From: a virus | Length of the DNA stretch: 64,000 nucleotides | Virus record (IMG/VR): IMGVR_UViG_3300042502_001732 | Span: 79,933-143,932 of that record | Reading direction: 5' to 3' (one strand) | Shown: piece by piece, positions 1 through 64,000 of the stretch | Layout: every line of letters begins with the position of its first letter | Numbering within the stretch: position 1 is the first letter of the stretch | The notes under the pieces: generated by a model | Told to the model about the DNA's origin: nothing | The model's input: the letters and a program-made list of their open reading frames with translations, nothing else | Databases searched by the model: none | Position numbers and translations under genes: made by a program

Positions 1-1
1 T

Positions 2-307
2 CATGAATTAACTCATGAAATTTTACACCCCGCTGATAAAAGAAAAGAATTATCAAGTGAAATAAAAGAATTACAAGCGGAAGGTGTAACATATCTAGTA
101 TTGAAACATTATGGTCTTCCTACATCACACGCTGAAATATATCTAGCTCTTTGGGAAAAAGATCCAGAAAATGTAAAACAAAATGAAGAAATAATAAGAG
201 ACACTGCTAAAATGTTTATTGAATATATTGACAATGCTACTATGAATTCTTCAGAAGAATCTCCCGTTCAGGAATCTTATATAAACAGCTTGAAAGCAAT
301 GTGGTAA
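2..307 (+). CDS. 3' part of ArdC-like/zincin metallopeptidase-domain protein (starts before window)
   Basis: Frame is open from base 2: HELTHEILH (HExxH)...ELQAEGVTYLVLKHYGL...YLALW, the pattern of ArdC/LtrC-type C-terminal domains. Confidence 0.6.
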   Translation, partial: HELTHEILHPADKRKELSSEIKELQAEGVTYLVLKHYGLPTSHAEIYLALWEKDPENVKQNEEIIRDTAKMFIEYIDNATMNSSEESPVQESYINSLKAMW

Positions 308-308
308 T

Positions 309-1145
309 ATGAAAAGCTTTGAAAATTTTTACGAAAACTATACAAACGAGTCCGAATTAAATGAAGGATTCAAAGAGAATTTAATAAATTCATTACTGGC
401 ATTGTTTAGTATGGGAGCCGCTGTTTATGAAGGAAATTATGTTCTTAATTTCTTAAACAATCAACCAGCCCCAATGGAACAAAAAATCGATGCTTTAAAT
501 CAAGTAAAAGACCAAACAGACAATATAAAGATTAAAAAAGCCGTTGATGATGCCATTCAAAAAATAAATCAACCAGCTCAAAAAGTAAAAGAAAACATCA
601 CTGGGGAAAAATCTAAAATATTAGATCTCGCTGTAAAACTTACATTGCCAAGTGAAATATTAGGAACCAATATATATGATAAAGTGAACGATAGTTTTAT
701 GAGACCATATCTTGATGACAAAGGATATTGGACGATTGGGGTTGGTCATTTATTAGGTAGCGAAGCTAAGAAAAATTTTTGGATACAAAATAGAGCAAAG
801 CAAGGAAAATCAGCCACTTTATCAAGACCAGAGGCGCTGGCTCAATTTAAACAAGATCTTGAAAAACATCATAATCTAGCACAAAAGAAATTCCAAAAGG
901 AATGGCATAAATTTCCAAATGAACTCAAAGCGGTGTTAGTAGACATATCATTCAGAGGAGATCTTGAGAAAAAAGGATTAGGTGATTTCGCATTCGTTGA
1001 ACTTTTAAAACAAGGAAAATATAAACAAGCAGCGAAAGAATATTTGGATCACACTGAATATAAATCAAGAATGAAAAAGGATAAACCAGACGGTGTTGTG
1101 AAAAGAATGAACAGAAACGCTGCTATTATATCAAAAACGACATAA
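309..1145 (+). CDS. Lysozyme-like (GH24/T4-lysozyme-like) protein with N-terminal extension
   Basis: PYLDDKGYWTIGVGHLL motif; N-terminus MKSFENFYENY...LNE resembles T4 internal-protein leaders. Confidence 0.75.
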   Translation: MKSFENFYENYTNESELNEGFKENLINSLLALFSMGAAVYEGNYVLNFLNNQPAPMEQKIDALNQVKDQTDNIKIKKAVDDAIQKINQPAQKVKENITGEKSKILDLAVKLTLPSEILGTNIYDKVNDSFMRPYLDDKGYWTIGVGHLLGSEAKKNFWIQNRAKQGKSATLSRPEALAQFKQDLEKHHNLAQKKFQKEWHKFPNELKAVLVDISFRGDLEKKGLGDFAFVELLKQGKYKQAAKEYLDHTEYKSRMKKDKPDGVVKRMNRNAAIISKTT

Positions 1146-1192
1146 CATTAATTCTATTGACAATGTATTTTCATGTGGTAAGTATTATACAT

Positions 1193-1930
1193 ATGAAAAC
1201 AAAAAACATATTGTTGGCAGTCGCAGCATTTGCTGCATTCACAAGCGTACAAGCTGGTACAGTTGAACCTGTAACTGTTACAGCTGAAGAGTCCTCGACA
1301 CCATCCATTGTTGTTGAAACTGGATATTCTTCTGAAAGCGTGTGGCGCGGTGCTGACCTTGGCAGAGACGAAGCAAGTGCTGTTGTAACTACAACCACAG
1401 AATTACCAATTGGTGTTGGTCTTGATCTGGTCGCTGGTTATAGCAACGCTGACACTGAAGTAAAAGACGAAGAAACCGATCTTTCTGCAGTTTTCTCAAA
1501 AGAGATTGCTGATTATCTTGTTTCTTTGAGTTATACTTGGTATTCGCAAGACTTTGCCAAAGATGGTAGTGGACAAGCGCAAGAAGCTGGTCTTTCGGTT
1601 TCGCGTGAAGTTGGACCTGTTGATGTTACATTCACTCAATACCTTGCGATCAAGGGTGATAATAACTCATACAGCGAACTAGCAGCAACATACAGTGACG
1701 ATTTCGGTCTTCCTGTTGTGTTGGATTTCCGTTCTGAACTCGGCTATCTTGCTCAAGAAGGAAAATGCACTCATTTTGAAACTAGAATTTCAACCGATAT
1801 TCCAGTTTTGCAAGAAGTAACAGCAGTTCCGTTTGTTGCATATTCTCTTGGTCTTGATGACTCTGTAGGTGCGCATTCAGACATGCATAATGTTTTCTTC
1901 GGTGGGATCGAGTTTAAGCGCTCGTTCTGA
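1193..1930 (+). CDS. Outer-membrane beta-barrel protein (TorF-like putative porin), copy 1
   Basis: Signal peptide MKTKNILLAVAAFAAFTSVQA, amphipathic strands, C-terminal Phe (GGIEFKRSF); paralog at 49113-49853; start placed at MKTK. Confidence 0.7.
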   Translation: MKTKNILLAVAAFAAFTSVQAGTVEPVTVTAEESSTPSIVVETGYSSESVWRGADLGRDEASAVVTTTTELPIGVGLDLVAGYSNADTEVKDEETDLSAVFSKEIADYLVSLSYTWYSQDFAKDGSGQAQEAGLSVSREVGPVDVTFTQYLAIKGDNNSYSELAATYSDDFGLPVVLDFRSELGYLAQEGKCTHFETRISTDIPVLQEVTAVPFVAYSLGLDDSVGAHSDMHNVFFGGIEFKRSF

Positions 1931-1963
1931 TTTAGATATTCAAAAACCAAAATAAAAACCAAT

Positions 1964-1996
1964 ACCGTCTTGTGAGAAATCGCAAGGCGGTTTTTT
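1964..1996 (+). terminator. Rho-independent terminator
   Basis: ACCGTCTTGTGA-GAAA-TCGCAAGGCGGT hairpin followed by T-run. Confidence 0.8.
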
Positions 1997-2031
1997 AATG
2001 TAAAAATTTTATTATATATTAAATATTAAAT

Positions 2032-4095
2032 ATGCGCAAAGATTTTTCAGAATTGTCATTTTTATATGAAAATGTTCTTATAAATGAAATATCTCAAAAA
2101 TATGTGGATGTTATAAAAAAAGCTGCCAATGACCATGTGTTACCATTTGAAAATGTTTTTAACAATAAGTTGAGGATTATACTTCCCATCAAGGGAACTG
2201 AAACATACAATGCTATTTTAAATGATATTTCAAAAATAAAAGATTTTGATCGTTTCGATCCAGAAAAAAAAGAGGTCGTTAGAAAAATAAAACTCGATCC
2301 AAAATATGGCGGGGGAGAGAAAGAACAAAAAATAAACTTGGGAAGAGCGATCAATTCTTTAAAAATTGATCCAGAAACAAAAAAGAAATATTTAAATTGG
2401 TTTGCCAATTACGAATCCAACATACCAGAAATGAATGATCTTAAAAGATTTTCTGTGGTTGTTTCAAGAAGTCCAATTGATGTGTTGAGAATGTCTGATA
2501 TCAGCGATATAGAATCATGTCATAGTCAAGGCGGTGCGTATTTTCAATGTGCGATTCAAGAAGCTATAACAGGCGGGGCTGTGGCTTATGTTGTACACAC
2601 CAGAGATCTTAAAAAATTATCAGACGATGAGTTTCAAAATGAAGAAATATTCGAAGACAAAGAAAGAAACGTCAAAGGAATCGGCGTATGGTCTAGATTA
2701 AGAATAAGAAGATACGAAATAGAAGAAAACAACAATGATATCGGGATTCCAGAAGTCAGAATCTATGGTCGAAAAATACCAGGATTTTATGACACTGTGA
2801 AAAACTTTTTAACAAAATCTCAACAATACAGCGTTGATAATCTTTATAAATTATATAAAAATAAACAACTTAAAAAAACTGGTGGCTCTTATTCAGATTC
2901 CAGCGATAGTCAATTATTCAATAGAATGTACGACACTGATGTTTTTTATGGAAGCATTCGTCACGAAGACAATGATGAAAATGCGGGTAGAGAAGCGCAA
3001 TTCGAAGAAGAATTAGCAGGATTTCAAAACCGTTTCGAGTTTGAACATTGTAATGCGGGTTATAGTATTGATGGAGATGATGATTATGTTTATTATACAG
3101 CGTGGGGAGCAATCAATATAGATCTTGGAGAATATCAAGTGATTGATGATTTTGTAGAATTTGACAGCGAGTATGAGATAAGCCAATTAAAAAAATACAA
3201 CAAAGATTCTCAACACCAATGGGAAAGATCACTGCCATATAATTTTAAAAACAGAAACCAAGAATCCTCAATAAACACTTATAAAAATTTCCTAACAGAT
3301 TTTGAACAATACGATAGCACATCTTTCGTAGAAGACTCGTTGGCTTCGATAAGCATAAAAAGAAATTACAATGAAAAAACGGGAAATTGGGAAAAAAATC
3401 ATTCATCAATGTCGCTGGGAATATTATTCAACAACGAAGAAAGCACAGACGACACTGACGAGTATCTCTCTTTCTTGAGAGAGGTTGACAACATAGATGG
3501 AAACTACGAATCAATCAAAAAAGCATTATTAAAAGCTTTATTGAAAAACGGTTTGATAAAATCAGGACCAGATATGGAAAAATATACCACCATATCAAAA
3601 GAAAAAGAATTTGTAGAAGATATAAAGAACTTTGAATTTGATACGTCAGAAGACGCATTAACAACTGATATATTTTTGGGAAGATACACAGAGCTATCAA
3701 AAGATGTTGCTTACGCAAACATCAGCATGATATTTGGAGAAGCACTTGAAAAATATCTAGACACGTATTACAAATCACCGCAAATCAATACACAGCAAAC
3801 CACATTTGATAAGTTTTTTGAAAACCACTACAACGAAACGCTTGTTAATAAGTATGGAATAGAAAATATCAAATGCAGATACACCACCCAAGCATTCAAC
3901 ACCGAATTATACAACATGAGTTTGGAAATAAAATTCGAAGCATTGAACAGCAAAACCGCGCCAATTATCAAATTCCTAAATGATCACTATGATGATATAA
4001 CCAACATAGCCAAAATGTTTTTCTTAAAACTCGCCAAAATAGAAAACCAGGACACCAAAAGATTACAACAGGTGTATGGTAAGTTATTACAATAA
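2032..4095 (+). CDS. Large hypothetical protein with D-x3-L-x2-LY leader
   Basis: 687-aa ORF; leader MRKDFSELSFLYENVLINE shared with neighbouring genes. Confidence 0.75.
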   Translation: MRKDFSELSFLYENVLINEISQKYVDVIKKAANDHVLPFENVFNNKLRIILPIKGTETYNAILNDISKIKDFDRFDPEKKEVVRKIKLDPKYGGGEKEQKINLGRAINSLKIDPETKKKYLNWFANYESNIPEMNDLKRFSVVVSRSPIDVLRMSDISDIESCHSQGGAYFQCAIQEAITGGAVAYVVHTRDLKKLSDDEFQNEEIFEDKERNVKGIGVWSRLRIRRYEIEENNNDIGIPEVRIYGRKIPGFYDTVKNFLTKSQQYSVDNLYKLYKNKQLKKTGGSYSDSSDSQLFNRMYDTDVFYGSIRHEDNDENAGREAQFEEELAGFQNRFEFEHCNAGYSIDGDDDYVYYTAWGAINIDLGEYQVIDDFVEFDSEYEISQLKKYNKDSQHQWERSLPYNFKNRNQESSINTYKNFLTDFEQYDSTSFVEDSLASISIKRNYNEKTGNWEKNHSSMSLGILFNNEESTDDTDEYLSFLREVDNIDGNYESIKKALLKALLKNGLIKSGPDMEKYTTISKEKEFVEDIKNFEFDTSEDALTTDIFLGRYTELSKDVAYANISMIFGEALEKYLDTYYKSPQINTQQTTFDKFFENHYNETLVNKYGIENIKCRYTTQAFNTELYNMSLEIKFEALNSKTAPIIKFLNDHYDDITNIAKMFFLKLAKIENQDTKRLQQVYGKLLQ

Positions 4096-4506
4096 TCAAC
4101 CTTCCATAACTTCATCTAAATCATAAAAGCTATTTATAAAATTGATATTGGCTTTTTGGATTGGTGTGAATCTGTGTGTAACTTCTTTTTCGTAAAATGT
4201 TTTGTTCTGCGAAAAAACAATTCGAACCCATCCCAAAGAAAAAAGAGTATCGTATACTCCTTTTTTGGAAGAAGTCCCAATACTATCTAAAATTTGTTTT
4301 CCAACGATTTCATGTTGTCCAACACCACCACGCACCACTGCAAAATTACCATGGCGATCCATCCAAAACCCATAAGGTTTGTTCATAGGCAAACGAACAA
4401 TGCTGTTGTGTATTTTCAAGGTGTCTTGATCATCAAAAGCTTTTGTTTTACTTGCTTCTTCAATCATTTCAAGATAAATACTGTTTATATCTAAACGATA
4501 ATTCAT
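4096..4506 (-). CDS. Hypothetical protein (leader family)
   Basis: 136 aa; MNYRLDINSIYLEMIEE leader. Confidence 0.65.
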   Translation of the reverse strand: MNYRLDINSIYLEMIEEASKTKAFDDQDTLKIHNSIVRLPMNKPYGFWMDRHGNFAVVRGGVGQHEIVGKQILDSIGTSSKKGVYDTLFSLGWVRIVFSQNKTFYEKEVTHRFTPIQKANINFINSFYDLDEVMEG

Positions 4507-4514
4507 AATTTTAT

Positions 4515-4988
4515 TTAATATAATTCGTTTTGTATAGAAGATAAGTATTCTCCATCCAGAGTTTGGATTATTTTGGATTGCACAACAACACCAGGATTGA
4601 TGATAATCACCGAAAGGTTTTCGTTTCTAATGTCTCCTTCGCCTGTGTTCTTGTAAAACGCTACATCATAATCACCCAAACCTTCAACATAATCATAACC
4701 GTGATCAGAGCCATCGTCTGGCAACAACTTTGGATACACATCACCCGTTCTAATAATTAGCTCATAAAGATAATATGTGTCATACTTTCCTTCGTCATTG
4801 ATCATATAATCAGCGCGAATCAACGCTTGTTGACGAGTACCACAATGAGATCCCGAAACGTAATCTCGCTTATCACCACGAGCAGAACTACGAAAAACTT
4901 TTAAATATTCCACACCTTCAACGTCTTTAAACTTTGTATTTGCCGTTAATTCTTGAGTGTTATAGAAAGATTCCAAAAAGCTTTTCAT
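4515..4988 (-). CDS. ADP-ribosyltransferase-like protein (ART-PolyVal-like)
   Basis: Start MKSFLESFYN; HCGTRQQALIR and YDVAFYKNTGEG...SVIIINP resemble ART domains of polyvalent proteins. Confidence 0.5.
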   Translation of the reverse strand: MKSFLESFYNTQELTANTKFKDVEGVEYLKVFRSSARGDKRDYVSGSHCGTRQQALIRADYMINDEGKYDTYYLYELIIRTGDVYPKLLPDDGSDHGYDYVEGLGDYDVAFYKNTGEGDIRNENLSVIIINPGVVVQSKIIQTLDGEYLSSIQNELY

Positions 4989-5020
4989 AGGATTATTTAA
5001 TTGACTAAATATTTTAGATA

Positions 5021-5416
5021 ATGAAAAACAGAGATCAACTATTATTGACAAATATATATACAAGTTCTGTTTTGTCAGAAAGTATAACAGCAGCTGTTAA
5101 AAAAATTTCAATTGAAAACCTTTTACCAGATAAAGATAACATGGAAGTGGCTGTTGATTCTCTAAGAAAAGGCATGCGCAGTTCTGATAATAATCCTATA
5201 TCGGTTTATAAAAATAAAAATAAATATATAGTAGCAGACGGACATCATCGCTTGTTGCAATCCATAATCAACGGCGATGAATCCATCAACGCAAAAATCC
5301 TTCACTCAGACACACCAGTATCCACAACAGGAACAATCAAATTAGACTTATTCGACGGCGATTACTATGGACTGGATTCATCTCTAGAAAACGGATGGTT
5401 AATAAAAAGACTATGA
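5021..5416 (+). CDS. ParB/Srx-like domain protein
   Basis: PISV...YIVADGHHRL motif; leader MKNRDQLLLTNIY. Confidence 0.7.
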   Translation: MKNRDQLLLTNIYTSSVLSESITAAVKKISIENLLPDKDNMEVAVDSLRKGMRSSDNNPISVYKNKNKYIVADGHHRLLQSIINGDESINAKILHSDTPVSTTGTIKLDLFDGDYYGLDSSLENGWLIKRL

Positions 5417-6267
5417 AAAACGAAGACAGATATTTTTTAGAAGAACTCTATACAGAAATGGCATTGTCCAATCTACAAACGATTGGCAAATGGCAAGACG
5501 ATAAAAATAGACACGGATATGACAAAGCATCAGTAGGAATACTATCATCTCCCGCAGGATTAAAAAAATTAGAAGACACATTCAACAAAATAGGAGGATG
5601 GGACTTTAATCTATATTTCGTAAAATTACCAAACGCATGGAAACAAAGCGAAATGGGACTGGTTGATATCAACAACCTACCACAATTAATCAAAGTCGAA
5701 GCGGGAAAAGATTTCCCCATGCCAACAGACAGCGAAATAACAATCATATTCACAAACAACGCAGCGGCAGAAAAAGTACCATTAACACCATGGACAATAG
5801 CACACAGAATAGGACATTCTTTCGCAGCAACATTCAGAAGAGGAAACGATAAATCTATACAACACTATGATAACGAAATATCAAATATATTAAAAAAATT
5901 ATTAATGTGTTATAATATAAAACCAGAAGGAAATCTGTTATACTCCCAAGCTTATTATATAAGAGATCTATTTCAAAAAATAGGAAAGTTCCGTAGTGCT
6001 AGAATGGGTAAATTAAATCGCCCAGCAGAATTCTATCACGAAGCGTTCTCGTATTGGTTATTACACGATGGAGAACTAAACTTCAATGATCCCCCACAAT
6101 CACTGATAGACAGCAACAAACAAGCATGGGGAACACCAGTGGGTATGAATTATAGATTACAAGATGCAGAAACAGCAGAAGACTTATTATATCAATTAAA
6201 ATATGAATTAGAAGAGAAATTCAATTATATGATAGGAAGACACATCGGCACAACGTCGATTATGTGA
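5413..6267 (+). CDS. Hypothetical protein (leader family)
   Basis: Start MKNEDRYFLEELYTE; AHRIGH and FYHE are possible metal-binding motifs. Confidence 0.7.
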   Translation: MKNEDRYFLEELYTEMALSNLQTIGKWQDDKNRHGYDKASVGILSSPAGLKKLEDTFNKIGGWDFNLYFVKLPNAWKQSEMGLVDINNLPQLIKVEAGKDFPMPTDSEITIIFTNNAAAEKVPLTPWTIAHRIGHSFAATFRRGNDKSIQHYDNEISNILKKLLMCYNIKPEGNLLYSQAYYIRDLFQKIGKFRSARMGKLNRPAEFYHEAFSYWLLHDGELNFNDPPQSLIDSNKQAWGTPVGMNYRLQDAETAEDLLYQLKYELEEKFNYMIGRHIGTTSIM

Positions 6268-6271
6268 TCGG

Positions 6272-6472
6272 GCCTTATACAAAAAACCTATAAAAATATA
6301 AAAAAAAATATTTTAATAAAAATTGGCCTTATATAAAAACCTACAAAAAATACAAAAAATATTTTATATAGTAAAAAAGCCTTATAGTAAAACTTACAAA
6401 AAATACAAAAAATATTTTAATAGTAAAAAAGCCTTATATAAAAAACTTACAAAAAATACAAAAAATATTTTT
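6272..6472. repeat. Four AT-rich tandem repeats of 52-54 bp
   Basis: GCCTTATA..AAAAC(C/T)TA(C/T)AAAAA.. units start at 6272, 6326, 6379, 6431. Confidence 0.85.
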
Positions 6473-6489
6473 CCATGGCCCCCCCTTTC

Positions 6490-6539
6490 AAAAAAAACCT
6501 ACCAGCGTGTAGAAGCAAATTCTAACACGCTGGTAGGTA
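6490..6539 (-). terminator. Terminator ending the minus-strand gene block
   Basis: ACCTACCAGCGTGT...ACACGCTGGTAGGT inverted repeat with adjacent A-run. Confidence 0.75.
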
Positions 6540-6569
6540 TGGTTGTATGTTATTCTAGTTTCTTACTAC

Positions 6570-6797
6570 TCAGTAGTCAGCTAACTCACCGAATTCCTCT
6601 TCGACGAACTCTCGTGCGAACTCTCTGGCAGCGTCAGTGACTTCAGCAGCTAGGTCATAGCCGTTGTCGATCATCTCTTCGATCTCGTCGATGTAGTCGC
6701 AAAGTGATGCCGTGTCTGGCAGGTCTGATAGACTCATCATGGTGATGGCTTCGACTTCACGATTGATAATGTTGATTGCTTTTTGTCTGTTTGTCAT
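6570..6797 (-). CDS. Small acidic hypothetical protein
   Basis: 75 aa, motif A directly upstream. Confidence 0.65.
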   Translation of the reverse strand: MTNRQKAINIINREVEAITMMSLSDLPDTASLCDYIDEIEEMIDNGYDLAAEVTDAAREFAREFVEEEFGELADY

Positions 6798-7065
6798 GGC
6801 AAGGTTATGATAATCTAGTTTTTAACTGGTGATTGGCAAGCAGGAGACGATCAATCTCCCACTTGCCTTTACCATGCTACCTATTGAAACATTTGAATGA
6901 CTACAACCATCCAGATGGCAAGGTTGAGTCCAATGACGATACCGAGTAATTCTTTCATGATGTTAAGATATGTTGTCGCCCCCTCAACTTTCTACTGCGT
7001 TGCTACGGGATCTTGTGAGTAGGGGAAACCACCCCAGGGCGACAAAAGGATTATGTTCTAGTTTT

Positions 7066-7266
7066 TTACTGGTGGCCAGAGTAGTTTACTGGTTCGTCAG
7101 AGTCAACCTTGACGCACCAGCACTTCTTGGCTGTTTTCTTCTGGTAGTCAGTCCATGGCTTTGGGCCAAAGGCAGCTTCCCAAGCTGCCTTTTCTGTTGG
7201 GCCATCGCCCAGATTGCAATGTCGAAGGCAATTGATGCCCGATTGTCCTTTGATGATGTATTTCAT
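7066..7266 (-). CDS. Small hypothetical protein
   Basis: 66 aa, motif A upstream. Confidence 0.6.
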   Translation of the reverse strand: MKYIIKGQSGINCLRHCNLGDGPTEKAAWEAAFGPKPWTDYQKKTAKKCWCVKVDSDEPVNYSGHQ

Positions 7267-7291
7267 GGCGAAACTATTATGATCTAGTTTT

Positions 7292-7513
7292 TTACTGGTT
7301 GACTTTAGCTTCCCAGTTGAAAATGTCGGCTTGACTGATCTTGATGCCGTGCTTGTAAAACAAGTGGGACAACGCGAGTCGGCTCATGCCTTTCTTGCGG
7401 CACACTCTGATTGCCTTTCGATAAGGCTCACAGCGCTTCACAAAGGGAGCGGTGCGGCGTGGCATCGGAGTGTTGATGATTTGATTTGAGATGTGTGCGG
7501 ATGATAGTTTCAT
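7292..7513 (-). CDS. Small basic protein, possible HTH
   Basis: GMSRLALSH...ISQADIFNWE; motif A upstream. Confidence 0.55.
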   Translation of the reverse strand: MKLSSAHISNQIINTPMPRRTAPFVKRCEPYRKAIRVCRKKGMSRLALSHLFYKHGIKISQADIFNWEAKVNQ

Positions 7514-7552
7514 AGTAGTGGTGTGGTATTGGAATGATATTCTAGTTTTTTA

Positions 7553-7762
7553 TTAGTTAAATCGGCAAACCTCTTCAAAAATTCCTTCGTTGTTTTGGAC
7601 ATAAAAGGAACAATCGAGCATTTCCATTTCGTCGTCCACTTCGTCTTCCATTGGAGGGCCAAACTCAATCACATCGCAAATTGGAGTGAAGTGAAGCTCC
7701 TTGTGCTTGTCGATGTAGCAAAGGAACAAATTGTCTACTGTGTAATCTTCTAGTGTATTCAT
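7553..7762 (-). CDS. Small hypothetical protein
   Basis: Start re-set to MNTLEDY after motif A at about 7777. Confidence 0.55.
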   Translation of the reverse strand: MNTLEDYTVDNLFLCYIDKHKELHFTPICDVIEFGPPMEDEVDDEMEMLDCSFYVQNNEGIFEEVCRFN

Positions 7763-7787
7763 GGTATTGGAATGATATTCTAGTTTT

Positions 7788-7991
7788 TTAATACTCCCAT
7801 TCTGGCTCGTATCCATCAGCGAAACGATCTTCGTATGCCGCATCGAGCCATGCGTCTTCGTTGCCCTCGTTGGTGAGGTCATAGGGAAGCAGGTCGTCTT
7901 GCAGATTGTAATGGGGATCATACAATGCTTCATCGCCGTATTCTTCAACAAAGACATTGTATGGGATGGTATCGGGTTCAATAGTATTCAT
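7788..7991 (-). CDS. Small acidic hypothetical protein
   Basis: EDAWLDAAYEDRF; motif A upstream. Confidence 0.6.
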   Translation of the reverse strand: MNTIEPDTIPYNVFVEEYGDEALYDPHYNLQDDLLPYDLTNEGNEDAWLDAAYEDRFADGYEPEWEY

Positions 7992-8397
7992 GGTAGTGTT
8001 AGGATAATTTAGTTTCTTACTGGTGATCCTTTAGGCGGATCAATCCATCGCTTTTCTGGCAAGCCGATTGCCACGCACCGCCACGCTCTCCGTTGCGGCT
8101 TTTCTCTTGTGCCTATTTGATCGGTCGGCTTCCGTGTTCCTACTATGCGGGAACCTAACGCAAATTCATCATAACCTAGTTTTTAACTGGTCAGATTTCG
8201 ATGATGTCATCGTCATCGGCATAGGGATAAATCCCAGTATCGGGATCGTAAAGATCACCGAAAACGATTTGCAATTCCAAGGTATCAAGTAGGGCGAGTA
8301 GGTCAATCATGGCAGGGTCATCATAACCTAGTTTTTAACTAGTGGATTTGAGATAAAAAAAGGGGAGAGTGAAAAATCACTCTCCCCTTGTGGATTG

Positions 8398-8673
8398 TTA
8401 TGCGTTGGCTTTTGCCGCTTCCATTTCCGCGATCATCGCCTTGAGGCGTTCGATCTTGGCCGCAGTTTTGGTTTCAGCGCGTCCGTTGTGGATTGCCTTG
8501 GACTCGACCTCAAAAAGGTCAACGCCATCGGGAGTGAAGCGGTGGGACATTGCCACTTCGACAATGACGCGCAATGCTTCGCCGTCATTCTTCAACTCAA
8601 ATTCCTCTTTCAAGGATTGGATGAAGTCTTTGTCGCGGAGGGTGGGAACGATAGGATGCTGTTTATTTTTCAT
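8398..8673 (-). CDS. Hypothetical protein
   Basis: 91 aa, motif A upstream, hairpin terminator at 8358-8390 downstream. Confidence 0.65.
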   Translation of the reverse strand: MKNKQHPIVPTLRDKDFIQSLKEEFELKNDGEALRVIVEVAMSHRFTPDGVDLFEVESKAIHNGRAETKTAAKIERLKAMIAEMEAAKANA

Positions 8674-9682
8674 AGCAAGGTCAGTGTATTCTAGTTTCTA
8701 ACTGGTCTCAACCTTTCAGGCAGGTATCATTCCATCAATCTTCTTGGCGATTGATTGCCGTTTGGTGCTGGCATCATCATAACCTAGTTTCTAATTAGTC
8801 ATTGCAAATTCATCAATGAATGTTTCGAGAATGTCACTAGGTGCTTCAATGCTTATTGCGATAATCATGCGGTTAAATTTTATTTTAGTTTTTTATTAGT
8901 CTGGTGTATTTTTTAACTTATTATGAATAGATTGTTATGGTTAAGATTCCAGATTGGAATAAAAAGATTCCGCTGGAGGATAATAATAACACAAAATTAT
9001 CCTCCAGCGGATTTTACCACGATACTACACCTATAAAAAATTATATGATTTTAGGGAAATTAGTCACAAAACAATCCCTTGCGTATCTTTCTTTTGCGAT
9101 TCTTTGAAGGGGTATTTGCACAAGGCTTGAGCAAGCGCATAGGATTTTTGGATTTGACTGCTGTTAAAATCCCGTGGATGAAGTATCCAAGGATTAGAAT
9201 TGTTGTGAATCCAATTGAAAACCACACATAAAATGTGATGAATGTTTCGATTGTGAAGAATGATGTTGTTAGATATTCAATCATAATTTGATTATATAAT
9301 AAAGTTATTGATTGTCAAGAGAGTTGCATTGGTAGCCAAGGAATTAGTTATATGAAACGAACGCAAGAGATTTTCCTTGGCTACCTTTGCAAAATTATCG
9401 TATACCAGCAAGCGCATCAGCCACTATGCGTTTTATCAGACTTAATAATGTATGTAGAACTCACAAAGTTGTGATGACAAACTGATTATATTATCATCGC
9501 AACTTTATAAACATCATTTTATCATTTACCAGATGAGATTACTTCGTGTGTTTTGGGATTGATCATTCTCACCAGATAGTCAATGATGAATTGAGTTGAG
9601 TCTTCTCCTATTGGATGGCTACCTAGTTGGTTGCCCATGCGATAAGTTAGATAGTTTTCGTGGATGGTAAAGACTAGATGGT

Positions 9683-9988
9683 TCATTGTTTGGAATGTTT
9701 GATGTGAAAAGCCACAAAGTCTTCTGCGAGATTATCAATTAGTTCTTCAACAAAAGCACTGGCATCATCCATTGGGTGAAGTTCAAACTTTGAAACCGCA
9801 TCCCAAACTTCGATTTGCTTTTGATCTTCCTGCTGTTCTGATGTGCTGTATTCATCAGCGAGCAAAGCGAGAGAGAGTCTTTCAGCACTCCAATCTTTGG
9901 GCCATTTGGAAAGGAAATGACCTGCGGCGATTAGGTATGCTTCGGCGTGGAGGGGATTGTTAGTGTCGAGGAGGATGTAGTCTTGCAT
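9683..9988 (-). CDS. Hypothetical protein
   Basis: 101-aa ORF in co-directional block. Confidence 0.6.
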   Translation of the reverse strand: MQDYILLDTNNPLHAEAYLIAAGHFLSKWPKDWSAERLSLALLADEYSTSEQQEDQKQIEVWDAVSKFELHPMDDASAFVEELIDNLAEDFVAFHIKHSKQ

Positions 9989-10585
9989 GGCGTGAGGTTA
10001 GTTGTTTTGGGATTGCTTGTCAACAAGTTCTTTCGCGATTTCTTCTTTGAGGTCTTCCAGTAGATCAATGAAGTCAGAGAGTTCATCGTCCATAAGAAAC
10101 ATAGGAAGAATGCGGTCAATGATTGGTTCAGCAGGAAGCTCCCTTGTCAATTCGTAGTAACGCTTGAGTTTACAAGTATCGTGTGCGAACTCACCGATTT
10201 GTTTGATTGGTTGCATGGTTATTGTTCGATGAGGTTATTTTGTTTACAAAACTCGGCAATTACACCATTCATCTCCGTAAGAAAGTCGGAGATCATGAGT
10301 TCCTTGTCGAATGAGACTTCGTTGCCTTCGATGCAATATAAAAGGTCAACTTGGATTGTGGGTGGATTGATTGGTTGCATGGTGATTAGTCGTCAGCGTG
10401 GTGAGTTTCCATTAGTTCAGCAAGATAGCCGCGAATTTCATCAGCGGTTTCGCTTTCTCCTCCAGAGTATTCGTTAACAAGATCGAGAGCTTGATTGGCG
10501 ATTTCCTCAAGGGCTTCAATTGTGTTTAGTAGTTTTTCGATTGTGGTCATGTCAATAGTATAGTTTAGTTTCTTATTAGTGAAAG

Positions 10586-10686
10586 TGTGCTCCCCGCTAG
10601 GAGTCGAACCTAGGCTTCCAAGCTATCAGCAAAGCTATCCATGGTTTGCTTTGCTTTAGTGTTTGGTGTGCCAGCGCATCGGGGAG
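10586..10686 (-). ncRNA. tRNA-like ncRNA (acceptor stem + T-arm, no canonical D or anticodon arm), copy 1
   Basis: CTCCCCG/CGGGGAG stem; CTAGG-TTCGACT-CCTAG T-arm; motif A upstream; homologous to 60247-60409. Confidence 0.7.
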
Positions 10687-10713
10687 GTGAGCTTATTGTA
10701 AGTTAGTTTTTTA

Positions 10714-11196
10714 TTAGACGCTGGCAGGAATTTCTTCGTCCTCGTCGTATTCGACAAAGTTAAAGTTTTCTTTTGCAAACTCCGTGACATCAGCATCATC
10801 GACTTGGTTGTCGTCAATTTGACCTTCGGAGATGATAGCAGTCCCAGCAAACCAGCAACCGCTCTCAAAGTAGTCCAGCGTGAATTGATCGTTTGGAAAC
10901 ATTTCAGACAAAGCGGCAATGGCTTGAAGTGGTGGACTCCAAGCAGTCATAAAGGTTGCTTGAAAGTCTGCGATCTCGGAGATGAGTTGGTCAGCAACTT
11001 CACGCTGCTCTTCTTCGCTCAAGTCCCATTTGGTTCCCCAGTTTTCAAGTCTCCAATCATACCATCCATTGCCCTCAAGCAATTCGGGTGGCGTGGGTTT
11101 GATCTTCTCAAAAGAAAGACCATTTTCTTTTAGATAGCTTTCCAATTCTGGACTGCAATCCATGATCGACAATTTGTTTTCGCACCAGTTAGGCAT
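10714..11196 (-). CDS. DUF1281/YubB ferredoxin-like family protein
   Basis: MPNWCEN, WYDWRLENWGTKWD and TAWSPP motifs. Confidence 0.75.
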   Translation of the reverse strand: MPNWCENKLSIMDCSPELESYLKENGLSFEKIKPTPPELLEGNGWYDWRLENWGTKWDLSEEEQREVADQLISEIADFQATFMTAWSPPLQAIAALSEMFPNDQFTLDYFESGCWFAGTAIISEGQIDDNQVDDADVTEFAKENFNFVEYDEDEEIPASV

Positions 11197-11221
11197 AGTA
11201 GTAGTATAGTTTAGTTTCTTA

Positions 11222-11470
11222 TTAGTTGATCTTCATCAAAGAAAGAAGTTTCAATGTGATTGGCTTTTCAGCAACATGGAAGAAGAAACCATATTCCAAA
11301 ACCTCAATGTCGCCATCGACTTCGGCAAGAGAAATATAGTCATCGCCGTGATTATCAGCAACGAATGGGCCTTCGTCATCATAGCCGATAAAGTAAAGCG
11401 TATCGTTTAGATCGACAGCATAAGCGTCACCAAGTTCTTCGTGTAGTTGTTCAAGTGTGGTTGTTTGCAT
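11222..11470 (-). CDS. Hypothetical protein
   Basis: 82 aa, motif A upstream. Confidence 0.6.
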   Translation of the reverse strand: MQTTTLEQLHEELGDAYAVDLNDTLYFIGYDDEGPFVADNHGDDYISLAEVDGDIEVLEYGFFFHVAEKPITLKLLSLMKIN

Positions 11471-11830
11471 GTTGTTAGTAGTATAGTTTAGTTTCTTATT
11501 AGTGTATGGGAGTATCTCAAGTCTTCTTCGCTGTTGAAGGTGATGAAGTATTCAATTTCGGTCATATTAGGGTAGTTTGACATGGTATTAGTGGTGGTAT
11601 TTGTATTAGAGGAGATTGTGATCAATGTAGTCTTGAATGGATGGAATGCTTTCCATGTATTGCTGCAGATCAGCAATAATATCATCTAGATTCTCGCGGT
11701 TGTGAGTGTGGGGGCAACCAAGGTTGTTGTTGACAAGCTTGAGGATTTGCTCTGCGATTTCTTCGTGGGTTGGGTAGTGTTTCATATTGTTGCTTATATG
11801 GCTTTAGTGTAGGTTAGGAGTTGGGGTTAG

Positions 11831-12019
11831 TCAAATTTTTTCTGCATCCAAGTCGATGCCGTCATAGTCAACCCAGAAAGATCCTTCGATGTAGGAGCTT
11901 TCTTTGGGCAAAGGTCTTTCATCTTGTTCCGCGAGTTCAATCGCATCTTGCAATGATTCAGCTTCAATTTCCATGTATCCGTAAGATTCCCAGACACAGG
12001 GGATTTTGTATGTTTTCAT
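11831..12019 (-). CDS. Small hypothetical phage protein
   Basis: IEAESLQDAIELA...YIEGSF; motif A upstream. Confidence 0.6.
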   Translation of the reverse strand: MKTYKIPCVWESYGYMEIEAESLQDAIELAEQDERPLPKESSYIEGSFWVDYDGIDLDAEKI

Positions 12020-12216
12020 GTTGTTAGTAGTATAGTTTAGTTTCTTATTAGTCTACGAGAAACCTGCGCTTCCATTGTGATTCTTGCACTTGTTTATCAA
12101 GCCAAGATTGTTGTTGAAAGATGCGGATTCCATACACAGGTTTTTGTTTTGTAAAAAACAATGATATGATTTGGTCGAGTAGCTTCATGTTGTTATGATA
12201 GTTTAGTTTTTTATTA

Positions 12217-12567
12217 TTACCTTGCATTTAGAGCATACACAAGTCGGTTGTTAATAATGACACCATCGGCTTTGTCAATATACTTTGTTCCATCAAAGAA
12301 TCTTTCTTTTAGATATGGATTGTATCCTACGATTTGGTATTGATGTTGAGTGGGATCAAGTTCATTGGTAGGTTCTCCAATAATAAATGCGTGGACATTT
12401 TTCCTCTTTTGTTGCAACACTCTTTGTCTTCCTGCTTCACTCACCTTGAATGAAACATTCTTGAGATGTATTGCATCAACATGACGCATGACTTTCCACA
12501 CGCCATTGACTTTCTCTTGAACACTCAAGCGTTTTTTATGTAGATTGTAGTAGACGCGAACATTCAT
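12217..12567 (-). CDS. Conserved hypothetical phage protein
   Basis: VYYNLHK...FKVSEAGRQRV...KNVHAF motif set. Confidence 0.7.
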   Translation of the reverse strand: MNVRVYYNLHKKRLSVQEKVNGVWKVMRHVDAIHLKNVSFKVSEAGRQRVLQQKRKNVHAFIIGEPTNELDPTQHQYQIVGYNPYLKERFFDGTKYIDKADGVIINNRLVYALNAR

Positions 12568-12834
12568 AAGTTTATTGAGCTAGTTTTTGAAGGGCTTCAA
12601 GACAATCAAGGCGGGTCTTTTTTCCCGTGATTGCTTTGGCAGTTTTGAATACGAGATTGCGACTATGCCGCATTCCCATGATTTCAAGTTTCAATCCGCT
12701 GATAAGGACACGCAAGCGGTATCCATCAATTTGTTCTTTAGTAGTTAGTATCATAGCGACCTCAGTATATTCTAGTTTTTTATTATTAAAATAAGGGCAG
12801 TTTTATGTCATACCCAGGACATTGCTACTACTAC

Positions 12835-13338
12835 TTATGAAAGTTCCTCATAATCCTCTGTGCCAAGGATATTGTTAGATTTTACGGTGAAACATTCGGG
12901 GCGATTTTCTTCTGGATTCAGTAGCTTTTTGCGCTCGCTTTCAGTAAGAAACTCAGCGAATGTTCCTTTATCGACCACTTGCCCATCGACATAATAAGTC
13001 GAAGATGGAAAGTGATTGTTGCCAGTTGAAGGATAAAGCCTGATATATTCAGCATCTTTATGCTCAATAACATAGGGAAATTGTTTCCAATTACCCCATG
13101 GCAGACTTTGCACTTCCCCACGCTCGCCATTTTCAATGGCATCTTTGACGCTGGAAAGGTTAGCAAAGTTCACGCCAGCACGAACAACAGCACTTGTCAC
13201 TTTTTCAAGAATGACATTCTTATGAGCGGCGGCGGGTTTGGGATTGCTTTTCCAATAGGCTTTTACAAAAGAACCTTTCGTGTTGAGGATCTTATTGATA
13301 ACTTCAGTTGCGGTTAGTGATGCAGTATGTGTATTCAT
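12835..13338 (-). CDS. Hypothetical phage protein
   Basis: 167 aa, LPWGNW..FPYVIEHK; motif A upstream. Confidence 0.7.
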   Translation of the reverse strand: MNTHTASLTATEVINKILNTKGSFVKAYWKSNPKPAAAHKNVILEKVTSAVVRAGVNFANLSSVKDAIENGERGEVQSLPWGNWKQFPYVIEHKDAEYIRLYPSTGNNHFPSSTYYVDGQVVDKGTFAEFLTESERKKLLNPEENRPECFTVKSNNILGTEDYEELS

Positions 13339-13443
13339 AGCGACCTTAATATAATCTAGTTTCTTATTAGTGACAGTGTATTGGGGTTTGGTAACGAAAC
13401 AGATTTCATTACCAAAACCAATATATTCTAGTTTTTTATTAGT

Positions 13444-14961
13444 TTATTCAGCTTCTTTATTGCCACGAGTCGGGCAATCGGTGATATGAACAAGTTTGTT
13501 CTTTGCTCGCGTGATGGCAACATATGAGAGATTCTTTTCTTGTTCTTTCATCCAATCCAAAACCGCATACTTACTTGGTTGAAATTGACTCATACCAAGG
13601 ATATAACAGTTGTCAAATTCCAATCCTTTTGACTTGTGAATGCTTGACAGTGTGACTACATTCGGCTTTTTATAGTCGTCATTATCACTGAACATATCAC
13701 TGATAAGTTTTTGAAGAGATGCAACATCATGCTTGCCGAGGGTTTGGCATCGCTCAATGAGAATCATCATTGTATCAAATTTGTCTTCAAGCAGTGCAAG
13801 TTTTGCTTTACTAGCCTTTTCGCTTTCACGATCAAAATGCTTTTGAAGTCGAAGTGTAAACGTTGCCAAGTCTTTTACTTTCCACTTGCGAGTGAGTGTA
13901 ATAAGGTTTTGACCAATGTCTTTTCCTTCGATTCTACAACCAATGCCTTCACGAATAAGCGCAAACGCAAGAGCAACAAGCGGGGAATTATTGCGACATA
14001 TGATACCATCATTTTTATTAAGGTTTAATGACGGTGTAGATTTTACAAATTCATCATACTTAATTGAAGATATTTCCCCGTCGTTGTTATTTTCAAATGC
14101 TTCAATGTCTGCTACATATTCTTTAGCAGCGGTGATAATATTCTTTCCGCAGCGATAGCAAACACTCAGCGGAAGTTCAACAGCGTCAAACATAGTTTTG
14201 ATGAGTTCCATGCTATTGTTTTCAGCACCAGTAAACCCATAGATAGCTTGATTTGGATCACCAATAGCAATCAATCTACCACCTGGCTTAAGCATTTTCT
14301 TGAGCAAAAGCTTTCTACAAACATTGGTATCTTGTGCTTCATCAACAATAATCCAATCATATTGTATCATATCAACATCAAAAAGCAATGGGAAATAAAG
14401 CATATCACTGAAATCAATGCTTTTGACATCACGGTTATTAAGATCCAGTACCTTTTGGCATACATCAATAATCGTTTCCAAGCTCACATCAGCATCAATA
14501 TCAATATCATTATGCTGAATAATATTGACCCAAGCATTGATATCATCAACAGTGTTGCAACCAGAAACACCAAAACCGTATTCTTTTGCAAAGCGAACCA
14601 TATCCATGATTGCTTTACGACACTTCATAAGTTCCCCTTCTTGAGTGAAATACTCAACAAAGTTATAAACCTTGGAGTTATTAACACTCATTTTGCCTTT
14701 TGCTTTGGCAAGACTTTTCAATGATTCACTATGAAAAGTAGCAGCACTTGCATTGGGATAACCCATAGTAACAAGACGATTTTGCAATTCAGTTGCAATT
14801 TTCTTGTTGAAAGCAAGCATCAAAACATCACCGCTCATACGATCAACAGCATTGATAGCAGTAGTAGTTTTACCACTTCCCGCTTTAGCATTGACAATCG
14901 CATTGCCAGTTCCTTCAGATACCCATTTATATATATTTTCTTGATAAGTAGATGCAAACAT
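13444..14961 (-). CDS. UvrD/Rep-like SF1 helicase
   Basis: AKAGSGKTT Walker A, VDEAQD, GDPNQAIYGF, SIHKSKGLEF, YVAITRA. Confidence 0.92.
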   Translation of the reverse strand: MFASTYQENIYKWVSEGTGNAIVNAKAGSGKTTTAINAVDRMSGDVLMLAFNKKIATELQNRLVTMGYPNASAATFHSESLKSLAKAKGKMSVNNSKVYNFVEYFTQEGELMKCRKAIMDMVRFAKEYGFGVSGCNTVDDINAWVNIIQHNDIDIDADVSLETIIDVCQKVLDLNNRDVKSIDFSDMLYFPLLFDVDMIQYDWIIVDEAQDTNVCRKLLLKKMLKPGGRLIAIGDPNQAIYGFTGAENNSMELIKTMFDAVELPLSVCYRCGKNIITAAKEYVADIEAFENNNDGEISSIKYDEFVKSTPSLNLNKNDGIICRNNSPLVALAFALIREGIGCRIEGKDIGQNLITLTRKWKVKDLATFTLRLQKHFDRESEKASKAKLALLEDKFDTMMILIERCQTLGKHDVASLQKLISDMFSDNDDYKKPNVVTLSSIHKSKGLEFDNCYILGMSQFQPSKYAVLDWMKEQEKNLSYVAITRAKNKLVHITDCPTRGNKEAE

Positions 14962-15029
14962 GTGACAGCAGTATATTCTAGTTTTTTAGTAGTCTTTTTT
15001 CTACAATTCTAGTTTTTTAGTAGTGGATA

Positions 15030-15728
15030 TTACTCTGGATTCACAACAAATCCCGTATCATCTTTCTTGGCTTTGCCTTTATCAACAAGACCAACAACAC
15101 AATTACTAGGATCAAGAAAGCGAAGATCATTGGTATCACCATCAACAACAACCTTATTCTTGTAAGTAGCAGGAAGTTTTTTGCGAAAAACAACAGCAAC
15201 ATTGCCACCCATACTCATAATAAGATCAGTATGAGATTCATTGCTTTCACTACGAGAGAAAGTAAGATGATAATTCTTTGGAAAATTACCATTAACAAAC
15301 TCAATCATACGCTTTACATTCTTGGTATAATCATAAAATACAACATCGGGAAAGTGTTGCATCATATTCTTGCCTTGAAACAAGACATTTTCCCAAGGAA
15401 TATCACTTGTAAGATTGAATCTAAAGCAAGGAATCATATCATTCTTCTTTGCTTTTTTAACAGCACTTTGAATTTCTTTATACAATTTAAGCAAGAAATC
15501 TTGTTTATCATTAAAGAAATACTTGGTTTTATTGATACGAGATTGTTGAACATTTGAATAAACACCCATGCCAGCGGTATTAAGACAAGCAGCCGCACAA
15601 CCTATTGATGCAAATTGACAAGTGTTATAACCAGACAATTTAGCAGGAGCTAAATGAATACCATTTGAATAATAACCAAATGATTCACCTTTTTTGATTT
15701 TTGTATTTGCAGTAGTGAGTAGTTTCAT
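15030..15728 (-). CDS. Gp88-like phage protein (Cys-rich)
   Basis: CQFASIGCAAACLNTAG, RFNLTSDI, FYDYTK, DGDTNDLRFLD. Confidence 0.75.
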   Translation of the reverse strand: MKLLTTANTKIKKGESFGYYSNGIHLAPAKLSGYNTCQFASIGCAAACLNTAGMGVYSNVQQSRINKTKYFFNDKQDFLLKLYKEIQSAVKKAKKNDMIPCFRFNLTSDIPWENVLFQGKNMMQHFPDVVFYDYTKNVKRMIEFVNGNFPKNYHLTFSRSESNESHTDLIMSMGGNVAVVFRKKLPATYKNKVVVDGDTNDLRFLDPSNCVVGLVDKGKAKKDDTGFVVNPE

Positions 15729-17016
15729 AGCGACAACAATATAATCTAGTTTTTTATTAGTTTCGATTCAATCGTGATGATGAATATCAATAAAACAATA
15801 TGATGATTTATTGATATTGATTTCAATCATGCGAAATCATTATGATCTAGTTTCTTATTAGTTTTTATATCTTTTTCTATATTGATATATAAACTTATAT
15901 CTTCAACTATGATAATCTAGTTTTTTATTAGTCTTTTTATCCTTTCTACTATCTGTTTATCTTTGTTTTATTTTTTTAATTATTATTGTCTTTATCATTG
16001 ATAAAATTTGCTATATCATTATTAGTTACGCTACGCGACATGTTTTATTCCGTAACTCATTGATAATCAATGATTTTGTTTTTTTGGATACAGATCGTTG
16101 GATATATATTATATTGTGTTTATCTGGCGTATTTTGTTGATATATATCGTGTGTGTATCTGTGTGTGCTTGTGTGTATCTATGTGTATTTTGATACATTT
16201 TATGCGTATTTTGATATTGTTTTAGTATATTTTGGTGTATTTATACGCTATTTTTGTTTGTTTTTGATCCTCATTTCCTTTATGAGTTGATCGTATTCCC
16301 CGCTTCTGTATTGTTTTAAGATGATATCCACTGCAATGCAACAGGCTTTAAAATTATTTTTTTGGGTATTGTTTGATTGTTTCATGTGTGTGTTGTTGTT
16401 ATTGTGTGTATGCTTATTCACTAGCCATTATGCGTTTTATCAAATTTACATGTTTATATCAGATAAACAAAGTTGTGATATTTACAAAGTTATAATGGTG
16501 ACATTATTGTATTGATACCAATGTCAATGAACTGATATGTTATTGTCTATTTTTATTTTAGAATTTGGAAAAGTCCAACACTCTTTTGTATCGTTTATAA
16601 AACAAACCCAGTGTAAGTCATGTTCTTGGGAATAATCAATTACCAGATGTGCATATCCTTTTCCTTTGGGTGTTGTTACTGGTATTGTTGGGTTTAATTG
16701 TAATATCATAAGTTACATTTGTTTTTATAATTTATATTTGAATGTCTTACCATCTATGATATTGTCTTGTACCAATATATCAAGTGCCAAGGATTTATCT
16801 AGGATTTCGTAGGGATTATCTTTTGATTCCAACAACATATTGTTTCCTATCTTGTCGTTGATTACAGGATGGATTGTTATGTTTTGTATGTTTATTGTTT
16901 TGTCTTGCAGTAATGTGAACGTTATGTGTGCTAGATGAACATCTGCGTCTTCTTCGCTGGTTATCAATGATCGATGAATGTACTGCATATTTGATGTTTT
17001 GTTGTATCAAAGTTTG

Positions 17017-17265
17017 TTACTTTTTAATCTCTAGGATTTCCACCTTCACGATCTTGCGTGAGATTTCGTTGTGGAATACATAATCAGATCCCACATAATA
17101 ATCATCTACAATCTGTTGGATTGATTTATCTACCAGCATTACTAAAAGAACATTAAAGCCAGTAGTGAAGCGATCACCGTCTTCAATTGTGATATTCAGT
17201 GTAACTGTGATATATTCGCGTCTACTACAATCTTCATAAAAAACGCTTGAGTGTTCGTTGGTCAT
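17017..17265 (-). CDS. Hypothetical protein, paralog of 33894-34103
   Basis: Near-identical TLNITIE.GDRFTTGFNVLLVML core. Confidence 0.7.
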   Translation of the reverse strand: MTNEHSSVFYEDCSRREYITVTLNITIEDGDRFTTGFNVLLVMLVDKSIQQIVDDYYVGSDYVFHNEISRKIVKVEILEIKK

Positions 17266-17508
17266 ATTGTTATTGTATCAGAGTTTTATTACCAGTGGGT
17301 GTATTCTTTGATGATACCCTCTTCATTCAGATAGCGAGCACACACATAAGTCTGAACGCAACTATCATCACATGTCTCGAAAACATGAAACTTATCTTGC
17401 AACTCATACACAGCTTCGAGATACAATCTGCATGCTTCTTTTGCAGAGTCTAAGTTAGGATGAACATCATTAGGTGGCATAGTCATACTCTTATTGTATT
17501 AGTGTTCC

Positions 17509-17709
17509 TTAGTCCAATTCGTAGGTATCAACCTCGATGCCGATCTTACTTAGCTCGTGTACAGCGTGATTGCGATACCATTCTTGATTCCAAAGCATCT
17601 CAAGACCTCCTTTTTTGAAGTCGTCTGGAAGAAGAAGGGATGTCATCTCACTAGCTTTGATAAAGTCTTCTTCGCTGTTGAAGGTGATGAAGTATTCCAT
17701 TTCGGTCAT
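17509..17709 (-). CDS. Small hypothetical protein
   Basis: MTEMEYFITFNSEEDF; truncated copy near 11500-11565; weak similarity to 52839-53039. Confidence 0.65.
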   Translation of the reverse strand: MTEMEYFITFNSEEDFIKASEMTSLLLPDDFKKGGLEMLWNQEWYRNHAVHELSKIGIEVDTYELD

Positions 17710-17721
17710 ATTATTATTGTA

Positions 17722-17856
17722 TCAGTGTTCCTTGTTTATTTCCTTCTTACCATCCTTACGCACACGCTTATTCTGTATGCGTTTATAGTATTTGCGTAGA
17801 TGCTTCCACCATTGAACGGTCTTGACACCGCCTTTACTCTTTGATGAACTACTCAT
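17722..17856 (-). CDS. 44-aa basic peptide, copy 1 of 3
   Basis: MSSSSKSKGGVKTVQWWKHLRKYYKRIQNKRVRKDGKKEINKEH; below the ORF-track cutoff. Confidence 0.65.
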   Translation of the reverse strand: MSSSSKSKGGVKTVQWWKHLRKYYKRIQNKRVRKDGKKEINKEH

Positions 17857-17872
17857 TTGTTTATTGATAAAA

Positions 17873-18481
17873 TTAACTGACGGTTTGTTGTTCTAGTTGT
17901 TTGAGTTTGTTTTTCAAGCTGTTTAATTTGTTTTCAATCGAGCTGTTTTTATTTTCAACGAGTCGTATCATTGATCTACAGCATTTACAAAACTGATAGT
18001 ATGATGGTTTTGGATTGTTGCCTTGATATTTCAAGGAGTTTTGAATACGATTATGACTGGTGGTTTTGACGCGAATAATCCTTGAACAATCGCATGTGTA
18101 TTCGTATGTGTTTTGTCGTTTGGTTTTGGTAACACTGGTGTCATAGCTGTGGCAACGAATCGGTTCAGCATTGAAAACCTTTATCATAACATATTTCCAT
18201 TCTTTGCCATGACTCTTTACAAAACTACCAAACACCATTCTCTGAATATAATGAGCCATTTCATGAACAACAATCTCATGAAAGGTTTGTTTGTTATGCT
18301 CTGCCAAGTCAAGTTGGAACATCAATTCTCTGATTGATTGATTAAAAGACACAAGACAAGTTCCTGCTGTTGTGCCGTTTCTTTTAAAGATGATGTTGGT
18401 GGGTCTTGGAAAAACCCTGTTAAAGAATTTTTCAGCAATGAGGAAACATTCTTCAACCTTTTGTAGTATGGTGTCTTGCAT
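17873..18481 (-). CDS. SprT-like zinc metalloprotease
   Basis: HEMAH, HGKEWK, Y.CDC and CKCC. Confidence 0.85.
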   Translation of the reverse strand: MQDTILQKVEECFLIAEKFFNRVFPRPTNIIFKRNGTTAGTCLVSFNQSIRELMFQLDLAEHNKQTFHEIVVHEMAHYIQRMVFGSFVKSHGKEWKYVMIKVFNAEPIRCHSYDTSVTKTKRQNTYEYTCDCSRIIRVKTTSHNRIQNSLKYQGNNPKPSYYQFCKCCRSMIRLVENKNSSIENKLNSLKNKLKQLEQQTVS

Positions 18482-18585
18482 GACAACAGTATATTTTAGT
18501 TTTTTATTAGTTTCTTGAAATCCATCAAACGATGAAATGAATCTACAATCCTTTTATAAAAAAAACAATTTGACTAAATAATACT

Positions 18586-18891
18586 ATGACTACAAAAGAT
18601 CAATATAATTTAGCTAACTTGTATAAGGAATCATACGAAAATGATGACATTTCATTTGATGCTGATTTATCCGATGTTAATTTAACTTACAATGATGAAG
18701 AATCTGCACTTATTGAAAAATATGGCAAATTGGGAGAAAAGCTTGTAAATTACTTTCATGCACTTGAAAATGCACTTAAAAATCCCATGACTAATTTTGC
18801 AACTATTCAACACTTAACGGATAAAATCAATTCCATGCAACATGGTATGCGTATGGTAGATAGTAGAAACAAAGTTGATAGACATTCATAA
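18586..18891 (+). CDS. Hypothetical protein (leader family)
   Basis: MTTKDQYNLANLYKE leader; CTAAATA upstream. Confidence 0.65.
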   Translation: MTTKDQYNLANLYKESYENDDISFDADLSDVNLTYNDEESALIEKYGKLGEKLVNYFHALENALKNPMTNFATIQHLTDKINSMQHGMRMVDSRNKVDRHS

Positions 18892-19418
18892 ATTTTTAAA
18901 GTTATCCAATTAAGATTGCTTTACAATCGCTTTCTTCCTCCTCTTCAACAATCTCATGGTTGCCATAATACCATTCACTATTTACTCCTAGCTTTATAGA
19001 CTCTTCTCTACATACAGAACACGCATTTACTCCTCCTTCATATCCATTAACAACAACCATTGTTTCTGGATCGTATTCTTGAAGTTTTTCAATTAATTGT
19101 TTGACTTTCATCTTCAATTAAAAAAGAAAGGAAACGATTGTTTGACTAGGGAAAGAGTCAATTCTTCACAGATCAACCATTTGATAAGAACGATTGGGTA
19201 AAAGATGGCATCAATGATTCCCCAGAATAGACTATTGTTGTTTAGGTTATATCCCAGTACACCAACGATGTAAGCCAAGACATAACTATAATTAGAACGG
19301 TAATGATAAGTTTTGTTCATATTAAAAAAGATTAATAATTGCTTTAATGATGGTTACGAAAACCATTGTTAAGCACACTCCCATAAAGAGTGTGCAAAGA
19401 ATTAGGATTGGTGTTGAA

Positions 19419-19682
19419 TCAAAGTTTTTCATTTAAAAATGTTTCTATTTCTTCGAAAAATTCACCATCCCATTCACGATTTTTATTGATGGTTTCAAAT
19501 TCATCTGTTAAGTCTTCAGCAAGTTCATAAAGACCACCGTGTCCTTTTTCTTTAATAGTCTTTTCCAACAATTCACTGTGGTCTATTTCATGCGTATGCA
19601 TCGCATGTGCAACAGTGATTGCCGCAACTACTTCATAATGAGTCTCTTGCCAAGATGCAAATCCGTTTGGGAAATTTTTCAT
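19419..19682 (-). CDS. Hypothetical phage protein
   Basis: FPNGFASWQETHYEVV; motif A upstream. Confidence 0.65.
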   Translation of the reverse strand: MKNFPNGFASWQETHYEVVAAITVAHAMHTHEIDHSELLEKTIKEKGHGGLYELAEDLTDEFETINKNREWDGEFFEEIETFLNEKL

Positions 19683-19778
19683 AAATGTAATTTAGATGAG
19701 ATGATTGTATTTTAGTTTTTTATTAGAATTTTTTTATAAAAGATTATGAATCTATTCATAATATGGATAAATAATAAT

Positions 19779-20138
19779 ATGAAATGTTTAATTTGTGAGA
19801 AATCATTAGAGGGAAGACAGAAAAAATTTTGTAGTAGTAAATGTAAAAGTATGTTAGCTAATAATAAATTGCAAAATTATCAAGCACAGCAAACAAGGGG
19901 CAAGATAAGAAAAAAAAAGTTAATCGAAATGAAAGGAGGCTGTTGTGAAAAATGCGGTTATAATAAAAGTTTAGCAGCATTGTCTTTTCATCATTTGAAT
20001 CCAAATCTTAAAAAATTTCATTTAGATATTAGAAATCTTTCCAATAGGAAGTGGGAAATGATTATTGAAGAATTTAATGAATGTGAATTGTTGTGTTTTA
20101 ATTGTCATATGGAATTACATCATGGTTGCGAATGGTAG
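19779..20138 (+). CDS. Free-standing HNH endonuclease
   Basis: MKCLICE..KFCSSKC; CEKCGY..LSFHH..CELLCFNCHMELH; stop overlaps the tRNA 3' end. Confidence 0.85.
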   Translation: MKCLICEKSLEGRQKKFCSSKCKSMLANNKLQNYQAQQTRGKIRKKKLIEMKGGCCEKCGYNKSLAALSFHHLNPNLKKFHLDIRNLSNRKWEMIIEEFNECELLCFNCHMELHHGCEW

Positions 20139-20415
20139 GGGTGGAGGGATTCGAACCCCCACTCAATCGATTATGCTTACCACTATAGTTTTCACTACCC
20201 TTTCGGTTTGTGGTCTGGACTATCCCTTAATCTTCAGCATTACCTGTTAAGACTGAACTATTATAGTCTCTGCACGTCTCTCTTTCGAGATTTCGCTCAA
20301 GATTGGCATCAGCATTACCTGTTAAGCGTTCCTTGAATTTAAGTTCTGCTAACTTATTATTTCTAACAAGAAGACCCGTTAAAGTCGACTGCTTTGACCA
20401 TTAAGCTACACCCCT
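20133..20415 (-). tRNA. tRNA(CAU), probably Ile2, interrupted by a group I intron
   Basis: Exons 20383-20415 and 20133-20175 splice to AGGGGTG...GTCGA-CT-CAT-AA-TCGAT...CACCCCT-A-CCA. Confidence 0.9.
20176..20382 (-). mobile_element. 207-nt group I intron (IC3-like), no ORF
   Basis: Follows exon U33, ends in G; P1 GACU/GGUC with U-G wobble; AAATTC..GAA, GCAGAGACTA and GATAGTCCA core motifs. Confidence 0.88.
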
Positions 20416-21871
20416 TTATATAAAATTGAACAGCCTTTTATTGACTTGCTTAGGTCAGATTGCCGATATTATCGGAGTCTGTATTGATTTGTTTCGATGT
20501 TGACATCGACAAGATTGCGCTTTTCAAGAGCAAGAATAATGCGCTTGGCGTTCTTATCAAAAGAATGCCATCCATCAATCTTACTGATGAATGCAAACGC
20601 TTCTCTTTGATGTTTGCCCATCTTTTTAATGTTTGTTTCCATATTATTGCGTTTTTTGCTGTTATCGGTGAATCATCATCACCGCCGACTAATTTAAGAT
20701 ACCAACAATTTTCACTTTGTCAACATCTTGTCCCATAAGATAATCTAGTTTTTTATTAATTATTCTGAAAACATGCTGTTGTCGTTTTCGTATTCATCGG
20801 AAGAAAAAGTCTTTCTTAAAACTATTTCTGTAATATATTTGTCACACAGATGATTGATATAATCATCAAATTCTTTATCATTCAGAAAACCAACAGCCAC
20901 ATGCCCATTGGCAAGCATAACTTTTTCTATTGGTTTTTTATTATACATTATATAAACTTTTTATCAAGCGAATTCTACTTCGATTTCGTGTCCTGTTTCT
21001 GATTTGGTTTGTCCATCTAGAACAAGATAGATTGCGGCGTGGTATTTATCTTCATCAATATCATAGAAAAAGTTTAAATCAACAAATTCATTTATTACAT
21101 GCCACTCATCTTCTTCATGAGCGCGTTTAATTGTATACTGACCTTCTTGTGTGTCAAGAATAAGTTCTTGTTCTTTGACAATAAGTTTCATTTGTTTCTT
21201 TATTAGATGTGTTTAAGAACTTTTCCTACCATTCGAATAGCAACGATGAATTTTACCATCATCACCCGTTTTAAATAAAATCCATTCTCCTTTATTATGT
21301 TTTTGTTTAAGATAGTCTTTAACCCATTTAGGAAAATCTGTAAAACTATCAGCAGTCTTTATTTTATGTTCAAATGGAGTAGCGATAATACAAACATACC
21401 TAGCGGGTTTCATTTGTTTCTGTATTTACGGAGAAGTTGCTCGTCTGTCATGCGGGTAGTCAAGAATGTCTGGTGGAAAGTGACAGGGATGTTGCCATAC
21501 TCACCATCATCATGGATAAGAGTGTCGCCATTGTAGATATCAAAATCTGCACCCCAATAACTTTCATTAATAACTACTGGTGGGAATCTCTCACCATCAA
21601 TATTTGAGGTGATATTATGCTCAATGACTACTCGTCTTTTAGGATTAAAAAGATTAAAAATATTAAAAAACATATTATTAGTATTGGTTGTTGTGTTTAT
21701 CCATGATAGCGTTGAACCTCTCTTGAAATATATTTGAGGAATCATCAAATAGACTAATATCGGGTTTGAGTGAATTGATTGTTACTTGAGTGAGTTCTGA
21801 AAGATCCCGAATAGTTGCGAGCAATTGCTCAATTGTTTGTTCCACAGTATCCATATTATTTATTATTAGAT

Positions 21872-21946
21872 TGGTAGGCCGTGATGGAATCGAACCATCG
21901 ACTAAAAATTAGAAATTTCTTGTTATATCCCCTTAACTAACGGCCC
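21872..21946 (-). tRNA. tRNA-Arg(UCU)
   Basis: Cloverleaf with AGAAA-TT-TCT-AA-TTTTT; CCA encoded. Confidence 0.9.
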
Positions 21947-22202
21947 AAAATTATTAGAAGTTTTTAAAGTCGTGATCTGGGAAAATCTCTTTGATTTGTT
22001 CATGAAGGAGGCGTTGAAACTGTAGGAACTTATCTGTCAACTCCCAAAGATTATCCTTGCCAAGTTTTTCATAAGCAATATTAACTTCATTGATTAGTTC
22101 ATGACCACAGGAATCAAGAACAGATTCCATGTCTTCAAAGTTTGGTGCAAGTATTTTCATATATTCTTTCACTTGTGTTAGTTTATTTTAGTTTCTTATT
22201 AA

Positions 22203-22682
22203 TCACCAAGATGAAGTATAAAACAATCGTTCTTTATCCCAGTTGGTGTTGTCAATAAGATTAGAAATTTCATCAATTGCTTTTTCAATACGTTCCCAAT
22301 AGTATTCATCAACATCAGTTGATCCAAAAAAGAAACCAGAAACTGGCATCATTTCAGAAGGATCATTTTCTGATTTTGTATTCAGTAATGTTTCCAGCAA
22401 ATCAATTAAAACATCTTTGTCTAGTTCATAATGTGCGCAGTTGTCGATTCCTACTTGAACATGTGTGACAAACCAATTATGAAGCGCATTAAATTTGCGC
22501 CAATAGGCCACCTGATGAAAGATAGTATAATAGTCTTTAAAAGTATCTGGATATGGTTGATCTAATGGCAAAAACTCTACGATTTTTGGATCGTTTGGAT
22601 TGGGTTCCCTGTCGAGTTCGTGCAATTCGTCGATGGTGTGTTTGGTCTTTTTGACCTTAAAGATATACATGTCTAGTCCCAT
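22203..22682 (-). CDS. Conserved hypothetical phage protein
   Basis: MGLDMY...YWRKFNALHNWF...FFFGST...YTSSW. Confidence 0.75.
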   Translation of the reverse strand: MGLDMYIFKVKKTKHTIDELHELDREPNPNDPKIVEFLPLDQPYPDTFKDYYTIFHQVAYWRKFNALHNWFVTHVQVGIDNCAHYELDKDVLIDLLETLLNTKSENDPSEMMPVSGFFFGSTDVDEYYWERIEKAIDEISNLIDNTNWDKERLFYTSSW

Positions 22683-22894
22683 GGCTTTATTCTATTTTAG
22701 TTTTTTATTAGTATCGAAATTCAGTTTCATCAACTGCATCTTTCATTAGTTGTCGAAACAACACACGCCAAGACCTTTCGTTTAGAATTTCCATTCTTTG
22801 TTTATTGATTATTACTTTGCTTTCTTCAAGTTGATCTTTATAAGAAGCTACTTTCTTTTCGAGATATTTGATTCTGTTTTCAGTTTTTTTAGTA

Positions 22895-23095
22895 TCACTC
22901 ATAAGAAAATGTTTTTACTACTCTGTTTGGATTTTTCATAAGTTTCATAACCATATCTTCTGCGGCTTCCGCTGTCGCCCAAATTCCATAATCAAAATCT
23001 GTAATCCAAAAACAAAGAAACTTAAATTGAATTGCATAGTATATTCTAGCAGTTCGATTGTCTATGCGTTCTACAATTCTATATTGTTCACTCAT
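22895..23095 (-). CDS. YRIVERID-family small protein, copy 1
   Basis: Paralogs at 23609-23809 and 36643-36843. Confidence 0.7.
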   Translation of the reverse strand: MSEQYRIVERIDNRTARIYYAIQFKFLCFWITDFDYGIWATAEAAEDMVMKLMKNPNRVVKTFSYE

Positions 23096-23608
23096 TGTTT
23101 TCTAGAGTTCCTTACTTCAGCTGTATTGTACTTTCCACAAGTTCTGTCACATACAGAGATGGATTCTTGCCTGTTTCTAGTTTCGTTTCATACCAATCTT
23201 CAGCAACTTCTCGATCATCAAATTCTTGTTCTTTTCGCTCTGAATCAAAAGTCCAAGTGAGAATATACTTTACAACTCTATTGTTTTTAACTTTCGTCAT
23301 AATTTGCTTCAAGAGTATCAGTATGAACTACATCCTTCATTAGTTTTTGAAAGTTTCTTCGCCATTCTTGTTCATAATACAGAATGCGTTTTTGCTTATG
23401 TATTTCAGCATTAGCAACCAGTAAATCATCTTTCAAATCGTCTATCTTTTTTTGAAGACGTTTAATTTTTGCTTCGTATTTTTTATCGTCGTTCATACCT
23501 AATTATATCAGTGTTCCTTAATACCAAAAGTCTTCATCACTAGCCTTATAAATGATGTAGCATACTGCAAACATTGCGAGTGAGCCTAAAATTATTGCTA
23601 TCCACATA

Positions 23609-23809
23609 TCACTCATAAGAAAATGTTTTTACTACTCTGTTTGGATTTTTCATCAGTTTTATAACCATATCTTCTGCAGCTTCCGCTGTCGCCCAAATTC
23701 CATAATGATACTCTGTAAACCAAAAACAAAAAAACTTAAATTGAATTGCATAGTATATTCTAGCAGTTCGATTGTCTATGCGTTCTACAATTCTATATTG
23801 TTTACTCAT
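23609..23809 (-). CDS. YRIVERID-family small protein, copy 2
   Basis: Near-identical to 22895-23095. Confidence 0.7.
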   Translation of the reverse strand: MSKQYRIVERIDNRTARIYYAIQFKFFCFWFTEYHYGIWATAEAAEDMVIKLMKNPNRVVKTFSYE

Positions 23810-24212
23810 TATTTTCTCCTTCCACGGCGGCGAGAGCGTCGCAGGCTAATAAGTCAGCTTCAGTACTCACACGACCATCTAGCCTGTAATCTGCCATTAC
23901 AATCCGTAAAGCCTCCGCCAGCCTGTCGCGTTGCTCTGTCACGGCTTCGTGCTTGAGCGCCCACCCTTGAGCGGATGCGGTTGTTGTGCCGTGAGTGCAT
24001 ACGGAGGATGTCCGAGCTTCGTTGCGCTCTTCCAATAGCAACTTCATATTTGGGTGGGACAGATCGAGCATGGACTGCTTCAAGGCATCAAGCTCCTCTG
24101 CCAGCCTGTCGCGCTCCCTTTCGAGTTGGCGGGCAAATTCAAGTGGAATATTGTCGTGCATATCCCACGGATGGTTTTTGTATGCATAGTCTGTCTCTGG
24201 TGTATCACTCAT
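23802..24212 (-). CDS. Coiled-coil protein (MSDTPETD...ARQLERERD family)
   Basis: Shares LDLSHPNM.LLLEERNE with 35957-36460. Confidence 0.65.
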   Translation of the reverse strand: MSDTPETDYAYKNHPWDMHDNIPLEFARQLERERDRLAEELDALKQSMLDLSHPNMKLLLEERNEARTSSVCTHGTTTASAQGWALKHEAVTEQRDRLAEALRIVMADYRLDGRVSTEADLLACDALAAVEGENNE

Positions 24213-25500
24213 ATTATTATTCTATTATTATTCCTTAATACTAAAGATCGTCATCACTAGCTTTATAGATGATATAGCATACTGCAAATGTTGCCAGAGA
24301 TGCTAAAACTATTATTGCTATCCACATAATGATTATAGCCATACTCATAATTTTAGTTTATTAAATTTCTATATGAGGAGGTTGTTCATTTGTCCACACT
24401 ACTTCATCTCTCATTTGCTTAGGCTGTAGCAATTTATCAACGACTGCCATAGCTTCTTCTTTAGAGCTAAACCAGCTCTTATAATTAGCAACACCATCGA
24501 CGCCTAAAATAAAGGAGTTGTTAAGTATGTCAAGCCAGAAGCATAAAACCTTTCGCTCTACATGATAGGTCTCTTTGCTATCAAATCTTAATCTTCTTTT
24601 AATAATTCGATATGTTGCCATAATTTTAGTCTTCGTCGCTATAAGCCTCAGCTAGTTTCTTAGCCGCAATTTCATATACCTCAAAGAAAGTATCGCGATC
24701 TTCTTTGGAGAGATCAAGCAAACGCTCACCAATAGTTGAAAGCTCAGTACAATCCTCTTTAGGATTCCACTCTATTTGAGCAATTGAATTGCATACTTCT
24801 TCAATAGTAAAACAAGATTTGCCTATAGTACAGTTATCCTTTCTTATAACACCGTTACCACAATCTTCCCAGCCATCATTAAGATACTCTTCTAGCTTAC
24901 CATAATACCTACACGGATAGTATTGCACTATATCGAGTATATGATGCGCATTAGCAGGAGGCTTACCAATATAAGCAGGGCTCTTTGCTCCAAAGTTGTT
25001 AATTCTAATCTTCATAGTTTTGTTCAGGTATGTTATTGTTGAAGAGTTCACGCCAACGATTCACCGCAGCCTTTTCAGCAGTAAACAAATAATCGCGATC
25101 ATTCATATAATCAAAGTTATCCGTAAAATAGCCAAGTGCGTGATAGAGCGCATGTCCAGCATCAGTTAACTTTTGATTGAGTTCTCCTACAGGCTCGCAT
25201 GCATAACACGCTCCTTGAAAGCCATTGCGAAGTTTATAATTTTCTTCCTTGAGAGAATCAATCTCTTGTTGTAATTCAGCAAATCTGCAGTCAAGCACTT
25301 CACGCAATGAGTCTAGTCTATTCATGTTATGCTCCTGGTTTTGATCCAACTGCGATCTGAGATTTGAAAGATTCTCCACAAAATTCGAAACTCATCACAT
25401 CTCCGAATGGTCCTTCTTCGATGCCAGAAAATTTCACCTCGTCGGTTGAAATCCAACCCCATTGCCCAGCGCAAACCCAAGTTTTTTGTTTCATATTCAT

Positions 25501-25830
25501 TTATTCGATGACATCATTTACAGTTTCAACCTTTTCCCATCCAACCATCTTGCATTTATAGAGGGTGTCATTGATGCCAACTACGTCTCCGCGAGAGAGC
25601 GCATACAGTTTTGCATCAGCAAATGTCTGACGCACAAACATCTGCTCAGCGTCAAGAAAACTTTCTGGAGCATTGGTCGCTTCGAACAGCCATTCCAGCA
25701 TGTCATCGGCTCGCATGCAGCGAAATGTGATGTGTCGTTGGCGATCGTCAGCGTCATCGACAAATCGGTTATTGAGGCTACGATAGAGTGAAACTGTGGC
25801 TACGGCAGAGGTAATATCAGTGGTGGTCAT
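25501..25830 (-). CDS. Hypothetical protein
   Basis: Start re-set to MTTTDI downstream of motif B. Confidence 0.6.
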   Translation of the reverse strand: MTTTDITSAVATVSLYRSLNNRFVDDADDRQRHITFRCMRADDMLEWLFEATNAPESFLDAEQMFVRQTFADAKLYALSRGDVVGINDTLYKCKMVGWEKVETVNDVIE

Positions 25831-25934
25831 ATTGTTGCTTACAGGATTATTATACACTAAAACCCGCAAAAAGTACACAACTTTTTTCAAAAAAGTGAAA
25901 AAACTTCACTTTTTTCGACCTCCAGGGTCACATT

Positions 25935-27047
25935 TTAGTCAATTCCGGGTCCAGGTCTCAATCTGGTGACGTATGGAAAGCGTGGGATGCCATCTGGAGT
26001 CAGGTTGAAATAGGTGCATGTAGCATAGGTTCCACGAAGAGACTCAGCATCCTTTAAGAGCTCTTTCAAAAATGAGTGTGTACCTTTGATGTTGCTTCGG
26101 AATGTTTTGCCGTCTGGTCTTTGCAAGACCGCATAACCAGCCATGCCGCTTTTGTTACCGTTGCCTTCGCAAATTTCAACAATAAGATACTCACCATCCT
26201 GAAACTCTTTGCGCTTGAGCAGCGAGTCACTACGCTTACACTCGTATGGCGCGTCAACTCGTACCATCTGACCTTCATAGCCATCTTGCAAATAGTTTTC
26301 ATATGTCGCATCAAGTGAAATCTCGTCACACACCATAGTGGTAGGTACATTCACAATAATGTTTGGATTTAACTTGAATGCGTTTGCATAGTAAGCAGCC
26401 TGAGAAGAACGTGTCGAAAACTTTTTACTTGGGTCAACCGTATCATACCACCAAAATTGGATCTTATTGGCACACTCCTGTAGGTCTGCAGCGGATGGTT
26501 TGGTTTTTTTCACAAGACTACAAATACTATTAAAGTCATCCTTATATTTGTGAGTATAAAGCTCGCCATCAAGCACAAGATCTGGATGTGCCTTAAAAAG
26601 AGGAGCCAACTCCTGCAAGATATGCGGAATTGTGACCCAGGCCTTGCCATTTCGCGTAGTTGCCCTCTTTGCTGTGATGACTGCTCGTAAACCATCAAGC
26701 TTTGGTTGACTATAGACTGGATAGACGACACGACTTTTGCGATCTTCCCATTTTTTAGCAAGCATTGGCTCAATATAGAGACTGCGATCAATGTCAGCAA
26801 TTGACTCAAAACAACCACTTTCCTTTTTCTTTTTCCAGAGTGCTTGTGCCTCGAAAAGTGCTTGAGCTGAAATGTCGCGCTCATTTGCTCGGCCGACATT
26901 GGTGGCTTCACATGTGGTCCACAACGTGGTCACAATCTTGCCTCCGACCTTGCCATGATGGGTACGACACCGTCCATCTTCGATTTCAATCGTCCATTCT
27001 TGAATGCTCCCAGTCGATGTACGACTGTATAGTGTAGGTAATTTCAT
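25935..27047 (-). CDS. ATP-dependent DNA ligase
   Basis: QPKLDGLR (KxDG), LDGELY, GYEGQMVR, LLKRK, PRFP. Confidence 0.93.
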   Translation of the reverse strand: MKLPTLYSRTSTGSIQEWTIEIEDGRCRTHHGKVGGKIVTTLWTTCEATNVGRANERDISAQALFEAQALWKKKKESGCFESIADIDRSLYIEPMLAKKWEDRKSRVVYPVYSQPKLDGLRAVITAKRATTRNGKAWVTIPHILQELAPLFKAHPDLVLDGELYTHKYKDDFNSICSLVKKTKPSAADLQECANKIQFWWYDTVDPSKKFSTRSSQAAYYANAFKLNPNIIVNVPTTMVCDEISLDATYENYLQDGYEGQMVRVDAPYECKRSDSLLKRKEFQDGEYLIVEICEGNGNKSGMAGYAVLQRPDGKTFRSNIKGTHSFLKELLKDAESLRGTYATCTYFNLTPDGIPRFPYVTRLRPGPGID

Positions 27048-27321
27048 ACGATATAAAGTTGAAGTTTAGCGCATGCCACGAACATAGTCCTTTTCACGAA
27101 GTTTGTGATAGGTGCGTTCAAGAGTCTTCATTCCAGTATGGGTGCATACAATCCAACCGTCTGGTTGACGAGTAAACGTCCATGCTGCTCCAATGCCAAA
27201 TCGTCCTCGTTTTGTATAGATACCAAGGGCTTCGGCTGGGGTGCGAGCAAGTATTGTTGCTTCTCCACCAGTTTTCGTCTTTACAATGTATTCTTTGTCC
27301 ATATTTTTGTGTGTTGAGAGA

Positions 27322-27813
27322 TTAGAGAGCATAGACTCGGCTGTGTTTGCTCTTGCAGATGACCTCGCCTGTAAATTGACCTTCTAGATAACGGGCTCGT
27401 AGTGTGCCAGCAGCGGTGTCTTGGACTCGCTGCATAAGTAGAGCGCCTTCATAGTTAGAACTTTTGAATAGTCCACCAACTGGAATCGCGCTCAAAAACC
27501 AACGTAACTTTCGTGGTGTCGCCTTGGTTGGTTTGAAGAGGTGATGAAAGCGAACCGAAGTGGGGGACCAGCCAGAATGTTTGAGAACTTCAAGCACAAT
27601 GAGTGGTTCGTACCATTGCTCTTGAATTATGTCAGTGACACGATAGAGTGTGATGTCATCTGCAACGTTGCTGTCTTTGATGATGTCTCCAATGCGAACG
27701 TCTTGCTCAGAGATATGAGCTTCATAATCAGCGAGGGCAAGTTCTGCAGCCTCTGCTAATGTGGCGGAGTATTCTTCGGGACTGACTTCTGAGGCGTAGT
27801 AGGTGGTGGTCAT
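27322..27813 (-). CDS. Hypothetical protein
   Basis: Start re-set to MTTTYY downstream of motif B. Confidence 0.6.
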   Translation of the reverse strand: MTTTYYASEVSPEEYSATLAEAAELALADYEAHISEQDVRIGDIIKDSNVADDITLYRVTDIIQEQWYEPLIVLEVLKHSGWSPTSVRFHHLFKPTKATPRKLRWFLSAIPVGGLFKSSNYEGALLMQRVQDTAAGTLRARYLEGQFTGEVICKSKHSRVYAL

Positions 27814-27942
27814 ATTGTTGCTTACATGGTTATTATAGCATAAACCACGACAAAAGTACACAACTTTTTTCAAAAAAGTGAAAAAAGGTCCCGGGCAGTG
27901 TCCCCGTATAGAGAAAATGACCTCCTGGAGGCCTAAAAAAGC

Positions 27943-28545
27943 TCACAATTGAGGGATATCTGTACGGAGATATCGAAAAAGCTCTAGGGTTTGACGAATA
28001 TCATAGGCAGCATCATGCGCGGCAGACTCATCCCATCCTAATTCAGCACATTGACACAGGGTTCCAAGTTTGAAATTTGGGAGAGCGCCTCGTACCCTCA
28101 TTGTCATCCATGCGGCGGCTTGCATCACACAGATTGGTGGGTTCCAAAACCAACTGCCAAAAAACTGATCTCCATTTTTCTCAAAAAACCTACGAATAAA
28201 ATCAATATCAAAAGCAGCGTTATATGCAACAAAGTGAAGCTTGTCCTTTTTATCAAACTTATCACAATGACGTCCTAACATTTCAACTAGTTGCGAATAT
28301 GCCTCTCGAGCAGAAAGAGGCAAATCACTTAAACTTTGGAGAGTCATTCCTGTTTTTGTGAGTGCTTCGTCCTGAACGCATTCTAGAGACAGTGGACGAA
28401 ATCTCAAATCGCATTCTTCAAGAACGTTAAGATTTGTGTCAGTGATTATTCCACTAATTTGAAATATTTCATTCCGGTCACGATCAAGACCAGTTGTCTC
28501 TACGTCAAGAAAAAAATGTTTGTATCCTGTGTATTGTGTGCTCAT
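27943..28545 (-). CDS. DEDDh 3'-5' exonuclease (DnaQ-like)
   Basis: DVETTG, YNAAFD, HDAAYD. Confidence 0.9.
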   Translation of the reverse strand: MSTQYTGYKHFFLDVETTGLDRDRNEIFQISGIITDTNLNVLEECDLRFRPLSLECVQDEALTKTGMTLQSLSDLPLSAREAYSQLVEMLGRHCDKFDKKDKLHFVAYNAAFDIDFIRRFFEKNGDQFFGSWFWNPPICVMQAAAWMTMRVRGALPNFKLGTLCQCAELGWDESAAHDAAYDIRQTLELFRYLRTDIPQL

Positions 28546-29075
28546 GATTGTTTATAATGATATAGTTTATGAGAAAGTTGAATGTTTGATAGTAAGAGGT
28601 GAGCCTCTGGAGTTGCTGGCCGGCCTATATGAGTTGAAAATATATTATGCACCACATTTGCGACAGAGATGTCGTCATCTGTATCTAAAGAAGACGCATG
28701 TGTTTCAAACTGGAAAGCCGATCGATATCCAGTTTCTGTTTTAGGATTTTGCGCGGCATACATCCAAGTTTGAGACTCTGGGTCCGAACAAACATATTCC
28801 CATAATTTTCCATAGTTGCACCATATTGCACTGATAATATATTCACGCACATTTATAGCGGTGTTGTTATAGTTTTTATACAGCGAGCACAACAATATTC
28901 CAGAACTTATAATCTCGTGAGTGTGGTTACATAGACCTCCAACATATGAGTATGGAGAGTCTGGTTCCAGACTCAAAGGACATGTCAAAAAGGTTGGTGA
29001 GTCAAGTACCGGGAGACAATAATCCACAGTATTTGAGTCCTCACACAGCTTTTTAAGTTCATCTAGTGTTAACAT
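28542..29075 (-). CDS. Degenerate HD-domain (YhaM-like) protein
   Basis: YVGGLCNHTHE; CNYGK in place of HD.GK; PATPEA. Confidence 0.4.
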   Translation of the reverse strand: MLTLDELKKLCEDSNTVDYCLPVLDSPTFLTCPLSLEPDSPYSYVGGLCNHTHEIISSGILLCSLYKNYNNTAINVREYIISAIWCNYGKLWEYVCSDPESQTWMYAAQNPKTETGYRSAFQFETHASSLDTDDDISVANVVHNIFSTHIGRPATPEAHLLLSNIQLSHKLYHYKQS

Positions 29076-30574
29076 ATTTTTTTAAAATTCAGCCGCATAT
29101 GGCATGCCATCACCACCTCTAAACACATAACCATTTACATATTGAGGATCAGGATCAAACCCATGTGCAACCGGAGTAATTGTTGGCCGGCGATATGAGC
29201 GATAACAATTGTATGGTCGGTACGTAGATAATGAGTGTGAACCAGAATATCTATAGTAACCAACCGATGAATAGCCGGTTGGAGTATATTCGACAACACA
29301 ACTCGTTAAACAAATTGATAGCAGTGCAACTATTAAACGTTTCATATTAAAGGCTTTCATCAACATTTACAAACCCTTCATCAATCAAGTAAGAAACTAT
29401 AGTTTGTAGTGTCACCAAATCTGGAAGTGGATCCAATGTAAAACAGCCATTGACATAATAGACATCATGACCGCGAAGGTGAGCAATAAAATTTGATTTG
29501 TCATTCATGCAGTCAAAAAGATATACAGTGTCATAAGAATCAAAATGATCATAGTAATGCCCTGTAAAGCTTTAGGCGACAACATTTCGACTATGCATAA
29601 TGCTGCAAAAATTTTTAGATTATGAAAATCTTTATTAAAAATTTTAGTAATTGCCCAATCCGTCCACAGCACTTGTAGATATATTCCAAATGCTACAATT
29701 GCAAAAAAAGCAACTATGAATGCAAACGCCAGCGGCTTAGATATAACTTTCATATGACTTAAGACTGAGCACTAGCCAATTCCTTCAACTCATTTTCTAA
29801 AACATCAACTACTCTCTCGAGCGTGAGGTTTTCAGTTTGAAGGTCAAGTGCTTCGGCATAGCGGCCATCGGGCAAAATCTCAGCAATATCCTGTAGATTA
29901 GAGGCAATATCAGCATTAAACTGAGCGATTAGTTTCTGTAGTGTATTTTTCATAGATTAGTCTTCAAGTGTAAATGCAACCAAGCACAGCATTGCGGCAA
30001 AAATAGGGGAGCCCCCAATGAGTGCAAATAATGCACCAATATAGAGCAATTTACGATGATTGCTGTTTGACATATTTTCTATACGTTCTAGTAGTGTTTT
30101 CATGCAGGTGTTTTCTTATTACGTTTTTTAGCCTCAATGCTGGCAATCTCTTCCTCCAAGGACCGTATGATGCCGTCATAGCTATGAATAACGGCACCGA
30201 CATTATAACCGGCTCGTTTAATAAAAAACCCGCCAGAACCGTCTACCAGGGCTTCACGACTTTTGAGGTGAAGCTCAAGGTCAGTCTTTAGTGTTTCGAG
30301 GTGTGTCATATTGTTGCTTACATGACTATTATACCACAAAACTCACGATTTGTACACAACCTTTTTCACAAAAGTGCATAAAATTCTCGACAAAATAAGA
30401 AAAATGTCTAATCTGGCATTAACTCAACACTATTTATCCGTTCCGGAACCTTCGGGCATAGTTTGGATAGGTCCTTATTTATGCTTGTCTTTTTTGGGGT
30501 TTTCTATGTACCATAGATTTATCTATATAGAAAACCATAGAAAACCCCCAAAAAAGTGAAAAAAGTTTATTTTT

Positions 30575-31336
30575 TTATGCTTCAAGCACCTGTACAATAT
30601 AGCGTAATATCTTGCTGCGTACAATTTCACTATCTCCAAACTTAAAGGTGTGTATGTTATTTTCTACAGCAGATGTATTGTTAAATCGAGAATAAACATC
30701 TGGATAGCCTGAAAGTTTACCAATATCTGACTGCTTAAGATCTCCGCAGATTACATATTTTGTATTTTTACCAAAACGGGTAAGTATCGTTACAAGCTCT
30801 GAACGTGTTAGGTTTTGTGCCTCGTCGACAATCACAACACTATCATTGAATGTAAGGCCGCGTACAAAATTTACTGGAGTGGCACTCACAACATTTGCAT
30901 TGCGAAGTTGCAGACAAGTACTCTCGTCTGTAATCTCGCGTATTTTTTCTAGACATGGCATTGCATATGGTAAAAACTTATCGTCAACCTCACCAGGCAA
31001 TGCACCAATGCTACGAGACGCGCTTTCAATTACGCTGCGTATATAGTTTATATGCTTAATCTTTTTGTCCTTAAAGAGTTCCAAGGCGGCAAGTACAGCA
31101 ATATAACTTTTAGCGCTTCCTGCAGGACCGTCAACAAATGCCATATTTGTATCGTCTGCCTTTATACAGTCATAAAATGCCTTGTGCGCCTCATTAAAGT
31201 GAAACGGCTTTTTGACTTTAAAATTAAAGCAGAAATTTAAAGCAATCGAGGACTCAATGTTAGTTGAGTCCTCGGCGAAAAGATCAGGTTTTGAAGCAGT
31301 AGCTTTTTTCTTTTTTTCTCGTTTGGCAGTGGCCAT
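30575..31336 (-). CDS. phoH: PhoH-family ATPase
   Basis: GPAGSAKS, LPGEVDDKF, FVRGLTF, DEAQN, GDLKQSD, IVRS. Confidence 0.92.
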   Translation of the reverse strand: MATAKREKKKKATASKPDLFAEDSTNIESSIALNFCFNFKVKKPFHFNEAHKAFYDCIKADDTNMAFVDGPAGSAKSYIAVLAALELFKDKKIKHINYIRSVIESASRSIGALPGEVDDKFLPYAMPCLEKIREITDESTCLQLRNANVVSATPVNFVRGLTFNDSVVIVDEAQNLTRSELVTILTRFGKNTKYVICGDLKQSDIGKLSGYPDVYSRFNNTSAVENNIHTFKFGDSEIVRSKILRYIVQVLEA

Positions 31337-31398
31337 AATTTTATTTGTGTGTTGTTATTGTTGGTGTTACCATGGTATAATACATCACTCCATTAAAA

Positions 31399-32163
31399 TT
31401 AAGATTTTTTAGGTACGTCTGTGTCTAATTCGCTGCTGAGTGCAAGTGTGGTTGCGCGTTGTGAGTCATAACGTGCGCTTTCGATCCATGTTCCATTAAA
31501 GGTTGTCATTCCATTTTTAACCTTTAATAACTTTGTTGCTGTTTTAGCATCATAGCCTTTGTGCTGCACCACATAGTCAATGAGTGGTACTTCTGTTCCA
31601 GCTATAGCAAATATTGGAGCAGGAGTAACTGTTTTAACTTCACTACCTTGTACAAGTGAGATGAACCAATCCTTTTTAACCTTTTTGCCAGGACAGGTTT
31701 TACTTGTCTTTGGGTCATCGCGATGAAACTTTAATGTGTTTTCATTAACTGGCATGTCTAGCCAATTGAAGAGCGCCTTTGTAATTGCAGCTGTATTTTT
31801 TATGCATGCTAATCCACGACCAGTTAGTGGATCTTCACTGTCATAGTCTCCAAGTATTTCGATGCCTATAGAGTTACGATTAAATGAAACTGCATGTATG
31901 CCAGGAACATTCAGTGGGGTCATGCCAAAGATTTGATCCTCGTCAACAAAAAGATGCGGTCCACGATTCCAACCGAGTGATTGGTAATATGCCTTTATGT
32001 TTAAGATATGTTGAGCGAGCAGACCACTCTTGCGCTGCGCCAATGAAGGTGCACCTGTGTGGTGTATAGTAACGCTCTTTACATATGCAGGCTTTTTAAG
32101 CGTGCTTAGATATTCTTTAAATGACTCTACTGTCCAAACTTTACCAACGTTTGCGTATGACAT
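31399..32163 (-). CDS. N-acetylmuramoyl-L-alanine amidase (endolysin)
   Basis: IHHT, GPHLF, GIHA..N..SIGIE, FHRD..KTCPG. Confidence 0.88.
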   Translation of the reverse strand: MSYANVGKVWTVESFKEYLSTLKKPAYVKSVTIHHTGAPSLAQRKSGLLAQHILNIKAYYQSLGWNRGPHLFVDEDQIFGMTPLNVPGIHAVSFNRNSIGIEILGDYDSEDPLTGRGLACIKNTAAITKALFNWLDMPVNENTLKFHRDDPKTSKTCPGKKVKKDWFISLVQGSEVKTVTPAPIFAIAGTEVPLIDYVVQHKGYDAKTATKLLKVKNGMTTFNGTWIESARYDSQRATTLALSSELDTDVPKKS

Positions 32164-32168
32164 AACTT

Positions 32169-32408
32169 TTATTTATTAGAATTTCCTATAATTATTGCTC
32201 TGCGATAGCTATAGTCGCTATGAAATTTTTGACCACGCCCAATGAGTGTTCCTTCAGCAAAGGTGTATTGTTTTCCTTCAATGAGGGTAACTGTCACCGG
32301 ATCATAGAGCGCCGAGGCGTTCAAGCTTTCGTTTTTTTCTCGTTGCGAGTCGTTCAATCCGCAACTTTGCAGCAGGATCACCAGTGGCAGCAAGCTTATC
32401 AATTTCAT
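32169..32408 (-). CDS. Lipoprotein, putative o-spanin
   Basis: Lipobox LQSC; overlaps the upstream membrane gene in another frame. Confidence 0.6.
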   Translation of the reverse strand: MKLISLLPLVILLQSCGLNDSQREKNESLNASALYDPVTVTLIEGKQYTFAEGTLIGRGQKFHSDYSYRRAIIIGNSNK

Positions 32409-32502
32409 CTTCGATTCGATCTATTTCAGACTCTCGTTGCCATGCCACCCATGATGCATAGGCATTGCATGCAGCGGCAATGGCAATGAGCAGTGTGTTC
32501 AT
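32302..32502 (-). CDS. Putative i-spanin-like protein
   Basis: N-terminal hydrophobic segment plus coiled coil; position in lysis cassette. Confidence 0.5.
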   Translation of the reverse strand: MNTLLIAIAAACNAYASWVAWQRESEIDRIEDEIDKLAATGDPAAKLRIERLATRKKRKLERLGAL

Positions 32503-32691
32503 TTATTCACCTTTATCTTTAGCCTTGCCAAAGTTTAATGCAAGAAAGTCAATGACTGCATAGAGCTTTGCAATGGCTGTTCCAGGAGCAGGCGTGGGAG
32601 TTGCTGCAGCGATTGCACTAGCAAGAGCAATAACAGCGGTTGCGATTCCAAACCAGCTTTGTGTCTGTACGAAGTTTATGAGTAGTTCCAT
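32503..32691 (-). CDS. Putative holin
   Basis: ALASAIAAATPTP...LALNFGKAKD; TATAAATA at 32741-32748. Confidence 0.6.
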   Translation of the reverse strand: MELLINFVQTQSWFGIATAVIALASAIAAATPTPAPGTAIAKLYAVIDFLALNFGKAKDKGE

Positions 32692-33005
32692 ATGCTTTAG
32701 TATTTGTTATTAGGCATAATATAGAGTCATTCACTAGTTGTATTTATACAAAAAGGCATATCAAAAAATGATATGCCTCTCTGATTTTATGTATGCTTAA
32801 ACAGGTGTTTAAAACCCGTTTAGTTTATCATATTCGCTTTTTAGATATTTTTTTACTGTATATTTTAGATGCAACCCTGAATTTTTCAGAGTCTTTTGTT
32901 TTATATATTCTTTTATTGCCGCGTTGTCACTTTGAAAAAAGCATGCGCTTGACCCATCAGACCACTTCATAATTATTACGATAGTGTCTTCTCGAGTCCC
33001 CTCTT

Positions 33006-33260
33006 TCATGCCCCATTGTATATTTTAGAGATGATGCCCTCAAAAGCTTTTACCTTGTCTAGCCGATTTGGCCAGTAAATATAATCCTTTTCTGGGTTTT
33101 TCTTTAGATTTGAGACAAGAGGCAAGATAGATTTATAGAGTGAATCAAGACGAGTCTGAAGTTCAATCACTTCATCTTCCTTTGCATTTGCTGCACGAAC
33201 TACCTCTAGTTCATCTTCTGCAACAGCAGTAAACCCAAAATCAAATACTTCGTCTGACAT
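33006..33260 (-). CDS. Conserved hypothetical protein of T4-like phages
   Basis: Start MSDEVFDFGFTAV; NLKKNPEKDYIYWPNR. Confidence 0.65.
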   Translation of the reverse strand: MSDEVFDFGFTAVAEDELEVVRAANAKEDEVIELQTRLDSLYKSILPLVSNLKKNPEKDYIYWPNRLDKVKAFEGIISKIYNGA

Positions 33261-33261
33261 A

Positions 33262-33591
33262 TCAAACCTTGGTTTGCGGTTTCTTACGAATTGCTGTCTT
33301 TTTATTTGCTCCCTTGACTGGTTGCTTTTTTGTCGCTGCTTTTTTAGCAGCATCTGCAGCAGCTTGCTTTATAGTTGGCTGTTTTTTTGCAGGATTTTTA
33401 TATACCGCTTTCTTTTTTGGTGCAGTTTGGTTTTTTACAACGGGCACTTCTACTGGTGTTGGCATTTTAAGCGGCTTCAGTTTACGCATCGCAATATACT
33501 CAGAGAAGAGTCGGCATGCAACGTAAAACAGGCTGCAAATCGCGCCAAGACTAAGGGTATATGCTAATATTGTAGTTATTGTTGTCATCAT
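33262..33591 (-). CDS. Membrane-anchored protein with Lys/Ala-rich tail
   Basis: N-terminal TM segment; AAKKAATKK low-complexity tail. Confidence 0.6.
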   Translation of the reverse strand: MMTTITTILAYTLSLGAICSLFYVACRLFSEYIAMRKLKPLKMPTPVEVPVVKNQTAPKKKAVYKNPAKKQPTIKQAAADAAKKAATKKQPVKGANKKTAIRKKPQTKV

Positions 33592-33893
33592 ATATTTTGT
33601 ATTTATCGTGGTTCTATAGTCATTTATAGATTTTTTATAGTAATTTTACGTTAGTTGTCCTCCAACCCATTCTTTGCTCCATACTGATATAGAGTCGGGT
33701 GTATAACAACCTTCTGGGATTGATGATGCCGCTTTGTTGTATTTTCCTGCTAACACATCACACAGGTGATTCCATTCTTCTGCATCAAAAACCATCTCTT
33801 TGCCTTCTTTATAGATACAAATTTTTTCTGGCTTATAAGAGCCGTCCCATTCTCTTAAAAGATTTGCTAGTACACTAATCATATTTGAGTTTC

Positions 33894-34103
33894 TTATTTC
33901 TTAATCTCTAGGATTTCCACCTTCACAATCTTTCGTGAAATCTCATTATGGAACGTATAGTCAGATCCAACATAGTAATCATCTACAATCTCTTGGATTG
34001 ATCTATCTATCAGCATTACTAAAAGAACATTAAAGCCAGTAGTGAAGCGGTCGCCGCCTTCAATTGTGATATTCAGTGTAGCTGTGATGTATTCGTTGGT
34101 CAT
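33894..34103 (-). CDS. Hypothetical protein, paralog of 17017-17265
   Basis: Near-identical core sequence. Confidence 0.7.
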   Translation of the reverse strand: MTNEYITATLNITIEGGDRFTTGFNVLLVMLIDRSIQEIVDDYYVGSDYTFHNEISRKIVKVEILEIKK

Positions 34104-34114
34104 ACCTTATTGTA

Positions 34115-34249
34115 TCAGAGTTCCTTCCGTATTTCCTTCTTACCATCCTTACGTACACGCTTATTTTGCACACGGCTCCAGTACTTGCGTAGATGCTTCC
34201 ACCATTGAACGGTCTTGACACCGCCTTTACTCTTTGCTGAACTGCTCAT
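34115..34249 (-). CDS. 44-aa basic peptide, copy 2
   Basis: MSSSAKSKGGVKTVQWWKHLRKYW. Confidence 0.65.
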   Translation of the reverse strand: MSSSAKSKGGVKTVQWWKHLRKYWSRVQNKRVRKDGKKEIRKEL

Positions 34250-34420
34250 ACTATCGGAGTTCCTTACGAACTATTTTCATTTGCTCATCATAAGCACCTG
34301 CGCGTCTCTCTTCCAGGACCTTATCAACAATATCACAACATTTTTCGAAGAGCTTGAAGCTCTCTTCAAACAGCTTTTGTTTGTCTTCTTTCATAGATTT
34401 ATCGAGTGTAATGGTTAGAT

Positions 34421-34723
34421 TTATTTAAGAACTGCATCGATTTTAGACAACATGCTCGCCGGAACTTTCCATCGACCGCCACTAGTTTGAACCGTGACAA
34501 ACTTAACGGCAATCTTGACAACATGTCCAGTGGTCGCACCTCCACTTCGTGGGTTTGTAAATTGAACATTGTCGCCGATATGAAGAGAAGCTTTGGTCTT
34601 TTGAGCAAGGCGAGTGCGGGCAAAGGTGATGGCTTGGATTATGCTATTGAGATCATCATTTGCAAAGCCTCCAGAGATGATGGCTGTATTGATGTCTTGT
34701 ACGCTGAGCGATGCTGTTTTCAT
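34421..34723 (-). CDS. Hypothetical phage protein (SH3-like C-terminus)
   Basis: LHIGDNVQF...WKVPASML. Confidence 0.65.
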   Translation of the reverse strand: MKTASLSVQDINTAIISGGFANDDLNSIIQAITFARTRLAQKTKASLHIGDNVQFTNPRSGGATTGHVVKIAVKFVTVQTSGGRWKVPASMLSKIDAVLK

Positions 34724-35400
34724 AGGTGGTGTGGTTTGTTGCTTACGTGGTTAGTTTCTTAGTCGATCGAGTCGTTCAACTCTTTGATGAGTTGAGCACG
34801 AGTGGTGATTTCGTCTTCGCGAGGGTCAAGTCTGAGCCAGTTGCCAAATTTGTCTTCAGCGATGAGGGTGATTTTGTTGACTTTGGTGACTGTCATGGAT
34901 TTGCGCTTGCATTCAGAGGTACGACCGTCGAACATCGAATATTGGAGGACGATTTCGTCTCCTACCTTGTAGGTTGCTTCTTGTTGCGGTGCTGTTTTAA
35001 TCAGTTTCATTTGGTATCGAATTGTTGCTTACATGGTTATTATAGCATAAACCGCGACAAAAGTACACAACTTTTTTCATAAAAGTGAAAAAAGGTCCCG
35101 GACGGTGTCCCCGTATAGAGAAAATGACCTCAGCAAGGCCATTCTGGGCGTGGTTTTGGCCACACAACCTCTAATCCGCGACACTTGAGAGCCTCAATCT
35201 CTTCGATCTTCGTGTATACCTCGAGTGCCTCTTCAAACGTGTCCCATCTTTTACCGCTTCTGTAAAAACTCGAGTCGACGTCAAATGGGTCAATGTCATT
35301 CCACATCCATAACGACTTGCGTTGAATATAGTATTTTTCATGTGACAGTTTTGTGTTTCTGTCGCGATAGTCTCTTACGATTCTGTATTTTGGCATAAGT

Positions 35401-35529
35401 TTATTCTTGTGTTTGTTTTTTCCCATCAGCGCGTACACGCTTGTTTTAAACGCGCTTCCAATATTTTCGAAGATGTTTCCACCATTGAACGGTTGGCACG
35501 CTACCTTTACTTTTTGCTGAGCTGCTCAT
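35401..35529 (-). pseudogene. Basic peptide copy 3 with in-frame TAA
   Basis: KRV*NKRV where copies 1 and 2 have Gln (CAG/CAA); TAA at 35446-35448. Confidence 0.6.
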
Positions 35530-35956
35530 GATTTTTACTAGGGTTGATCGTTTTTACTGTGCAGTGAAAGTTTGTTATGCAGTAAACAGTTAAGGTCACT
35601 GCTTAGCTCATTGATAGGGCGGCAGTTCCCACTTTTGCGGCACAAATGTCTTGCATGAAAAGTTATCGGTGCAAACGGTTAATGTATCATCATACTCTTT
35701 GAGTTTTTCCTTTAGTATCATAACCTCTGCTTCAAGACGATTAGCATCAAGTCGATAGCGCTCAGTAGTTTCTTTTGCTTGCTTTAGTTTCCATCGCACA
35801 CTGATAATATCATTGACTGCATTGGTCGCTTCTGCGATTGCATTGTCGCGCTCGCGTTCTAGTTTGCATGCATGTTCTGACATCTCTTCCCATGCTTCAT
35901 GATATGGGGTGTCTGACATAATTTGCGCATCCCATAGGGCGTCTGTTTCTAGTGTT

Positions 35957-36460
35957 TCACTCATGATCGCCTCCTTTTGTATCGGCAGTTTGCCTTTTCT
36001 GATAGCGATTAAAGAACGGTTTGAAACTGTTTGCATAATTGATAAGGTCTTTCAAACCCTTCGCCAGCTTATCACGTTCACTCTCTGCTTTCTTTAGATC
36101 TTTCTTTGCTTTCTTTAGATCCTTATCAATCAACTTCGCGCCAATTACTGCGGCATTGTAAAGTTTAACTGCTTCATTATAACGTTCAAATGCTGCATCC
36201 CGTTGATTGCATACCTCATTGCGTTCTTCTAACAGCAATTGCATATTGGGATGAGACAAATCCAGAATTGATTCTTTAAGCGTATCAAGTTGCTCCTGCA
36301 TACGATGCTCTCGTAGCACAGCAGTTTCATAGTTGTTGACTGCTTCATCGCGTTGCTGTTCTAGCTTACGAGCAACTGTTGCTGGCACAAAATAGTCACC
36401 TTCATCTGGATTGAATCCTAGAAAGATTTGATTTGCATCTGTGTCCGGTGTATTACTCAT
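35957..36460 (-). CDS. Coiled-coil protein, paralog of 23802-24212
   Basis: MSNTPDTD...ARKLEQQRD...LDLSHPNM. Confidence 0.65.
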   Translation of the reverse strand: MSNTPDTDANQIFLGFNPDEGDYFVPATVARKLEQQRDEAVNNYETAVLREHRMQEQLDTLKESILDLSHPNMQLLLEERNEVCNQRDAAFERYNEAVKLYNAAVIGAKLIDKDLKKAKKDLKKAESERDKLAKGLKDLINYANSFKPFFNRYQKRQTADTKGGDHE

Positions 36461-36642
36461 GATCTATTTTATTGACTGCGCATTGTAGTATCGTTGTAAC
36501 GGTTACATGCTGTTTAATCTGTGGTTTTGTTCCCATTTTTAGTTTCTCAACGTAAAAATCTAAAGCAATGTCCTGATCAAAAAAGATTGCATTTTTAAAC
36601 ACTTTATTTTTGTTTAGCCAAAGCACTTCGTATTTTATATCT

Positions 36643-36843
36643 TCACTCATAAGAAAATGTTTTTACTATTCTGTTTGGGTTTTTCATCAGTTTTATAACC
36701 ATATCTTCTGCGGCTTCTGCTGTTGCCCAAATTCCATAACTAAAATCTGTGATCCAAAACCAAAGAAACTTCTCTTGAATTGCATAGTATGTTCTAGCAG
36801 TTGGAACGTCTATACGTTCTACTATTCTATATAGTTCTTTCAT
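36643..36843 (-). CDS. YRIVERID-family small protein, copy 3
   Basis: YGIWATAEAAEDMVIKLMKNPNR shared with copies 1 and 2. Confidence 0.7.
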   Translation of the reverse strand: MKELYRIVERIDVPTARTYYAIQEKFLWFWITDFSYGIWATAEAAEDMVIKLMKNPNRIVKTFSYE

Positions 36844-36847
36844 AAGT

Positions 36848-37096
36848 TTATTCTACTACAGTTTCGGTCCACGTTCTGTATTGACGTTGCAGTCCTCGCT
36901 TCTTGTATTCTCTTTCGATGGTGTCATCGATATACGCGCTGCCATCTGCACCGATTACTTCGGCACCGCATGAACAGCAACGAAGAATAGGAATGTCTTT
37001 AATGGTAATGCTACCAAGAACATGTTCATCATAAGTTTCGGTGACGAACACCCGCTGCAGTGTGCCATTGCATTCCCAACATTTTTCATTTTTCAT
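36848..37096 (-). CDS. YgiT/MqsA-type zinc-finger protein
   Basis: CWEC...ITIKDIPILRCCSCG. Confidence 0.6.
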   Translation of the reverse strand: MKNEKCWECNGTLQRVFVTETYDEHVLGSITIKDIPILRCCSCGAEVIGADGSAYIDDTIEREYKKRGLQRQYRTWTETVVE

Positions 37097-37118
37097 CTAA
37101 TAAAGGTCTCCTTCAAAT

Positions 37119-38072
37119 TTATGCCTCCCAACTTGTAACGAGCATTGATTCTACGCTCGGGATATCAAGTAAGTTTCTTCCACCGGAGTAAGAAACCGCA
37201 CTTTGAAGGTCCTGTTCTATCTCGAGCAATTTTTCTGCATAGGTCATTGTGTCAAGATCTAGTGCACGCTTAACTCCTTCAACGTTTCGATATTCACCCT
37301 TGTTGTATTGAGAAGCACTTCCAAAATAAACTTTTTGACCGTCAATCATTTCAGCCGGTGAATCAATACATCGACTAAATAGACCACCAACCATAACCAT
37401 CTCTGCTCCGGCGTGAATTGATTTTACAATGTCGGCATGCTCACGAACTCCGCCATCTGCAATTATTGGTGGATCATCGAGTTCTCGCACACGATCAATG
37501 AGTGTGATACAACTATACATTGGAAAAGTAAAGCCAGTTTTGTTTTTTGTGCTGCACACACCTCCACCGCCAATACCAACTTTTACAGCATCTGCCCCCC
37601 ATTCAACAAGCCTGCGATAGCCTTCGGGAGTGCAGACATTGCCGGCAATAATTTTTGTATCAAGAGACAGCGAAGAAATATGACTCAACATCTCTTTCAT
37701 AAGAATGCTATCACCATGAGCAATGTCGATTGTGACATAGTCTAACTTTAAATCTTCTGCTGCGATCTGCTCAAGTAGATATTTGTCAACTTCTTGCACA
37801 CCTACGCTGATGCTGACTGTTTTCCAACCTTGGGCAGCGCGAACAAATTCAAGGTTATCGACACCGAAACGATGCATGACATAGAAATAGCCATGCTCAC
37901 TCAGCCATTTTGCATGTGATTCGTTTATGACACATACCATATTCGAAGGCACAACTGGCAATTTAAATTGTGATCCTAAAAATACTGTAGAAACTTCAGC
38001 TCTTTGACGAGTCTTTAGGCTACTATAGCGAGGCAGCAAACATATGTCTTTATATTGATATGCAGTTTTCAT
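37119..38072 (-). CDS. guaC: GMP reductase
   Basis: DIAHG, IAGNV, KVGIGGGGVCST, IIADGG, YFGSAS, NVEG. Confidence 0.9.
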   Translation of the reverse strand: MKTAYQYKDICLLPRYSSLKTRQRAEVSTVFLGSQFKLPVVPSNMVCVINESHAKWLSEHGYFYVMHRFGVDNLEFVRAAQGWKTVSISVGVQEVDKYLLEQIAAEDLKLDYVTIDIAHGDSILMKEMLSHISSLSLDTKIIAGNVCTPEGYRRLVEWGADAVKVGIGGGGVCSTKNKTGFTFPMYSCITLIDRVRELDDPPIIADGGVREHADIVKSIHAGAEMVMVGGLFSRCIDSPAEMIDGQKVYFGSASQYNKGEYRNVEGVKRALDLDTMTYAEKLLEIEQDLQSAVSYSGGRNLLDIPSVESMLVTSWEA

Positions 38073-38632
38073 TTGTCGTATTTTTCAAAAATTATAAGTG
38101 TGCCAATTGCAAGTGAAGTCATGAGAATACAATAGAGTACTATGGTTAAATCATTCATAGTCATATCCTATTTTATGAGTCTCGATCCAGCGATAATTTC
38201 TTTTATCACCTACACGCTCAATAGTCATATGACCATTTTCATATGCTTCACGATGTGTTTCATTAACACCCATCCAAAAACCAGCAATCATACACAAAGC
38301 AGTATGAATGACCAATAAAATTACAATAACAATATTCATAATTTAAGAATTCATCACCTTCAATAAATCTCTTCTATTTTCAATATAAAATTGTTCATCG
38401 GCAATTTTTACTAGCATACCTTTTTCTCCCATATCATTGTCATAGATGTACCACATAATCCAACTATATGGATCAATAATATCTACTGTATCTTCAAATG
38501 CTTTCCAAACTGTATTGTAGATTGGACCATCTGGGTCTAAACACCCGACTTCGACTGCAGAGTCGATCACGCGCTTCAATGCAATATATGAATCTAAAAT
38601 TTTATTTAGTTCTTCAATAGTCAGTTGTTTAT

Positions 38633-39304
38633 TCATCTTATTTCTCCGATTTCTAGTTCGTCTAATATTGTACTCACACATCCATCAAAGTCAACTGAAG
38701 AAGAGGTATGAAAATGACCAGCGTAATGGCGACTCGCACCACAAAGTTTTAAAAGTATATCATGATCTTTGCGTTCTTGTACACACTCATCCCAAAGAGT
38801 AGAGTCACGATCACACCAACCTGAGATTCCAGACTTATCACACGGTCCATTCCATGTTGGAGCACTGTGCGTAATGAGTACATCACATCGCTTTATCTTA
38901 GAAACATCCAAGACAAACTTTTCATCTGCCCAGTATGAAATGCCCTGTGCTCTCATACGTCGATCGACACTGACAGCGCCACCAACAAACAAAAATTCTT
39001 TATCATCTAGAGTCATTGATGTATAATCTGGAAGCAACTTGAAATTACTCATGCTTATCTTTCCATCAAAATATGCTGGGTCATCATGATTGCCGCGAAT
39101 GCCTAAAAAATCGATGTTTCGACTTTTGAAAAAGGTGTTGATATATTCAAACTGACGATCCTGTTGCTTCTCGAGTTTAAAACCGACTCCAAGGTCACCA
39201 ACACCGATCAAGACAAAATCACGAATATCGCCAGCTTTTATCTTAAGAAAAAGCGCATCCCACTTGCCATGAATGTCTCCTACTACAAAGATTGGCTTGT
39301 TCAT
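38633..39304 (-). CDS. Calcineurin-like metallophosphoesterase
   Basis: GDIHG, GDLG, GNHD, THSAP, GHFH. Confidence 0.88.
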   Translation of the reverse strand: MNKPIFVVGDIHGKWDALFLKIKAGDIRDFVLIGVGDLGVGFKLEKQQDRQFEYINTFFKSRNIDFLGIRGNHDDPAYFDGKISMSNFKLLPDYTSMTLDDKEFLFVGGAVSVDRRMRAQGISYWADEKFVLDVSKIKRCDVLITHSAPTWNGPCDKSGISGWCDRDSTLWDECVQERKDHDILLKLCGASRHYAGHFHTSSSVDFDGCVSTILDELEIGEIR

Positions 39305-39855
39305 AATTATTATTTACTCTACTCTATTAGCTATTGACGCACTCCAATCCAAAATGAACTGAGCATCTTCTTCACTCAATACCACCTCTCTGCCATCCGT
39401 GAGATTAGCAATTGGAGTATTGCCATCATACCAAAATCCTTGTACTGTATTAATATCAATCATATTGTTGCTTACGTGGTTATTATTAGGCATATTGAAG
39501 CAGCGCTTCTGGCGAGTTTGCATACTCTTCAAGAATTTCATAAAGTTCCTGTAGAGCTTCTTGATGAGAGTAGTATTCCTCAATGCTTATTTCCCATTTG
39601 TCGCGAAGAAGTCTAGTATTGGTAAACGTTCCAGTGATAAACTTATCTCCTTCTTTTACTACTTCGGTGGTGAAATACTCACCATTTGACATCTTGATCT
39701 CTACTGTTCCGTAATGTTTGTCGTCGTTGGTCATTCTGGTATCGAATTGTTGCTTACATGGTTATTATAGCATAAACCGCGGCAAAAGTACACAACTTTT
39801 TTCATAAAAGTGAAAAAAGTCCCCAAAGTTAAGCCCCGTATAGAGAAACAGACCT

Positions 39856-40773
39856 TTAGGAGGCAAAAAAGGTGCTCAGAATATGAGCAATTGCATTGTC
39901 TTTTGCCTTGAGTTCGACTTCCCAGGTGACGTCACGATTTGCAGAGACTACATGTGGGAGATGGGTTGCATAGTCAGTATGACTACGAGTGCTGCCAATA
40001 CCTTCGCTCCAATGAAACACAGGAGTATATTTTCCCCAACTTTGGCGAAATCGAGAGATGCTTTGAGACGAGTCGCATGACGGGTTGCACGTGTCATGAA
40101 GATTGTCATAGACGAGTGGAAGATGCCCTGCAAAATGTGTGTAGAGATTCTCGCAATTCCAGTATGCCTTGTCTTCGTTTTCTAACACAAGTCGATGACG
40201 AACGCCACGACTACAACGGGCGAGATTTGCACAAAAGCGAGACACATACTCGCCAATAGTTTCACGCTTAAAGTCAGGGCTCTTGTTGAGATGCAGACAC
40301 ATTGGAGAACTATAGTTTGCTTTACATCCCATCATATCAAGCACATATGACTGATGGTCAAGTTCGCGAATAGTCTTGTCTACAACATCAGGGTTATAAC
40401 TTGATAGGACATTAAACTGATCGGGATGTGAGCTGCATGTGATGTCATGCTGCCGAGCAAATTCACCAGCCTTCGCAAGGTTGCTTGCGATATCATCAAA
40501 CCCATGCAGGTCGTCGTAGCGCAACTCGAGCGTATGATCAGTAAGCAACGGGAAAATTGAACTCGACACACGATAGTGACGAGCACCTGAGTCGATGCAT
40601 GCCTGGAGTGTACGCAAGATGTGCTGCGAATTATGAAGTATACGCTCGGATAGTACTTGCAACCCACGCTCACGACCAAGAGTTACAAACTGCTTGCGAG
40701 TCATCGTCTTTGCTGAGATCTTTTGGTATGTCAGTCTTTCACTTATGCAAACTAGTCCCAGTCGTGGTGTCAT
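39856..40773 (-). CDS. uvsE: UV-damage endonuclease
   Basis: RLGLVC, YRVSS, HPDQF, LENED, DNLHD, HWSE, EVELKAKD. Confidence 0.9.
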   Translation of the reverse strand: MTPRLGLVCISERLTYQKISAKTMTRKQFVTLGRERGLQVLSERILHNSQHILRTLQACIDSGARHYRVSSSIFPLLTDHTLELRYDDLHGFDDIASNLAKAGEFARQHDITCSSHPDQFNVLSSYNPDVVDKTIRELDHQSYVLDMMGCKANYSSPMCLHLNKSPDFKRETIGEYVSRFCANLARCSRGVRHRLVLENEDKAYWNCENLYTHFAGHLPLVYDNLHDTCNPSCDSSQSISRFRQSWGKYTPVFHWSEGIGSTRSHTDYATHLPHVVSANRDVTWEVELKAKDNAIAHILSTFFAS

Positions 40774-40815
40774 GATGTATTATACCCTAAAAGCGTCAAT
40801 TTGTAAACAAAAAAA

Positions 40816-41142
40816 TGGTGGATGTGTGGAGGATCGAACTCCAGTCCATGACTTCTCGGCAATATACTTCTACAATTTATTGATTGATGTTAGGACAATC
40901 ACAACCTAGATTGTTGTCGAGCAATCCCGCATCAATATTCGAATCGATGAGTCTATTATATTTTCGATATACAACTATCCGACCCTACTCTGTACCAACG
41001 CATGTTATCGGAGTTGATGCGTTGGTGCGGTTATGCCGCGAGAGCTAGTGTATCTTTTTCGTTTTTCTCTTGCACTTAGAGTCGTGCAGACTGTGCATTG
41101 CATATATTGCTTCAAATGTCATGTCGAAACCATGTCACACCC
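40816..41142 (-). ncRNA. ssrA: tmRNA
   Basis: GGGTGTG/CACATCC-ACCA with G3-U70; D-loop GGTTTCGAC; tag frame ...EKDTLALAA-stop. Confidence 0.9.
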
Positions 41143-41371
41143 GTTTAAGTTATTATTTTATTTATCTCATTATGTATATTATCATCTAGACCTCCCCATG
41201 ACCAATATTGTTTACAAACAGTTGGTACATCACTAGGATACATCCAAGTAAACGCATCTTGCATGAAATTTACGTGCCAATTGACCAAGTGTATTAAATT
41301 CACTAATACGAACAAGTCTCAATCTTGGCATCATGATGTATTATACACCAAATCTACTTATTTGTACACAA

Positions 41372-42025
41372 CTATTGTGATCGTACTAAATTCAACAATT
41401 GTGTTTTATTATGCAACCCTACTGTAAAATTTGCATGAAATGCTAAGGCATCACTATCTAAAACAAAATGCGGAGAATCTGGACTCCAAAGGCCGAGTTC
41501 TAGATTGCCATATGTCGTAAATTTGAGACTAAGTGGAATATATTTTAAACCTGAATGCGGTAACATCTCATTTATTACAGTTTGGTCACATTCCTTTGCT
41601 GCATAATATTCTTTATTACAAATGAGAGCTTCTTTTACATTATTAAAAAAGTTAATAGTTTCAGGACATACCCGACATACAAAAAGTCCGGCACATAATG
41701 CGTTTTTGCTATCTTGTTGAAATGCAATATGAGAGTCTCCAAGTTCTTCTAACATTGTAGTTACTATGTTGCCTCTTACGCATATATCACTATCTAGATA
41801 TATGAGTGCATCACCATATTGCAAAGCCTCAAGTTCAGTGATAATATGGTGTGTTTTATTATAACATGCATTAAAAAATGCCTCACTTTGAAAGTCTCCT
41901 TCGCAACTATTATCAAGATATGCAATCTTACATTCATGTTTGCAATGTAACAAAATTTCATTATAAAGCTTTTCAGTAAAGTTTTGATGACGAGCCGAAC
42001 AAACTGTTAAAAGCAAAACTTTCAT
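41372..42025 (-). CDS. Nucleotide-diphospho-sugar transferase
   Basis: YLDSDI (DxD), CAGLF, DQTVIN, FHAN. Confidence 0.8.
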   Translation of the reverse strand: MKVLLLTVCSARHQNFTEKLYNEILLHCKHECKIAYLDNSCEGDFQSEAFFNACYNKTHHIITELEALQYGDALIYLDSDICVRGNIVTTMLEELGDSHIAFQQDSKNALCAGLFVCRVCPETINFFNNVKEALICNKEYYAAKECDQTVINEMLPHSGLKYIPLSLKFTTYGNLELGLWSPDSPHFVLDSDALAFHANFTVGLHNKTQLLNLVRSQ

Positions 42026-42717
42026 GCCAGTAATGTTTCAATGTCTTTGATTATATCATCTTGCAATCCTCCCCATGACCAATATTGCTTACAATATTCT
42101 GGAACTTCGCTTGGGTGACACCATGAAAATGCTTCAGGATAAACTTTATGCGCCCATTGACCAAGAGTATTAAACTCACTAAATTCATTACGCTGTTGTT
42201 GGCATATCCATTGTTCAAGGCTGCAACTATGTTTTTTCATTATCCATGCTCTAAACTCGTTATATATCCATCGTGGATATATAATTGGATGTCTTCTCAT
42301 ATATTCATAACTATCATACCAACCAAGAGTCTTTTCAGAGATCGCATTCCATGGACTATTAGAACATTCTTCGCGAAGCATAATAGGTTTGTTATCTTTA
42401 AAAAAACAAGTTGGTGAAAAATCTTTATAAAAAATACAGTCACTATCAACATGAAGAATATAGTCAGATAAACACCACGTGTCTGCATGTAATTTAGTAA
42501 TCTGTTGCGCAAGATAGCCATCACATTGATCAACTGTGCCATGTACATTCTCTGCTGTAAGGTGAGCGAGCAGTTGAACATCAGATTCTGGGACTACAAG
42601 ATGAAGAGTTTCAAACTCTTTACCATATTTATGTATACTTTTTAAAGAATGCCACAACCATTTAAAGTCATTGCGATACGAACGTATGAGTATATCAGTT
42701 TTCATTGCGGTATGCAA
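42022..42717 (-). CDS. Glycosyltransferase-like protein
   Basis: GYLAQQITKL, VDSD, FSEFNTLG. Confidence 0.65.
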   Translation of the reverse strand: MHTAMKTDILIRSYRNDFKWLWHSLKSIHKYGKEFETLHLVVPESDVQLLAHLTAENVHGTVDQCDGYLAQQITKLHADTWCLSDYILHVDSDCIFYKDFSPTCFFKDNKPIMLREECSNSPWNAISEKTLGWYDSYEYMRRHPIIYPRWIYNEFRAWIMKKHSCSLEQWICQQQRNEFSEFNTLGQWAHKVYPEAFSWCHPSEVPEYCKQYWSWGGLQDDIIKDIETLLA

Positions 42718-43358
42718 AGTATGTCATATTGTTCACCAACTTCAGGGAATGGTATTATGTCATAACCAAATTGAGACAGAAAGTTTTCAATATCATGCGC
42801 AGTTTTGCCATTTTGCGCAAGGGCACCGACATTAATTTCAATCCAAAAAACTGGACGATATTTTGAAATTGTTTCTTTTGCTCCTTCTAAAGCATTGAGT
42901 TCATAACCCTCAATATCAAGCTTAAAAAAATCAAGAGCAGACAGGTTTAGTGAGTCTAGTGTTATAGTTTTTATGCAAAATGAACCATCACCAGACTGTT
43001 GTGATATTCGGCCAGCTCCAGCATTATTATCTACTGAATAGTTTACTTCTTCGTCACAGTTTGATAGTCCACAATTAAATAAATTTGCTGAACCGCAATT
43101 ATATTGTAAACATTCAAAGGCTGCAGGATTTGGTTCAAATGCATAAACGTCTCCATTTTTACCAACTGCATCACAATATGCAAGTGTGTGGTCGCCTATA
43201 AATGCACCAGCATCAACAACTGTATAACCAGGTTGTATATATTCTAAAATGATTGGCAACGCGTAGCGATCATGATCGAGGCGGCCACTTTCTTCAACCC
43301 AACGTGATATATGAGTATCATTCTCTAAAATCGCAATGTTTTCACGCGTTATTTTCAT
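42702..43358 (-). CDS. FkbM-family methyltransferase
   Basis: VDAGAFIG, AFEPNP, FKLDIEGYE. Confidence 0.88.
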   Translation of the reverse strand: MKITRENIAILENDTHISRWVEESGRLDHDRYALPIILEYIQPGYTVVDAGAFIGDHTLAYCDAVGKNGDVYAFEPNPAAFECLQYNCGSANLFNCGLSNCDEEVNYSVDNNAGAGRISQQSGDGSFCIKTITLDSLNLSALDFFKLDIEGYELNALEGAKETISKYRPVFWIEINVGALAQNGKTAHDIENFLSQFGYDIIPFPEVGEQYDILCIPQ

Positions 43359-43384
43359 ATATTTTATTTATAATAAATAATAAC

Positions 43385-44197
43385 ATGCTCATACACACAT
43401 ACTTTGCAAAAGAAAGGGGGATGGGATTGGGTGATTTTATACGAGGGTCAATCGCGGCAAATCAACTATGCGTGGAATATAGTATACCATTTGAAATTGA
43501 TTTTAGGCAGCACCCAATTGGTCAATATTTACAAAATCAATGTTCGGTTACACCTCCAAATACAAATAAAATTTTAGATTTACAAGACATTCAAAATGCC
43601 ACTCTACGGGCACTACAAACCAATCTTAAAAATCAAATAAATCTAAAAAATTTACGGCGGGATAATTTACATATTTACACAAATGTATGGCCAGTATTTA
43701 AACTACCAAGGCGAATAGTAGAGTCTGTTAGAAAATATTTGCAACCAACTGAAGAGTGTGAACGCGCAATAGTTGCTGCATTAGATTCGTTGACAGATTA
43801 TGAAGTTATTCATGTTCGCGTCGGTGACATACTTTCATTTGGCACTCAAATAGGAGACACTGTTGACTATACAATGGAACAACTTATTGATAGGTTATCT
43901 GTTGTAAAAACTATACAAGATTCTACTACACGTCCATGCATAATAATGTCAGACTCGGCTGAATGTAAGCGCATCTTAGCAGAAAAATATGGTTTGAGAT
44001 GCACTTCTACGGTTCCAAGTCATATGGCACTTGAAAATGATTCTGCGCTTGACACACTAGTAGATTTTTTTATCCTATCACGAGCACGACATATACATCA
44101 GTTTAGTGTGCATCATTGGGGCTCAGGATTTAGTGACTCAGTACACTGGCTCTATCGAGTGCCAATTACAAAACATAAGCTATCTCCCACAAACTAA
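43385..44197 (+). CDS. Fucosyltransferase-like (NodZ/GT11-like) protein
   Basis: GLGDFIRG, IHVRVGD, DFFILS, SGFS; start re-set to MLIHTY. Confidence 0.65.
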   Translation: MLIHTYFAKERGMGLGDFIRGSIAANQLCVEYSIPFEIDFRQHPIGQYLQNQCSVTPPNTNKILDLQDIQNATLRALQTNLKNQINLKNLRRDNLHIYTNVWPVFKLPRRIVESVRKYLQPTEECERAIVAALDSLTDYEVIHVRVGDILSFGTQIGDTVDYTMEQLIDRLSVVKTIQDSTTRPCIIMSDSAECKRILAEKYGLRCTSTVPSHMALENDSALDTLVDFFILSRARHIHQFSVHHWGSGFSDSVHWLYRVPITKHKLSPTN

Positions 44198-44516
44198 TTT
44201 AGCAAGCACTGCAGAAAAGCGATAATCATCAACTGTCGCATCACGCACTTCACTCGTAGTGTCCCAACTATGAGTTGTGTGGTATGTTTCTGTCTTTAAT
44301 ACTTTATTGTTTGCAGTGTCAATATAGTAGTTTGATTGCCAGTCATATACTTCTCGCAGTTTATTAAGAGTAATTTGAAGAATTGTGCAATCATCGAGTT
44401 CAAACTGAGCACCATTTTTATCCTTGATTTTCATGTTGTTATTATAACAATCTTTTTTAATTTGTAAATATAAAAGTAGCCAGCGCAATACAACACTGGC
44501 TACTCGCTATTAACCT

Positions 44517-44735
44517 TTATGCTCCGTGCACAAATGCATAGAGTTCTTCTGCTCTTTCGATAACCTTAGATACAGCTGGTAGTGTGACATCTACAGTAGA
44601 CAAGTCTGATGTTTCCTGTCCGTCCTGATAAATCGTCTCTTTTTGACAATTTAATGCCTCATGATATTGCGTCATAATATCGCCATGAGCGAGTTGCAAT
44701 ACCTCTAGTCGTATTTCGTATGCGTTTTTATTCAT
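44517..44735 (-). CDS. Conserved hypothetical protein of T4-like phages
   Basis: NAYEIRLEVL...RAEELYAFV. Confidence 0.7.
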   Translation of the reverse strand: MNKNAYEIRLEVLQLAHGDIMTQYHEALNCQKETIYQDGQETSDLSTVDVTLPAVSKVIERAEELYAFVHGA

Positions 44736-44803
44736 TTTATTGTGTGTGTTTGTGTGTGTTAAGTATAGAAGACAACCGCGTCCTCTATAGAGTTATATAT
44801 ACG

Positions 44804-44839
44804 AGAAAAGCCACTCAGAGTGACCCGAGTGGCTTTTCT
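44804..44839. terminator. Bidirectional terminator
   Basis: AGAAAAGCCACTC...GAGTGGCTTTTCT. Confidence 0.8.
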
Positions 44840-44859
44840 ATATTATTTTTTAATTAGTA

Positions 44860-46923
44860 TTAGTGTATCAATGCAAGATGTGTGACTTTGTCGTATAGAT
44901 GGGGCACAACATACCATTGCTCTGCATCAGATATATCTTTTGGAGATTCGAGTGCACCAATCTCAAGAAGATCTGTTCCCCATGCAACTGATACTGCTTT
45001 CCACTCGCTGCCTAATTTCATGTGTGACATAAGTTTGCTGCTAGAGATTCGATCAAAATCAGTCTTTGCAAGCAGTTTATATGGGTCGAGTTGATAGAGT
45101 TCGCGGTCTTGAATAAAGAAGATATATTTTCCTTTTACTGGAGTAATTTTAGCGGCTTCTTCGAGAGACTCGCCTTCTACTTCTATGTTTTCCAGGCGAA
45201 CTGGACGCTTTGCATAGGCATCAGCTGCTGTAGAAATATGATCTGCTACAGTTTTCCATGCATTTGCATTTGACTTTCCATCTTTTCCTGCTTGTGACAT
45301 ATTAGCGATGCCTTGCGCGTTGTCTGCGAGTGCCTGTAAGAAAACTAGATAGTCTTTAGGGCTTAGCATATCAATTGATGTTATAAGCTTTTGTACAGCT
45401 GGTGTTGGAACAGCTTCTTCGAGTGTCTCTTCCTCCTTAACAAGATTTTTATAGACTCCACCTGGACCAGACAATTTGCTGCCGGCTGGACGATATTTAC
45501 CAAGTTTATACTTTTTATTATAGTCATCGCGACTCATAGTTCCAGCATTTACTCGGGCCATGTCAACTTGCTTGCGGCGCTTGAGTGCCGCATCTGCTGC
45601 TTCATCCATCTTTTCATCGGGGCAATCAGACTCTTCTTTGTATGTGCCGACATGAGGAAGTTTTGGCTCTTTGATGCCCTTTGACTTTTGCTTGAGATAT
45701 TCTTCAGCGTGATCCTTTGCCTCTTGAGGTGCATTGTATCTAACCGCACTTTGGTATATAACTCTTTTAGTTTTCTTATCAATAATTGTCGGACGATATC
45801 CGCCAAACTGACTCTTTTCTGAAGTTGGGAGATAGTCACCAAGCCAGTTGATTGCTTCATCAATTGTTTTTTCTTCAATGCTCTCTTCTTCTTTATAGAC
45901 TGGATTGCTTTTCTGAGATTTGTTGAGGTCTGGATAATACTTGCGCACTGCTTCAATTGCTTTTTTAGCAATTTCTTTTGTCTTTTTAGCACCATTTGGT
46001 TGCATAATTTCAAACCACATATCTTCAACATAGTCATAAATCTTTGGAAAACGATCAAAGATGTCTTCATGACTTAAACGAATAGACACACTTGTGACGT
46101 CCCAAAGTTTTGAATCTGGGGCGTCGACTATGCTTTGTAATTCGTCGATGAGGTCGGCTGGCTTGCGTAATGGCTTGTATGCTTCAGCAACGTCCTTTTC
46201 TTCAAGTTCAGTCTCTTCCTTTAGTTTGATTGTTTTAAGAAGTAAAAATTCTGAGCTGCCCATCTTGCGTTGATTAAACGCAATTGTTGTCTTTGGAAGA
46301 TCTTTTGCCTTGAATGTAATGCTGTTAGTCCCAATTTCTAACACCTTGCCAAAGTTTGTAGTGTCGCCAACCTTTAGGGTGTCGACGATTGACTTGACGT
46401 CTTCGACTCCTTCTTCAAGAGTATCAGCGCTTTCACGAATGGTATTGTTATAGATGTCATTTATCAATGCATACTCATCATCGCTTAATAATGTTTTGAG
46501 ACGTGCACTATAAGCTCTAACTAGCTTTTTACGCTCTTCGTTATTCTTTTTAGCTTCTTCTGTAGATTTTGATGAATAAGGAAAAGATTTAATTTGTGAA
46601 ATAAGCTCTTTTGATTTGCTGTCCTTTAAGATTTTATCAAGTGTGCTCTTTAAGAATTGTGCAGACTCCTTTGCGTCTCTTTCGTCTGCTTTATCTGAAA
46701 GATATCTTTTTATTGCGCCACCAAATATAGCAGCTACACCAATTCCTCCTCCAATTACTAATGCTGCTACAATATCAATAATGTCTTTTACATACATTGA
46801 TTGGATAAGGTTCCAATCAATTGCTTCGTCAAGAGTATCAGACTCTTGCAGTTGAGTTTTGCCAGTTAGAATTGCTGTAGCTGCAGCATACATCGGGTCT
46901 TGGTGATAGTGGAAGTTATTCAT
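44860..46923 (-). CDS. Multi-module late protein with D(P/S)L..AA..IL leader
   Basis: 687 aa; TATAAATA at 46933-46940; repeated acidic LxE linkers. Confidence 0.8.
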   Translation of the reverse strand: MNNFHYHQDPMYAAATAILTGKTQLQESDTLDEAIDWNLIQSMYVKDIIDIVAALVIGGGIGVAAIFGGAIKRYLSDKADERDAKESAQFLKSTLDKILKDSKSKELISQIKSFPYSSKSTEEAKKNNEERKKLVRAYSARLKTLLSDDEYALINDIYNNTIRESADTLEEGVEDVKSIVDTLKVGDTTNFGKVLEIGTNSITFKAKDLPKTTIAFNQRKMGSSEFLLLKTIKLKEETELEEKDVAEAYKPLRKPADLIDELQSIVDAPDSKLWDVTSVSIRLSHEDIFDRFPKIYDYVEDMWFEIMQPNGAKKTKEIAKKAIEAVRKYYPDLNKSQKSNPVYKEEESIEEKTIDEAINWLGDYLPTSEKSQFGGYRPTIIDKKTKRVIYQSAVRYNAPQEAKDHAEEYLKQKSKGIKEPKLPHVGTYKEESDCPDEKMDEAADAALKRRKQVDMARVNAGTMSRDDYNKKYKLGKYRPAGSKLSGPGGVYKNLVKEEETLEEAVPTPAVQKLITSIDMLSPKDYLVFLQALADNAQGIANMSQAGKDGKSNANAWKTVADHISTAADAYAKRPVRLENIEVEGESLEEAAKITPVKGKYIFFIQDRELYQLDPYKLLAKTDFDRISSSKLMSHMKLGSEWKAVSVAWGTDLLEIGALESPKDISDAEQWYVVPHLYDKVTHLALIH

Positions 46924-46941
46924 GTGTTAATTTATTTATAT

Positions 46942-47385
46942 TTAGTTTAGTTCGTTAATTTCTAATTTTTGATCGAAGGTTTTGAAATAGTATTTGCTGT
47001 CGCTGTGTTGCTTTGCAATCTCATAGACCTTTTCAGCAGACGTCTTTGGATTTGCGATGTGTGTTACGTCTTGACTATAGACATTAAAATAACTTTCGCC
47101 ATCTTCTTTTTCGATTGTATAGAATGTGGTCTTGGTAATCCACCCTTTGTTCGACTGCTTGAAAATCATAATAGCAATTGTGTCAGCGTCTTCTTGAGCT
47201 GCAGAAAATCCACCATTTTTACCAAATACATGATTGTTTTTTGACTTTATCATTGCAGCACCCTTAGAAGCTTTAAGTTCTTTAAGGGCAGACGCATGCG
47301 ATGCATCTTCTGTTAATGATTCTCTGCCGAGTATCTTTGCTGCAGCGGCATACAACGGGTCTTGGTTGTAATGAAAATTATTCAT
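46942..47385 (-). CDS. Leader-family protein
   Basis: MNNFHYNQDPLYAAAAKIL...LTE. Confidence 0.75.
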   Translation of the reverse strand: MNNFHYNQDPLYAAAAKILGRESLTEDASHASALKELKASKGAAMIKSKNNHVFGKNGGFSAAQEDADTIAIMIFKQSNKGWITKTTFYTIEKEDGESYFNVYSQDVTHIANPKTSAEKVYEIAKQHSDSKYYFKTFDQKLEINELN

Positions 47386-47394
47386 ATGTCTTAT

Positions 47395-47892
47395 TTATTC
47401 TGCTTCCTTTGTGCTCTCAATATAGTCACGAGCACTGACAACATATTCTTCTGCCTTTACAAGATTTGCTTGAACGTGCTCTGGTAAATTTTCGTCGTCG
47501 CTTAGCATGTCATGCAATCCTTTTGCGTTGCGAATGATTGTGCGAAGTGCGGTCTTTGCCATGCTGCCTTCAGCGTCATACTCGCCTGCGTCTTGTTCGG
47601 CAGCTTCCTTTACGTTTCCATACTGATATGAAACAGGAACACTTTCTCCATCTTTAAAAGTTTTTGCAGAAGACTTTATGGAATTTAATGCAGTTATAAG
47701 TGAGTTGATCTTCTTTGGATCAAAGTCATCGCCACGTTTTATTGAATCAACAAATTGTTGAAATGATTTGCCTAGCGTGTATAATTCATTGTTGATGACA
47801 TGTCCAGGCAAACGCATAAAAGACTCTTGTAAGTCTTCGGGCTTGCCTTGAAGGATTCTTGTTGCTGCTTCTATAAGCGGGTTTTTATGCAT
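47395..47892 (-). CDS. Leader-family protein
   Basis: MHKNPLIEAATRIL...LQE; EYDAEGSMAK...LPEHVQ module. Confidence 0.75.
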   Translation of the reverse strand: MHKNPLIEAATRILQGKPEDLQESFMRLPGHVINNELYTLGKSFQQFVDSIKRGDDFDPKKINSLITALNSIKSSAKTFKDGESVPVSYQYGNVKEAAEQDAGEYDAEGSMAKTALRTIIRNAKGLHDMLSDDENLPEHVQANLVKAEEYVVSARDYIESTKEAE

Positions 47893-48454
47893 ATCTTTCG
47901 TTTCTATTTTTCCAAATTTGTGCTGCCTTGTAGATTAATGCAGAGATGTTGCTTGATTCTTTATAACCAGAACTTTCTCCTCCGTCAAAATATCCATCAA
48001 GCGCAAATAAGAAATCTTCCATTTCATCTTCATCCAGATTGCGCACTGCTCCCATTGCCTTTTTAGCAAGTGGAAATTTAGCGGTGTAATATTCCTGTAG
48101 TGTCTCACCTTTATCTTCAACACCTTCATTATAACCATACTTTTCACCGGTCTTTAATCCGCTTGCTGCTCTTGCTGCGTCATAGAGGTGATCACTTATT
48201 TTTTTAATGACGCCTCTTGGATTGCCTTTGTGATCACGTGATGATGCATATTTTGTCATCTCGTCCATATGATCTGCAAATGCAAGTAAAAATTCTTGCA
48301 TTTGACTTCTATTTAAATTGTCAATTTCTGCTAATAGGCGTTTTATAATTGCGCTCTGTGCTTCTTGAAGACACCCGTCTGAGGTCTTGCCCTCCAGAAT
48401 CGTTGCTGCAGCACTCACAAGAGAGTCATTTTTATAGTTGTCAAAGGGTTGCAT
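47885..48454 (-). CDS. Leader-family protein with two helical repeat modules
   Basis: NDSLVSAAATIL...LQE; TATAAATA at 48462-48469. Confidence 0.75.
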   Translation of the reverse strand: MQPFDNYKNDSLVSAAATILEGKTSDGCLQEAQSAIIKRLLAEIDNLNRSQMQEFLLAFADHMDEMTKYASSRDHKGNPRGVIKKISDHLYDAARAASGLKTGEKYGYNEGVEDKGETLQEYYTAKFPLAKKAMGAVRNLDEDEMEDFLFALDGYFDGGESSGYKESSNISALIYKAAQIWKNRNERYA

Positions 48455-48508
48455 ATAAGACTATTTATACAATTTCATAATTCGAAAAATGTATAAATAA
48501 GATAGATT

Positions 48509-48967
48509 ATGAATAATTTCACATCATACAAAGAAGACCCATTGGTTTCTGCCGCTGCACATGTGTTGTCTCAAGAACAATTAAGCGAAGGCATTGTAAC
48601 CTTTCCGAGCTATCGTGCCAAAGGCAAAGGCATCTACATTGGAAAAGATCTCATAAGCAAAGACGATTTTGGTTCATTTGTCGATACTGTAAACAGACAA
48701 GTAGACAAGTTTCCACTCTTTGGAAAATATCTTGAAGTTCACTCTGGCTCTGACAGCATTCGCGGAGAGTGTGTTGGCTATGCTCATATTCATGGCGCGC
48801 CAATGCTGCTCATTCGCGACAGCAACTATAAAGAAGTATGGATTGATGCAGATCGTGCTCAACGTGAGATTTATGCATTTACTCCAGCTAAAAAGGATGT
48901 CACTACAACCGGCACCGGATCAAGTGATAATCCAATGCTTTACAGCTTTGGCAAGACTAACTATTAA
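48509..48967 (+). CDS. Leader-family protein
   Basis: EDPLVSAAAHVL...LSE; TATAAATA at 48492-48499. Confidence 0.75.
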   Translation: MNNFTSYKEDPLVSAAAHVLSQEQLSEGIVTFPSYRAKGKGIYIGKDLISKDDFGSFVDTVNRQVDKFPLFGKYLEVHSGSDSIRGECVGYAHIHGAPMLLIRDSNYKEVWIDADRAQREIYAFTPAKKDVTTTGTGSSDNPMLYSFGKTNY

Positions 48968-48969
48968 GT

Positions 48970-49053
48970 TGGTGGGCAAGGAGGGACTTGAACCCTCACG
49001 CATCACTGCACGGGCTTCTAAAACCCGCGTGGCTACCATTACACCACTTGCCC
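48970..49053 (-). tRNA. tRNA-Leu(UAG)
   Basis: CGGGT-TT-TAG-AA-GCCCG, long V-arm, CCA. Confidence 0.9.
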
Positions 49054-49057
49054 AAAT

Positions 49058-49094
49058 AAAAAACGGAGCCAACATAGAGAAGGCTCCGTTTTTG
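49058..49094. terminator. Bidirectional terminator
   Basis: AAAAACGGAGCC...GGCTCCGTTTTT. Confidence 0.8.
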
Positions 49095-49112
49095 TTTTAT
49101 ATTCTTATAATA

Positions 49113-49853
49113 TTAGAATGTCTTCTTAAACTCAATTCCACCGAAGAAAAGATTCTTCATGTCTGAATGCACACCAACCGAGTCATCAAGACCAAGTGAG
49201 TATGAGACAAACGGAACAGCGGTCACGCCTTGCACAACTGGAATGTCAGTCGACACAGTGGTCTCAAAGTGAGTACACTGTCCTTCTTGAGCGAGATAGC
49301 CAAGCTCAGCGCGAAAGTCAAGCATCAATGAAGATCCAAAATCATCACTGTATGTTGCAGCAAGTTCGCTATAGCTGTTATTGTCACCAACAAGTCCGAC
49401 ATACTGAGTAAGCGAAAGATCGATTGGACCAACTGCACGTGATACAGTCAAGCCAGCTTCTTGCGATTGTCCTTCCTGTCCTGCATAGTCTTGCGAATAC
49501 CAGGTATAGCTCAAAGATACGAGATAGTCAGCAACACTCTTAGAAAAGATTGCAGAGAGCTCAGTAGCTTCGTCCTTCCCAGTTGTTTCAGCGTTTGCAT
49601 AGTCAGCGCTAAGTGCCAACGAAACGTCCGCAGGAAGTTCAGTTGTCGTTTTGACGATTGCATTTGCTTCATTTGCACCTAGATCAGCACCACGCCAAAC
49701 CTTATCAGAAGAGTAGCCAGTTTCAAGCGTCACCGGCGTGAATGCTGAAGGAGCGTCTTCGATTGGGCCTGCATAGGCATAGTTAAGAGCAGCAAGTGCT
49801 GCAATAAGTCCGACTTTAACGATTTGTGTTTGTTTTTTCATATTATAGTTCAT
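49113..49853 (-). CDS. Outer-membrane beta-barrel protein, copy 2
   Basis: Signal peptide; ETGYSS..VWRGADLG; FFGGIEFKKTF; paralog of 1193-1930. Confidence 0.7.
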   Translation of the reverse strand: MNYNMKKQTQIVKVGLIAALAALNYAYAGPIEDAPSAFTPVTLETGYSSDKVWRGADLGANEANAIVKTTTELPADVSLALSADYANAETTGKDEATELSAIFSKSVADYLVSLSYTWYSQDYAGQEGQSQEAGLTVSRAVGPIDLSLTQYVGLVGDNNSYSELAATYSDDFGSSLMLDFRAELGYLAQEGQCTHFETTVSTDIPVVQGVTAVPFVSYSLGLDDSVGVHSDMKNLFFGGIEFKKTF

Positions 49854-49874
49854 TTTGTTTTTCAGGGGGAGAAG

Positions 49875-49949
49875 TGGTGGGGAGTGAGGGATTCAAACCC
49901 CCGGCCGACTCGGTGTAAACGAGATGCTCTATCGCTGAGCTAACTCCCC
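49875..49949 (-). tRNA. tRNA-Val(UAC)
   Basis: CTCG-TT-TAC-AC-CGAG; slightly atypical D- and T-loops. Confidence 0.85.
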
Positions 49950-49969
49950 ATAAAAGTATCTATATGTGT

Positions 49970-50059
49970 TGGCGGAACGTGTAGGATTTGAACCTACGGT
50001 AGAGTTGCCCCTACATTTCCTTAGCAGGGAAACACTTTCGACCACTCAGTCAACGTTCC
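49970..50059 (-). tRNA. tRNA-Ser(GCU)
   Basis: TTTCC-CT-GCT-AA-GGAAA, long V-arm, G73. Confidence 0.92.
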
Positions 50060-50063
50060 AAAA

Positions 50064-50154
50064 TGGCGGGTAGAGTAGGATTCGAACCCACGGAGGCGAT
50101 TAAACCTCTCTCGATTTCAAGTCGAGCGCCTTAGACCAACTCAGCCATCTACCC
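50064..50154 (-). tRNA. tRNA-Ser(UGA)
   Basis: CTCGA-CT-TGA-AA-TCGAG, long V-arm. Confidence 0.92.
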
Positions 50155-50160
50155 TAAAAT

Positions 50161-50958
50161 TTATAAGCCGTCAGACAGGTCATAGATGCGATTTGAAACA
50201 TCAACTGACTTGTCTTTCATGAGTGTTTTGGAAAGTGTGCTGTTGTATGACAGCAGCAGTGCAATTGCAAGTGGATCAAACACAGCAATGATTATGCATA
50301 TAAAGGCCATTACGATTGTATCGAGCGGCAGATTAAACTGATCGGCAATAAACTTAAACGTTCCAATGTCTTTTGATGCCGACATCTTGAGTTTTAGCTC
50401 TTGTATTTGTGTGTCAAGCTCTCTCTTGCTGTCTTGCAGTTGAACTATTCTCTCGCGCTGTGCTTGCATTTCAGCCGCTGTTCTTTCAATATCGGCATAG
50501 ATTGGTCGTGCATTTGCCGCAGACATCTTTGGCAAGCGTTCTTCTTGTGACCGCCGCGCAGCGTTTAGTGTCTCTATTCGTGAGTTGATTTGTGAGACTT
50601 CAGAGTCGATGCCGCTCTTACGTTCTTGAAGAGACCCAACCTGGGAGTCGATGTTAGAAAATTGTATTGAGTTTACAGCATAGGCAGACGATAGATAACC
50701 AAAAATACCGAGTGAAGTTATACACATGAGTACGAGTGTCGCAGTGACGAGATAGCCCTTTAAGAGCGCTGATGTGTATGCCCAATAGTGATGCAAATAG
50801 GTCGTCGCTACAAGTTTGCCAATCTCTAGTGCACTTGCCATGATGAGCACTGAAACATAGCTACCACTAAAGAGTGTAGCAATGCCAAGTACTGAAAACC
50901 ATGCGGCACATCCAGCCACAAGTAGACTAGTAATGAATAGCAGTGCACGTAAAACCAT
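50161..50958 (-). CDS. Membrane/coiled-coil phage protein
   Basis: Three N-terminal TMs (MASALEIGKLV), coiled coil, C-terminal TM with FDPLA. Confidence 0.75.
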   Translation of the reverse strand: MVLRALLFITSLLVAGCAAWFSVLGIATLFSGSYVSVLIMASALEIGKLVATTYLHHYWAYTSALLKGYLVTATLVLMCITSLGIFGYLSSAYAVNSIQFSNIDSQVGSLQERKSGIDSEVSQINSRIETLNAARRSQEERLPKMSAANARPIYADIERTAAEMQAQRERIVQLQDSKRELDTQIQELKLKMSASKDIGTFKFIADQFNLPLDTIVMAFICIIIAVFDPLAIALLLSYNSTLSKTLMKDKSVDVSNRIYDLSDGL

Positions 50959-50974
50959 GTCATGATATTTATAA

Positions 50975-50994
50975 TGGTGGGCCCGGTTGGGTTC
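50975..50994 (-). pseudogene. 3' remnant of a disrupted tRNA
   Basis: GAAC-CCAAC-CGGGCCC-A-CCA; acceptor strand pairs with the 5' half at 51636-51668. Confidence 0.75.
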
Positions 50995-51004
50995 TTATTA
51001 AAAA

Positions 51005-51080
51005 TGGTAGGCCCGCTCGGATTCGAACCGAGGGTCACCCGATTATGAGTCGGACGCTTTCACCGCTAAGCTACGAGCCT
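51005..51080 (-). tRNA. tRNA(CAU), probably Ile2
   Basis: TCCGA-CT-CAT-AA-TCGGG; AGGCTCG/CGGGCCT acceptor. Confidence 0.88.
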
Positions 51081-51090
51081 TTATAGAAAT

Positions 51091-51615
51091 TTAGTTCTTA
51101 GAAATATTTCGATTTTTTAAAGAATTTGAAATTTTTTGTTTTGTTTCTTCGCTCATCGGCTTTCTTAATTTTGCTGCTTTCGAAATATTTTGCTTTGCAG
51201 TTTCACTAAGTTTTCTACCTTTTGATGAAGAACCACCACGTTTTCCAGCATCAATAAATTTTTGTTTATTATCACTGGAATTTAAAGTTTTTTTAATTTG
51301 TGAAATAGTTTCATTTGAATGAGATTTGCCTTTAAAATGTGATCCACCTTCACCGCCGACTCCCATGTTATAAGTGTCCTTGCAATTTACAAATTCTTCA
51401 GTAATCAATTCTCTTTCTTTTGCATTCATCTCCTCTTCTGTTTGGAAAATAAACAATATTTCTTTTTGAAAATTTTCCTTACCATATTTTAATATAGCTT
51501 CCTTGATTGCCTTTCCGGAACCATAATACGAATCATTTGGATTAGCAGTTTGATGTTTACCTATATAAAATTTATTATTGATTAGATTTGTAGTTTTATA
51601 GATTGTATAGAACAT
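51091..51615 (-). CDS. GIY-YIG (Seg-like) homing endonuclease with NUMOD3-like repeats
   Basis: YTIYKTTNLINNKFYIGKH, YYGSG, HSNETI/LSETAK/MSEETK; start MFYTIY after TATAAATA at 51621. Confidence 0.88.
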   Translation of the reverse strand: MFYTIYKTTNLINNKFYIGKHQTANPNDSYYGSGKAIKEAILKYGKENFQKEILFIFQTEEEMNAKERELITEEFVNCKDTYNMGVGGEGGSHFKGKSHSNETISQIKKTLNSSDNKQKFIDAGKRGGSSSKGRKLSETAKQNISKAAKLRKPMSEETKQKISNSLKNRNISKN

Positions 51616-51635
51616 AATTCTATTTATACAATCAT

Positions 51636-51668
51636 AGACCCCTGCTCTTACCGCTGAGCTACAAGCCC
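51636..51668 (-). pseudogene. 5' half of a tRNA (positions 1-33)
   Basis: GGGCTTG-TA-GCTC-AGCGGTAA-GAGC-A-GGGGT-CT, then break. Confidence 0.85.
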
Positions 51669-51873
51669 CTTTCATTATAAAACTGGTCCGTTTTCTTTTT
51701 GTTCGTGATCTATGTATTGCCCAATATGTTGATGAACATTCAGCGATCGACGAAATGATTCATGCTCAAGTTTGGCTATTCGCTCTCTAAGTTCATTCAT
51801 CTCAGAGAGTAGCGCTTCTACTTCGGCGTCAATCAAACTTTTAATATGTTCTGTATTCATAATCTTTTAAAGA

Positions 51874-51958
51874 TGGTAGCTATGGTCGGACTCGAACCGA
51901 CAAGCCATAAGGCAACGAATTTTAAGTTCGCAATGTTTACCAATTTCATCACACAGCC
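51874..51958 (-). tRNA. tRNA-Leu(UAA)
   Basis: GCGAA-CT-TAA-AA-TTCGT, V-arm, CCA. Confidence 0.9.
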
Positions 51959-52047
51959 ATAGAAAATTTAGAGGTTGTCGACGAGATAATTGTTCGACTT
52001 TAGGGACCTCATGCTCCTGTAAGCGATACCACCACAGTACCGAAATT

Positions 52048-52680
52048 TTATTTATTAGAGATATTATAATTCTTACATGATTCTAAAGAATTTAGAATAA
52101 CAATATTGTCATATTGATTTAACAAACATTTTAATTTTTCATTTTGAACTTTAATTGCTTGGGGATTTTTTGGATCTAGATATAGATTATATTCTGGAAG
52201 ATAAAAATCTGGAAAATAATTATGTGTTATACCATCTTTATCAATCCATGGCAATGGACTTGGTCTAAGCCAAGTAATATTACATTCATCTAAACGTTTA
52301 GCGAGTTCTAATTCCCATGAAGAATCTAACATTATTCCATTATATTCAATAATTCCTCTTCTTAATCTTCTATGAGGTGAAGAAAGCGCCTTTTCTTTCA
52401 TCAATTGTTTAGATTTTTCAGTATGTTTTCTTCCTTTCCAATAGTTATTATTAATTAACGGCGAAACTATTTGCTTTCCCTCAGATTTTGCTTTATCATA
52501 TTGATTAGTAATTCCAGATTCTTTTTTCGCTAAATTCATAGCAGCAACAGCCTTTAATGAACCATTTTTATATTCAGTTCTTTTTGGGTTTTCTTTACAC
52601 CATCTACTATGGTTTGCCATCCATCCACTTGGTTTATCGCACAAATCAAATTCTTCTTTACAGTGTTTACATTTATTCAT
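52048..52680 (-). CDS. PD-(D/E)xK-type putative homing endonuclease
   Basis: N-terminal CKHC..H..WC; HTEKSK; DSSWE...YFPDFYLPEYNLYLDPK. Confidence 0.8.
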   Translation of the reverse strand: MNKCKHCKEEFDLCDKPSGWMANHSRWCKENPKRTEYKNGSLKAVAAMNLAKKESGITNQYDKAKSEGKQIVSPLINNNYWKGRKHTEKSKQLMKEKALSSPHRRLRRGIIEYNGIMLDSSWELELAKRLDECNITWLRPSPLPWIDKDGITHNYFPDFYLPEYNLYLDPKNPQAIKVQNEKLKCLLNQYDNIVILNSLESCKNYNISNK

Positions 52681-52696
52681 AATAGTGTTTTTAAAT

Positions 52697-52771
52697 TGGT
52701 GGGTATACTAGGATTCGAACCTAGGCGAAGGATTTAGAAGACCCTGATGCTATCCATTACATTATATACCC
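52697..52771 (-). tRNA. tRNA-Arg(UCU)
   Basis: AGGGT-CT-TCT-AA-ATCCT; D-loop GGATA. Confidence 0.88.
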
Positions 52772-52792
52772 ATACACTATTATTTATAAATT

Positions 52793-52827
52793 AAATCCCT
52801 TGCTCTAATCCACTGAGCTACGTTCCC
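52793..52827 (-). pseudogene. 5' half of an Arg-type tRNA truncated in the anticodon
   Basis: GGGAACG-TA-GCTC-AGTGGATTA-GAGC-A-AGGGA-TT-T, then TATAAATA at 52781-52788. Confidence 0.82.
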
Positions 52828-53513
52828 GTTTTTCATATTTAATTAAAGTCAAAGGTGTCTACTGTAATGTCATGTTGCTTAAGAAGACGAACCGCGTTGT
52901 CACGTTTACGTTTGCTGTTCCAGAAAAGCTCAATCTCTGCAGCATCGGCATCGTTATAGGTGTGAATGTCGCTTAACGCCATTGCTTCCATATAGCATTC
53001 ATCATTGTGAAATACAATCGAATATTGTTTTGTTTTCATGCGGTCTTAGTCGATGTCCTGTTTCATATTGTATTGGAGTTTCTCAAAAGATCAGACTTCA
53101 GCATTGACCTCACATTCATTTATAACATAATCATCATACGCAGTATTTTCATAACGATTGTTGACACGATCAGCATCAACCTTAGCCTTATAGGCATCTA
53201 GTGCGCAATTTGCTTTTTTAAGTGAGCTATAAGCTCCTAATACGACGTCGCCTTCATAGTCTACGCGTCCTAATAAGAGAAATATTGAAGATTTGTTTTT
53301 CATATTGTGGTTGGTGTTGCTTACATGGTTATTATAGCATAAAACGCACAGAAAGTACACAACTTTTTTCATAAAAGTGAAAAAAGATCCCGAAGTTAAG
53401 CCTGGTATAGAGAAAATTTGCCCATGACAGATTGCTGCTACACTCACCCAGGGCTGGGGCTATCTAGAAACCACATCTAGCTGCGTCATACTTTATCGCG
53501 TATGAATACGAAT

Positions 53514-53582
53514 TACGAGGGGGAGGAATTTAACCTCCACTCTAGACTATGGGCCTAGCGATCTCCGTATGATCCCTCTCGC
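53514..53582 (-). tRNA. Degenerate tRNA-like element with CAU loop
   Basis: CTAGG-CC-CAT-AG-TCTAG; GGAGG-TTAAATT-CCTCC; imperfect acceptor; no CCA. Confidence 0.45.
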
Positions 53583-53882
53583 AAAGTGTTTTCCCCACTA
53601 CCGAATAATTGACCAGAGTCAACTTGAAGAAACGCAGTGACTATTTCATCTTGGTGGCTAATTCCAAGACTAGTTTAATGTGCGTCGGATTACATTCGGC
53701 GTCACCGGGTTGCCATCCCGTTCTTAGCCTCAATGCTCATTGTAGGATCAATGCCTACAATGGCAGGGAAAAATGGTGGGGTATTCTCGTATCATGTTTA
53801 AACCATGCGCTGTCTAGTGTGCACCCATCAAGCGTAGAGGGCATGAGGAGAATAAAGCCGCTAAGCTCTGCCCCATTGAAAT

Positions 53883-53956
53883 TGGTGCGTCATGTGAGGG
53901 TCGAACTCACGCCTTCAGAGTGGAAGTCTAATGTGCTGCCGTAACACTTATGACGC
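53883..53956 (-). tRNA. tRNA-Gly(UCC)
   Basis: TTAGA-CT-TCC-AC-TCTGA. Confidence 0.88.
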
Positions 53957-53962
53957 AAAAAA

Positions 53963-54065
53963 TAGACAATGTAGATGGAATCGAACCATCGCCTCGGCGT
54001 TGTCGCCTATCCTATCGGACAAGAAACCCTTTGCTTGGGGCGTGCTACCACTACACTATACATTG
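53963..54065 (-). ncRNA. tRNA-like RNA with expanded anticodon/variable region
   Basis: Perfect CAATGTA/TACATTG acceptor, normal D- and T-arms, about 50-nt centre. Confidence 0.6.
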
Positions 54066-54071
54066 AAAGAC

Positions 54072-54497
54072 TTAACGTTTGATCAGGTCAGACACAGCAC
54101 GTGTCATTTTACCAATGTCAGCCATTGTTGGAAAGACACTGTTCGGGCTGTCGCCACCTCTAATTGAGAGGATTGGCTTGTGTGTGCCGGTTTTGGCGAG
54201 TGCCATATTGCCGCGAATATAGTCATCAGCACCCATCTTGCCCATGCTCATAGTGAGCGTATACTCTTGTCCACCAATCTCAAACGAGACACCAGTATAG
54301 CCAGAGTCGAAAAATTTGGCGTGTGTGATTGACCCACGGGGCGTGTCGGCAGAATTTAAAATTGTTTGCAGATAATCTTGAACGCTTTCTGGAACAGACC
54401 GTCCAAAGCCAGTGACTGGTGCAATAGCGACCTTTTCGAGAATTTGCTTTGCAGCTTCAACTAGACTGTCTGGTTGTGTAGAATTAAATGCGTTCAT
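54072..54497 (-). CDS. Leader-family protein
   Basis: QPDSLVEAAKQILE; TATAAATA at 54503-54510. Confidence 0.7.
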   Translation of the reverse strand: MNAFNSTQPDSLVEAAKQILEKVAIAPVTGFGRSVPESVQDYLQTILNSADTPRGSITHAKFFDSGYTGVSFEIGGQEYTLTMSMGKMGADDYIRGNMALAKTGTHKPILSIRGGDSPNSVFPTMADIGKMTRAVSDLIKR

Positions 54498-54514
54498 ACT
54501 ACTATTTATAAAAA

Positions 54515-54600
54515 TGGTGGGCAGAGCTGGATTCGAACCAGCGTAGGCGTTAGCCAGCAGATTTACAGTCTGCCCCCTTTAGCCACTCGGGCATCTACCC
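54515..54600 (-). tRNA. tRNA-Tyr(GUA)
   Basis: GCAGA-CT-GTA-AA-TCTGC, V-arm. Confidence 0.92.
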
Positions 54601-54708
54601 ATTTAGCAATGTATGGTTATTGACCCACACGGAATCTAGTATTTTATATACTAAGTTAAAACTGTTTTTGTATCTCTATTCTTTACCCCTTAAAAGGCAA
54701 AAATATAT

Positions 54709-55077
54709 CTACCAAATAGAACCAGGTTTAGAGTTGGGTCTATTTTTATCCCAAAAATGCTTACCAGCAGCAGTTTGATCTGAGCTACGATATATTTTAT
54801 AACCACGTTTCGATAAAATATCATAAACCATTTTTGCTAGTCCCTTACCTCTGTGCTCTTTAGATACCCAAATATCTATAGCTTTTAAATTTTTATTATC
54901 GTGTTTAAATGTAAATGTACCGATTTTTATTCTATCATCAATAAGATATACATATATCTCATCCAAGTAACTATCGATATCTATTTTAATATCATGGGTT
55001 ATTTTTTTACTAAAAATTGATTTGAGTTTATCAATAAAACTTTCTCGTATAAAATACTGTTTAAATGATATAATCAT
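54709..55077 (-). CDS. GNAT-family acetyltransferase with SFKQY leader
   Basis: VSKEHRGKGLA acetyl-CoA loop; QTAAGKHFW; MIISFKQYFIRE. Confidence 0.7.
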   Translation of the reverse strand: MIISFKQYFIRESFIDKLKSIFSKKITHDIKIDIDSYLDEIYVYLIDDRIKIGTFTFKHDNKNLKAIDIWVSKEHRGKGLAKMVYDILSKRGYKIYRSSDQTAAGKHFWDKNRPNSKPGSIW

Positions 55078-55236
55078 AATACTATTTATGCGAAAGTGAT
55101 GAGCTTTTATTCTTGTGCCATGCTCAGGGCTTAACAGGTGTTGTTGCTACATCAAAGGAGTTATGCTTGTTTAGCGTTCTAAAGTCACATCCTATGAAAC
55201 GCAATTGCCGCTATGCGAACCGCCCATTAAAAAAAT

Positions 55237-55316
55237 TGGTTGCGGGGGTGGGAGTCGAACCCACACCGAAGCCTAGCTTATGAGACTAGTTCAGCACCAC
55301 TACTGACTGCCCCGCG
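55237..55316 (-). tRNA. tRNA-Met(CAU), initiator-like
   Basis: C1-A72 mismatch (CGCGGGG/CCCCGCA); CTAGT-CT-CAT-AA-GCTAG. Confidence 0.8.
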
Positions 55317-55328
55317 ATTGAAAATTGA

Positions 55329-55439
55329 GCCGTCTAGAGAGGCGACATAGACACATTCCCGTACGCACCCGCATATGCAGTCCTGCACGTCATTTGTGTC
55401 TATGTACCGGGCATGGAGCCCGTGCACCTCTCTAGCGGC
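55329..55439 (-). ncRNA. Structured ncRNA of about 110 nt between tRNAs
   Basis: Stems GCCG.CTAGAGAGG/CCTCTCTAG.CGGC, ACATAGACACA/TGTGTCTATGT, CGGGC/GCCCG. Confidence 0.6.
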
Positions 55440-55444
55440 AAAGT

Positions 55445-55519
55445 TGGTAGAGGTACAAGGATTCGAACCTCGACAAACAGAATCAAAATCTGTGGTGCTA
55501 ACCGTTACACTATACCTCT
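55445..55519 (-). tRNA. tRNA-Gln(UUG)
   Basis: ACAGA-TT-TTG-AT-TCTGT. Confidence 0.9.
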
Positions 55520-55520
55520 A

Positions 55521-55594
55521 TGGCACGTCACCACAGATTCGAACTGTGACAAAAGGTTTTGGAGACCTTTGTGCTACCGTTACACCAATGACGT
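55521..55594 (-). tRNA. tRNA-Trp(CCA)
   Basis: AAGGT-CT-CCA-AA-ACCTT. Confidence 0.9.
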
Positions 55595-55598
55595 ATAA

Positions 55599-55674
<76 letters not shown>

Positions 55675-55684
55675 TAATAAAAAA

Positions 55685-55759
55685 TGGTCGGGTAATTGAG
55701 AATCGAACTCAACTAAACTTGCTCCCAAAGCAAGCGCCTCGCCAGTCGGCCTTTACCCG
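55685..55759 (-). tRNA. tRNA-Pro(UGG)
   Basis: CTTGC-TT-TGG-GA-GCAAG. Confidence 0.88.
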
Positions 55760-55767
55760 TAAAAATA

Positions 55768-55845
55768 TGGTACACCCAGTTAGACTCGAACTAACGACCC
55801 CACAATTATCAATCGTGTGCTCTAACCAAACTGAGCTATGGATGC
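55768..55845 (-). tRNA. tRNA-Ile(GAU)
   Basis: CACGA-TT-GAT-AA-TTGTG. Confidence 0.9.
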
Positions 55846-55854
55846 ACTTTAAAC

Positions 55855-55941
55855 TGGAGCCGAAAGTGGGATTCGAACCCACGATGATGTTTCCAAACCG
55901 GATTACAAATCCGGTGCAATCGACCACTATGCGACTTCGGC
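55855..55941 (-). tRNA. tRNA-Thr(UGU) with 15-nt variable region
   Basis: CCGGA-TT-TGT-AA-TCCGG; V = TTTGGAAACATCATC. Confidence 0.85.
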
Positions 55942-56631
55942 GTGATTGTATAAATCAATAAATTTTTTAAAAAGATTGCTATTGTATGCTATACCAACAG
56001 AATTAAATGCTCTACTTAAACATTTATGTTTTTCATATTCTAATTTTAGATTATCAAAGTTGTCTTTAATGATATTTGGTTTCGAATTATTCTCACATTG
56101 TTTGCAACAATATTTTTTCTTTTTCTTATTTGAAAATGTTGAATTGCAAGCTGCGCATGTAAAATGTTTTTGTTTCTTTTTTACAGTTCTTCCAAATTTC
56201 CATTCTTCGGAAACAATATAATCTTTAGAAACTTTCAAATTAACAATACCATTTGTTATCCATTTTGTATCATACTGACTATTGCATTCTCCCTTTGAAG
56301 TAATTTTAAATCGATGAGATGCATATTTAATAAATTCTTTACGTGCCCATTCATACATACGACCACTTTTAATGCATGGTCGATCACACGTTTTTGAAGA
56401 TTTCATTTGCATTGCCCAAAGAGCATATGCAGTTTGGCTGCATCGATTAAATTTTGAAAGAAGCAAATGCGCAATATAATGTTCACGACCAGATAGTGCT
56501 ACAATGTTTGATTCATCATCAGTGCCTCCCAATGATTTTGGGACTATATGATGACGTTCAATATAGCCACACGTTAAGATATTTTGACGCCTATATTCTA
56601 TTAGGCGATTATATATCTGTTTGTAATCCAT
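55927..56631 (-). CDS. HNH (Mob-like) homing endonuclease
   Basis: ERHHIVPKSLGGTDDESNIV.L..REHYIAH; TKWITNG; TATAAATA at 56637-56644; stop lies inside tRNA-Thr. Confidence 0.88.
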   Translation of the reverse strand: MDYKQIYNRLIEYRRQNILTCGYIERHHIVPKSLGGTDDESNIVALSGREHYIAHLLLSKFNRCSQTAYALWAMQMKSSKTCDRPCIKSGRMYEWARKEFIKYASHRFKITSKGECNSQYDTKWITNGIVNLKVSKDYIVSEEWKFGRTVKKKQKHFTCAACNSTFSNKKKKKYCCKQCENNSKPNIIKDNFDNLKLEYEKHKCLSRAFNSVGIAYNSNLFKKFIDLYNHAEVA

Positions 56632-56683
56632 AAGTTTATTTATACAAAACGAACATTTAACTTACAAATTACAATAAAAAAAT

Positions 56684-56758
56684 TGGCTCCGACTCGTGGG
56701 ATCGAACCACGGACCCGATGATTAACAGTCATCTGCTCTGCCGCTGAGCTAAGTCGGA
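56684..56758 (-). tRNA. tRNA-Asn(GUU)
   Basis: GATGA-CT-GTT-AA-TCATC. Confidence 0.92.
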
Positions 56759-57384
56759 TTGTGAAATTATTTATAGTGAGGAATTTTAGAGACAAACTCC
56801 TCAAAATTTTCCGTATCAATGTCTATATATTCTTCATTGAGAGTAAGACGACCCCTGTGCCAGGCATTCCATTCTAGATCTTCTTGCAGCGTCTCTGATG
56901 TATGAATCTTTACTAGACTGTTTTCTCCAGAAATGTCGCATGCAGACAAGGCGTCTTCGTACTGTTCATGCCAATCAAGACCACCGCATTCAGAATCTTC
57001 GCTCACGAGTTCAACGAGTTCTTCGTCAGAGAGACCTGCATATTCATCATAGAGTTCTCTCAACTTTTCAGTGTCAACGCTAAATAACTTTCCAGTGTGT
57101 ACAGTTTCAGTCGTCCATTTTTCGATGTATATTTTCATAGTATTATTCGTCAAGTGAATTTAACCAACGCTTCTCACGTACGCGTTGGGCATGAGTAGAC
57201 CACATGCGACCTAGCGTGAATCCTAGAGCATGCATTTCAAAATAGTTTTGAAAGCGTGAATGATCGCGAGTGACTCTAAACTTGTGTTCACCGCTCTTAA
57301 GCGGTAGTTTTACTGAAAGGTAAAATTGACCGACCTTGATGTATGTTGAGGTGCGAATGACTATTTTCATTGTATATTATTTAT

Positions 57385-57459
57385 TGGTACTCACACGGGG
57401 AATCGAACCCCGATTGTACGGATGAAAACCGTAAGTCCTAACCGTTAGACGATATGAGC
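57385..57459 (-). tRNA. tRNA-Glu(UUC)
   Basis: TACGG-TT-TTC-AT-CCGTA. Confidence 0.9.
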
Positions 57460-57471
57460 AGGTGTTGTAGA

Positions 57472-57545
57472 TGGACGCACGTTCCAGTAACGCTCTGGAC
57501 TAGGCGGTTTTGCAGACCACTGCATAACTTCTCTGCCAACGTGCG
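57472..57545 (-). tRNA. tRNA-Cys(GCA), atypical T-loop
   Basis: GTGGT-CT-GCA-AA-ACCGC; U73; T-loop AGCGTTA. Confidence 0.8.
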
Positions 57546-57549
57546 AAAG

Positions 57550-57645
57550 TGGTACTAGAGGTGGGACTCGAACCCACATACGGCTCGATGACCGATTCTA
57601 CCCCCTTATAAAGAAGGACCTTTAACCAATTCAGGACACTCTAGC
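57550..57645 (-). tRNA. tRNA(UAU), Ile anticodon, with 23-nt variable arm
   Basis: GCTAGAG/CTCTAGT-A-CCA; CCTTC-TT-TAT-AA-GGGGG; V = TAGAATCGGTCATCGAGCCGTAT. Confidence 0.8.
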
Positions 57646-58341
57646 ATTAAAAATTTGTTCTTGAATTTTATCCCATGTAAGCATTGTTTTATCGAGAATT
57701 AAAACTCGTATTGAATGGGTCTGTTCAACAATTTTAATTTTTTCGCAATCACTAAACCCCATAGATGGATTAATGTTATTGATAAGAAAATCATTTTTAG
57801 GATCTAGATATACATCAAAATCTGGCAGATAAAAATCTGGTGTATATTGTCTACTTTTATTGAATGGATCGATATAATCGAATTTTTTTGGCTTTATCCA
57901 TCTTATGGAATTACTATCTAAAGATTTTGCAACACATACTTCATAAGAAGAACCAAATTTATGTCCATTATATTCGCATTTAGTATTAACAAATTTACCA
58001 CCAAGACCACGACGTTTAGCATGATCTGACATATTTTTTCTTAATTCTGAAGTGCTCCTAGCTTTAGCTGATGCAGACATCTTTTGTCGCGTTTCATTAG
58101 AAACTTCCACTGCAATTGGTTTTGGCAAATTTAATTTAATTGCTTTAGTATACTGATTTGTTCCATTTCCTTTGCGGGCATTCATAGATTCCATCCAACG
58201 AATAGTTTTACCATTTGGTAGTTTTTCACTTGGAGGTAATTTATCTTTTATTTTTCCATTTTCACATGCCCTTGCATGTCTAGAATAGGCAAATTTTGAA
58301 ATTTCTCTATTACATACTGGGCACAAGGAATGGTCATTCAT
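57631..58341 (-). CDS. PD-(D/E)xK-type putative homing endonuclease
   Basis: CPVC..H..AC; SNETRQKMS; GSSYE...YTPDFYLPDFDVYLDPK; TATAAATA at 58347-58354; stop lies inside the tRNA. Confidence 0.8.
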   Translation of the reverse strand: MNDHSLCPVCNREISKFAYSRHARACENGKIKDKLPPSEKLPNGKTIRWMESMNARKGNGTNQYTKAIKLNLPKPIAVEVSNETRQKMSASAKARSTSELRKNMSDHAKRRGLGGKFVNTKCEYNGHKFGSSYEVCVAKSLDSNSIRWIKPKKFDYIDPFNKSRQYTPDFYLPDFDVYLDPKNDFLINNINPSMGFSDCEKIKIVEQTHSIRVLILDKTMLTWDKIQEQIFNARVS

Positions 58342-58363
58342 ATAGTTATTTATAAAAATGAGC

Positions 58364-58396
58364 AAAGAATCCGCTCTACCACTGAGCTACAGGAGG
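58364..58396 (-). pseudogene. 5' half of a tRNA truncated in the anticodon
   Basis: CCTCCTG-TA-GCTC-AGTGGTA-GAGC-G-GATTC-TT-T. Confidence 0.82.
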
Positions 58397-58674
58397 GAAA
58401 AATTTATCGGTTAATCATATTGGCATGTCGATGAGGAGCGCAATGCGCTGCAACTACAATCGACTATGACTTTTTATAGGGACCGAAAACTCCTATATAC
58501 AAACCTTTGACATCGCATCACTGAGTGATCCAAGCCGTACAACCACGGACGTTCTCAACTTTCAGTAGCAGTTGATGTGGCATTTAGTTATGAAACTTTT
58601 GTTTCTTGTTGCTTACAGAGACATTATACACTAAACTCTCTCATATGTAAACATCTTTTTTATCTATAAGTGAT

Positions 58675-59271
58675 TTATTTATATTGTAAAAAATCCTTCC
58701 ATTCATCGCGAATCGTAACTTTTTCACTAAGCGCGCTAAACTCGATGTCTTTTAGCATCTTAGGTTTTACCTCTGAGCCATGAATGTTGAAATATGGAAA
58801 CTTGTTTGATTTTTTGGTATTGCACTTTTTGCAAGACAGAACGATATTGTCGTCGTTGTTGCCGCCTCCACGACTGCGAGGAATGAGATGATCACGAGTC
58901 GCAGAAGTGTATGGAATTTTCTTTAAGCAATATTGACATTCTCCTCCATAGATATAATACAGCTGACGAAGGTTGATTGCGCGCGGCTGCTTTTTGCCTT
59001 GCTTGTAGTGACCAAAATAGCCTGGCACCACTACAATTGTAGGAATTGCCCACAATGTGTCGACGCTTCTCAGCGCAGGATTGTTTGGACTGAGATGATC
59101 ATCGTTTGCTATCCAGCTGCTCCAGTCTCGTATGTTTCCATACTGGTCATAGGCTTTTACGCCTCCAACCATCATGTTTCGAATTGCAGACCGAGCAGAA
59201 AAAAATCCACATGGTTGAAAGCCTGCAGTCAATACGAGTGTAGTCTTATGAGAGGGAAAAACTGGAATCAT
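58675..59271 (-). CDS. HNH endonuclease (McrA-like)
   Basis: TLVLTAGFQP; CQYC..TRDHLIPRSRGG..NIVLSCKKCNTKK. Confidence 0.85.
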   Translation of the reverse strand: MIPVFPSHKTTLVLTAGFQPCGFFSARSAIRNMMVGGVKAYDQYGNIRDWSSWIANDDHLSPNNPALRSVDTLWAIPTIVVVPGYFGHYKQGKKQPRAINLRQLYYIYGGECQYCLKKIPYTSATRDHLIPRSRGGGNNDDNIVLSCKKCNTKKSNKFPYFNIHGSEVKPKMLKDIEFSALSEKVTIRDEWKDFLQYK

Positions 59272-60246
59272 GAACAGACGAGAGTATAACCACCAAACTT
59301 AGAGCGCACGACGTTGTTTACATAGACTGCAATGTGTGATGCATCTTCTAAACGAATTCTAGTGTGGCTGCGAAAGATTGAGCGACGACTAGAAATAGAA
59401 TATTTGTGACGATTTGGATTATTTTTTCCAAGGCGGCCATAGAGGTCAACTCGTTTAAATTTTCCAACATAGTCTGGAGACTCCATCTCTTTCAAACGCT
59501 CTCTCAAATTATGAGTTTTTACCTCACGCCTCAAATGAAAGATTATTGTTTTTCCAACCTCGTTATTTTCAACCTTTAGTATTGTTCGTTGTGTGTTCAT
59601 ATTAGTTAAAGAAAAGATAGACTGCTTTGAACAGAGCGCTGATGAATCCAATCATACAGACTCCAAAAAATAGTGATATCAAGATGGCTAGTGGATAAAA
59701 ATGCGATAGTTTCATGGTTTGGTGTTTGTTGTTTAAAAGTATCCTCAGTGCTTTACAGCTTCAATTGGGGCTGAGGAGCCTCCCAGGTTTCTATCACCTC
59801 CGAATTGAACGGACTTTTGAATAATATTCTTATAGGCCACTACCAGGTCATGACTACTGGCTTTGCGATAGAGAAGGTTTTAAAATCTTATGTCGTTATT
59901 CTATTTGTATTTGTTGTTGTTTTTTTTGGAAATGGCACCGCAGGCTATGGAATTGCACCATGAAACTTTTTAACGCTCTCCCTGCGGACAAGAGGCTCGT
60001 TCCTTTTATCTCTGATTTCGTTTGCAACCTCCATCAGTAAATTTGTTTTTTGAAAATTTCCCGTGCCTAACTTTTGTTGCTGATGAAACACGGGCATGTT
60101 CGGTTTCCTTACTATTGCTGAGCAATCCTGGGGTCTTCCTATCATCAGAAACGGCTGTGTGAGTCCATCTGCACATTTAATTTTCTTATCTTCTCGAGCT
60201 GCAGTCTCTTACGATTGGGGCATTACCTTAAATTTGTTTTTGAAAG

Positions 60247-60409
60247 TGGTGTCCCCCGCGAGGAGTCGAACCTCGTCTCCCAGAGTTCATTCTAGATCAT
60301 TGACTAAGCTATTCATGTTTCGGTGGCGTTAACTCCAACCGGTCACATGCCCGGGATTCACTTAGTGTTTGTTCTAGAAGATCTACTGGCGGGCCAATAC
60401 TTCAGGGGA
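60247..60409 (-). ncRNA. tRNA-like ncRNA, copy 2
   Basis: TCCCCTG/CGGGGGA-CACCA; CGAGG-TTCGACT-CCTCG; long central hairpin. Confidence 0.75.
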
Positions 60410-60850
60410 AAATTGTTTTTTGAAAGTGGTGAGCAGTTTTAAGAGATGCTCAACTCTCTAGAGCGGTTTAACGAGTGCCCGAAGCTCAAAGCTTTTTAAA
60501 AGATGTTCAACTCTTGTGATTACCAACTACCGTTCATGGTTTGGATAAAGATGACGAACCAAACTGCTGCATTGATTCCGATGAAAATTCCTAATGTTTC
60601 TTTCATATTGTGTTGTGTTGCTTACATGGTCATTATACACTAAAATGCAGAGAAAGTACACAACTTTTTTCAAAAAAGTGAAAAAAGGCCCCGAAGTTAG
60701 GCCCCGTATAGAGAAATCTAGTGCTCCCAAGGTCTAAAAATGTCAAATTTACGACTTTTTATGCAAAAAATACCCACCAAAGTGTGCATCGTTGAGAGGC
60801 ATGGTGGGTCTGCTCGAGAGTTATATTTGACAAAAATCAAAAGAGTTTAT

Positions 60851-61096
60851 TTACTCCTTTGGTATAGCTGTTTTAATTAGTGCACGATGTTCAAGGCGAG
60901 CCTTCGTGTTATCTTTCAATGATACAATAATATCATTTTCTTCCAATATATCCAATATCGCTTGTATTGAGTCATAAAGATGACCAATATCTTCTTCACT
61001 AAATTGTGGATAATTAGATTGTCTTTTACGAAGCCAGTCGTAGTTAGATTGCTCTTCTTGTAATATATTGATTTGTTCTTGATTTTCTATGTTCAT
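60851..61096 (-). CDS. Small protein downstream of fibre gene (possible assembly chaperone)
   Basis: R..NYP...E.IG.LY...IKTAIPK pattern; position. Confidence 0.5.
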   Translation of the reverse strand: MNIENQEQINILQEEQSNYDWLRKRQSNYPQFSEEDIGHLYDSIQAILDILEENDIIVSLKDNTKARLEHRALIKTAIPKE

Positions 61097-61109
61097 GACT
61101 AATTATTTA

Positions 61110-63212
61110 TTATGATATTTGTAAACCAGCTGGTTTTACTAAAGTACTAAATGCATTATTTGGAGAAGTTAATTGACCAGTTGCTTTTATAATAAATGCT
61201 GCTGTTGTTGAGGCTGGTACACTAACACCAATTGTACCACCAAAGTTATTACCATATAAAACTATTTCAGGCCAGACAAGTAAATATCTATTGGTAGCTA
61301 CTTGTCTGCCACTAATTGAAAATTTTGGAATGGTATATGTAACTGGTCCTAATGGTAATACAGGATTTGTAATTCCGGCTGCAACTGCACTAAAAGCGAC
61401 AGGCGAATTGACGCGTGCTGTCGGCGAATCTGACCATTGCGCGTTAATGTAAATAAACAAATTAGTAGCACTGGCCAAATTTGTTACATTTGAGTAATCA
61501 TATCTAACTGATAGATTATATATGTCTACACTTGTAACATTCATAACGCTTGAAACGTTAGCCAAAGAATCCCATACAAGATGTATATTATATGGGTGCG
61601 TAAATACGCCATTTGTACGACCAATAGGATTATACGTTGTAGTATTTAATCCACCCACATAATTAATATCTTGCGTAGCAACTACAACAGAAGTTGAAGG
61701 CACCTGTTTAATTACTAAAGAACCGTTTGATATTCCTAAAGTATCATCATCTACTTTAACACCCAAATTGCCCTGTGAGTCAACTGCAAATGCACCACTA
61801 CTATTATATTTGATATAGTTACCAGCAATTATACCGTCACGTGCAACTAATTTACTAACTACAACAGTACCAGACACTGAATCTAAATAATAACCAGCTG
61901 TGCCAACGTTTATAGTACGTACTCCAGTATCTGGGTTTGTAAGTATTTGCCCATTAAAATTATCACTTTGTATATTTTTAGTCAACACAAAATCTGTTAC
62001 CAAATTGCTAGCAGCAATTATATTTGATGCTAGCATACTATTAGATGCGATAGCACCAGCAGCAATTTTACCCGCCGTAATAGCTCCAGCATCAATTGTA
62101 ACAGCAGTAATAGCATTGGCAGCAATCTTACCTGCAGTAATGGCATCAGCTGCAATAGCATTGGCAGTAATAGCATTGGCAGCAATTTTACCTGCAGTAA
62201 TGGCATCAGCTGCAATAGCATTGGCAGTAATGGCATTAGCTGCAATAGCATTGGCAGTAATGGCATTAGCTGCTATTTTATCAGCAATAATAGCATTAGC
62301 TGCAATTCTATCAGCAGTAATAGTTTCTGCGGCAATTTTATCAGCAGTAATAGTTCCAGCAGCAATCTTACCAGCAGTAATAGCTCCAGCAGCAATCTTT
62401 TCAGCAATAATAGCATTAACTGCAATCATGTCTGCAGTAATAGAACCAGCACTTATTGATATTGCTGAAAATACATCAGCTGCTATTTTATCAGCAGTAA
62501 TGGCATTGGCAGCAATAGCATTGGCAGTAATAGCTCCAGCAGCAATCTTACCAGCAGTAATAGCATTAGCTGCTATTTTATCAGCAGTAATGGCATTAGC
62601 TGCTATTTTATCAGCAGTAATGGCATTAGCTGCAATAGCATTGGCAGTAATGGCATCAGCTGCTATTTTAGCAGCAGTAATAGCTCCTGCTGCAATAGCA
62701 TTGGCAGTAATGGCATCAGCTGCTATTTTATCAGCAGTAATAGAACCAGCACTTATTGATATTGCTGAAAATACACCTGTTGCAATTTTATCAGCAGTAA
62801 TAGCTCCAGCATCAATCTTTTCAGCAGTAATAGCATTGGCAGCAATCTTTTCAGCAGTAATAGCATTGGCAGCAATCTTACCAGCAGTAATGGCATTGGC
62901 AGCAATCTTTTCAGCAATAATAGCATTAGGTGCTATTTTATCAGCAGTAATAGAACCAGCACTTATTGATATTGCTGATAATACACCTGTTGCTATTTTA
63001 TCAGCTGTAATAGCTCCTGCTGCAATTTTATCTGCAGTAATAATATTAGCAGACAATGCGTTTGTTATTGCACTATCTATAAATTGTTTGGCAGTTATTC
63101 TTTTATTTGTACCAGAATCTGACATACTCCTATCACTTGTATCTACTACTTGAATTAAGTAATTTGATGCAAGTCCGGTCAATAATGGGTCTAATTGGGA
63201 AGTCTTTGCCAT
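61110..63212 (-). CDS. Tail-fibre/virion protein with AITADKIAAN-type repeats
   Basis: Long run of 10-aa repeats; beta-rich C-terminus; TATAAATA at 63219-63226. Confidence 0.75.
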   Translation of the reverse strand: MAKTSQLDPLLTGLASNYLIQVVDTSDRSMSDSGTNKRITAKQFIDSAITNALSANIITADKIAAGAITADKIATGVLSAISISAGSITADKIAPNAIIAEKIAANAITAGKIAANAITAEKIAANAITAEKIDAGAITADKIATGVFSAISISAGSITADKIAADAITANAIAAGAITAAKIAADAITANAIAANAITADKIAANAITADKIAANAITAGKIAAGAITANAIAANAITADKIAADVFSAISISAGSITADMIAVNAIIAEKIAAGAITAGKIAAGTITADKIAAETITADRIAANAIIADKIAANAITANAIAANAITANAIAADAITAGKIAANAITANAIAADAITAGKIAANAITAVTIDAGAITAGKIAAGAIASNSMLASNIIAASNLVTDFVLTKNIQSDNFNGQILTNPDTGVRTINVGTAGYYLDSVSGTVVVSKLVARDGIIAGNYIKYNSSGAFAVDSQGNLGVKVDDDTLGISNGSLVIKQVPSTSVVVATQDINYVGGLNTTTYNPIGRTNGVFTHPYNIHLVWDSLANVSSVMNVTSVDIYNLSVRYDYSNVTNLASATNLFIYINAQWSDSPTARVNSPVAFSAVAAGITNPVLPLGPVTYTIPKFSISGRQVATNRYLLVWPEIVLYGNNFGGTIGVSVPASTTAAFIIKATGQLTSPNNAFSTLVKPAGLQIS

Positions 63213-63221
63213 ATAGTCTAT

Positions 63222-63833
63222 TTATACTTTTTTCTTCTTCTCTTCAGCGCGTATGCGACTCTGTATCTTTTTGCCGCGCTTTTCCAAACGATCAAGTACC
63301 TGATGTGCGTCCATCCAGATGTCTTTGTCTTCAAGCATCTCTTTAATCTCGCCTTCGGTAAGAAAGTCTGAATACATATCTTTGAAAAGATTTGCACTCC
63401 AGTTGCGTTCATGAACCATGCCATGATACATCTCACCGCCTTTGCCAGCAGTGCCAGCACTATAGTTATGAAATAGGAACATGCTATGATCTGTAATCAT
63501 ATACTCATCGGCCATCAAAAAGATCAGAGTTGCAGCACTCATGCATGCCCCTTCAACACTTACCATAATATGGGCTTCAGTTTCAGAGAGTGCCTGCATA
63601 AATTGAATGGTAGTAAACAGGTTACCTCCTGGGCAATTGATATGAATCTTTACTACATCGGATGGACGACTATTGCGTATATCATGAAACCATTGTATAT
63701 AGTCACTTGCATCACCAATCTCTTCAGAAAGATAATACTCTTTGACTGCACCATAGTCGCTCGTAAAGCAATCATTTGCGCCGCCTTTTAGTAGATCCAG
63801 TAAGCCCTTATTTTGTATGTTGTGTTTATGCAT
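63222..63833 (-). CDS. ClpP-like peptidase
   Basis: IHINCPGG, GACMSAATLIF, MFLFH, DIWM; start probably MHKHN. Confidence 0.82.
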   Translation of the reverse strand: MHKHNIQNKGLLDLLKGGANDCFTSDYGAVKEYYLSEEIGDASDYIQWFHDIRNSRPSDVVKIHINCPGGNLFTTIQFMQALSETEAHIMVSVEGACMSAATLIFLMADEYMITDHSMFLFHNYSAGTAGKGGEMYHGMVHERNWSANLFKDMYSDFLTEGEIKEMLEDKDIWMDAHQVLDRLEKRGKKIQSRIRAEEKKKKV

Positions 63834-63999
63834 GTCCAAATAGTTTTTTGGTATTATATTCATTTATAGTCTTAAAAAGTTCATCCGTCCAACAATCTCG
63901 TTTTTGCACAAAAACCAGTGGTTGCGAACTGTTTTCTACAGCCATAACGATTACTCCTTGACTTACTGGTGTGCCTGTACGCTCTTCACACATAATAGC
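63826..63999 (-). CDS. C-terminus of a probable PD-(D/E)xK exonuclease (runs off window)
   Basis: AIMCEERTGTPVSQGVIVMAVE..PLVFV resembles T4-like phage exonuclease C-termini. Confidence 0.5.
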   Translation of the reverse strand, partial: AIMCEERTGTPVSQGVIVMAVENSSQPLVFVQKRDCWTDELFKTINEYNTKKLFGHA

Positions 64000-64000
64000 A

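Follow-up and report, generated by a model that had tools for sequence, protein, structure and literature searches.

Paralogous phage genes for a predicted tRNA-like RNA with a constant frame and a fast-changing, self-complementary hairpin

Sequence comparison confirmed that two stretches on the minus strand of an uncultured virus genome, 10585..10686 (copy 1) and 60247..60409 (copy 2, a long form), are predicted genes for one conserved family of RNAs, of which they are paralogues and whose members are about 100 nt long. The window, that is, the whole stretch of DNA analysed here, comprises the last 64 kb of a 143.9-kb record estimated to be 69% complete; the phage has been seen repeatedly in lake-water metagenomes, from 2016 to 2024, and minus-strand genes surround both sites. 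Members of the family share a tRNA-like frame in which a long arm occupies the place of the anticodon arm. Divergence per site between members is 0.41 in the apical helix of this arm and 0.33 in its loop, against 0.15 in the tRNA-like frame and 0.12 in the lower arm; the apical hairpin thus changes about three times faster than the frame, and its pairing is retained through double changes, including changes to G-U. Because the frame is constant, the tip is fast-changing yet paired, and the centre of the loop is self-complementary, we favour, at a probability of about 0.45, a reading in which the tRNA half would be a handle for maturation and stability and the variable hairpin would be the working end, probably acting through loop–loop pairing.

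Copy 1, which was delimited by sequence, fold, a covariance model (R1; see below) and covariation, is formed by a 97-nt core and a 5-nt tail, CACAC (10589-10585), with no encoded CCA. On the minus strand, a 7-bp acceptor stem (10686-10680 with 10596-10590) encloses a 13-nt D region with UGG (10679-10667), a long arm (10666-10618), a 4-nt linker (10617-10614) and a T-arm with a 5-bp T-stem and the 7-nt loop UUCGACU (10613-10597). The fast-evolving apical hairpin of the arm (10628..10655), recognized by its divergence per site and its paired double changes, consists of a 12-nt loop (10647-10636) closed by a helix of 8 bp (10655-10648 with 10635-10628); the centre of this loop, CCAUGG (10644-10639), is self-complementary. 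The predicted fold has an energy of −35.2 kcal/mol (z = −3.2). The 7-bp acceptor stem and the canonical T-arm described for copy 1 in the initial annotation of this DNA are present in both copies, as is, in copy 1, the unpaired 13-nt D region with TGG; a 3-bp mini-hairpin predicted there by ViennaRNA for copy 1 and for the related element in contig L211 is not kept in other variants. The same annotation had placed an irregular hairpin where the anticodon arm would be; the replacement is borne out, but the hairpin is not irregular, being instead a conserved, covarying arm of 49 nt.

In copy-1 numbering, the acceptor stem pairs 1-7 with 91-97 and the unpaired D region spans 8-20, with an invariant UGG at 14-16. 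The lower arm starts with a helix of 21-24 with 66-69, followed by an ACA bulge (25-27) and a near-invariant 3-bp helix (28-30 with 62-64), from which the copy-2 form alone departs; the 8-bp apical helix (32-39 with 52-59) then closes the 12-nt loop (40-51), and the linker (70-73), the T-arm (74-90) and the tail (98-102) complete the molecule. In general the arm is 49 nt long, and contigs L202 and L204 have a 47-nt arm with a 10-nt loop. With its 3-nt bulge and near-invariant 3-bp helix, the lower arm is predicted to be a conserved hinge. In a MAFFT alignment, 93% of the cells are paired and 13 pairs are altered on both sides; in a second, more extensive alignment that had been fitted to the model, these figures are 96.3% and 15 of 27 pairs, and in the controls for the model-fitted alignment none of 500 shuffles was as good, with 35-51% of cells paired when the structure was slid along. 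Covariation is present in every helix. Seven of the 11 pairs in the arm helix (rows 28-39) are altered on both sides, all of which in the 8-bp apical hairpin, and the occurrence of G-U pairs in this helix shows that selection acts on the minus-strand transcript. The T-arm is 100% paired and the T-loop invariant; D regions are of the UGGCCCG type and linkers are GAGA or AAGC. The tail reads NNCCA, with CCA two bases past the stem, in 12 of the 15 distinct sequences, CACCU or CACCC in members with a CGCG loop, and CACAC in copy 1 and L211.

Copy 2, recognized by its sequence, its fold, its alignment with copy 1 and its R1 score, has a core of 158 nt and the tail CACCA (163 nt in total), with an acceptor stem at 60409-60403 with 60258-60252 and a T-arm at 60275-60259 (minus strand). 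Aligned with copy 1, it corresponds to the short form with two insertions, one extending the arm helix and one of 32 nt at the apex, so that an arm of 110 nt absorbs 61 additional nucleotides with the frame unaltered. The proposed homology of the two stretches therefore stands: they have the same frame, share both of the sequence motifs on which the initial annotation relied, and differ by a compensatory pair in the T-stem.

Pattern scans of IMG/VR and of JGI metagenomes, followed by the covariance model R1, gave 23 model matches including both copies, that is, 21 others; these represent 15 distinct sequences and all come from freshwater phage contigs related to this phage. One more viral contig, L218, repeats the sequence of L205. 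R1 E-values are rough; in bits, copy 1 scores 108.6 and copy 2 70.9, and the rest of the 144-kb record scores no higher than ordinary tRNAs (about 17 bits). The search of viral databases with a covariance model, suggested earlier as a check, has thus returned matches in related phages together with covariation in all helices, in agreement with a conserved family of tRNA mimics. A pattern scan of 185,579 prokaryote genomes gave no match to the family, and neither did blastn of both regions against deposited phage genomes. A relaxed pattern, with the D region and the T-loop as anchors, found known variants only; a loose D-region pattern hit at least 114 loci, mostly by chance, with no new member among them. 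As judged from these matches, the family appears to be narrow, being confined to a single lake-phage lineage, and shallow, as it comprises roughly five lineages of its own; it is an accessory element.

To what known class the RNA could belong was evaluated with ARAGORN, with Rfam 15 and by inspection of class-specific residues. ARAGORN called 21 tRNA genes in the window, neither copy among them. Searched against Rfam 15 for a known family, neither copy was called at the gathering score or at E up to 10, and this includes the tRNA model (RF00005); the best near-miss was mascRNA (15 bits, E = 1.7). With tRNAs the family shares a 7-bp acceptor stem and a 5-bp T-stem with a UUCRANY-type T-loop. 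It has no D stem, a 49-nt arm with a 12-nt loop stands in place of a 5-bp/7-nt anticodon arm, and CCA is preceded by more than the single base found in tRNAs; the ends of the real tRNAs of this phage are all NCCA. An intron-bearing tRNA was considered and rejected, as no removal from the arm would leave a 5-bp/7-nt anticodon arm. Acceptor pairs 1:72, 2:71, 4:69, 6:67 and 7:66 (five of seven; tRNA numbering) and positions 73 and 74 vary, which argues against a synthetase-type identity; charging by a specific synthetase is probably not to be expected, and we infer that the RNA does not read codons. When the whole record was scanned for a T-arm with a 7-bp acceptor stem, the tRNAs, the tmRNA and both copies of the tRNA mimic were retrieved, together with two further elements. 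One of these is an intron-containing tRNA (20137-20415). The other, at 53962-54065 on the minus strand (99-nt scan match, 53967-54065), is an odd tRNA-like element with no ARAGORN call, directly upstream of a tRNA-Gly gene; it has a 7-bp acceptor stem, an ordinary D-arm and T-arm and two additional hairpins, with a 4-bp stem and an 8-nt loop in the position of the anticodon arm.

The overall shape is that of the tRNA-like domain (TLD) of tmRNA, as initially noted: a stem-less D loop with GG separates the acceptor stem from a helix that replaces the anticodon arm, and a short linker leads on to the T-arm. The residues that mark tmRNA (RF00023) are absent, however, when the family is compared with the Rfam consensus and with the tmRNA of the phage itself: there is no G3:U70, no A73 followed directly by CCA, no UUCGAC in the D loop and no GGAC linker. 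All 15 distinct sequences have C-G at 3:70, which extends to the family the lack of G3-U70 first seen in copy 1, and position 73 is C or A with an extra base after it. In turn, the complete canonical tmRNA encoded by the phage (40816-41142; 84 bits with Rfam) bears all of these marks, namely the alanine pair, A73, UUCGAC and GGAC, and matches the model. As a positive control, the Rfam tmRNA model finds the TLD-only tmRNA of mycobacteriophage DS6A with 34.7 bits (E = 1.3e-12). We infer that the RNA lies outside the tmRNA/SmpB type. It had also been stated that no tag reading frame was evident; in fact, copy 1 has a 10-codon ORF starting at a shared AUG, and copy 2 has a similar short ORF, but the ORF is not conserved. 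A role as a tag or peptide ORF was rejected, as loops of the UGCA and CGCG types have no AUG and L008 has lost the stop codon.

The centre of the apical loop is self-complementary in all six loop types. In addition to CCAUGG of copy 1, it reads UCAUGA in L008 and L211, UGCA in the L166 group, CGCG in the L165 group, GCUAGC in L204 and L202, and CCCGGG in copy 2. In the four 12-nt loops the palindrome is at an identical central position, and the loop types differ by paired changes at mirror positions. Because the bases at mirror positions are too close to pair inside one loop, these changes point to loop–loop pairing. By our estimate, made on a small sample, there were about four independent paired changes of the loop centre and no unpaired one, the chance of each being paired under neutrality being roughly one in ten. 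In copy 2, the old CAUG is taken up in a pairing with an inserted CAUGU, which leaves a new palindrome exposed in an open internal loop; as read from the sequence, this rearrangement would stop the two paralogues of one genome from pairing together. The palindrome of the L204/L202 type can instead form a small hairpin of its own.

Three classes of predicted promoters end 6-8 nt before base 1. Copy 1 and L211 are preceded by an early motif, the −10 box of which ends 8 nt before base 1; for copy 1, the motif is at 10695..10709 (minus strand) with the −10 box TACAAT at 10700-10695, in line with the dedicated promoter initially assigned to this copy. An AGGAAC…TACAAT promoter ends 6-7 nt before base 1 in five other contigs, among them L201, L202, L205 and L214, and a TTGACA-17-TAACTT promoter with the same spacing is found in L203. 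Base 1 is a G in exactly the promoter-started forms, in which a G1·A72 mismatch is kept; the retention of this mismatch fits with base 1 being the predicted start of transcription. To account for the extra base of the tail, an acceptor stem of 8 bp and a G-1:C73 pair of the His type were considered and rejected: the base before position 1 is unpaired with 73, and the promoter-started copies have no base before position 1. Copy 2, L008 and L204 lie behind an ORF or behind a companion element, X (see below), have no promoter of their own and are predicted to be co-transcribed, as would be the case for a t-element; copy 1, L211, L201, L202, L203, L205 and L214 depart from the t-element arrangement. 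The co-transcribed copies would need to be cut at the 5′-end, for which RNase P is the obvious candidate. No terminator was found after any copy, and the next promoter or gene begins within about 10-30 nt. The samples listed for this phage include none of RNA, and three runs labelled metatranscriptomic gave no match over 9000-12500.

The early motif, AAACTA[AG]-NN-TANNNT, occurs in about 30 copies between 6547 and 22703, all on the minus strand and each preceding a small gene or RNA; the window as a whole has 38 matches, against 12.7 expected. L211 is the sole other element of the copy-1 type and has the identical promoter motif, spacing and neighbours. In eight close relatives, in which the flanking 160-aa protein is 84-94% identical, the copy-1 site carries other cargo. 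In one lake metagenome, moreover, the assembly branches at 10724 (10724-10753) and leads to the cargo of L121-L125 and L127, not to the copy-1 cassette, which indicates that phages with and without copy 1 co-exist. At the copy-1 site, L126 (6490-6570) and L128 (6480-6560), both on the plus strand, have another structured element, which is GC-rich and contains nested inverted repeats.

A near-identical version of copy 2 is present in L007. At the copy-2 locus, the element is found only in the closest relatives (neighbour protein at least 95% identical); relatives in which a 198-aa neighbour gene is 75-83% identical have no tRNA-mimic element within 3.5 kb. Directly upstream of copy 2 is element X, of about 61 nt (60427..60487, minus strand), which was delimited by its fold and by comparing the flanks of 20 loci, and which has an 8-nt palindrome and a hairpin ending in CCA. 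X precedes the tRNA mimic in copy 2 and in the L166 group and follows it in L008, L202, L204 and L205; a TACAAT-type promoter is dedicated to X in L202 and L204. X gave no match in Rfam. Pairing between X and the D region was considered and rejected, since the 5-nt complementarity shows no covariation. A third candidate for a small hairpin RNA is present at 59933-59987 (minus strand), with a 7-bp closing stem and the tail UGCCA, followed by the same A-rich spacer as that found after X and copy 2. Two nearby hairpin RNAs that are not tRNA-like thus likewise end in CCA ahead of the same spacer, which fits with CCA being a general 3′-end device in this phage. The variable region that contains copy 2 also matches the abiF RNA motif (RF03085; 60772-60808, minus strand; 47 bits against a cut-off of 37), about 360 nt upstream of that copy and with a U-run behind it. 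L168 has this motif as well, and the phage could here carry a copy of an RNA from a host Abi system. A 28-codon ORF for a hydrophobic peptide (60520-60606, minus strand) lies behind a host-type promoter, TTGTGT-17-TATAAT, which is retained in relatives ahead of different small ORFs.

In the reading that we favour, the tRNA half would be a constant handle that gives the molecule a tRNA-type maturation and stability: RNase P would cut the 5′-end where the RNA is co-transcribed, the 3′-end would be trimmed back to CCA, and a compact elbow and a protected, CCA-type 3′-end would result. The hinge and the variable hairpin would form the working part, and the hairpin would pair loop-to-loop, its partner being either a second copy of the same RNA, as in a kissing dimer, or another RNA that matches it. 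Against this reading, the T-loop, the GG and most of the linker are completely invariant, which suits mimicry as the function equally well, and the NNCCA tail is unlike the NCCA of tRNAs, with copy 1 devoid of CCA. We regard as doubtful a specific form of the proposal in which the molecules, joined at the self-complementary loop, would act as a dimeric tRNA mimic with the variable loop and helix as a specificity code. Were this the case, the code would prevent cross-pairing of paralogues in one cell, or of the RNAs of co-infecting phages, and the tRNA-shaped ends could bridge two tRNA-binding sites, for example those of a dimeric enzyme or of two ribosomes. The main rival to the scaffold is that mimicry is itself the function. 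The RNA, as a decoy or as a competitor, would then occupy a host factor that reads the tRNA elbow and the acceptor/CCA end; candidates are a tRNA-processing enzyme or a defence toxin that acts on tRNA 3′-ends by modification or cleavage, such as AbiE/MenT-type nucleotidyltransferases or acceptor-stem nucleases. We consider this rival unlikely, though less so than any other alternative. As it would predict, conservation extends to the T-loop, to the D-region GG and, in the 12 sequences mentioned above, to CCA; copy 1 is replaceable and belongs to an array of early, one-promoter cassettes, as is typical of accessory or counter-defence genes, and copy 2 is in a variable region after a tail-fibre gene and downstream of the abiF-type motif. 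However, a decoy leaves the hypervariable but paired tip and the palindromic loop centre unexplained, no partner protein is known, and the extra base before CCA, or the lack of CCA in copy 1, makes for an imperfect tRNA end. A decoy for anticodon nucleases, as first proposed, is not supported, there being no anticodon loop to cut.

It is also conceivable, with a lower probability still, that the shape is a processing signal only, as in t-elements or mascRNA, guiding RNase P and 3′-trimming with no role for the RNA released. The lack of terminators, the short distance to the next promoter or gene and the co-transcription of copy 2, L008 and L204 would be accounted for, and t-elements are documented (PMC1920247); yet promoters that fire at base 1 leave no upstream part to remove, and an encoded CCA, a conserved hinge and paired changes of the loop centre would be superfluous in a cutting signal. 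A decoy for SmpB or trans-translation, the second target put forward initially, has the precedent of DS6A, with whose RNA the family has its ground plan in common, and inhibition of tmRNA by a TLD-only molecule has been reported in Escherichia coli (PMC4131195; PMC11915505). We nevertheless find it improbable. The sequence marks of the tmRNA domain are missing, and the Rfam tmRNA model, which finds DS6A, is blank on both copies at E up to 10. Genes for SmpB, TROVE, a CCA-adding enzyme and RtcB were searched for in the 144-kb record (about 69% of the genome) and none was found; the phage has a full tmRNA, and titration of host SmpB, if the phage relies on it, would disable this tmRNA too. Hardly tenable, finally, is the view that the two copies are decayed tRNA genes or remnants damaged by phage homing-endonuclease cassettes. 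The 21 tRNA genes of the window and the tRNA-like acceptor stem and T-arm would agree with it, but not the compensatory changes in all helices, the dedicated promoters or the presence of the same non-tRNA arm in two paralogues, and no endonuclease gene is found beside either copy.

Non-decoding tRNA look-alikes of phages are barely explored; those described are the TLD-only RNA of DS6A and RNAC and RNAD of T4, none of which has a settled function. The family offers a clean case outside the alanine/tmRNA type, with a well-supported fold, dedicated promoters and a constant frame set against a fast, self-complementary tip, and its layout suggests a natural ‘tRNA scaffold’ bearing a specificity hairpin. 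Its present weight is moderate, because the family is narrow and its RNA is a predicted one. The RNA of DS6A, which we located at 28478-28556 of JN698994 (79 nt), is likewise phage-encoded; its acceptor stem has 7 bp, its D region has GG but no stem, a hairpin takes the place of the anticodon arm, and a linker of 3-4 nt and a canonical T-arm follow, with no tag frame (PMC4131195; PMC11915505). The tRNA mimic differs in lacking the tmRNA marks listed above, in escaping the Rfam tmRNA model and in having an arm of 49 nt instead of about 31 nt, with a hinge, a hypervariable palindromic tip and an NNCCA tail. RNAC and RNAD of T4 (species 1 and 2) are also small phage RNAs tied to tRNA genes (PMC3014915; PMC9697503). 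RNAC (139 nt) has, like the family, a canonical T-arm and an acceptor-like closing stem that encloses a long insert, but it scores 18.8 bits with R1, the level of an ordinary tRNA, has a different interior and shows no sequence relationship; the T4 RNAs are not known to have a palindromic loop.

Plant mitochondrial t-elements (PMC1920247) and mascRNA resemble the family as non-decoding, tRNA-shaped modules that are cut by tRNA-processing enzymes. In contrast to these, several copies of the mimic have a promoter that starts at base 1, most encode CCA, and the arm appears to be under selection of its own. YrlA has the reverse topology: its long helix is closed by the two ends of the RNA and its acceptor-like stem is capped, whereas the tRNA mimic has its ends at the acceptor stem. 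YrlA is nonetheless also a noncoding mimic of the elbow, with a T-arm and a D-loop GG and with a long helix for the anticodon arm (PMC4201824), and against membership of the Y RNAs there is neither a Ro/TROVE gene in the record nor an Rfam match. As for the loop, unrelated molecules offer an analogy to the proposed dimerization of the tRNA mimic. Kissing loops are formed by the dimerization initiation site of HIV-1 and by the dimerization loop of oskar mRNA. The apical loop of the tRNA mimic would resemble these in having a central palindrome of 4-6 nt in a purine-flanked loop and variants that differ by paired changes. What appears from the sequences to be new in the lake-phage RNA, relative to all of these systems, is that its identity is not of the alanine type, that its tail is NNCCA, that its long arm combines a conserved hinge with a self-complementary tip that is hypervariable, and that its promoters fire at base 1.

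Follow-up and report, generated by a model that had tools for sequence, protein, structure and literature searches.

A group I intron without an open reading frame and a free-standing HNH endonuclease gene at one phage tRNA(CAU) gene

The window analysed here, a stretch of 64,000 nucleotides from a lake phage (IMG/VR record IMGVR_UViG_3300042502_001732, positions 79,933 to 143,932), carries on its minus strand a tRNA(CAU) gene (20415-20133) that is split after U33 by a group I intron. The 5' exon (20383..20415, minus strand; 33 nt) comprises the acceptor strand, the D arm and the 5' strand of the anticodon stem and ends with C32 and U33, while the 3' exon (20133..20175, minus strand) begins CAUAAUCGAU, supplies the CAU anticodon, A37 and A38, the 3' strand of the anticodon stem, the T arm and the acceptor strand, and ends in an encoded ACCA. 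The splice junction is proved by an intron-less allele on another phage contig (L006, 317-244, minus strand), whose sequence, GTCGACT-CATAATCGAT, has exactly the predicted junction; the 5' exon matches this allele at 32 of 33 nt and the 3' exon with 97.6% identity over 41 nt. The interruption after U33 proposed in the initial annotation therefore stands, coordinates included. Diagnostic bases of the window allele are GGTCAAAGC in the D loop and GAGTGGGGGTT at the T arm. With default settings ARAGORN misses the split gene, and with introns allowed it recovers the span 20133-20415 with a misplaced splice site. A single base, located in a loop, distinguishes the 283 nt of the L005 locus from those of the window, and the identical locus recurs in metagenome runs from lakes or fresh water (at least 17 runs, dated 2016 to 2024), many of which are possible sources of this assembly. 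Initiator identity is ruled out for this tRNA by its A1-U72 pair and by an anticodon stem without three consecutive G-C pairs. The candidates are elongator tRNA-Met and lysidine-type tRNA-Ile2; a G27.U43 pair is present, as in E. coli tRNA-Ile2. Two further tRNA(CAU) genes are encoded by the same phage (51005-51080 and 55237-55316).

On the opposite strand, a free-standing gene for an HNH endonuclease of 119 aa (19779..20138, plus strand; identified by phrog_2255 and 25 homologues) converges on the tRNA gene, its final 6 nt being shared with the tRNA 3' end. The coding part closes with TGG (20133-20135), complementary to the tRNA's CCA, and then comes the stop codon TAG (20136-20138), so that the gene does end on the CCA, as had been noticed earlier. 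Translation from an in-frame ATG further upstream (19746) would yield 130 aa instead. The protein matches phrog_2255 (HNH endonuclease; E 2.9e-20) and, below the cut-off of 21.4 bits, Pfam PF01844 (20.9 bits). Its N-terminal part is a zinc ribbon (CxxC...CxxxC), and its C-terminal part holds the HNH motif (CxxC/CxxC), of the beta-beta-alpha-metal type with catalytic His/Asn/His and two CxxC pairs as zinc ligands; the motif CEKCGY...FHHLNP...SNR...CFNCH...H is kept among the homologue sequences listed (25 homologues, all of them unnamed metagenomic proteins).

A late-promoter-like TAAATA box lies 5 nt before the HNH start codon (19768..19773, plus strand), and the window contains 23 cases of TAAATA-N4-7-ATG where 7.3 are expected, a count reached in none of 100 shuffles. 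The GIY-YIG gene of cassette 1 is preceded by the same box. Upstream of the tRNA, in the same transcription unit, lies an ORF of 57 aa (20469..20642, minus strand). A promoter-type repeat of family D1 (20740..20761, minus strand) opens the unit of the 57-aa ORF, the split tRNA and the HNH gene; the next D1 copy (19707-19728) opens the following unit, and the two copies bound the 57-aa ORF/tRNA unit. In three metatranscriptome runs, represented by contigs that cover small parts of the stretch, no spliced joint was found. A single RNA-library contig (20641-20386) includes the 57-aa ORF as well as the 5' exon, ending 3 nt short of the splice site, and counts as a weak observation; other RNA-library pieces derive from sibling introns of other tRNAs. 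Contigs L367-L374, which share the flanking 87-aa ORF, and L035, which shares the 57-aa ORF, are devoid of the tRNA, the intron and the HNH gene, and their neighbouring genes also differ. These contigs show that the unit is optional, and were rejected as clean empty sites since a precise insertion scar is missing.

The intron (20176..20382, minus strand) is 207 nt long, contains no sense-strand ORF of at least 40 aa, and is assigned to the IC3 type and to setting 2Ug on the basis of Rfam model RF00028, a family alignment and pair counts. It starts with UUAACGGGUC and ends with GGUAAG, its last base being a G (20176). P1 is formed by exon nucleotides G30-A31-C32-U33 and intron nucleotides G7-G8-U9-C10, the latter being the internal guide sequence GGUC (20373..20376, minus strand; assigned from the sequence) that pairs with exon GACU, and U33 (20383) and G7 (20376) make the wobble pair at the 5' splice site. 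Length, absence of an ORF, the U-G wobble in P1 and the terminal G had all been described before and were each found at the positions then given. The P1 loop is 6 nt long and contains no ORF remnant; in related introns that do bear an HNH gene, a corresponding GG(U/C) guide follows the ORF. In intron numbering (window coordinate equals 20383 minus intron position), the elements are the P1 3' strand 7-10, P2 13-30 (GAAA loop), P3 37-41/124-128, P4 47-52/81-86, P5 56-77, P6 87-89/107-109, P6a 93-104 (GAAA), P7 113-119/161-166, P8 132-151, P9 169-173/200-204, P9a 177-184 (GAAA), P9b 186-197 (GAAA) and omega-G 207.

The search with group I models suggested in the initial annotation yields a match of RF00028 over its full length (20397-20194; 47.6 bits, E 6.6e-11 for 801 nt searched), and as this score is just below the gathering score of 50, a search at the gathering threshold misses the intron. 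The Rfam group I seed is without bacterial introns, and cut-offs of about 18-20 bits have been used (Williams 2020). Pair counts were obtained for 47 pairs in 11 related phage tRNA introns (family alignment A1). Core pairing is present in 90.5% of cells, compared with 72.5% in shuffles (0 of 500 reach the observed value) and 32-42% with the partners slid, and both sides have changed in 29 of the 47 pairs among the 11 sequences. Compensatory changes are found in P3 (5/5), P6a (4/4) and P9b (4/4), and P7 is nearly invariant, five of its six pairs never varying among these sequences. The catalytic core helices, P3-P9, which make up the P3-P4-P6 and P7-P3-P8 domains with the P3/P7 pseudoknot, are backed by covariation. 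A minimum-free-energy fold was set aside (z-score only -1.75, with the two copies of a duplicated 17-mer mispaired); such a fold is uninformative because a group I ribozyme is pseudoknotted. Judged from its sequence, the element is a group I intron with every sequence and structural hallmark of the class, and it is predicted to be active in self-splicing.

The 17-mer in question, TTAACAGGTAATGCTGA, is the duplicated element that had been noticed in the intron, and is indeed present twice on the minus strand (20325-20309 and 20250-20234). The first copy (20309..20325) forms the P5 hairpin (UU-AA bulge-CAG, loop GUAAUG, CUG-A) and the second (20234..20250) the P8 hairpin, which is the same module. 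More than 114 viral contigs contain the identical 17-mer; the module is located in P5 of most family members and, across the other members, in P5, P8 or both. GAAA loops are present in L2, L6a, L9a and L9b of the window intron. In group I introns, tetraloop-receptor contacts connect L2 with P8 and L9 with P5 (PMC11571812). By analogy, the 17-nt modules in P5 and P8 are probably tetraloop receptors, and the identical hairpins would dock the GAAA loops of L9 and L2, respectively, as in other IC3 introns.

The window intron belongs to a family of phage tRNA introns that reside in Leu, Arg, Lys, Ser, CAU and other tRNA genes. Among the viral loci fetched, 25 profile matches lie inside split tRNA genes, and at least 120 metagenome contigs have the 3' end of the window intron adjoining various tRNA exons. 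The 3' end of the window intron is nearly identical to those of introns in a tRNA-Leu(UAA) gene (L238) and in another tRNA gene (L035), while its identity to the HNH-bearing CAU introns amounts to 53-62%, which is no closer than to the introns of other tRNAs. ORF-less CAU introns without a nearby HNH gene are found in L461, L377 and L459. In the intron tree the CAU introns do not group together, at a resolution too poor for the question of a single origin. Phage records in GenBank gave short core matches only (in crAss-like helicase-gene introns with GIY-YIG genes and in a Vibrio phage), none of them within an annotated tRNA.

When the window intron alone was compared with bacterial loci using nhmmer, its positions 7-203 matched (E 5.9e-9, 36 hits). 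A core 18-mer, GGTGTAGAGACTAGACGG, is common to the phage family and to bacterial introns of the settings tRNA-Leu.3Ug, Ile2.5Ug and Arg.5Ug, and the bacterial genomes containing it include 65 cases in tRNA-Leu(UAA), nine in tRNA(CAU) split as CT/CATAA and five split as CTCAT/AA. These bacterial tRNA settings have been classed as IC3 (Williams 2020). On sequence comparison, the window intron is thus homologous to bacterial IC3 tRNA introns, and the likeness to this group claimed in the initial annotation is supported: the intron is near-minimal, ORF-less and located at the anticodon-loop position of the classical tRNA-fMet intron.

That position is shared with the cyanobacterial tRNA-fMet intron (fMet.2Ug, IC3), which interrupts the anticodon loop in the same way (CU/intron/CAUAA), belongs to the same class and has a similar core; the window setting, CU/...g/CAUAA with U(-1) and G(omega), is '2Ug' as in the classical case. 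The enzyme of the cyanobacterial intron is of the PD-(D/E)XK class. In Synechocystis, the tRNA-fMet intron carries the homing endonuclease I-Ssp6803I. In contrast, the window intron resides in a phage and in a non-initiator tRNA, and the enzyme associated with it is an HNH protein encoded outside of the intron (or, in relatives, antisense within it). The Azoarcus tRNA-Ile intron, in turn, is of nearly the same size, likewise ORF-less, and exhibits helices P2-P9 without P5abc and several GAAA loops, together with a pair of docking modules in P5 and P8, whose counterparts in the window intron are putative; betaproteobacterial introns at the Azoarcus setting in our bacterial sample share the core 18-mer with the phage family. 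The docking module of the Azoarcus intron in P5 and P8 is the 11-nt receptor, unlike the UUAAC...GA hairpin of the window intron. Moreover, the Azoarcus intron is inserted after U36 and not after U33, and is without an associated endonuclease. The tRNAs of Lak megaphages contain introns described as 'enigmatic', with none reported earlier from phage tRNAs (Devoto et al. 2019, PMC6784885); these were not classified as group I, whereas the window intron is a clear group I ribozyme. A 2014 review placed all phage introns in protein-coding genes, despite the many tRNA genes of phages (PMC3984707), and in the literature that we searched, group I introns were nowhere described from tRNA genes of phages. 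The element itself is of a known kind, and what is new is its setting.

The homologues of the HNH enzyme fall into two further arrangements. Free-standing genes, 62-71% identical, adjoin intron-less tRNA(CAU) genes and converge on their 3' ends in six lineages (L229/230, L231/232, L233/234, L238, L239/240 and L241/242). Others, 51-57% identical, lie antisense in the P1 loop of tRNA(CAU) introns at the same site (L109, L243/244, L245, L389, L436, L402 and the bacterial MAG contig L259), and in L313 an HNH gene inside such an intron is frameshifted. One lineage only, comprising the window and L005, combines the free-standing HNH gene with an ORF-less intron. HNH homologues inside introns at the same tRNA(CAU) site imply that the enzyme and intron families are truly linked; judging by where its genes lie, the HNH family is specialised on tRNA(CAU) genes and linked to introns at the U33/C34 site. 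The HNH gene is sporadically distributed, being absent from 103 of the 105 contigs that share the same tRNA anticodon arm; relatives without both intron and HNH include L006 and contigs with this arm. The tRNA(CAU) of L241 retains 15 nt of the 22-nt AGTCGACTCATAATCGATTGAG arm. In the HNH tree the free-standing forms make up a well-supported clade (95/88) that does not include the window enzyme; the resolution is too poor to rank intron-borne and free-standing forms by their closeness to it or to fix the order of the arrangements.

It is tempting to interpret the layout of the pair, in which the ORF-less intron and the free-standing HNH gene both sit at one tRNA(CAU) gene, in terms of collaborative homing, that is, of a free-standing endonuclease and an ORF-less intron with one target, as described for cyanophage psbA with F-CphI and for T-even phages (PMC3984707). 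That collaborative homing is known in phages had already been stated in the initial annotation. As in such systems, relatives of the window locus are without one or both elements. The target in the window is a tRNA gene, while the psbA and T-even targets are protein-coding; in further contrast to psbA/F-CphI, the enzyme family is also found inside the same type of intron, antisense, and cleavage at the insertion site is putative. A free-standing homing endonuclease in a tRNA gene cluster is known from T4/T6, namely the GIY-YIG enzyme SegB (PMC2330249). Like the window HNH, SegB is a free-standing phage endonuclease among tRNA genes and presumably propagates by cleaving this region in related phages, but it is of a different family (GIY-YIG versus HNH), is not accompanied by an intron and is not bound to one tRNA species.

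According to the scheme that we envisage, the pre-tRNA would be made along with the 57-aa ORF from the early-type promoter of its unit, P1 would form between exon GACU and intron GGUC, guanosine would attack after U33, and the exons would be joined to restore the CUCAUAA loop, the ligated exons reading GUCGACU-CAUAAUCG. The HNH gene would be expressed late and from the strand opposite to the tRNA. In mixed infections its product would cut tRNA(CAU) loci of related phages that are without HNH, and repair would transfer both the HNH gene and the intron-bearing tRNA next to it, which amounts to trans or 'collaborative' homing. In its own genome, the intron may also interrupt the site that the HNH recognises, and self-splicing would render the insertion harmless. 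Collaborative homing of the intron and the free-standing enzyme is plausible, and we regard the chances as evenly balanced that the locus represents a self-splicing IC3-type intron at U33/C34 of tRNA(CAU) acting in this way beside a free-standing HNH specialised on that gene.

The six lineages that keep HNH beside intron-less tRNA(CAU) genes imply that the enzyme does not need the intron, also not for self-immunity. In L241 the intron-less tRNA(CAU) is identical to the window exon junction over 15 nt (TCGACTCATAATCGA) and coexists with its HNH, which argues against simple target-site immunity and is difficult to square with a recognition sequence lying around the insertion point, unless the specificities of the two enzymes differ. 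Immunity via substitutions in the anticodon stem was rejected as a general rule; it fits L229/L238, L231, L233 and L239, but not L241. The initial annotation had also equated the break point of cassette 1 with the intron site: the 5' remnant of that cassette does end in ...GGGGTCT, after U33, but a break point is not necessarily a cleavage site.

The strongest competing interpretation, which we consider rather improbable, is that HNH gene and intron are independent neighbours, with the HNH target in the T arm, at the tRNA 3' end, into which the HNH gene is inserted, or beyond it, and the intron having arrived separately by recombination or transposition, so that neither would help the other. 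The six lineages with close HNH homologues beside intron-less tRNA(CAU) genes are in line with such independence, as are the coexistence in L241, the ORF-less CAU introns without HNH, and the near-identical intron 3' ends in L238 and L035, which suggest movement between tRNA genes. Furthermore, in comparison with the HNH-less L006, the HNH cassette starts right after the discriminator and C74, as is typical of a site-disrupting insertion. However, (i) in at least six loci, introns at precisely this position harbour HNHs 51-57% identical to that of the window, so that these enzymes, at any rate, have to act close to U33/C34, (ii) the chance that an unrelated HNH gene would land 43 nt from such an intron is small, and (iii) among the tRNA(CAU) genes adjacent to HNHs of the convergent clade, only that of the window keeps the full widespread 22-nt AGTCGACTCATAATCGATTGAG arm, and it has the intron.

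It is considerably less probable that the window represents a transient intermediate of a homing cycle without a working partnership, the HNH gene having once occupied the P1 loop and been lost or moved out, or being about to invade it. One HNH family at one site does exhibit three states (free-standing at an uninterrupted tRNA gene, free-standing next to an ORF-less intron, or antisense within the P1 loop), the frameshifted gene in L313 shows that intron-borne copies decay, and the position of the window HNH outside the free-standing clade would fit as well. Yet the 6-nt P1 loop retains no trace of an ORF, the window intron resembles the HNH-bearing CAU introns no more than it does others, and both trees are too poorly resolved to provide a direction. 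Very improbable, finally, is a dead tRNA whose intron no longer splices: the other two tRNA(CAU) genes on which the phage could rely, the lack of a spliced joint among the RNA-library contigs and a P1 of only 4 base pairs with no clear P10 are outweighed by intact core helices, U.G pair and terminal G, by exons 97% identical to intact intron-less alleles, by the single loop difference to L005 and the unchanged locus in the metagenomes of 2016-2024, and by the fact that short P1 helices are normal for tRNA introns.

Returning to the collaborative reading, one may speculate beyond it that the three states are the proposed birth stages of a mobile group I intron, all present at U33/C34 with the window as a natural intermediate, and that the tRNA(CAU) anticodon loop is contested by at least two nuclease families (GIY-YIG cassettes and HNH), with the ribozyme serving as an immunity device; we put this forward tentatively, as something that is rather unlikely to hold in full. 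The HNH family provides a natural series for how endonuclease genes and ribozymes meet, with small proteins (119 aa), short introns (186-237 nt) and a defined target. The arrangement of intron and HNH at the tRNA(CAU) gene adds to this genome a second strategy by which selfish nucleases settle in an RNA gene and leave its function intact, and the phage tRNA introns link the tRNA-intron pools of phages and bacteria and offer a route for their lateral spread.

The window spans the final 64 kb of an IMG/VR virus record (143.9 kb) from an uncultured, T4-like freshwater phage that carries over 20 tRNA genes along with a tmRNA. Read from the sequence, a tRNA(CAU) gene on its minus strand (20415–20133) is in two pieces, with 207 nt intervening between a 33-nt 5' exon ending in ...GUCGA-CU and a 43-nt 3' exon that starts with CAUAA-UCGAU and ends in ACCA. 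The gene was called neither by plain ARAGORN nor by Rfam at gathering thresholds. With introns allowed, ARAGORN found the right span, with a wrong splice site and the anticodon labelled 'stop', and the Rfam group I model, applied at a permissive threshold, matched 20397–20194 over the full model length (47.6 bits versus a gathering score of 50; E 6.6e-11), in line with the group I intron proposed in the initial annotation. The details claimed there are likewise present: the intron follows U33, this final exon base forms a pair with G7 of the intron within a P1 of 4 bp (GACU/GGUC), and the terminal intron base is G, such that the splice sites obey group I rules. The exon junction is proved by an intron-less allele on the viral contig L006, which reads GTCGACT-CATAATCGAT and has exons ~97% identical to those of the window, while L005, another contig, shares both this intron (1 base different over 283 nt) and the HNH gene discussed below. 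Anatomy and comparison give good support to the view that the intron would self-splice and leave a functional tRNA.

The intron comprises helices P1–P9 without a P5abc extension, and GAAA loops are located in P2, P6a and two P9 hairpins. The duplicated element noticed initially is an exact 17-mer, the two copies of which form the P5 and P8 hairpins (short stem, AA bulge, CAG/CUG, GUAAUG loop). Since L9-P5 and L2-P8 are classical tetraloop-receptor contacts of group I introns (PMC11571812), the duplication is, by analogy, most plausibly a single docking module that serves in both places. The 17-mer is present in more than 114 viral contigs, identified as group I introns by BLAST and by a profile built from eleven introns. 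Of 42 hits to this profile, 25 are in split tRNA genes: Leu(UAA), Arg(UCU), Lys(UUU), Ser(UGA), Asn(GUU), a UCA tRNA and CAU tRNAs. When eleven related introns were aligned and the 47 pairs of the helices taken from the window sequence were counted, 90.5% of the cells were paired, versus 72.5% in shuffles (0 of 500 reached the observed value) and 32–42% with partners slid. Both sides change in 29 of the 47 pairs; every pair is compensatory in P3, P6a and P9b, whereas P7 hardly varies (5 of its 6 pairs are constant).

Some introns of the family are shorter than that of the window, namely 186 nt in a tRNA-Ser(UGA) (L094:334-519, plus strand) and 198 nt in a tRNA-Lys(UUU) (L093:4820-5017, plus strand). 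At about 205 nt, the Azoarcus intron is cited as the smallest group I intron in nature that self-splices, so that both may undercut it. L093 is a 281-kb viral contig on which Arg(UCU), Leu(UAA) and Lys(UUU) genes are all split by introns of this family within 1.6 kb (3526-5058). In 12 metagenome contigs (L409, L439, L446, L447, L458, L463 and six more) an intron 3' end as in the window is followed by exon CAAAACCGT, and the intron of viral contig L065, a profile match, divides CUU|CAAA. Both would fit a tRNA with anticodon UCA, reading UGA, split after U34, possibly an opal-suppressor or code-4 Trp tRNA. On L457, where the match lies at 1541 (minus strand), the preceding 260 nt hold a CAU-tRNA intron of the family with an extra insert in the P9 region, including a T-arm-like GGAGTTCGACTCTCC hairpin.

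A core 18-mer of the intron family is present in at least 120 bacterial genomes, and ARAGORN placed 112 of these loci in split tRNA genes. Sixty-five are tRNA-Leu(UAA) split CUU|AAAA, 9 are tRNA(CAU) split CU|CAUAA (several being initiator-like), and 5 are divided CUCAU|AA, the Azoarcus setting; the remaining loci with a valid U/G split are mostly CCU, UCU and GGU anticodon loops divided before the final AA (an Arg.5Ug-like setting), and for 16 no valid split was obtained. A 2020 preprint by Williams recognises four classical settings, Leu.3Ug, Arg.5Ug, fMet.2Ug and Ile2.5Ug, each of which belongs to subgroup IC3. Used alone as query, the window intron matched bacterial tRNA introns over positions 7–203. 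Taken together, the matches and the settings of these relatives bear out the suggested IC3 resemblance: the intron is a tRNA intron of IC3 type, located at the '2Ug' site. The classical tRNA-fMet intron occupies the same site, but the host tRNA(CAU) in the window is a non-initiator. A review of 2014 located phage introns entirely in protein-coding genes, although phage tRNA genes are many (PMC3984707), a 2019 paper referred to introns in phage tRNAs as previously unreported (PMC6784885), and our literature searches on group I introns in phage tRNAs found no description. IC3 tRNA introns, and free-standing endonucleases combined with ORF-less introns, are known kinds; the novelty is the setting, a group I intron in a phage tRNA, of which no description was found in the papers searched.

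The protein encoded by the convergent HNH gene (19779–20138, plus strand) is 119 aa long; a zinc ribbon occupies its N terminus, and a CxxC pair stands on either side of its HNH motif. In PHROG it is assigned to HNH families (E 2.9e-20), while its Pfam score is slightly below the cut-off. As first described, the gene ends on the tRNA CCA, the complement of which is its final sense codon. A TAAATA box lies 5 nt upstream of the ATG, TAAATA-N4-7-ATG is enriched three-fold in the window, and the same TAAATA-N5-ATG box (51613–51626, minus strand) precedes the GIY-YIG gene of cassette 1, which destroyed a different tRNA(CAU). These boxes suggest late expression of the HNH gene, from the strand opposite the tRNA, and both selfish nuclease genes may thus be late genes. 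A 57-aa ORF and the split tRNA gene belong to one unit, which has a copy of the genome's promoter-type repeat at either end.

The intron site had also been equated with the break point of cassette 1. The coincidence in position is real, the 5' tRNA remnant there ending ...GGGGUCU, after U33; however, the tRNA(CAU) concerned is a different one, the boundary is one of recombination, and the 3' boundary is distant, in the T arm and acceptor region. Elsewhere on the minus strand lie the phage tmRNA (40816–41142; RF00023, 84.2 bits, full length), an abiF RNA motif match (60772–60808; RF03085, 47.1 bits versus a gathering score of 37), and three tRNA calls of unusual length: tRNA-Ile(UAU) (57550–57645, 96 nt), tRNA-Met(CAU) (55237–55316, 80 nt) and tRNA-Asp(GUC) (53965–54065), the last called only with a 12-nt 'intron'.

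Contigs of the 25 HNH homologues, all of them unnamed metagenomic proteins, were looked up, and all fetched loci were searched by tBLASTn. In one arrangement (L229/230, L238, L231/232, L233/234, L239/240, L241/242) the gene is free-standing and runs towards an intron-less tRNA(CAU), converging on its 3' end. These proteins are 62–71% identical to the window HNH and form a supported clade (95/88) outside of which the latter falls; L229 and L238 share with it the 6-nt tRNA overlap and the C-terminal ...HHGCEW. In a second arrangement (51–57% identity; L109, L243/244, L245, L389, L436, L402) the gene lies antisense within a group I intron that, as in the window, interrupts tRNA(CAU) at U33/C34; it sits in the P1 loop, flanked by the 5' splice site and the guide sequence. 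This arrangement recurs in bacterial-binned contigs, in L259 and, with a frameshifted HNH, in L313 (582-918, within a 622-nt intron of a MAG contig), where the split across two reading frames indicates a decaying endonuclease gene. Other, more distant members follow an intron-less tRNA(CAU) on its own strand (L134/L178; L228, a 636-kb phage) or neighbour tRNA-Tyr. The called C-termini of homologues P0020 (...RRDSNPDLGLI) and P0021 (...GFEPATLQL) resemble antisense translation of a tRNA T arm, so that these ORFs probably run into a converging tRNA gene with window-like geometry. Among the loci surveyed, a free-standing HNH gene and an ORF-less intron occur together only in the window and L005; ORF-less CAU introns are found without a nearby HNH gene in L461, L377 and L459. 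The spliced anticodon arm of the window exons (AGTCGACTCATAATCGATTGAG) is uninterrupted in 106 viral contigs, and a distant HNH homologue is present in only 2 of these.

The survey ties the HNH family to tRNA(CAU) genes and to introns at U33/C34, and the initial interpretation is partly supported. Immunity by target disruption is not established: one pattern fits an intron that protects its own allele, in that the window retains the widespread 22-nt arm whereas most HNH-adjacent intron-less tRNAs are altered in the anticodon stem, but the intron-less tRNA of L241 is identical to the window junction over 15 nt. According to the main rival explanation, the HNH target is the tRNA 3' end or flank, where the HNH gene itself inserted, and the intron arrived independently; introns of tRNA-Leu(UAA) and of other tRNAs indeed have almost the same 3' end, so that this intron lineage does move between tRNA genes. 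Collaborative homing is the likelier reading: an intron-borne HNH must act near its insertion site to home and, by homology, the window HNH would plausibly recognise tRNA(CAU) DNA. It would then cut HNH-less loci in co-infecting relatives, after which the HNH gene and the adjacent intron-bearing tRNA would spread jointly, along the 'collaborative' route known from protein genes of phages (PMC3984707).

Follow-up and report, generated by a model that had tools for sequence, protein, structure and literature searches.

Organisation of three broken tRNA genes

The inspection of a 64,000-nt stretch of viral DNA (the window; positions 79,933 to 143,932 of IMG/VR virus record IMGVR_UViG_3300042502_001732) showed three orphan tRNA 5′ halves on the minus strand (51636-51668, 52793-52827 and 58364-58396). 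Each forms a unit with a free-standing nuclease gene of low GC content and an intact tRNA of divergent sequence. These units, here called cassettes 1 to 3, are 639-814 nt in size. Their features, and those of two related elements in the window, are as follows.

Cassette 1
51668 to 51636, minus strand: half 1, 5′ part of the resident tRNA(CAU), last base U33; 33/33 nt identical to L010 5930-5962
51621-51628, minus strand: TATAAATA late-promoter-like box
51091..51615, minus strand: HEG1, homing endonuclease of 174 aa, free-standing, GIY-YIG/NUMOD3 (Pfam NUMOD3 33.1 bits, above the cut-off; phrog_314 E 1.8e-44)
51005..51080, minus strand: replacement tRNA(CAU), intact (ARAGORN; Rfam tRNA 69.3 bits)
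50975..50994, minus strand: 20-nt 3′ stub of the resident tRNA(CAU), from the T-loop to CCA; 20/20 nt as in the intact gene at L010 5887-5962 (its positions 57-76)

Cassette 2
52827 to 52793, minus strand: half 2, 5′ part of the resident tRNA-Arg(TCT), last base T34; 35/35 nt identical to the intact 77-nt genes of L243 and L210
52781-52788, minus strand: TATAAATA box, upstream of both tRNA and nuclease
52697..52771, minus strand: replacement tRNA-Arg(TCT), intact, with an altered D-arm (ARAGORN; Rfam 60 bits)
52048..52680, minus strand: HEG2, zinc-finger and PD-(D/E)xK-like endonuclease, 210 aa (phrog_15137)

Cassette 3
58396 to 58364, minus strand: half 3, 5′ part of the resident canonical tRNA-Ile(TAT), last base T34; 33/33 nt identical to the intact 75-nt gene at L013 9474-9548
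58347-58354, minus strand: TATAAATA box
57631..58341, minus strand: HEG3, HEG2 paralogue, 236 aa (phrog_15137 E 3.3e-16)
57550..57645, minus strand: replacement tRNA(UAU) of the long-variable-arm type, 96 nt (ARAGORN; Rfam 40.8 bits)

Related elements elsewhere in the window
55927-56631, minus strand: HEG4, HNH nuclease, low GC (phrog_655 E 2.1e-35)
55855-55941, minus strand: long-arm tRNA-Thr(TGT), 87 nt, overlapped by HEG4
20133-20413, minus strand: tRNA(CAU) split after U33 by a group I intron of 207 nt
19746-20138, plus strand: HNH gene, convergent with the intron-bearing tRNA(CAU)

The sequence-only reading that drew attention to this region held that the halves stop at position 33 or 34, as is indeed the case; the terminal T34 of halves 2 and 3 is the first base of the anticodon. 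The same reading placed a promoter within about 10 nt of each half, and an TATAAATA box was found to begin 5-10 nt past each break. The order that it proposed (half, promoter, nuclease, tRNA) is that of cassettes 1 and 3 but not of cassette 2, where the tRNA-Arg precedes the nuclease. TATAAATA occurs 16 times in the window against 5.8 copies expected, with 15 of the 16 on the coding strand. In cassette 1, 23 nt of the resident gene are missing in addition to the separation of its 5′ half from the 3′ stub, while cassettes 2 and 3 have no 3′ exon. The junctions of cassette 1 share no homology with the target on either side. No integrase was found in the three cassettes, which consist of a nuclease and a tRNA and leave a 5′ half, unlike integrative elements, where an integrase goes with a duplicated tRNA 3′ end. 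The nuclease genes lie outside any intron or intein, none being flanked by both exons of a self-splicing intron, and have expression signals of their own in the box directly upstream of each cassette.

The nucleases and the replacement tRNAs

The nucleases had been read as one GIY-YIG and two PD-(D/E)xK enzymes, an assignment corroborated by Pfam and PHROG matches for HEG1 and by a conserved core and fold matches for HEG2 and HEG3. The N-terminal module of HEG1 scored 26.2 bits against the SegE_GIY-YIG model (cut-off 25), but 18.5 bits, under the cut-off of 22.6, against the generic GIY-YIG model. Five PHROG families matched HEG1; four of them are annotated as homing endonucleases, one of these with a GIY-YIG motif. 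The GC content of the nuclease genes is low, that of HEG1 being 0.27-0.32 as compared with 0.42-0.50 for the backbone.

HEG2 and HEG3 combine a zinc finger with an E...PD...DxK core (alignment A1). The residues C4, C7, H24, C28, E123, D158 and D169-P-K171 are invariant in the alignment, the four core positions E123, D158, D169 and K171 being unchanged in 38 sequences. In a structural model of HEG2 (pLDDT 89.8), the C-terminal domain (residues 109-210) aligned to TnsA (Z 7.8), Bax1 (7.5), I-Bth0305I (7.3) and Vsr (7.1), and also to Hjc. A Foldseek search of the model against the PDB returned nothing at E <= 0.001, and phmmer against PDB sequences gave insignificant matches to T7 endonuclease I only. 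A PD-(D/E)xK fold is thus predicted for HEG2 and HEG3 with moderate confidence, Z scores below 8 falling short of a nameable subfamily.

The replacement tRNAs most resemble the tRNAs that abut the closest nuclease homologues elsewhere. The tRNA(CAU) of cassette 1 shows 71% identity with the resident allele and 87% with the tRNA abutting the closest HEG1 homologues; for the tRNA-Arg of cassette 2, the values are 68% to the resident type and 80-81% to the tRNAs upstream of the closest HEG2 homologues. The tRNA of cassette 3, the start of which is overlapped by the last 15 nt of the HEG3 reading frame, shows 98, 91 and 82% identity to the tRNAs abutting the closest nuclease homologues in other contigs. 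The long-arm tRNA(UAU) class to which it belongs recurs in 20 distinct sequences, whose anticodon and T stems covary. In identity, the CAU tRNAs may be either Met or Ile2.

Intact, intron-bearing and swapped alleles in related phages

Unbroken genes with the same flanks were found at the same place in related IMG/VR contigs for all three sites. They have the anticodons CAT (L010 5887-5962), TCT (the 77-nt genes of L243 and L210) and TAT (75 nt; L013 9474-9548, identical to L011 6414-6488). The look-out for such empty alleles in related genomes had been suggested along with the claim that each replacement anticodon fits its broken half. Both were vindicated: the halves match the intact genes over 33/33, 35/35 and 33/33 nt, the anticodons are those of the cassette tRNAs, and in no case did an intact relative of a half have a different anticodon. 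For half 2, 69 of 73 nt of the upstream flank are also shared with the intact genes of L243 and L210. In BLAST searches against 1,273 phage tRNAs, halves 1 and 3 each matched over 33/33 nt (E 1.6e-11) and half 2 over 22/22 nt (E 6e-5). Half 3 had been considered a tRNA-Lys remnant, as the window has no tRNA-Lys, an idea dropped when the intact TAT gene was found.

In comparisons with relatives, all of them metagenome assemblies, each site was polymorphic for presence or absence of its cassette. BLAST alignment of the window to L013 (92-99% identical) showed the three cassettes as clean indels. HEG1 is missing from L013 and L010, HEG2 from L013, L243 and L210, and HEG3 from L013, while a 99% identical copy of HEG3 is present in L015. 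The three loci assort independently among these near-identical phages: L243/L198 (one contig) has an intact Arg gene and a cassette at Ile; G002 has an intact Ile gene, a replacement-type Arg and an intron in its tRNA(CAU); and L204 is of the replacement type at Arg as well as at Ile. Neither megablast of the region nor tblastn with a 700-aa structural protein found a relative among cultured phages; this large, uncultured phage belongs to a group known from metagenomes only. The unbroken genes in relatives prove that the cassettes are insertions and show that each resident tRNA was replaced by one of like anticodon; such elements can therefore invade RNA genes without a self-splicing intron. 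One phage group thus displays every stage at the three loci: intact target, fresh scarred insertion, and swapped allele free of nuclease.

HEG4 and the tRNA-Thr that it overlaps (55855..56631) are probably a fourth, scarless cassette. In G001 and L196 this site is occupied by a canonical tRNA-Thr of 75 nt and the nuclease is missing; most of HEG4 is deleted in L013.

In five close relatives, the same tRNA(CAU) gene contains a group I intron at U33|C34, exactly the junction of cassette 1. This lends direct support to the earlier proposal that the cassettes are a DNA-level alternative to an intron, and makes the group I intron a competing occupant of the same nucleotide position. An intron-bearing allele lies at L013 15447-15739. 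The scar in the window has the anticodon stem of the intron-less gene. The intron of the tRNA(CAU) at 20133-20413 is ∼94% identical to that of the tRNA(CAU) in the G002 cluster.

The sharing of this anticodon-loop position by introns of the phage group could suggest that the cassettes are decayed intron-encoded endonucleases, the halves being 5′ exons whose ribozyme and 3′ exon were lost, and the adjacent tRNAs unrelated. This is very improbable. Rfam searches found no group I intron in 48000-60500 (E <= 1), each cassette has its own promoter 5-10 nt past the break, and the 3′ exon is absent from two cassettes and short by 23 nt in the third. Further, the introns seen in this phage group are ORF-less and about 205 nt long.

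Nuclease-tRNA linkage and a possible homing route

The nuclease families are tied to their own tRNAs across unrelated contigs. In the HEG2 family, 44 of 73 loci sit after a tRNA-Arg(TCT). Among the 31 distinct loci of this kind, 24 have an upstream tRNA-like 5′ scar, the D-arm class of which differs from that of the carried tRNA in 19; in most of the distinct HEG2/Arg loci, an Arg 5′ scar is broken within the anticodon. Of the 24 HEG3-family loci, 21 are within tRNA clusters, and several consist of a Thr scar broken at G35, followed by the nuclease and then by a tRNA-Thr. The nuclease tree follows the identity of the destroyed and carried alleles: 12 label changes were counted on it, whereas shuffling gave 18.7 and none of 200 shuffles came out as low, a clustering that is owed partly to relatedness.

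A TATAAATA-like box was present 3-16 nt past position 34 in 26 of 70 orphan 5′ fragments. The other 44 had no box in that range; several of these are intron exons or missed tRNAs. Such box-less fragments show that phage tRNA clusters hold duplicates and fragments away from nucleases, as would be expected if the cassettes had arisen by local tandem duplication and decay of tRNAs, with nucleases inserted later between the copies. This origin is the least credible of those considered: half and replacement are 50-71% identical and so are not recent duplicates, relatives show one intact gene there, and break and cassette edge fall on the same nucleotide.

Replacement-type tRNAs also occur in relatives without nuclease or scar (L013 14990-15064; L195, L204), and are therefore not cassette cargo only; they could be ordinary alleles beside which nucleases landed. 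This agrees with ordinary intronless homing in which tRNAs hitch-hike passively: the nucleases would be intergenic, neighbouring tRNAs would be co-converted, and the halves would be accidental by-products of illegitimate repair, with no selected pairing. SegB of phage T4 drives the inheritance of surrounding tRNA genes with no dedicated partner (PMC2330249), and in L013 a 66-aa gene upstream of tRNA-Arg is 74% identical, with flanks 95-97% identical, which resembles a co-conversion tract. Passive hitch-hiking is nevertheless unlikely in view of the specific and conserved pairing of HEG2 with Arg(TCT), of the close HEG1 relatives with tRNA(CAU), and of the HEG3 relatives with long-arm tRNA(UAU) or tRNA-Thr. 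Nuclease and tRNA are 13-30 nt apart or overlap across unrelated contigs, and the scars always derive from the same isoacceptor and end in or next to the anticodon.

The arrangement is probably best explained by free-standing homing-endonuclease cassettes (late promoter, nuclease and linked tRNA) that entered the gene of their own isoacceptor at or near the anticodon. At each site the recipient 5′ half, up to position 33/34, was retained as a dead scar and the remainder of the old gene was deleted, save for the 20-nt stub in cassette 1, with decoding maintained by the cassette-borne tRNA. By the most likely course, the nuclease would make a double-strand break in a cassette-free allele during co-infection, putatively in the anticodon arm as the earlier reading proposed, and repair of the break would copy the cassette from the donor; the carried tRNA allele would itself resist cutting. 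An existing scar and the sequence beyond the tRNA could then provide homology arms for further homing, and later loss of the nuclease would leave the swapped tRNA allele alone. Since the junctions of cassette 1 share no homology with the target, a first insertion would need an illegitimate step. The arrangement in G001, a long-arm tRNA upstream of a shortened scar and a nuclease, is outside what this simple model predicts.

A broader reading, put forward tentatively, is that isoacceptor-specialised nuclease lineages act as gene drives by intron-free replacement of their targets. They would cycle rewired tRNA alleles (long-variable-arm tRNA(UAU), tRNA-Thr, altered D-arms) favoured because, as DNA, they would evade the nuclease and, as RNA, the anticodon nucleases of the host; the long-arm UAU tRNA might possibly have changed its charging identity. 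The presence of all these stages in one phage group makes an intron-free homing route, the recognition code of tRNA-gene-specific nucleases, and any part of selfish nucleases in driving phage tRNA turnover and odd tRNA architectures directly testable.

Relation to known homing systems

No description of the layout of half, nuclease and same-anticodon tRNA was found in the literature searched. Homing endonucleases are believed to get into an essential gene only if hidden in an intron or intein, and otherwise to be intergenic; the three enzymes described here, which are of two folds, sit in RNA genes for which they bring a spare.

The closest known system is phage T4 SegB. SegB, the characterised relative of HEG1, is a GIY-YIG homing endonuclease whose free-standing gene lies among the clustered tRNA genes of T4 and T6 (PMC2330249; PMC13096335). 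Its recognition sequence is the generic T-psi-C motif common to many tRNAs, cleavage being at tRNA 3′ ends, and T4 is protected by low expression and not by immunity (PMC2330249); the motif is retained in both the resident and the cassette 1 allele, a point against immunity of the carried tRNA. Like the cassettes, SegB lies within a phage tRNA cluster, cuts in tRNA genes and spreads on co-infection with adjacent tRNAs, and it has the GIY-YIG and NUMOD3 build of HEG1. Its reading frame also stops where a tRNA (tRNA-Arg) begins, the processing of which may hold down SegB expression. Neither a broken target half nor a same-anticodon replacement is described for SegB, whereas in the cassettes the nuclease lineages each go with a single isoacceptor and the scar ends at the anticodon. 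Further, two of the three cassette enzymes are PD-(D/E)xK-like, not GIY-YIG.

Cyanophage psbA and Aeh1 nrdA are cases of collaborative (trans) homing. Another case is T4 mobE/I-TevIII, with a free-standing endonuclease next to a group I intron that has no ORF and splits the target of that endonuclease (PMC2790892). As in the cassettes, the altered target protects the donor, and nuclease and protecting sequence travel as a unit. The arrangement is present in the same phage group, at tRNA(CAU) in the window (19746-20413) and at tRNA-Leu in L010 (6252-6935); a candidate tRNA-Leu 5′ scar upstream of the L010 HNH gene (∼6950-6975) was short and gapped, and was rejected. In the cassettes, unlike collaborative homing, the target is not restored by splicing but abandoned and replaced by a second complete gene.

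I-Ssp6803I is a PD-(D/E)xK homing endonuclease encoded in the group I intron of Synechocystis tRNA-fMet. It has a restriction-endonuclease-like fold, as is predicted for HEG2, and its target is in the anticodon loop of tRNA(CAU); the structural match of I-Ssp6803I (PDB 2OST) to the HEG2 model is weak (Z 4.2). It differs from the cassettes in being intron-encoded and in having neither zinc finger nor replacement tRNA.

In fractured genes, a protein gene is broken up by the gene of a free-standing endonuclease, and split inteins restore its function (PMC2677866). As in the cassettes, a homing endonuclease gene lies inside a host gene and the rescue is intron-free, but both halves are rejoined there by protein trans-splicing, while the cassettes leave a dead half and a spare gene. 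In genome annotation, half-tRNAs without a partner beside TATAAATA boxes flag such cassettes.

Three broken tRNA genes and their cassettes

The source IMG/VR virus record measures 143,932 bases and is estimated to be 69% complete; the window is its final 64 kb. Nucleotide and protein searches of cultured phages found no cultured relative. At 48–60 kb, ARAGORN called a cluster of 20 tRNA genes on the minus strand, broken up by islands of low GC content (0.22–0.32 vs 0.42–0.50) that hold one small gene each. The T4-type late promoter box TATAAATA occurs 16 times in the window (5.8 expected), with 15 of the 16 copies on the coding strand. As the sequence-only reading had claimed, three orphan tRNA 5′ halves that stop at position 33/34 were found, with the box beginning 5–10 nt past each break:

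51668→51636, minus strand: half 1, from tRNA(CAU); acceptor strand, D arm and 5′ strand of the anticodon stem; stops at U33
50975–50994, minus strand: 3′ remnant of the same broken tRNA(CAU), 20/20 identical
52827→52793, minus strand: half 2, from tRNA-Arg(TCT); canonical tRNA 5′ part with the same three elements; stops at T34
58396→58364, minus strand: half 3, from tRNA-Ile(TAT); canonical tRNA 5′ part with the same three elements; stops at T34

BLAST against the 1,273 tRNAs of all fetched loci showed the halves to be orphan fragments (33/33, 22/22 and 33/33 identities, respectively). In cassette 1, the half and box are followed by a GIY-YIG/NUMOD3 gene (HEG1), an intact tRNA(CAU), 10 nt, and the last 20 nt of the broken gene. 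Cassette 3 consists of half, box, nuclease gene (HEG3) and a 96-nt tRNA(UAU) overlapped by the last 15 nt of the nuclease. Cassette 2 had also been read as nuclease-then-tRNA; its actual order is half, box, tRNA-Arg(TCT), nuclease (HEG2). The three cassette tRNAs scored 69, 60 and 41 bits with the Rfam tRNA model (threshold 29). Outside the cluster there is another tRNA-Arg(TCT) (21872–21946, minus strand), whose D arm belongs to a third class and which has no nuclease near it; Arg(UCU) decoding is therefore redundant in the window phage.

Intact, replaced and intron-bearing alleles in relatives

Intact resident genes, which the sequence-only reading had suggested seeking in relatives, were found for all three halves, through exact-pattern scans of IMG/VR with halves 1 and 3 and an anchor scan for the Arg alleles. 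The intact CAU allele is a 76-nt tRNA(CAT) (L009/L010 5887–5962) whose first 33 and last 20 nt are the two window remnants. The intact Ile allele is a canonical tRNA-Ile(TAT), 75 nt long in L011/L013 and 73 nt in L012, that starts with the 33 nt of half 3; in L013 it has the same neighbours as in the window, namely the spacer upstream and tRNA-Cys and tRNA-Glu downstream. The intact Arg allele, a 77-nt tRNA-Arg(TCT) in L243 and L210, is 35/35 identical to half 2, with an upstream identity of 69/73 (L243) or 64/73 (L210) and the same downstream spacer as the window. The anticodons of these CAT, TAT and TCT genes are those of the cassette tRNAs in three of three cases, so the objection raised in the same reading, that the intact relatives might have different anticodons, falls away. 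The window backbone is 92–99% identical to L013, from which it differs at these three sites by simple indels, namely the cassettes of 639, 742 and 814 nt. Each cassette is inserted in a resident gene with the same anticodon as its own tRNA, in place of all that lies 3′ of position 33/34.

Allelic states of the three loci in closely related IMG/VR loci (L) and contigs (G), read with two conserved spacers as anchors
Arg locus. Intact: L243, L210, G001 (89% identity). Scar and cassette: window. Replacement tRNA alone, with neither scar nor nuclease: L013, L206, L231, L204. Other: none.
Ile(TAT) locus. Intact: L013 and five more distant contigs. Scar and cassette: window, L198. Replacement tRNA alone: L195, L204, and L196 with an extra tRNA in front. 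Other: G001 group (long-arm tRNA, shortened scar, nuclease, in that order).
CAU locus. Intact: G001. Scar and cassette: window. Replacement alone: none seen. Intron-bearing: L013, L206, L210, L231, L204.

The states of the three loci assort independently: the L243/L198 contig combines an intact Arg gene with the Ile cassette, while G002, the source of L013, has the replacement type at Arg, an intron at CAU and an intact Ile gene. Recent, separate gains and losses would give such independent assortment, and the pattern fits the usual homing life cycle of invasion, nuclease loss and a remaining co-converted allele.

The resident tRNA(CAU) of L013 is interrupted after U33 by ∼205 nt that fit the Rfam group I model along its full length (42.3 bits, below the family threshold of 50; E 1.2e-9 in a small search). 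A further tRNA(CAU) in the window (20133–20413), called neither by ARAGORN nor by Rfam at E ≤ 0.01, is split after U33 by an ORF-less group I intron of 207 nt; a convergent HNH gene adjoins it, ending on its CCA (element 19746–20413). The two introns are ∼94% identical. The L013 gene combines the anticodon stem type of the 20-kb copy with the acceptor, D and T arms of the resident gene, and the intron and anticodon stem of the 20-kb copy recur in the cluster tRNA(CAU) of five relatives. The L013 mosaic is the signature of intron homing with exon co-conversion. Half 1 has the intron-less type of anticodon stem. Since the intron follows U33 in the relatives and the window scar ends at U33, the intron and the GIY-YIG cassette use the same nucleotide junction, in different genomes.

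Two other tRNA genes are interrupted in relatives and uninterrupted in the window. In G001 (L010 6252–6935), an HNH gene lies directly upstream of a tRNA-Leu(UAA) that is split after U34 by a group I intron (Rfam 60.2 bits), the layout of collaborative homing; the tRNA-Leu(UAA) of the window is intron-less. The tRNA-Asn of G002, intact in the window, holds a compound insertion (L013 9968–11100) composed, in this order, of a 25-nt Asn 5′ scar, a different tRNA-Asn, an HNH gene, a canonical tRNA-Thr that breaks off in the T loop, a 108-aa gene, an Asn-like 3′ stub and approximately the last 100 nt of the window's HNH nuclease gene HEG4.

The nucleases and their tRNA partners

Family matches (GIY-YIG/NUMOD3) identify HEG1 as a Seg-like GIY-YIG enzyme. 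HEG2 and HEG3 are paralogues (27% identity); a Cys-Cys-His-Cys finger, a glutamate, the PD-motif aspartate and a D-P-K triplet are invariant in a 38-homologue alignment. In an AlphaFold model of HEG2 built on that alignment (mean pLDDT 89.8), the C-terminal domain aligns best to PD-(D/E)xK nucleases, with Z scores of 7.8 for TnsA, 7.5 for Bax1, 7.3 for the core of the homing endonuclease I-Bth0305I, 7.1 for Vsr, 4.8 for Hjc and 4.2 for I-Ssp6803I. Foldseek returned weak rows alone, likewise of the PD-(D/E)xK kind. The original assignment of one GIY-YIG and two PD-(D/E)xK types is borne out by families for HEG1 and, with moderate confidence and without a subfamily, by the conserved core and model for HEG2 and HEG3.

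The nuclease and the tRNA travel together. The closest HEG1 relatives (66–69% identity) end 10–15 nt within a tRNA(CAU) 87% identical to the window's replacement; other family members adjoin a tRNA-Gly, Cys, Asp or Ala gene, and a same-isoacceptor 5′ scar lies upstream of two of these members. A tRNA-Arg(TCT) lies 13–166 nt upstream in 44 of the 73 HEG2 relatives, and a tRNA-like 5′ part, a TATAAATA-like box and an intact tRNA follow one another in 24 of the 31 distinct Arg-linked loci. Scars at these loci typically end within the anticodon. Scar and carried tRNA differ in D-arm class at 19 of the 24 scarred loci, and either class may be the victim: in the nuclease-tree clade containing the window, one class is carried and the canonical class destroyed (8/9 rows), and the other clade shows mostly the reverse. 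Labels change 12 times on this tree vs 18.7 in shuffles, a difference to which relatedness contributes. HEG3 relatives lie in tRNA clusters in 21 of 24 cases; the closest flank a long-arm tRNA(UAU), and those further removed overlap tRNA-Thr(TGT), three of them with a Thr scar that ends after G35. Taking all loci together, a promoter-like box lies 3–16 nt past position 34 for 26 of 70 orphan 5′ fragments.

The long-arm tRNAs form a class of 90–96 nt whose UAU anticodon loop is invariant and which combines A73 with a long variable arm, represented by 20 distinct sequences in these phage contigs (e.g. window 57550–57645, L010 13970–14063, L019 2326–2418, L144 3129–3220). Covariation is seen in their anticodon and T stems. 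For an AUA-reading tRNA, a type II architecture is unusual.

Proposed mobilization and other features of the cluster

The nuclease would cut the cassette-free allele near the anticodon or, for HEG1, possibly in the T loop, the site of the right junction; SegB binds at the T loop (PMC2330249). Repair would then copy the cassette into the cut allele. The carried allele may be a poor substrate because its stems differ from those of the resident; cassette tRNAs and residents are 50–71% identical. Nuclease stop codons overlap tRNA 5′ ends, the same arrangement as in segB/tRNA-Arg, for which processing of the tRNA has been proposed to hold nuclease expression down (PMC2330249). This mechanism does not account for the non-homologous junctions of cassette 1 or for the order in G001, which is permuted (long-arm tRNA, shortened scar, nuclease).

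SegB is the nearest characterised system, with collaborative homing and the intron-encoded I-Ssp6803I as mechanistic neighbours, and the cassettes are rated a variant of intronless homing. No published description of the scar, nuclease and same-anticodon tRNA layout was found in the literature searched. The window adds three cassettes with two folds in one cluster, an exact empty allele for each, the independent assortment of the loci, and an intron that occupies the same junction in another allele.

Other features were seen in the cluster and beyond it. A GNAT-like acetyltransferase gene (122 aa; 54709–55077, minus strand; GC 0.22–0.31), with a near-consensus late box and no nuclease, is absent from the 95% identical relative L013 and resembles a mobile cassette in its behaviour. 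An element of ∼100 nt, present in at least seven genome copies with 78–90% identity (window 53315–53415; G000:C1 105765, 107748, 110244, 114955, 119680, 140533), is probably a promoter-bearing unit boundary. The GC-rich stretch 53380–53880, 87% conserved in G002, is mostly devoid of coding-strand (minus) ORFs and is overlapped only by a 111-aa plus-strand ORF; it includes a weak tRNA-like match (53514–53582; 28.6 bits, slightly below threshold). A 100-nt tRNA-like gene missed by ARAGORN (53966–54065, minus strand; Rfam tRNA 43 bits; 92% conserved in G001) folds into acceptor, D and T arms; its ‘anticodon’ loop has 8 nt, and its variable region forms two extra hairpins. Relatives have a tmRNA between two tRNA-Ser genes (L010 4448–4756; L014 ∼11667–12043 in L012 numbering), where the window has only 4 nt, and G002 has tRNA-Lys and tRNA-His between Ala and Trp, both missing from the window. 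Just past the tRNA cluster, two relatives carry a match to the abiF RNA motif (L013 7061–7097, L010 16003–16039; Rfam, 47.1 bits, above threshold).

Follow-up and report, generated by a model that had tools for sequence, protein, structure and literature searches.

The window (the whole 64,000-nucleotide stretch that was analysed) forms the terminal 64 kb of an IMG/VR viral contig of 143.9 kb, and it contains two short segments resembling the opposite ends of a tRNA, separated by an endonuclease gene and a complete tRNA(CAU). The arrangement raises the question of whether these segments are the ends of one tRNA gene broken by an insertion and, if so, what was inserted and how. The preliminary description, made from sequence alone, had read the locus as an insertion into a tRNA gene, pointing to the pairing of GGGCTTG with CGGGCCC-A-CCA about 640 nt away, to a Seg-like gene and a complete tRNA(CAU) lying between them, and to the loss of the middle of the older tRNA, from the anticodon to the early T-loop. 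All three observations held: the paired elements are in place around an insert of 641 nt; the enclosed gene is 57% identical to T4 SegB over 91 aa and the enclosed tRNA is recovered by ARAGORN and Rfam; and the missing middle corresponds exactly to positions 34–56. The insertion itself is supported, the insert being colinear with a free-standing cassette in another phage locus (L017; L-numbers denote the other loci examined). The features of the locus, in window coordinates and in the direction of transcription, are as follows.

51675..51860, minus strand: 61-aa ORF, the upstream synteny anchor; a homologous small ORF is present in relatives.
51636..51668, minus strand: 5′ remnant of the resident tRNA(CAU) gene (tRNA-A), positions 1–33; 33/33 identical to L008:4907-4939.
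50995..51635, minus strand: inserted cassette, 641 bp, consisting of a TATAAATA leader, the endonuclease gene, the cargo tRNA(CAU), and a 10-nt tail; colinear with L017.
51621..51628, minus strand: TATAAATA box, 5 nt upstream of the nuclease ATG; a match to the T4 late-promoter consensus.
51091..51615, minus strand: GIY-YIG + NUMOD3 endonuclease gene, 174 aa, SegB-like (ATG at 51615, stop at 51091; Pfam, phrog_314, and T4 SegB matches).
51005..51080, minus strand: cargo tRNA(CAU) (tRNA-B), a complete cloverleaf with encoded CCA (ARAGORN; Rfam RF00005, 69.3 bits against a gathering score of 29).
50995..51004, minus strand: 10-nt tail TTTTTAATAA, running from the cargo tRNA to the 3′ remnant; the L017 equivalent is TTTTATATA.
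50975..50994, minus strand: 3′ remnant of tRNA-A, positions 57–76; 20/20 identical to L008:4963-4982 and to L007.
50966..50973, minus strand: TATAAATA box of the 265-aa gene, adjoining the old CCA end; resident, and outside the insert.
50161..50958, minus strand: gene for a 265-aa coiled-coil/membrane protein, the downstream synteny anchor; homologues are present in relatives.

The contig contains a T4 Gp23-type capsid gene and 21 tRNA genes, and its G+C content is 33.6%. The motif TATAAATA is the T4 late-promoter consensus; the window contains 16 copies of it, compared with an expectation of 5.8 +/- 2.4, and 15 of the 16 are on the coding (minus) strand. A megablast search of the 9-kb tRNA region against cultured phages recovered short tRNA matches only and no relative. 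Relatives of the locus were instead retrieved via the downstream 265-aa gene and via a 26-nt word of the 5′ remnant.

Among these relatives, L008 retains an intact tRNA(CAU) (Rfam, 68 bits), flanked on one side by a 61-aa ORF homologue and on the other by the TATAAATA box with the 265-aa gene. When the two remnants were searched with blastn-short against 411 distinct tRNAs from the examined loci, this gene (L008:4907-4982) was the best match of the 33-nt piece (E = 3.7e-12), and for the 20-nt piece (E = 2e-4) it was tied with a copy of the same tRNA in L007 (L007:72-147). The match of both remnants to a single intact tRNA(CAU) at the syntenic L008 site identifies them as the ends of one gene. 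The preliminary description had anticipated an intact tRNA-Ile2(CAU) counterpart as support, and had held that matches of the two fragments to different tRNA genes in relatives would refute the reading; the former expectation is supported by the intact Ile2-like gene of L008, which both halves match, and the latter was not borne out. Synteny extends to other relatives. A homologue of the small ORF lies between tRNA-Leu(UAA) and tRNA-A in L003, L006, L008, and L009; homologues of the 265-aa protein directly follow the tRNA(CAU) site at 99% identity in L002–L006 and at 69–70% in L007 and L008; and the order of tRNA, TATAAATA box, and 265-aa gene is also seen in L006, L007, L008, and L009.

The remnants can be assigned position by position. 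The 5′ remnant runs from GGGCTTG (beginning at 51668) through the D-arm (GCTC/GAGC) and the anticodon-stem strand GGGGT to C32 and U33 (at 51636), and its positions 1–27 are also identical to the intron-bearing allele of L002–L006 and L009, discussed below. The 3′ remnant, GAACCCAAC-CGGGCCC-A-CCA, comprises the second half of the T-loop, the T-stem strand CCAAC, the acceptor strand, the discriminator A, and CCA. The acceptor strands GGGCTTG and CGGGCCC form seven pairs, two of them G.U, as in the intact L008 tRNA. In place of the 641-nt insert, tRNA-A has lost 23 nt, exactly positions 34–56, a stretch that begins at the anticodon and extends halfway into the T-loop. The remnants do not form a complete cloverleaf, and neither ARAGORN nor Rfam called a tRNA there; Rfam in E-value mode also missed the 33-nt and 20-nt pieces as partial tRNAs, both of which were found by blastn-short. 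The resident tRNA-A gene is thus dead, with its anticodon, variable region, and half of its T-arm gone, and the remnants are pseudogene fragments. Splicing or trans-joining could not restore it, because the 23 nt that include the anticodon are absent and no group I intron signal is present.

The intact tRNA-A is here called Ile2-like on the strength of 87% identity, over 69 nt, to an E. coli tRNA that is annotated as tRNA-Ile and has a CAT anticodon; recognition by TilS is not among the evidence. The matching E. coli gene adjoins mug and rpoD. The identity of the cargo is less settled. tRNA-B shares 71% identity with tRNA-A and 87% with the tRNA downstream of the L017 nuclease, and it returned only one weak match to tRNA-Ile. 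No other elongator-type CAU tRNA is present in the 143.9-kb contig; the one remaining CAU tRNA, at 55316-55237, is initiator-like, with a C1/A72 mismatch. Phage annotations label CAT tRNAs "Met" by default, and look-ups left the assignment of tRNA-B to Ile2 or elongator Met unresolved; for this reason, a like-for-like replacement of tRNA-A is not proven. The ATA codon is common in this phage (30 per 1000), and a tRNA-Ile(UAU), potentially reading AUA, is located in cassette 3 of the window.

The enzyme encoded within the insert is a new member of the SegB-like GIY-YIG group. Pfam recovers NUMOD3 (PF07460) at 33.1 bits (cut-off 20.4) and SegE_GIY-YIG at 26.2 bits (cut-off 25), and the generic PF01541 falls below its cut-off (18.5 vs. 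22.6); the protein also matches phrog_314, "homing endonuclease" (1.8e-44), and the identity to T4 SegB spans SegB residues 1–91, the catalytic domain (E = 1e-32). Residues invariant in nine members of the family (Y3, Y6, Y17-I18-G19, H21, E67, and N83) are all retained, and mutation of the equivalents of Y17 or G19 abolishes the activity of T6 SegB (PMC13096335). The window nuclease does lack the last NUMOD3-like C-terminal module, which is present in L017, L018, L020, L027, and L031. Because this module is missing, and because C-terminally truncated SegB is non-toxic in E. coli (PMC13096335), the gene may possibly be a decaying, inactive copy, as expected of a homing gene after spread. With a mere 5 nt separating the TATAAATA box from the ATG, almost no leader would be left on a late transcript.

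A scan of IMG/VR identified 121 relatives of the nuclease. Almost all of those above ~40% identity are located inside phage tRNA arrays, where the typical ORF starts 60–75 nt after one tRNA and its last codons often overlap the next. In the closest relatives, a tRNA(CAU) directly follows the nuclease (L016–L019 at 69% identity, with L018 at 66%; L022 at 56%; L024–L025 at ~50%). In its DNA sequence, the insert is colinear with L017:~2985-3700, beginning at (ATGA)TTGTATAAATA, continuing across the nuclease, itself 69% identical between the two, and ending at ACCATTTT; the colinearity takes in the tRNA end and the TTTT that follows it. In L016–L019 the unit sits between other tRNAs without these remnants. 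Since it stands between other tRNAs in the differently ordered array of L017, the promoter, nuclease, and tRNA(CAU) must move together. These data show that the promoter–nuclease–tRNA(CAU) unit is a mobile cassette that is free-standing in another phage lineage, and that the orphan 5′ half is resident sequence rather than a component of the cassette.

The leaders of this family were also considered. In most members the leader forms a hairpin enclosing TATAAATA or a CTAAATA box; a hairpin over the translation start is described for segB, and a hairpin with a nearby promoter for I-TevI and MobE (PMC2330249). The possibility that the constant 60–75-nt leader is in general a degenerate tRNA 5′ half was rejected, as it is mostly a promoter-box hairpin like the leaders of T4 I-TevI and seg genes, and true orphan halves are found in only a subset of leaders. 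Those of L017 and L021 resemble a decayed 5′ half, with no significant tRNA match in the blastn-short screen.

The site itself exists in three allelic states. The cassette is absent from all of the relatives L002–L009, including L002–L006, whose flanking genes are 99% identical to those of the window, and L008, where the site is empty and the tRNA intact. Phages that are otherwise 99% identical differ in whether they carry the insertion. In L002–L006 and L009, the same tRNA is interrupted by a group I intron of ~205 nt without an ORF (in L006, Rfam Intron_gpI, 42.3 bits, E = 1e-9, over the full-length model). Its splice site is inferred to be U33|C34, because the 5′ exon GACU can pair with intron GGUC and the intron ends in G; this is the same phosphodiester at which the 5′ remnant of the window ends. 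The intron allele differs from the window remnants and L008 in the anticodon stem and T stem and agrees with them in the acceptor stem and D-arm, the pattern expected from co-conversion around an incoming intron. This pattern implies that the L008-type allele was invaded twice, independently and at the same site, once by the intron and once by the cassette.

Independent sequence data reproduce the window arrangement. At least half of the sampled words of 50800-51900 are present in 20 lake-water runs from 2016–2024. A contig from run X10, a run without a flag as a possible source of the record, spans 50846-51739 with zero differences, bridging both junctions, and contigs from X13 (50934-51573) and X12 (51067-51900) each bridge one junction, again without differences; stretches lacking contig cover in single runs were given no weight. 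The same runs also yield contigs that join 50994 directly to 51636, skipping the 641 nt, and these represent the uninterrupted form in other phages.

The layout is not confined to this tRNA. A screen with blastn-short for parts of tRNAs outside called tRNAs, followed by inspection, revealed 10 occurrences, within the examined loci, of an orphan 5′ half accompanied by a promoter box, a nuclease, and a complete tRNA whose anticodon is that of the half. Two further orphan halves are located in the window.

52827-52793, minus strand: orphan 5′ half of Arg-UCU, whose tRNA precedes the nuclease.
58396-58364, minus strand: orphan 5′ half of Ile-UAU, with an intact allele at L010:6414-6488.

Additional cases were identified in L002 (Val-UAC and Leu-UAG), L008 (Gly-UCC), L031 (Gly-UCC and Ile-GAU), L027 (Gly-UCC), and L039 (Cys-GCA). 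Every orphan half ends within the anticodon. Next comes a TATAAATA-like box, in general no more than ~15 nt away but as far as ~35 nt in two cases, and then an endonuclease ORF. The nucleases are variously GIY-YIG (phrog_314), HNH-type (phrog_655, phrog_10822), and PD-(D/E)XK-like (phrog_15137, 945, 9019). In 10/10 complete cases the anticodon of the new tRNA is that of the orphan half, an agreement that chance cannot explain. The 3′ remnant is missing from cassettes 2 and 3 of the window and from most other cases; both scars are kept in only two cases seen, namely cassette 1 of the window, described here, and L002 Leu-UAG, where the ORF is followed by a tRNA-like gene and the right junction again falls in the T-loop. 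Cassette 1 is the clearest member of this recurrent pattern.

Taken together, we propose that a homing-endonuclease cassette was inserted into an Ile2-like tRNA(CAU) gene, replacing positions 34–56, and that it spread by nuclease-driven homing; as a whole, this statement is probable. Its structural part, that the cassette entered a single tRNA gene and left both scars, is strongly supported. Homing driven by the nuclease is moderately favored, being drawn by analogy with T4 SegB in the absence of cleavage, homing, or expression data. In the proposed mechanism, the nuclease, made late, would act on relatives that co-infect the cell, cutting their cassette-free tRNA(CAU) at a point past the anticodon but before the T-loop. 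T4-type recombinational break repair would copy the cassette across, with the old 5′ half and upstream ORF serving as one homology arm and the old 3′ end and downstream gene as the other. The carrier itself is inferred to be spared because the occupied allele lacks the target and tRNA-B has a different anticodon stem and T stem. An observation that runs against this inference is that, if a T-loop motif were recognized as it is by SegB, the motif would still be present in tRNA-B (GGTTCGAATCC). The founding insertion, derived from an L017-like donor, would have required non-homologous joints on both sides, given that tRNA-B and tRNA-A are only 71% identical; such joints at both ends would explain why both remnants persist. 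Both joints lie at the centers of hairpin loops (33/34 and 56/57), a hint of structure-directed breakage that remains possible and unproven. The anticodon breakpoint is common to three nuclease families, and by inference only, it may mark the one safe and specific target among 20–30 tRNA genes: the D-arm and T-arm are common to all tRNA genes, which suggests the anticodon stem-loop as the sole specific target.

Several other explanations would account for parts of these data. Fusion of the tRNA regions of two phages at shared tRNA sequence during assembly might be suspected in a metagenome contig, tRNA arrays being rich in repeats; however, the contigs assembled independently from X10, X13, and X12 cover both junctions without differences, and neither junction falls inside shared repeats, so that a chimera is virtually ruled out. 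The near-identical sister phages with a group I intron at U33|C34, where the 5′ remnant of the window ends, invite the view that the insert is or was an endonuclease-encoding intron of this type located in the anticodon loop, and that splicing restores the tRNA. This is highly improbable: Rfam gave no Intron_gpI signal across 48000-59000, even at E values as high as 10; with positions 34–56 missing from what would be the 3′ exon, no splice gives a tRNA; and the insert matches a free-standing cassette end to end and contains a complete second tRNA.

More weight can be given to recombination among the tRNA genes of the array, independent of the nuclease, which would have placed a neighboring nuclease and tRNA into tRNA-A with the nuclease as a mere passenger. 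The array is a recombination hot spot, as illustrated by a chimeric pseudo-tRNA in L007 that combines an Ile-GAU 5′ part with the 3′ end of tRNA-A; amplification of the SegB region in T6 uses microhomology (PMC13096335); and the shortened C-terminus of the window nuclease would be compatible with a passenger. Against this, there is no tRNA–tRNA homology at the junctions, the left junction falls within the anticodon in every case, and random recombination does not predict a layout that recurs 10 times, always with a nuclease and a same-anticodon replacement. We regard this explanation as unlikely. It could also be argued that the remnants were kept because they function, for example with the 7-bp pairing bracketing the cassette RNA for processing, or as selected homology arms. 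Both are letter-perfect copies of the ends of a functional gene, and in all relatives the downstream gene has its promoter box directly against the 3′ remnant; yet perfect identity is equally expected after a recent event, the 3′ remnant is missing from cassettes 2 and 3 and most other cases, and no covariation or expression evidence supports a function. This reading appears very improbable.

Under the preferred reading, in which the cassette homed into the tRNA gene, a bolder generalization can be formulated, which we judge slightly less likely than not. It holds that cassette 1 is one example of a wider, convergent "replace what you break" class of homing elements, in which at least three nuclease families would each target the anticodon stem-loop of one tRNA, the sole isoacceptor-specific portion of such a gene, and would each be welded to a divergent tRNA of the same anticodon. 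As gene drives, such elements would cause a turnover of tRNA alleles in populations of T4-like phages, in competition with ORF-less group I introns for the same sites. The breakpoints of the two cases that keep both remnants, at the centers of the anticodon loop and the T-loop, may reflect structure-directed breakage and joining at hairpin loops during repair, which is a possibility only. If the bolder reading is true, phages could also evade host anticodon nucleases through such changes of tRNA alleles.

Homing endonuclease genes are considered to persist in self-splicing introns, in inteins, or in intergenic DNA beside their target. The present locus suggests a further route to persistence, for an RNA gene, in which an element inside a tRNA gene destroys the resident and supplies a divergent working copy. 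As empty, group I intron, and cassette alleles coexist in a natural population, competition between selfish elements at one nucleotide position becomes directly testable. Annotators can take an orphan tRNA half in a phage tRNA array as the mark of such an event; the complete tRNA following the nuclease was probably imported recently. A search of the literature for truncated tRNAs with homing endonucleases in phages found no description of this layout for tRNA genes or phages.

Among known systems, the closest comparison is SegB of T4 and T6, which shares with the window nuclease the catalytic domain, the NUMOD3 motifs, and a setting in the tRNA array of a T4-like phage (PMC2330249; PMC13096335). 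T4 segB follows tRNA-Ile(CAU), and in relatives of the window nuclease the ORF runs up to or into the next tRNA. The cuts made by SegB fall within tRNA genes, and the enzyme drives preferential inheritance of its tRNA region (PMC2330249), carrying neighboring tRNA genes with it; homologues of SegB are statistically associated with tRNAs (PMC2330249; PMC13096335). The association with tRNAs, the cutting, and the dragging of tRNA genes are therefore already published for SegB; those papers do not describe insertion inside a tRNA gene together with a replacement copy. The tRNA genes on either side of SegB are intact, and the enzyme recognizes the T-loop and cuts at the 3′ ends of tRNA genes (PMC2330249; PMC13096335), whereas the window cassette lies inside a tRNA gene, has deleted positions 34–56, and brought a same-anticodon substitute. 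The C-terminal DNA-binding parts of the two enzymes can be aligned only in short motifs, and the activity of the window enzyme is inferred.

The cassette also recalls intronless homing and marker exclusion by T4 SegF, SegG, and SegE, and the collaborative homing of F-CphI/psbA and mobE/I-TevIII (PMC2988022, PMC2790892, PMC6083498), in which a free-standing nuclease cuts a nuclease-less allele and repair co-converts flanking markers. The resemblance to collaborative homing with an ORF-less intron extends to the sister phages, whose ORF-less group I intron occupies the site of the cassette. In those systems, however, the nuclease is intergenic and the target remains whole, as a resistant or intron-protected allele; in the window, the target is broken and replaced. 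Group I introns in the anticodon loops of bacterial tRNA genes (PMC3984707) likewise represent mobile DNA inserted at the anticodon loop of a tRNA gene, but the cassette has no ribozyme, its exons are incomplete, and its neutrality would come from a spare gene and not from splicing.

The strategy of replacement has its nearest parallel in the mORF elements of fungal mitochondria, where a free-standing endonuclease gene enters an essential gene and brings a divergent replacement: a foreign C-terminus, in atp6 of Allomyces and in atp6, atp9, cox2, and nad3 of Glomus, with the native end staying downstream as an unexpressed remnant (PMC3630166). The host systems and nuclease lineages are unrelated. 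The mORF elements affect mitochondrial protein genes, of which only the 3′ part is replaced, in frame, whereas the window cassette supplies a whole RNA gene and leaves both old ends in place.

A tRNA gene split in the same manner as the window's tRNA(CAU) gene, with both scars retained, is present in the close relative L002 (6329-7221). Positions 1-34 of this tRNA-Leu(UAG) are followed, in order, by ATATAAATA, a 249-aa endonuclease (phrog_945/9019), a tRNA-like gene, and the old 3' end (7200-7221), which begins within the T-loop. The tRNA-like gene behind the endonuclease contains a UAG loop and did not receive an ARAGORN call. tRNA-Leu(UAG) is intact at L006:6903-6986, in a sister phage, and at 49053-48970 in the window.

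The window itself contains a further cassette, with an altered order of elements, at tRNA-Arg(UCU) (52827-52048, minus strand). The 5' half of this tRNA (52827-52793) is identical at 35/35 positions to L002:2912-2946, and is followed by:

52788-52781, minus strand: TATAAATA box, matching the T4 late-promoter consensus
52771-52697, minus strand: complete tRNA-Arg(UCU) of a different allele, between the box and the endonuclease ORF
52680-52048, minus strand: endonuclease ORF, 3' of the complete tRNA

Another cassette, at tRNA-Ile(UAU), occupies 58396-57550 on the minus strand; no 3' remnant of the old tRNA accompanies it. Its 5' half (58396-58364) shows 33/33 identity with the intact gene at L010:6414-6488, a comparison locus, and precedes:

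58354-58347, minus strand: TATAAATA box
~58341-57631, minus strand: PD-(D/E)XK-like endonuclease ORF (phrog_15137), 3' of the box
57645-57550, minus strand: tRNA-Ile(UAU), 96 nt, overlapped by the end of the endonuclease ORF

A rearrangement of a different form is observed at the tRNA(CAU) site of the comparison contig L007, where a chimeric pseudo-tRNA (4905-4983) is found. Its 5' portion derives from a tRNA of Ile(GAU) type and its 3' portion from the tRNA(CAU) gene, and its acceptor strands are unpaired; a full copy of this tRNA(CAU) gene is present elsewhere in the contig (L007:72-147).

Group I introns also interrupt tRNA genes in relatives. Near-identical sister phages carry an ORF-less intron of ~205 nt between U33 and C34 of the tRNA(CAU) gene (Rfam 42.3 bits, under the gathering score of 50), at the following loci:

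L003:4702-4983
L006:4702-4984
L009:11276-10996
L004:26-308

The exon sequence beside the intron (anticodon stem, T stem) differs between the intron-bearing and intronless alleles. At the classical site between U34 and A35, tRNA-Leu(UAA) contains a group I intron in L003 (4211-4496, 61.3 bits) and in L008 (4380-4667, 60.2 bits; both Rfam), the latter a relative with an intact tRNA(CAU); an HNH-like ORF lies immediately upstream of tRNA-Leu(UAA) in L003 and L005. The window's tRNA-Leu(UAA) (51958-51874) lacks the intron. In L013 (112-145 and 353-384), and similarly in L015 (9979-9707), tRNA-Asn(GUU) is split into two parts, 5' and 3', that are ~207 nt apart; without an Rfam check, this likely represents a further tRNA group I intron of the phage group.

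Phage-encoded tmRNA genes were identified by Rfam at L008:6113-6421 (129 bits) and L007:8422-8726 (120 bits). In L008 the tmRNA gene is flanked by the two tRNA-Ser genes; in the window the two Ser genes sit side by side (50154-49970) and no tmRNA gene separates them. Two minus-strand Rfam tRNA matches in the window lack ARAGORN calls: 54065-53966 (100 nt, 43 bits) and 53582-53514 (69 nt, 28.6 bits, just below the gathering score).

Upstream of the cassette 1 nuclease, an ATG overlapping the stop of the neighbouring 61-aa ORF opens a 194-aa ORF (51675-51091, minus strand); its frame is that of the nuclease and takes in the orphan 5' half as well as the TATAAATA box. Because GIY-YIG domains usually start at residue 1, this upstream extension is probably incidental. 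Exactly 5 nt separate the end of the TATAAATA box from the ATG of the nuclease in several cassettes, all without a Shine-Dalgarno sequence:

window 51628-51613
window 58354-58339
L017:2986-3003 (another phage lineage)
L002:6363-6380

Judging from box position, a T4-type late transcript would be nearly leaderless. Canonical members of the nuclease family differ: their promoter box sits inside a hairpin leader of 60 nt.
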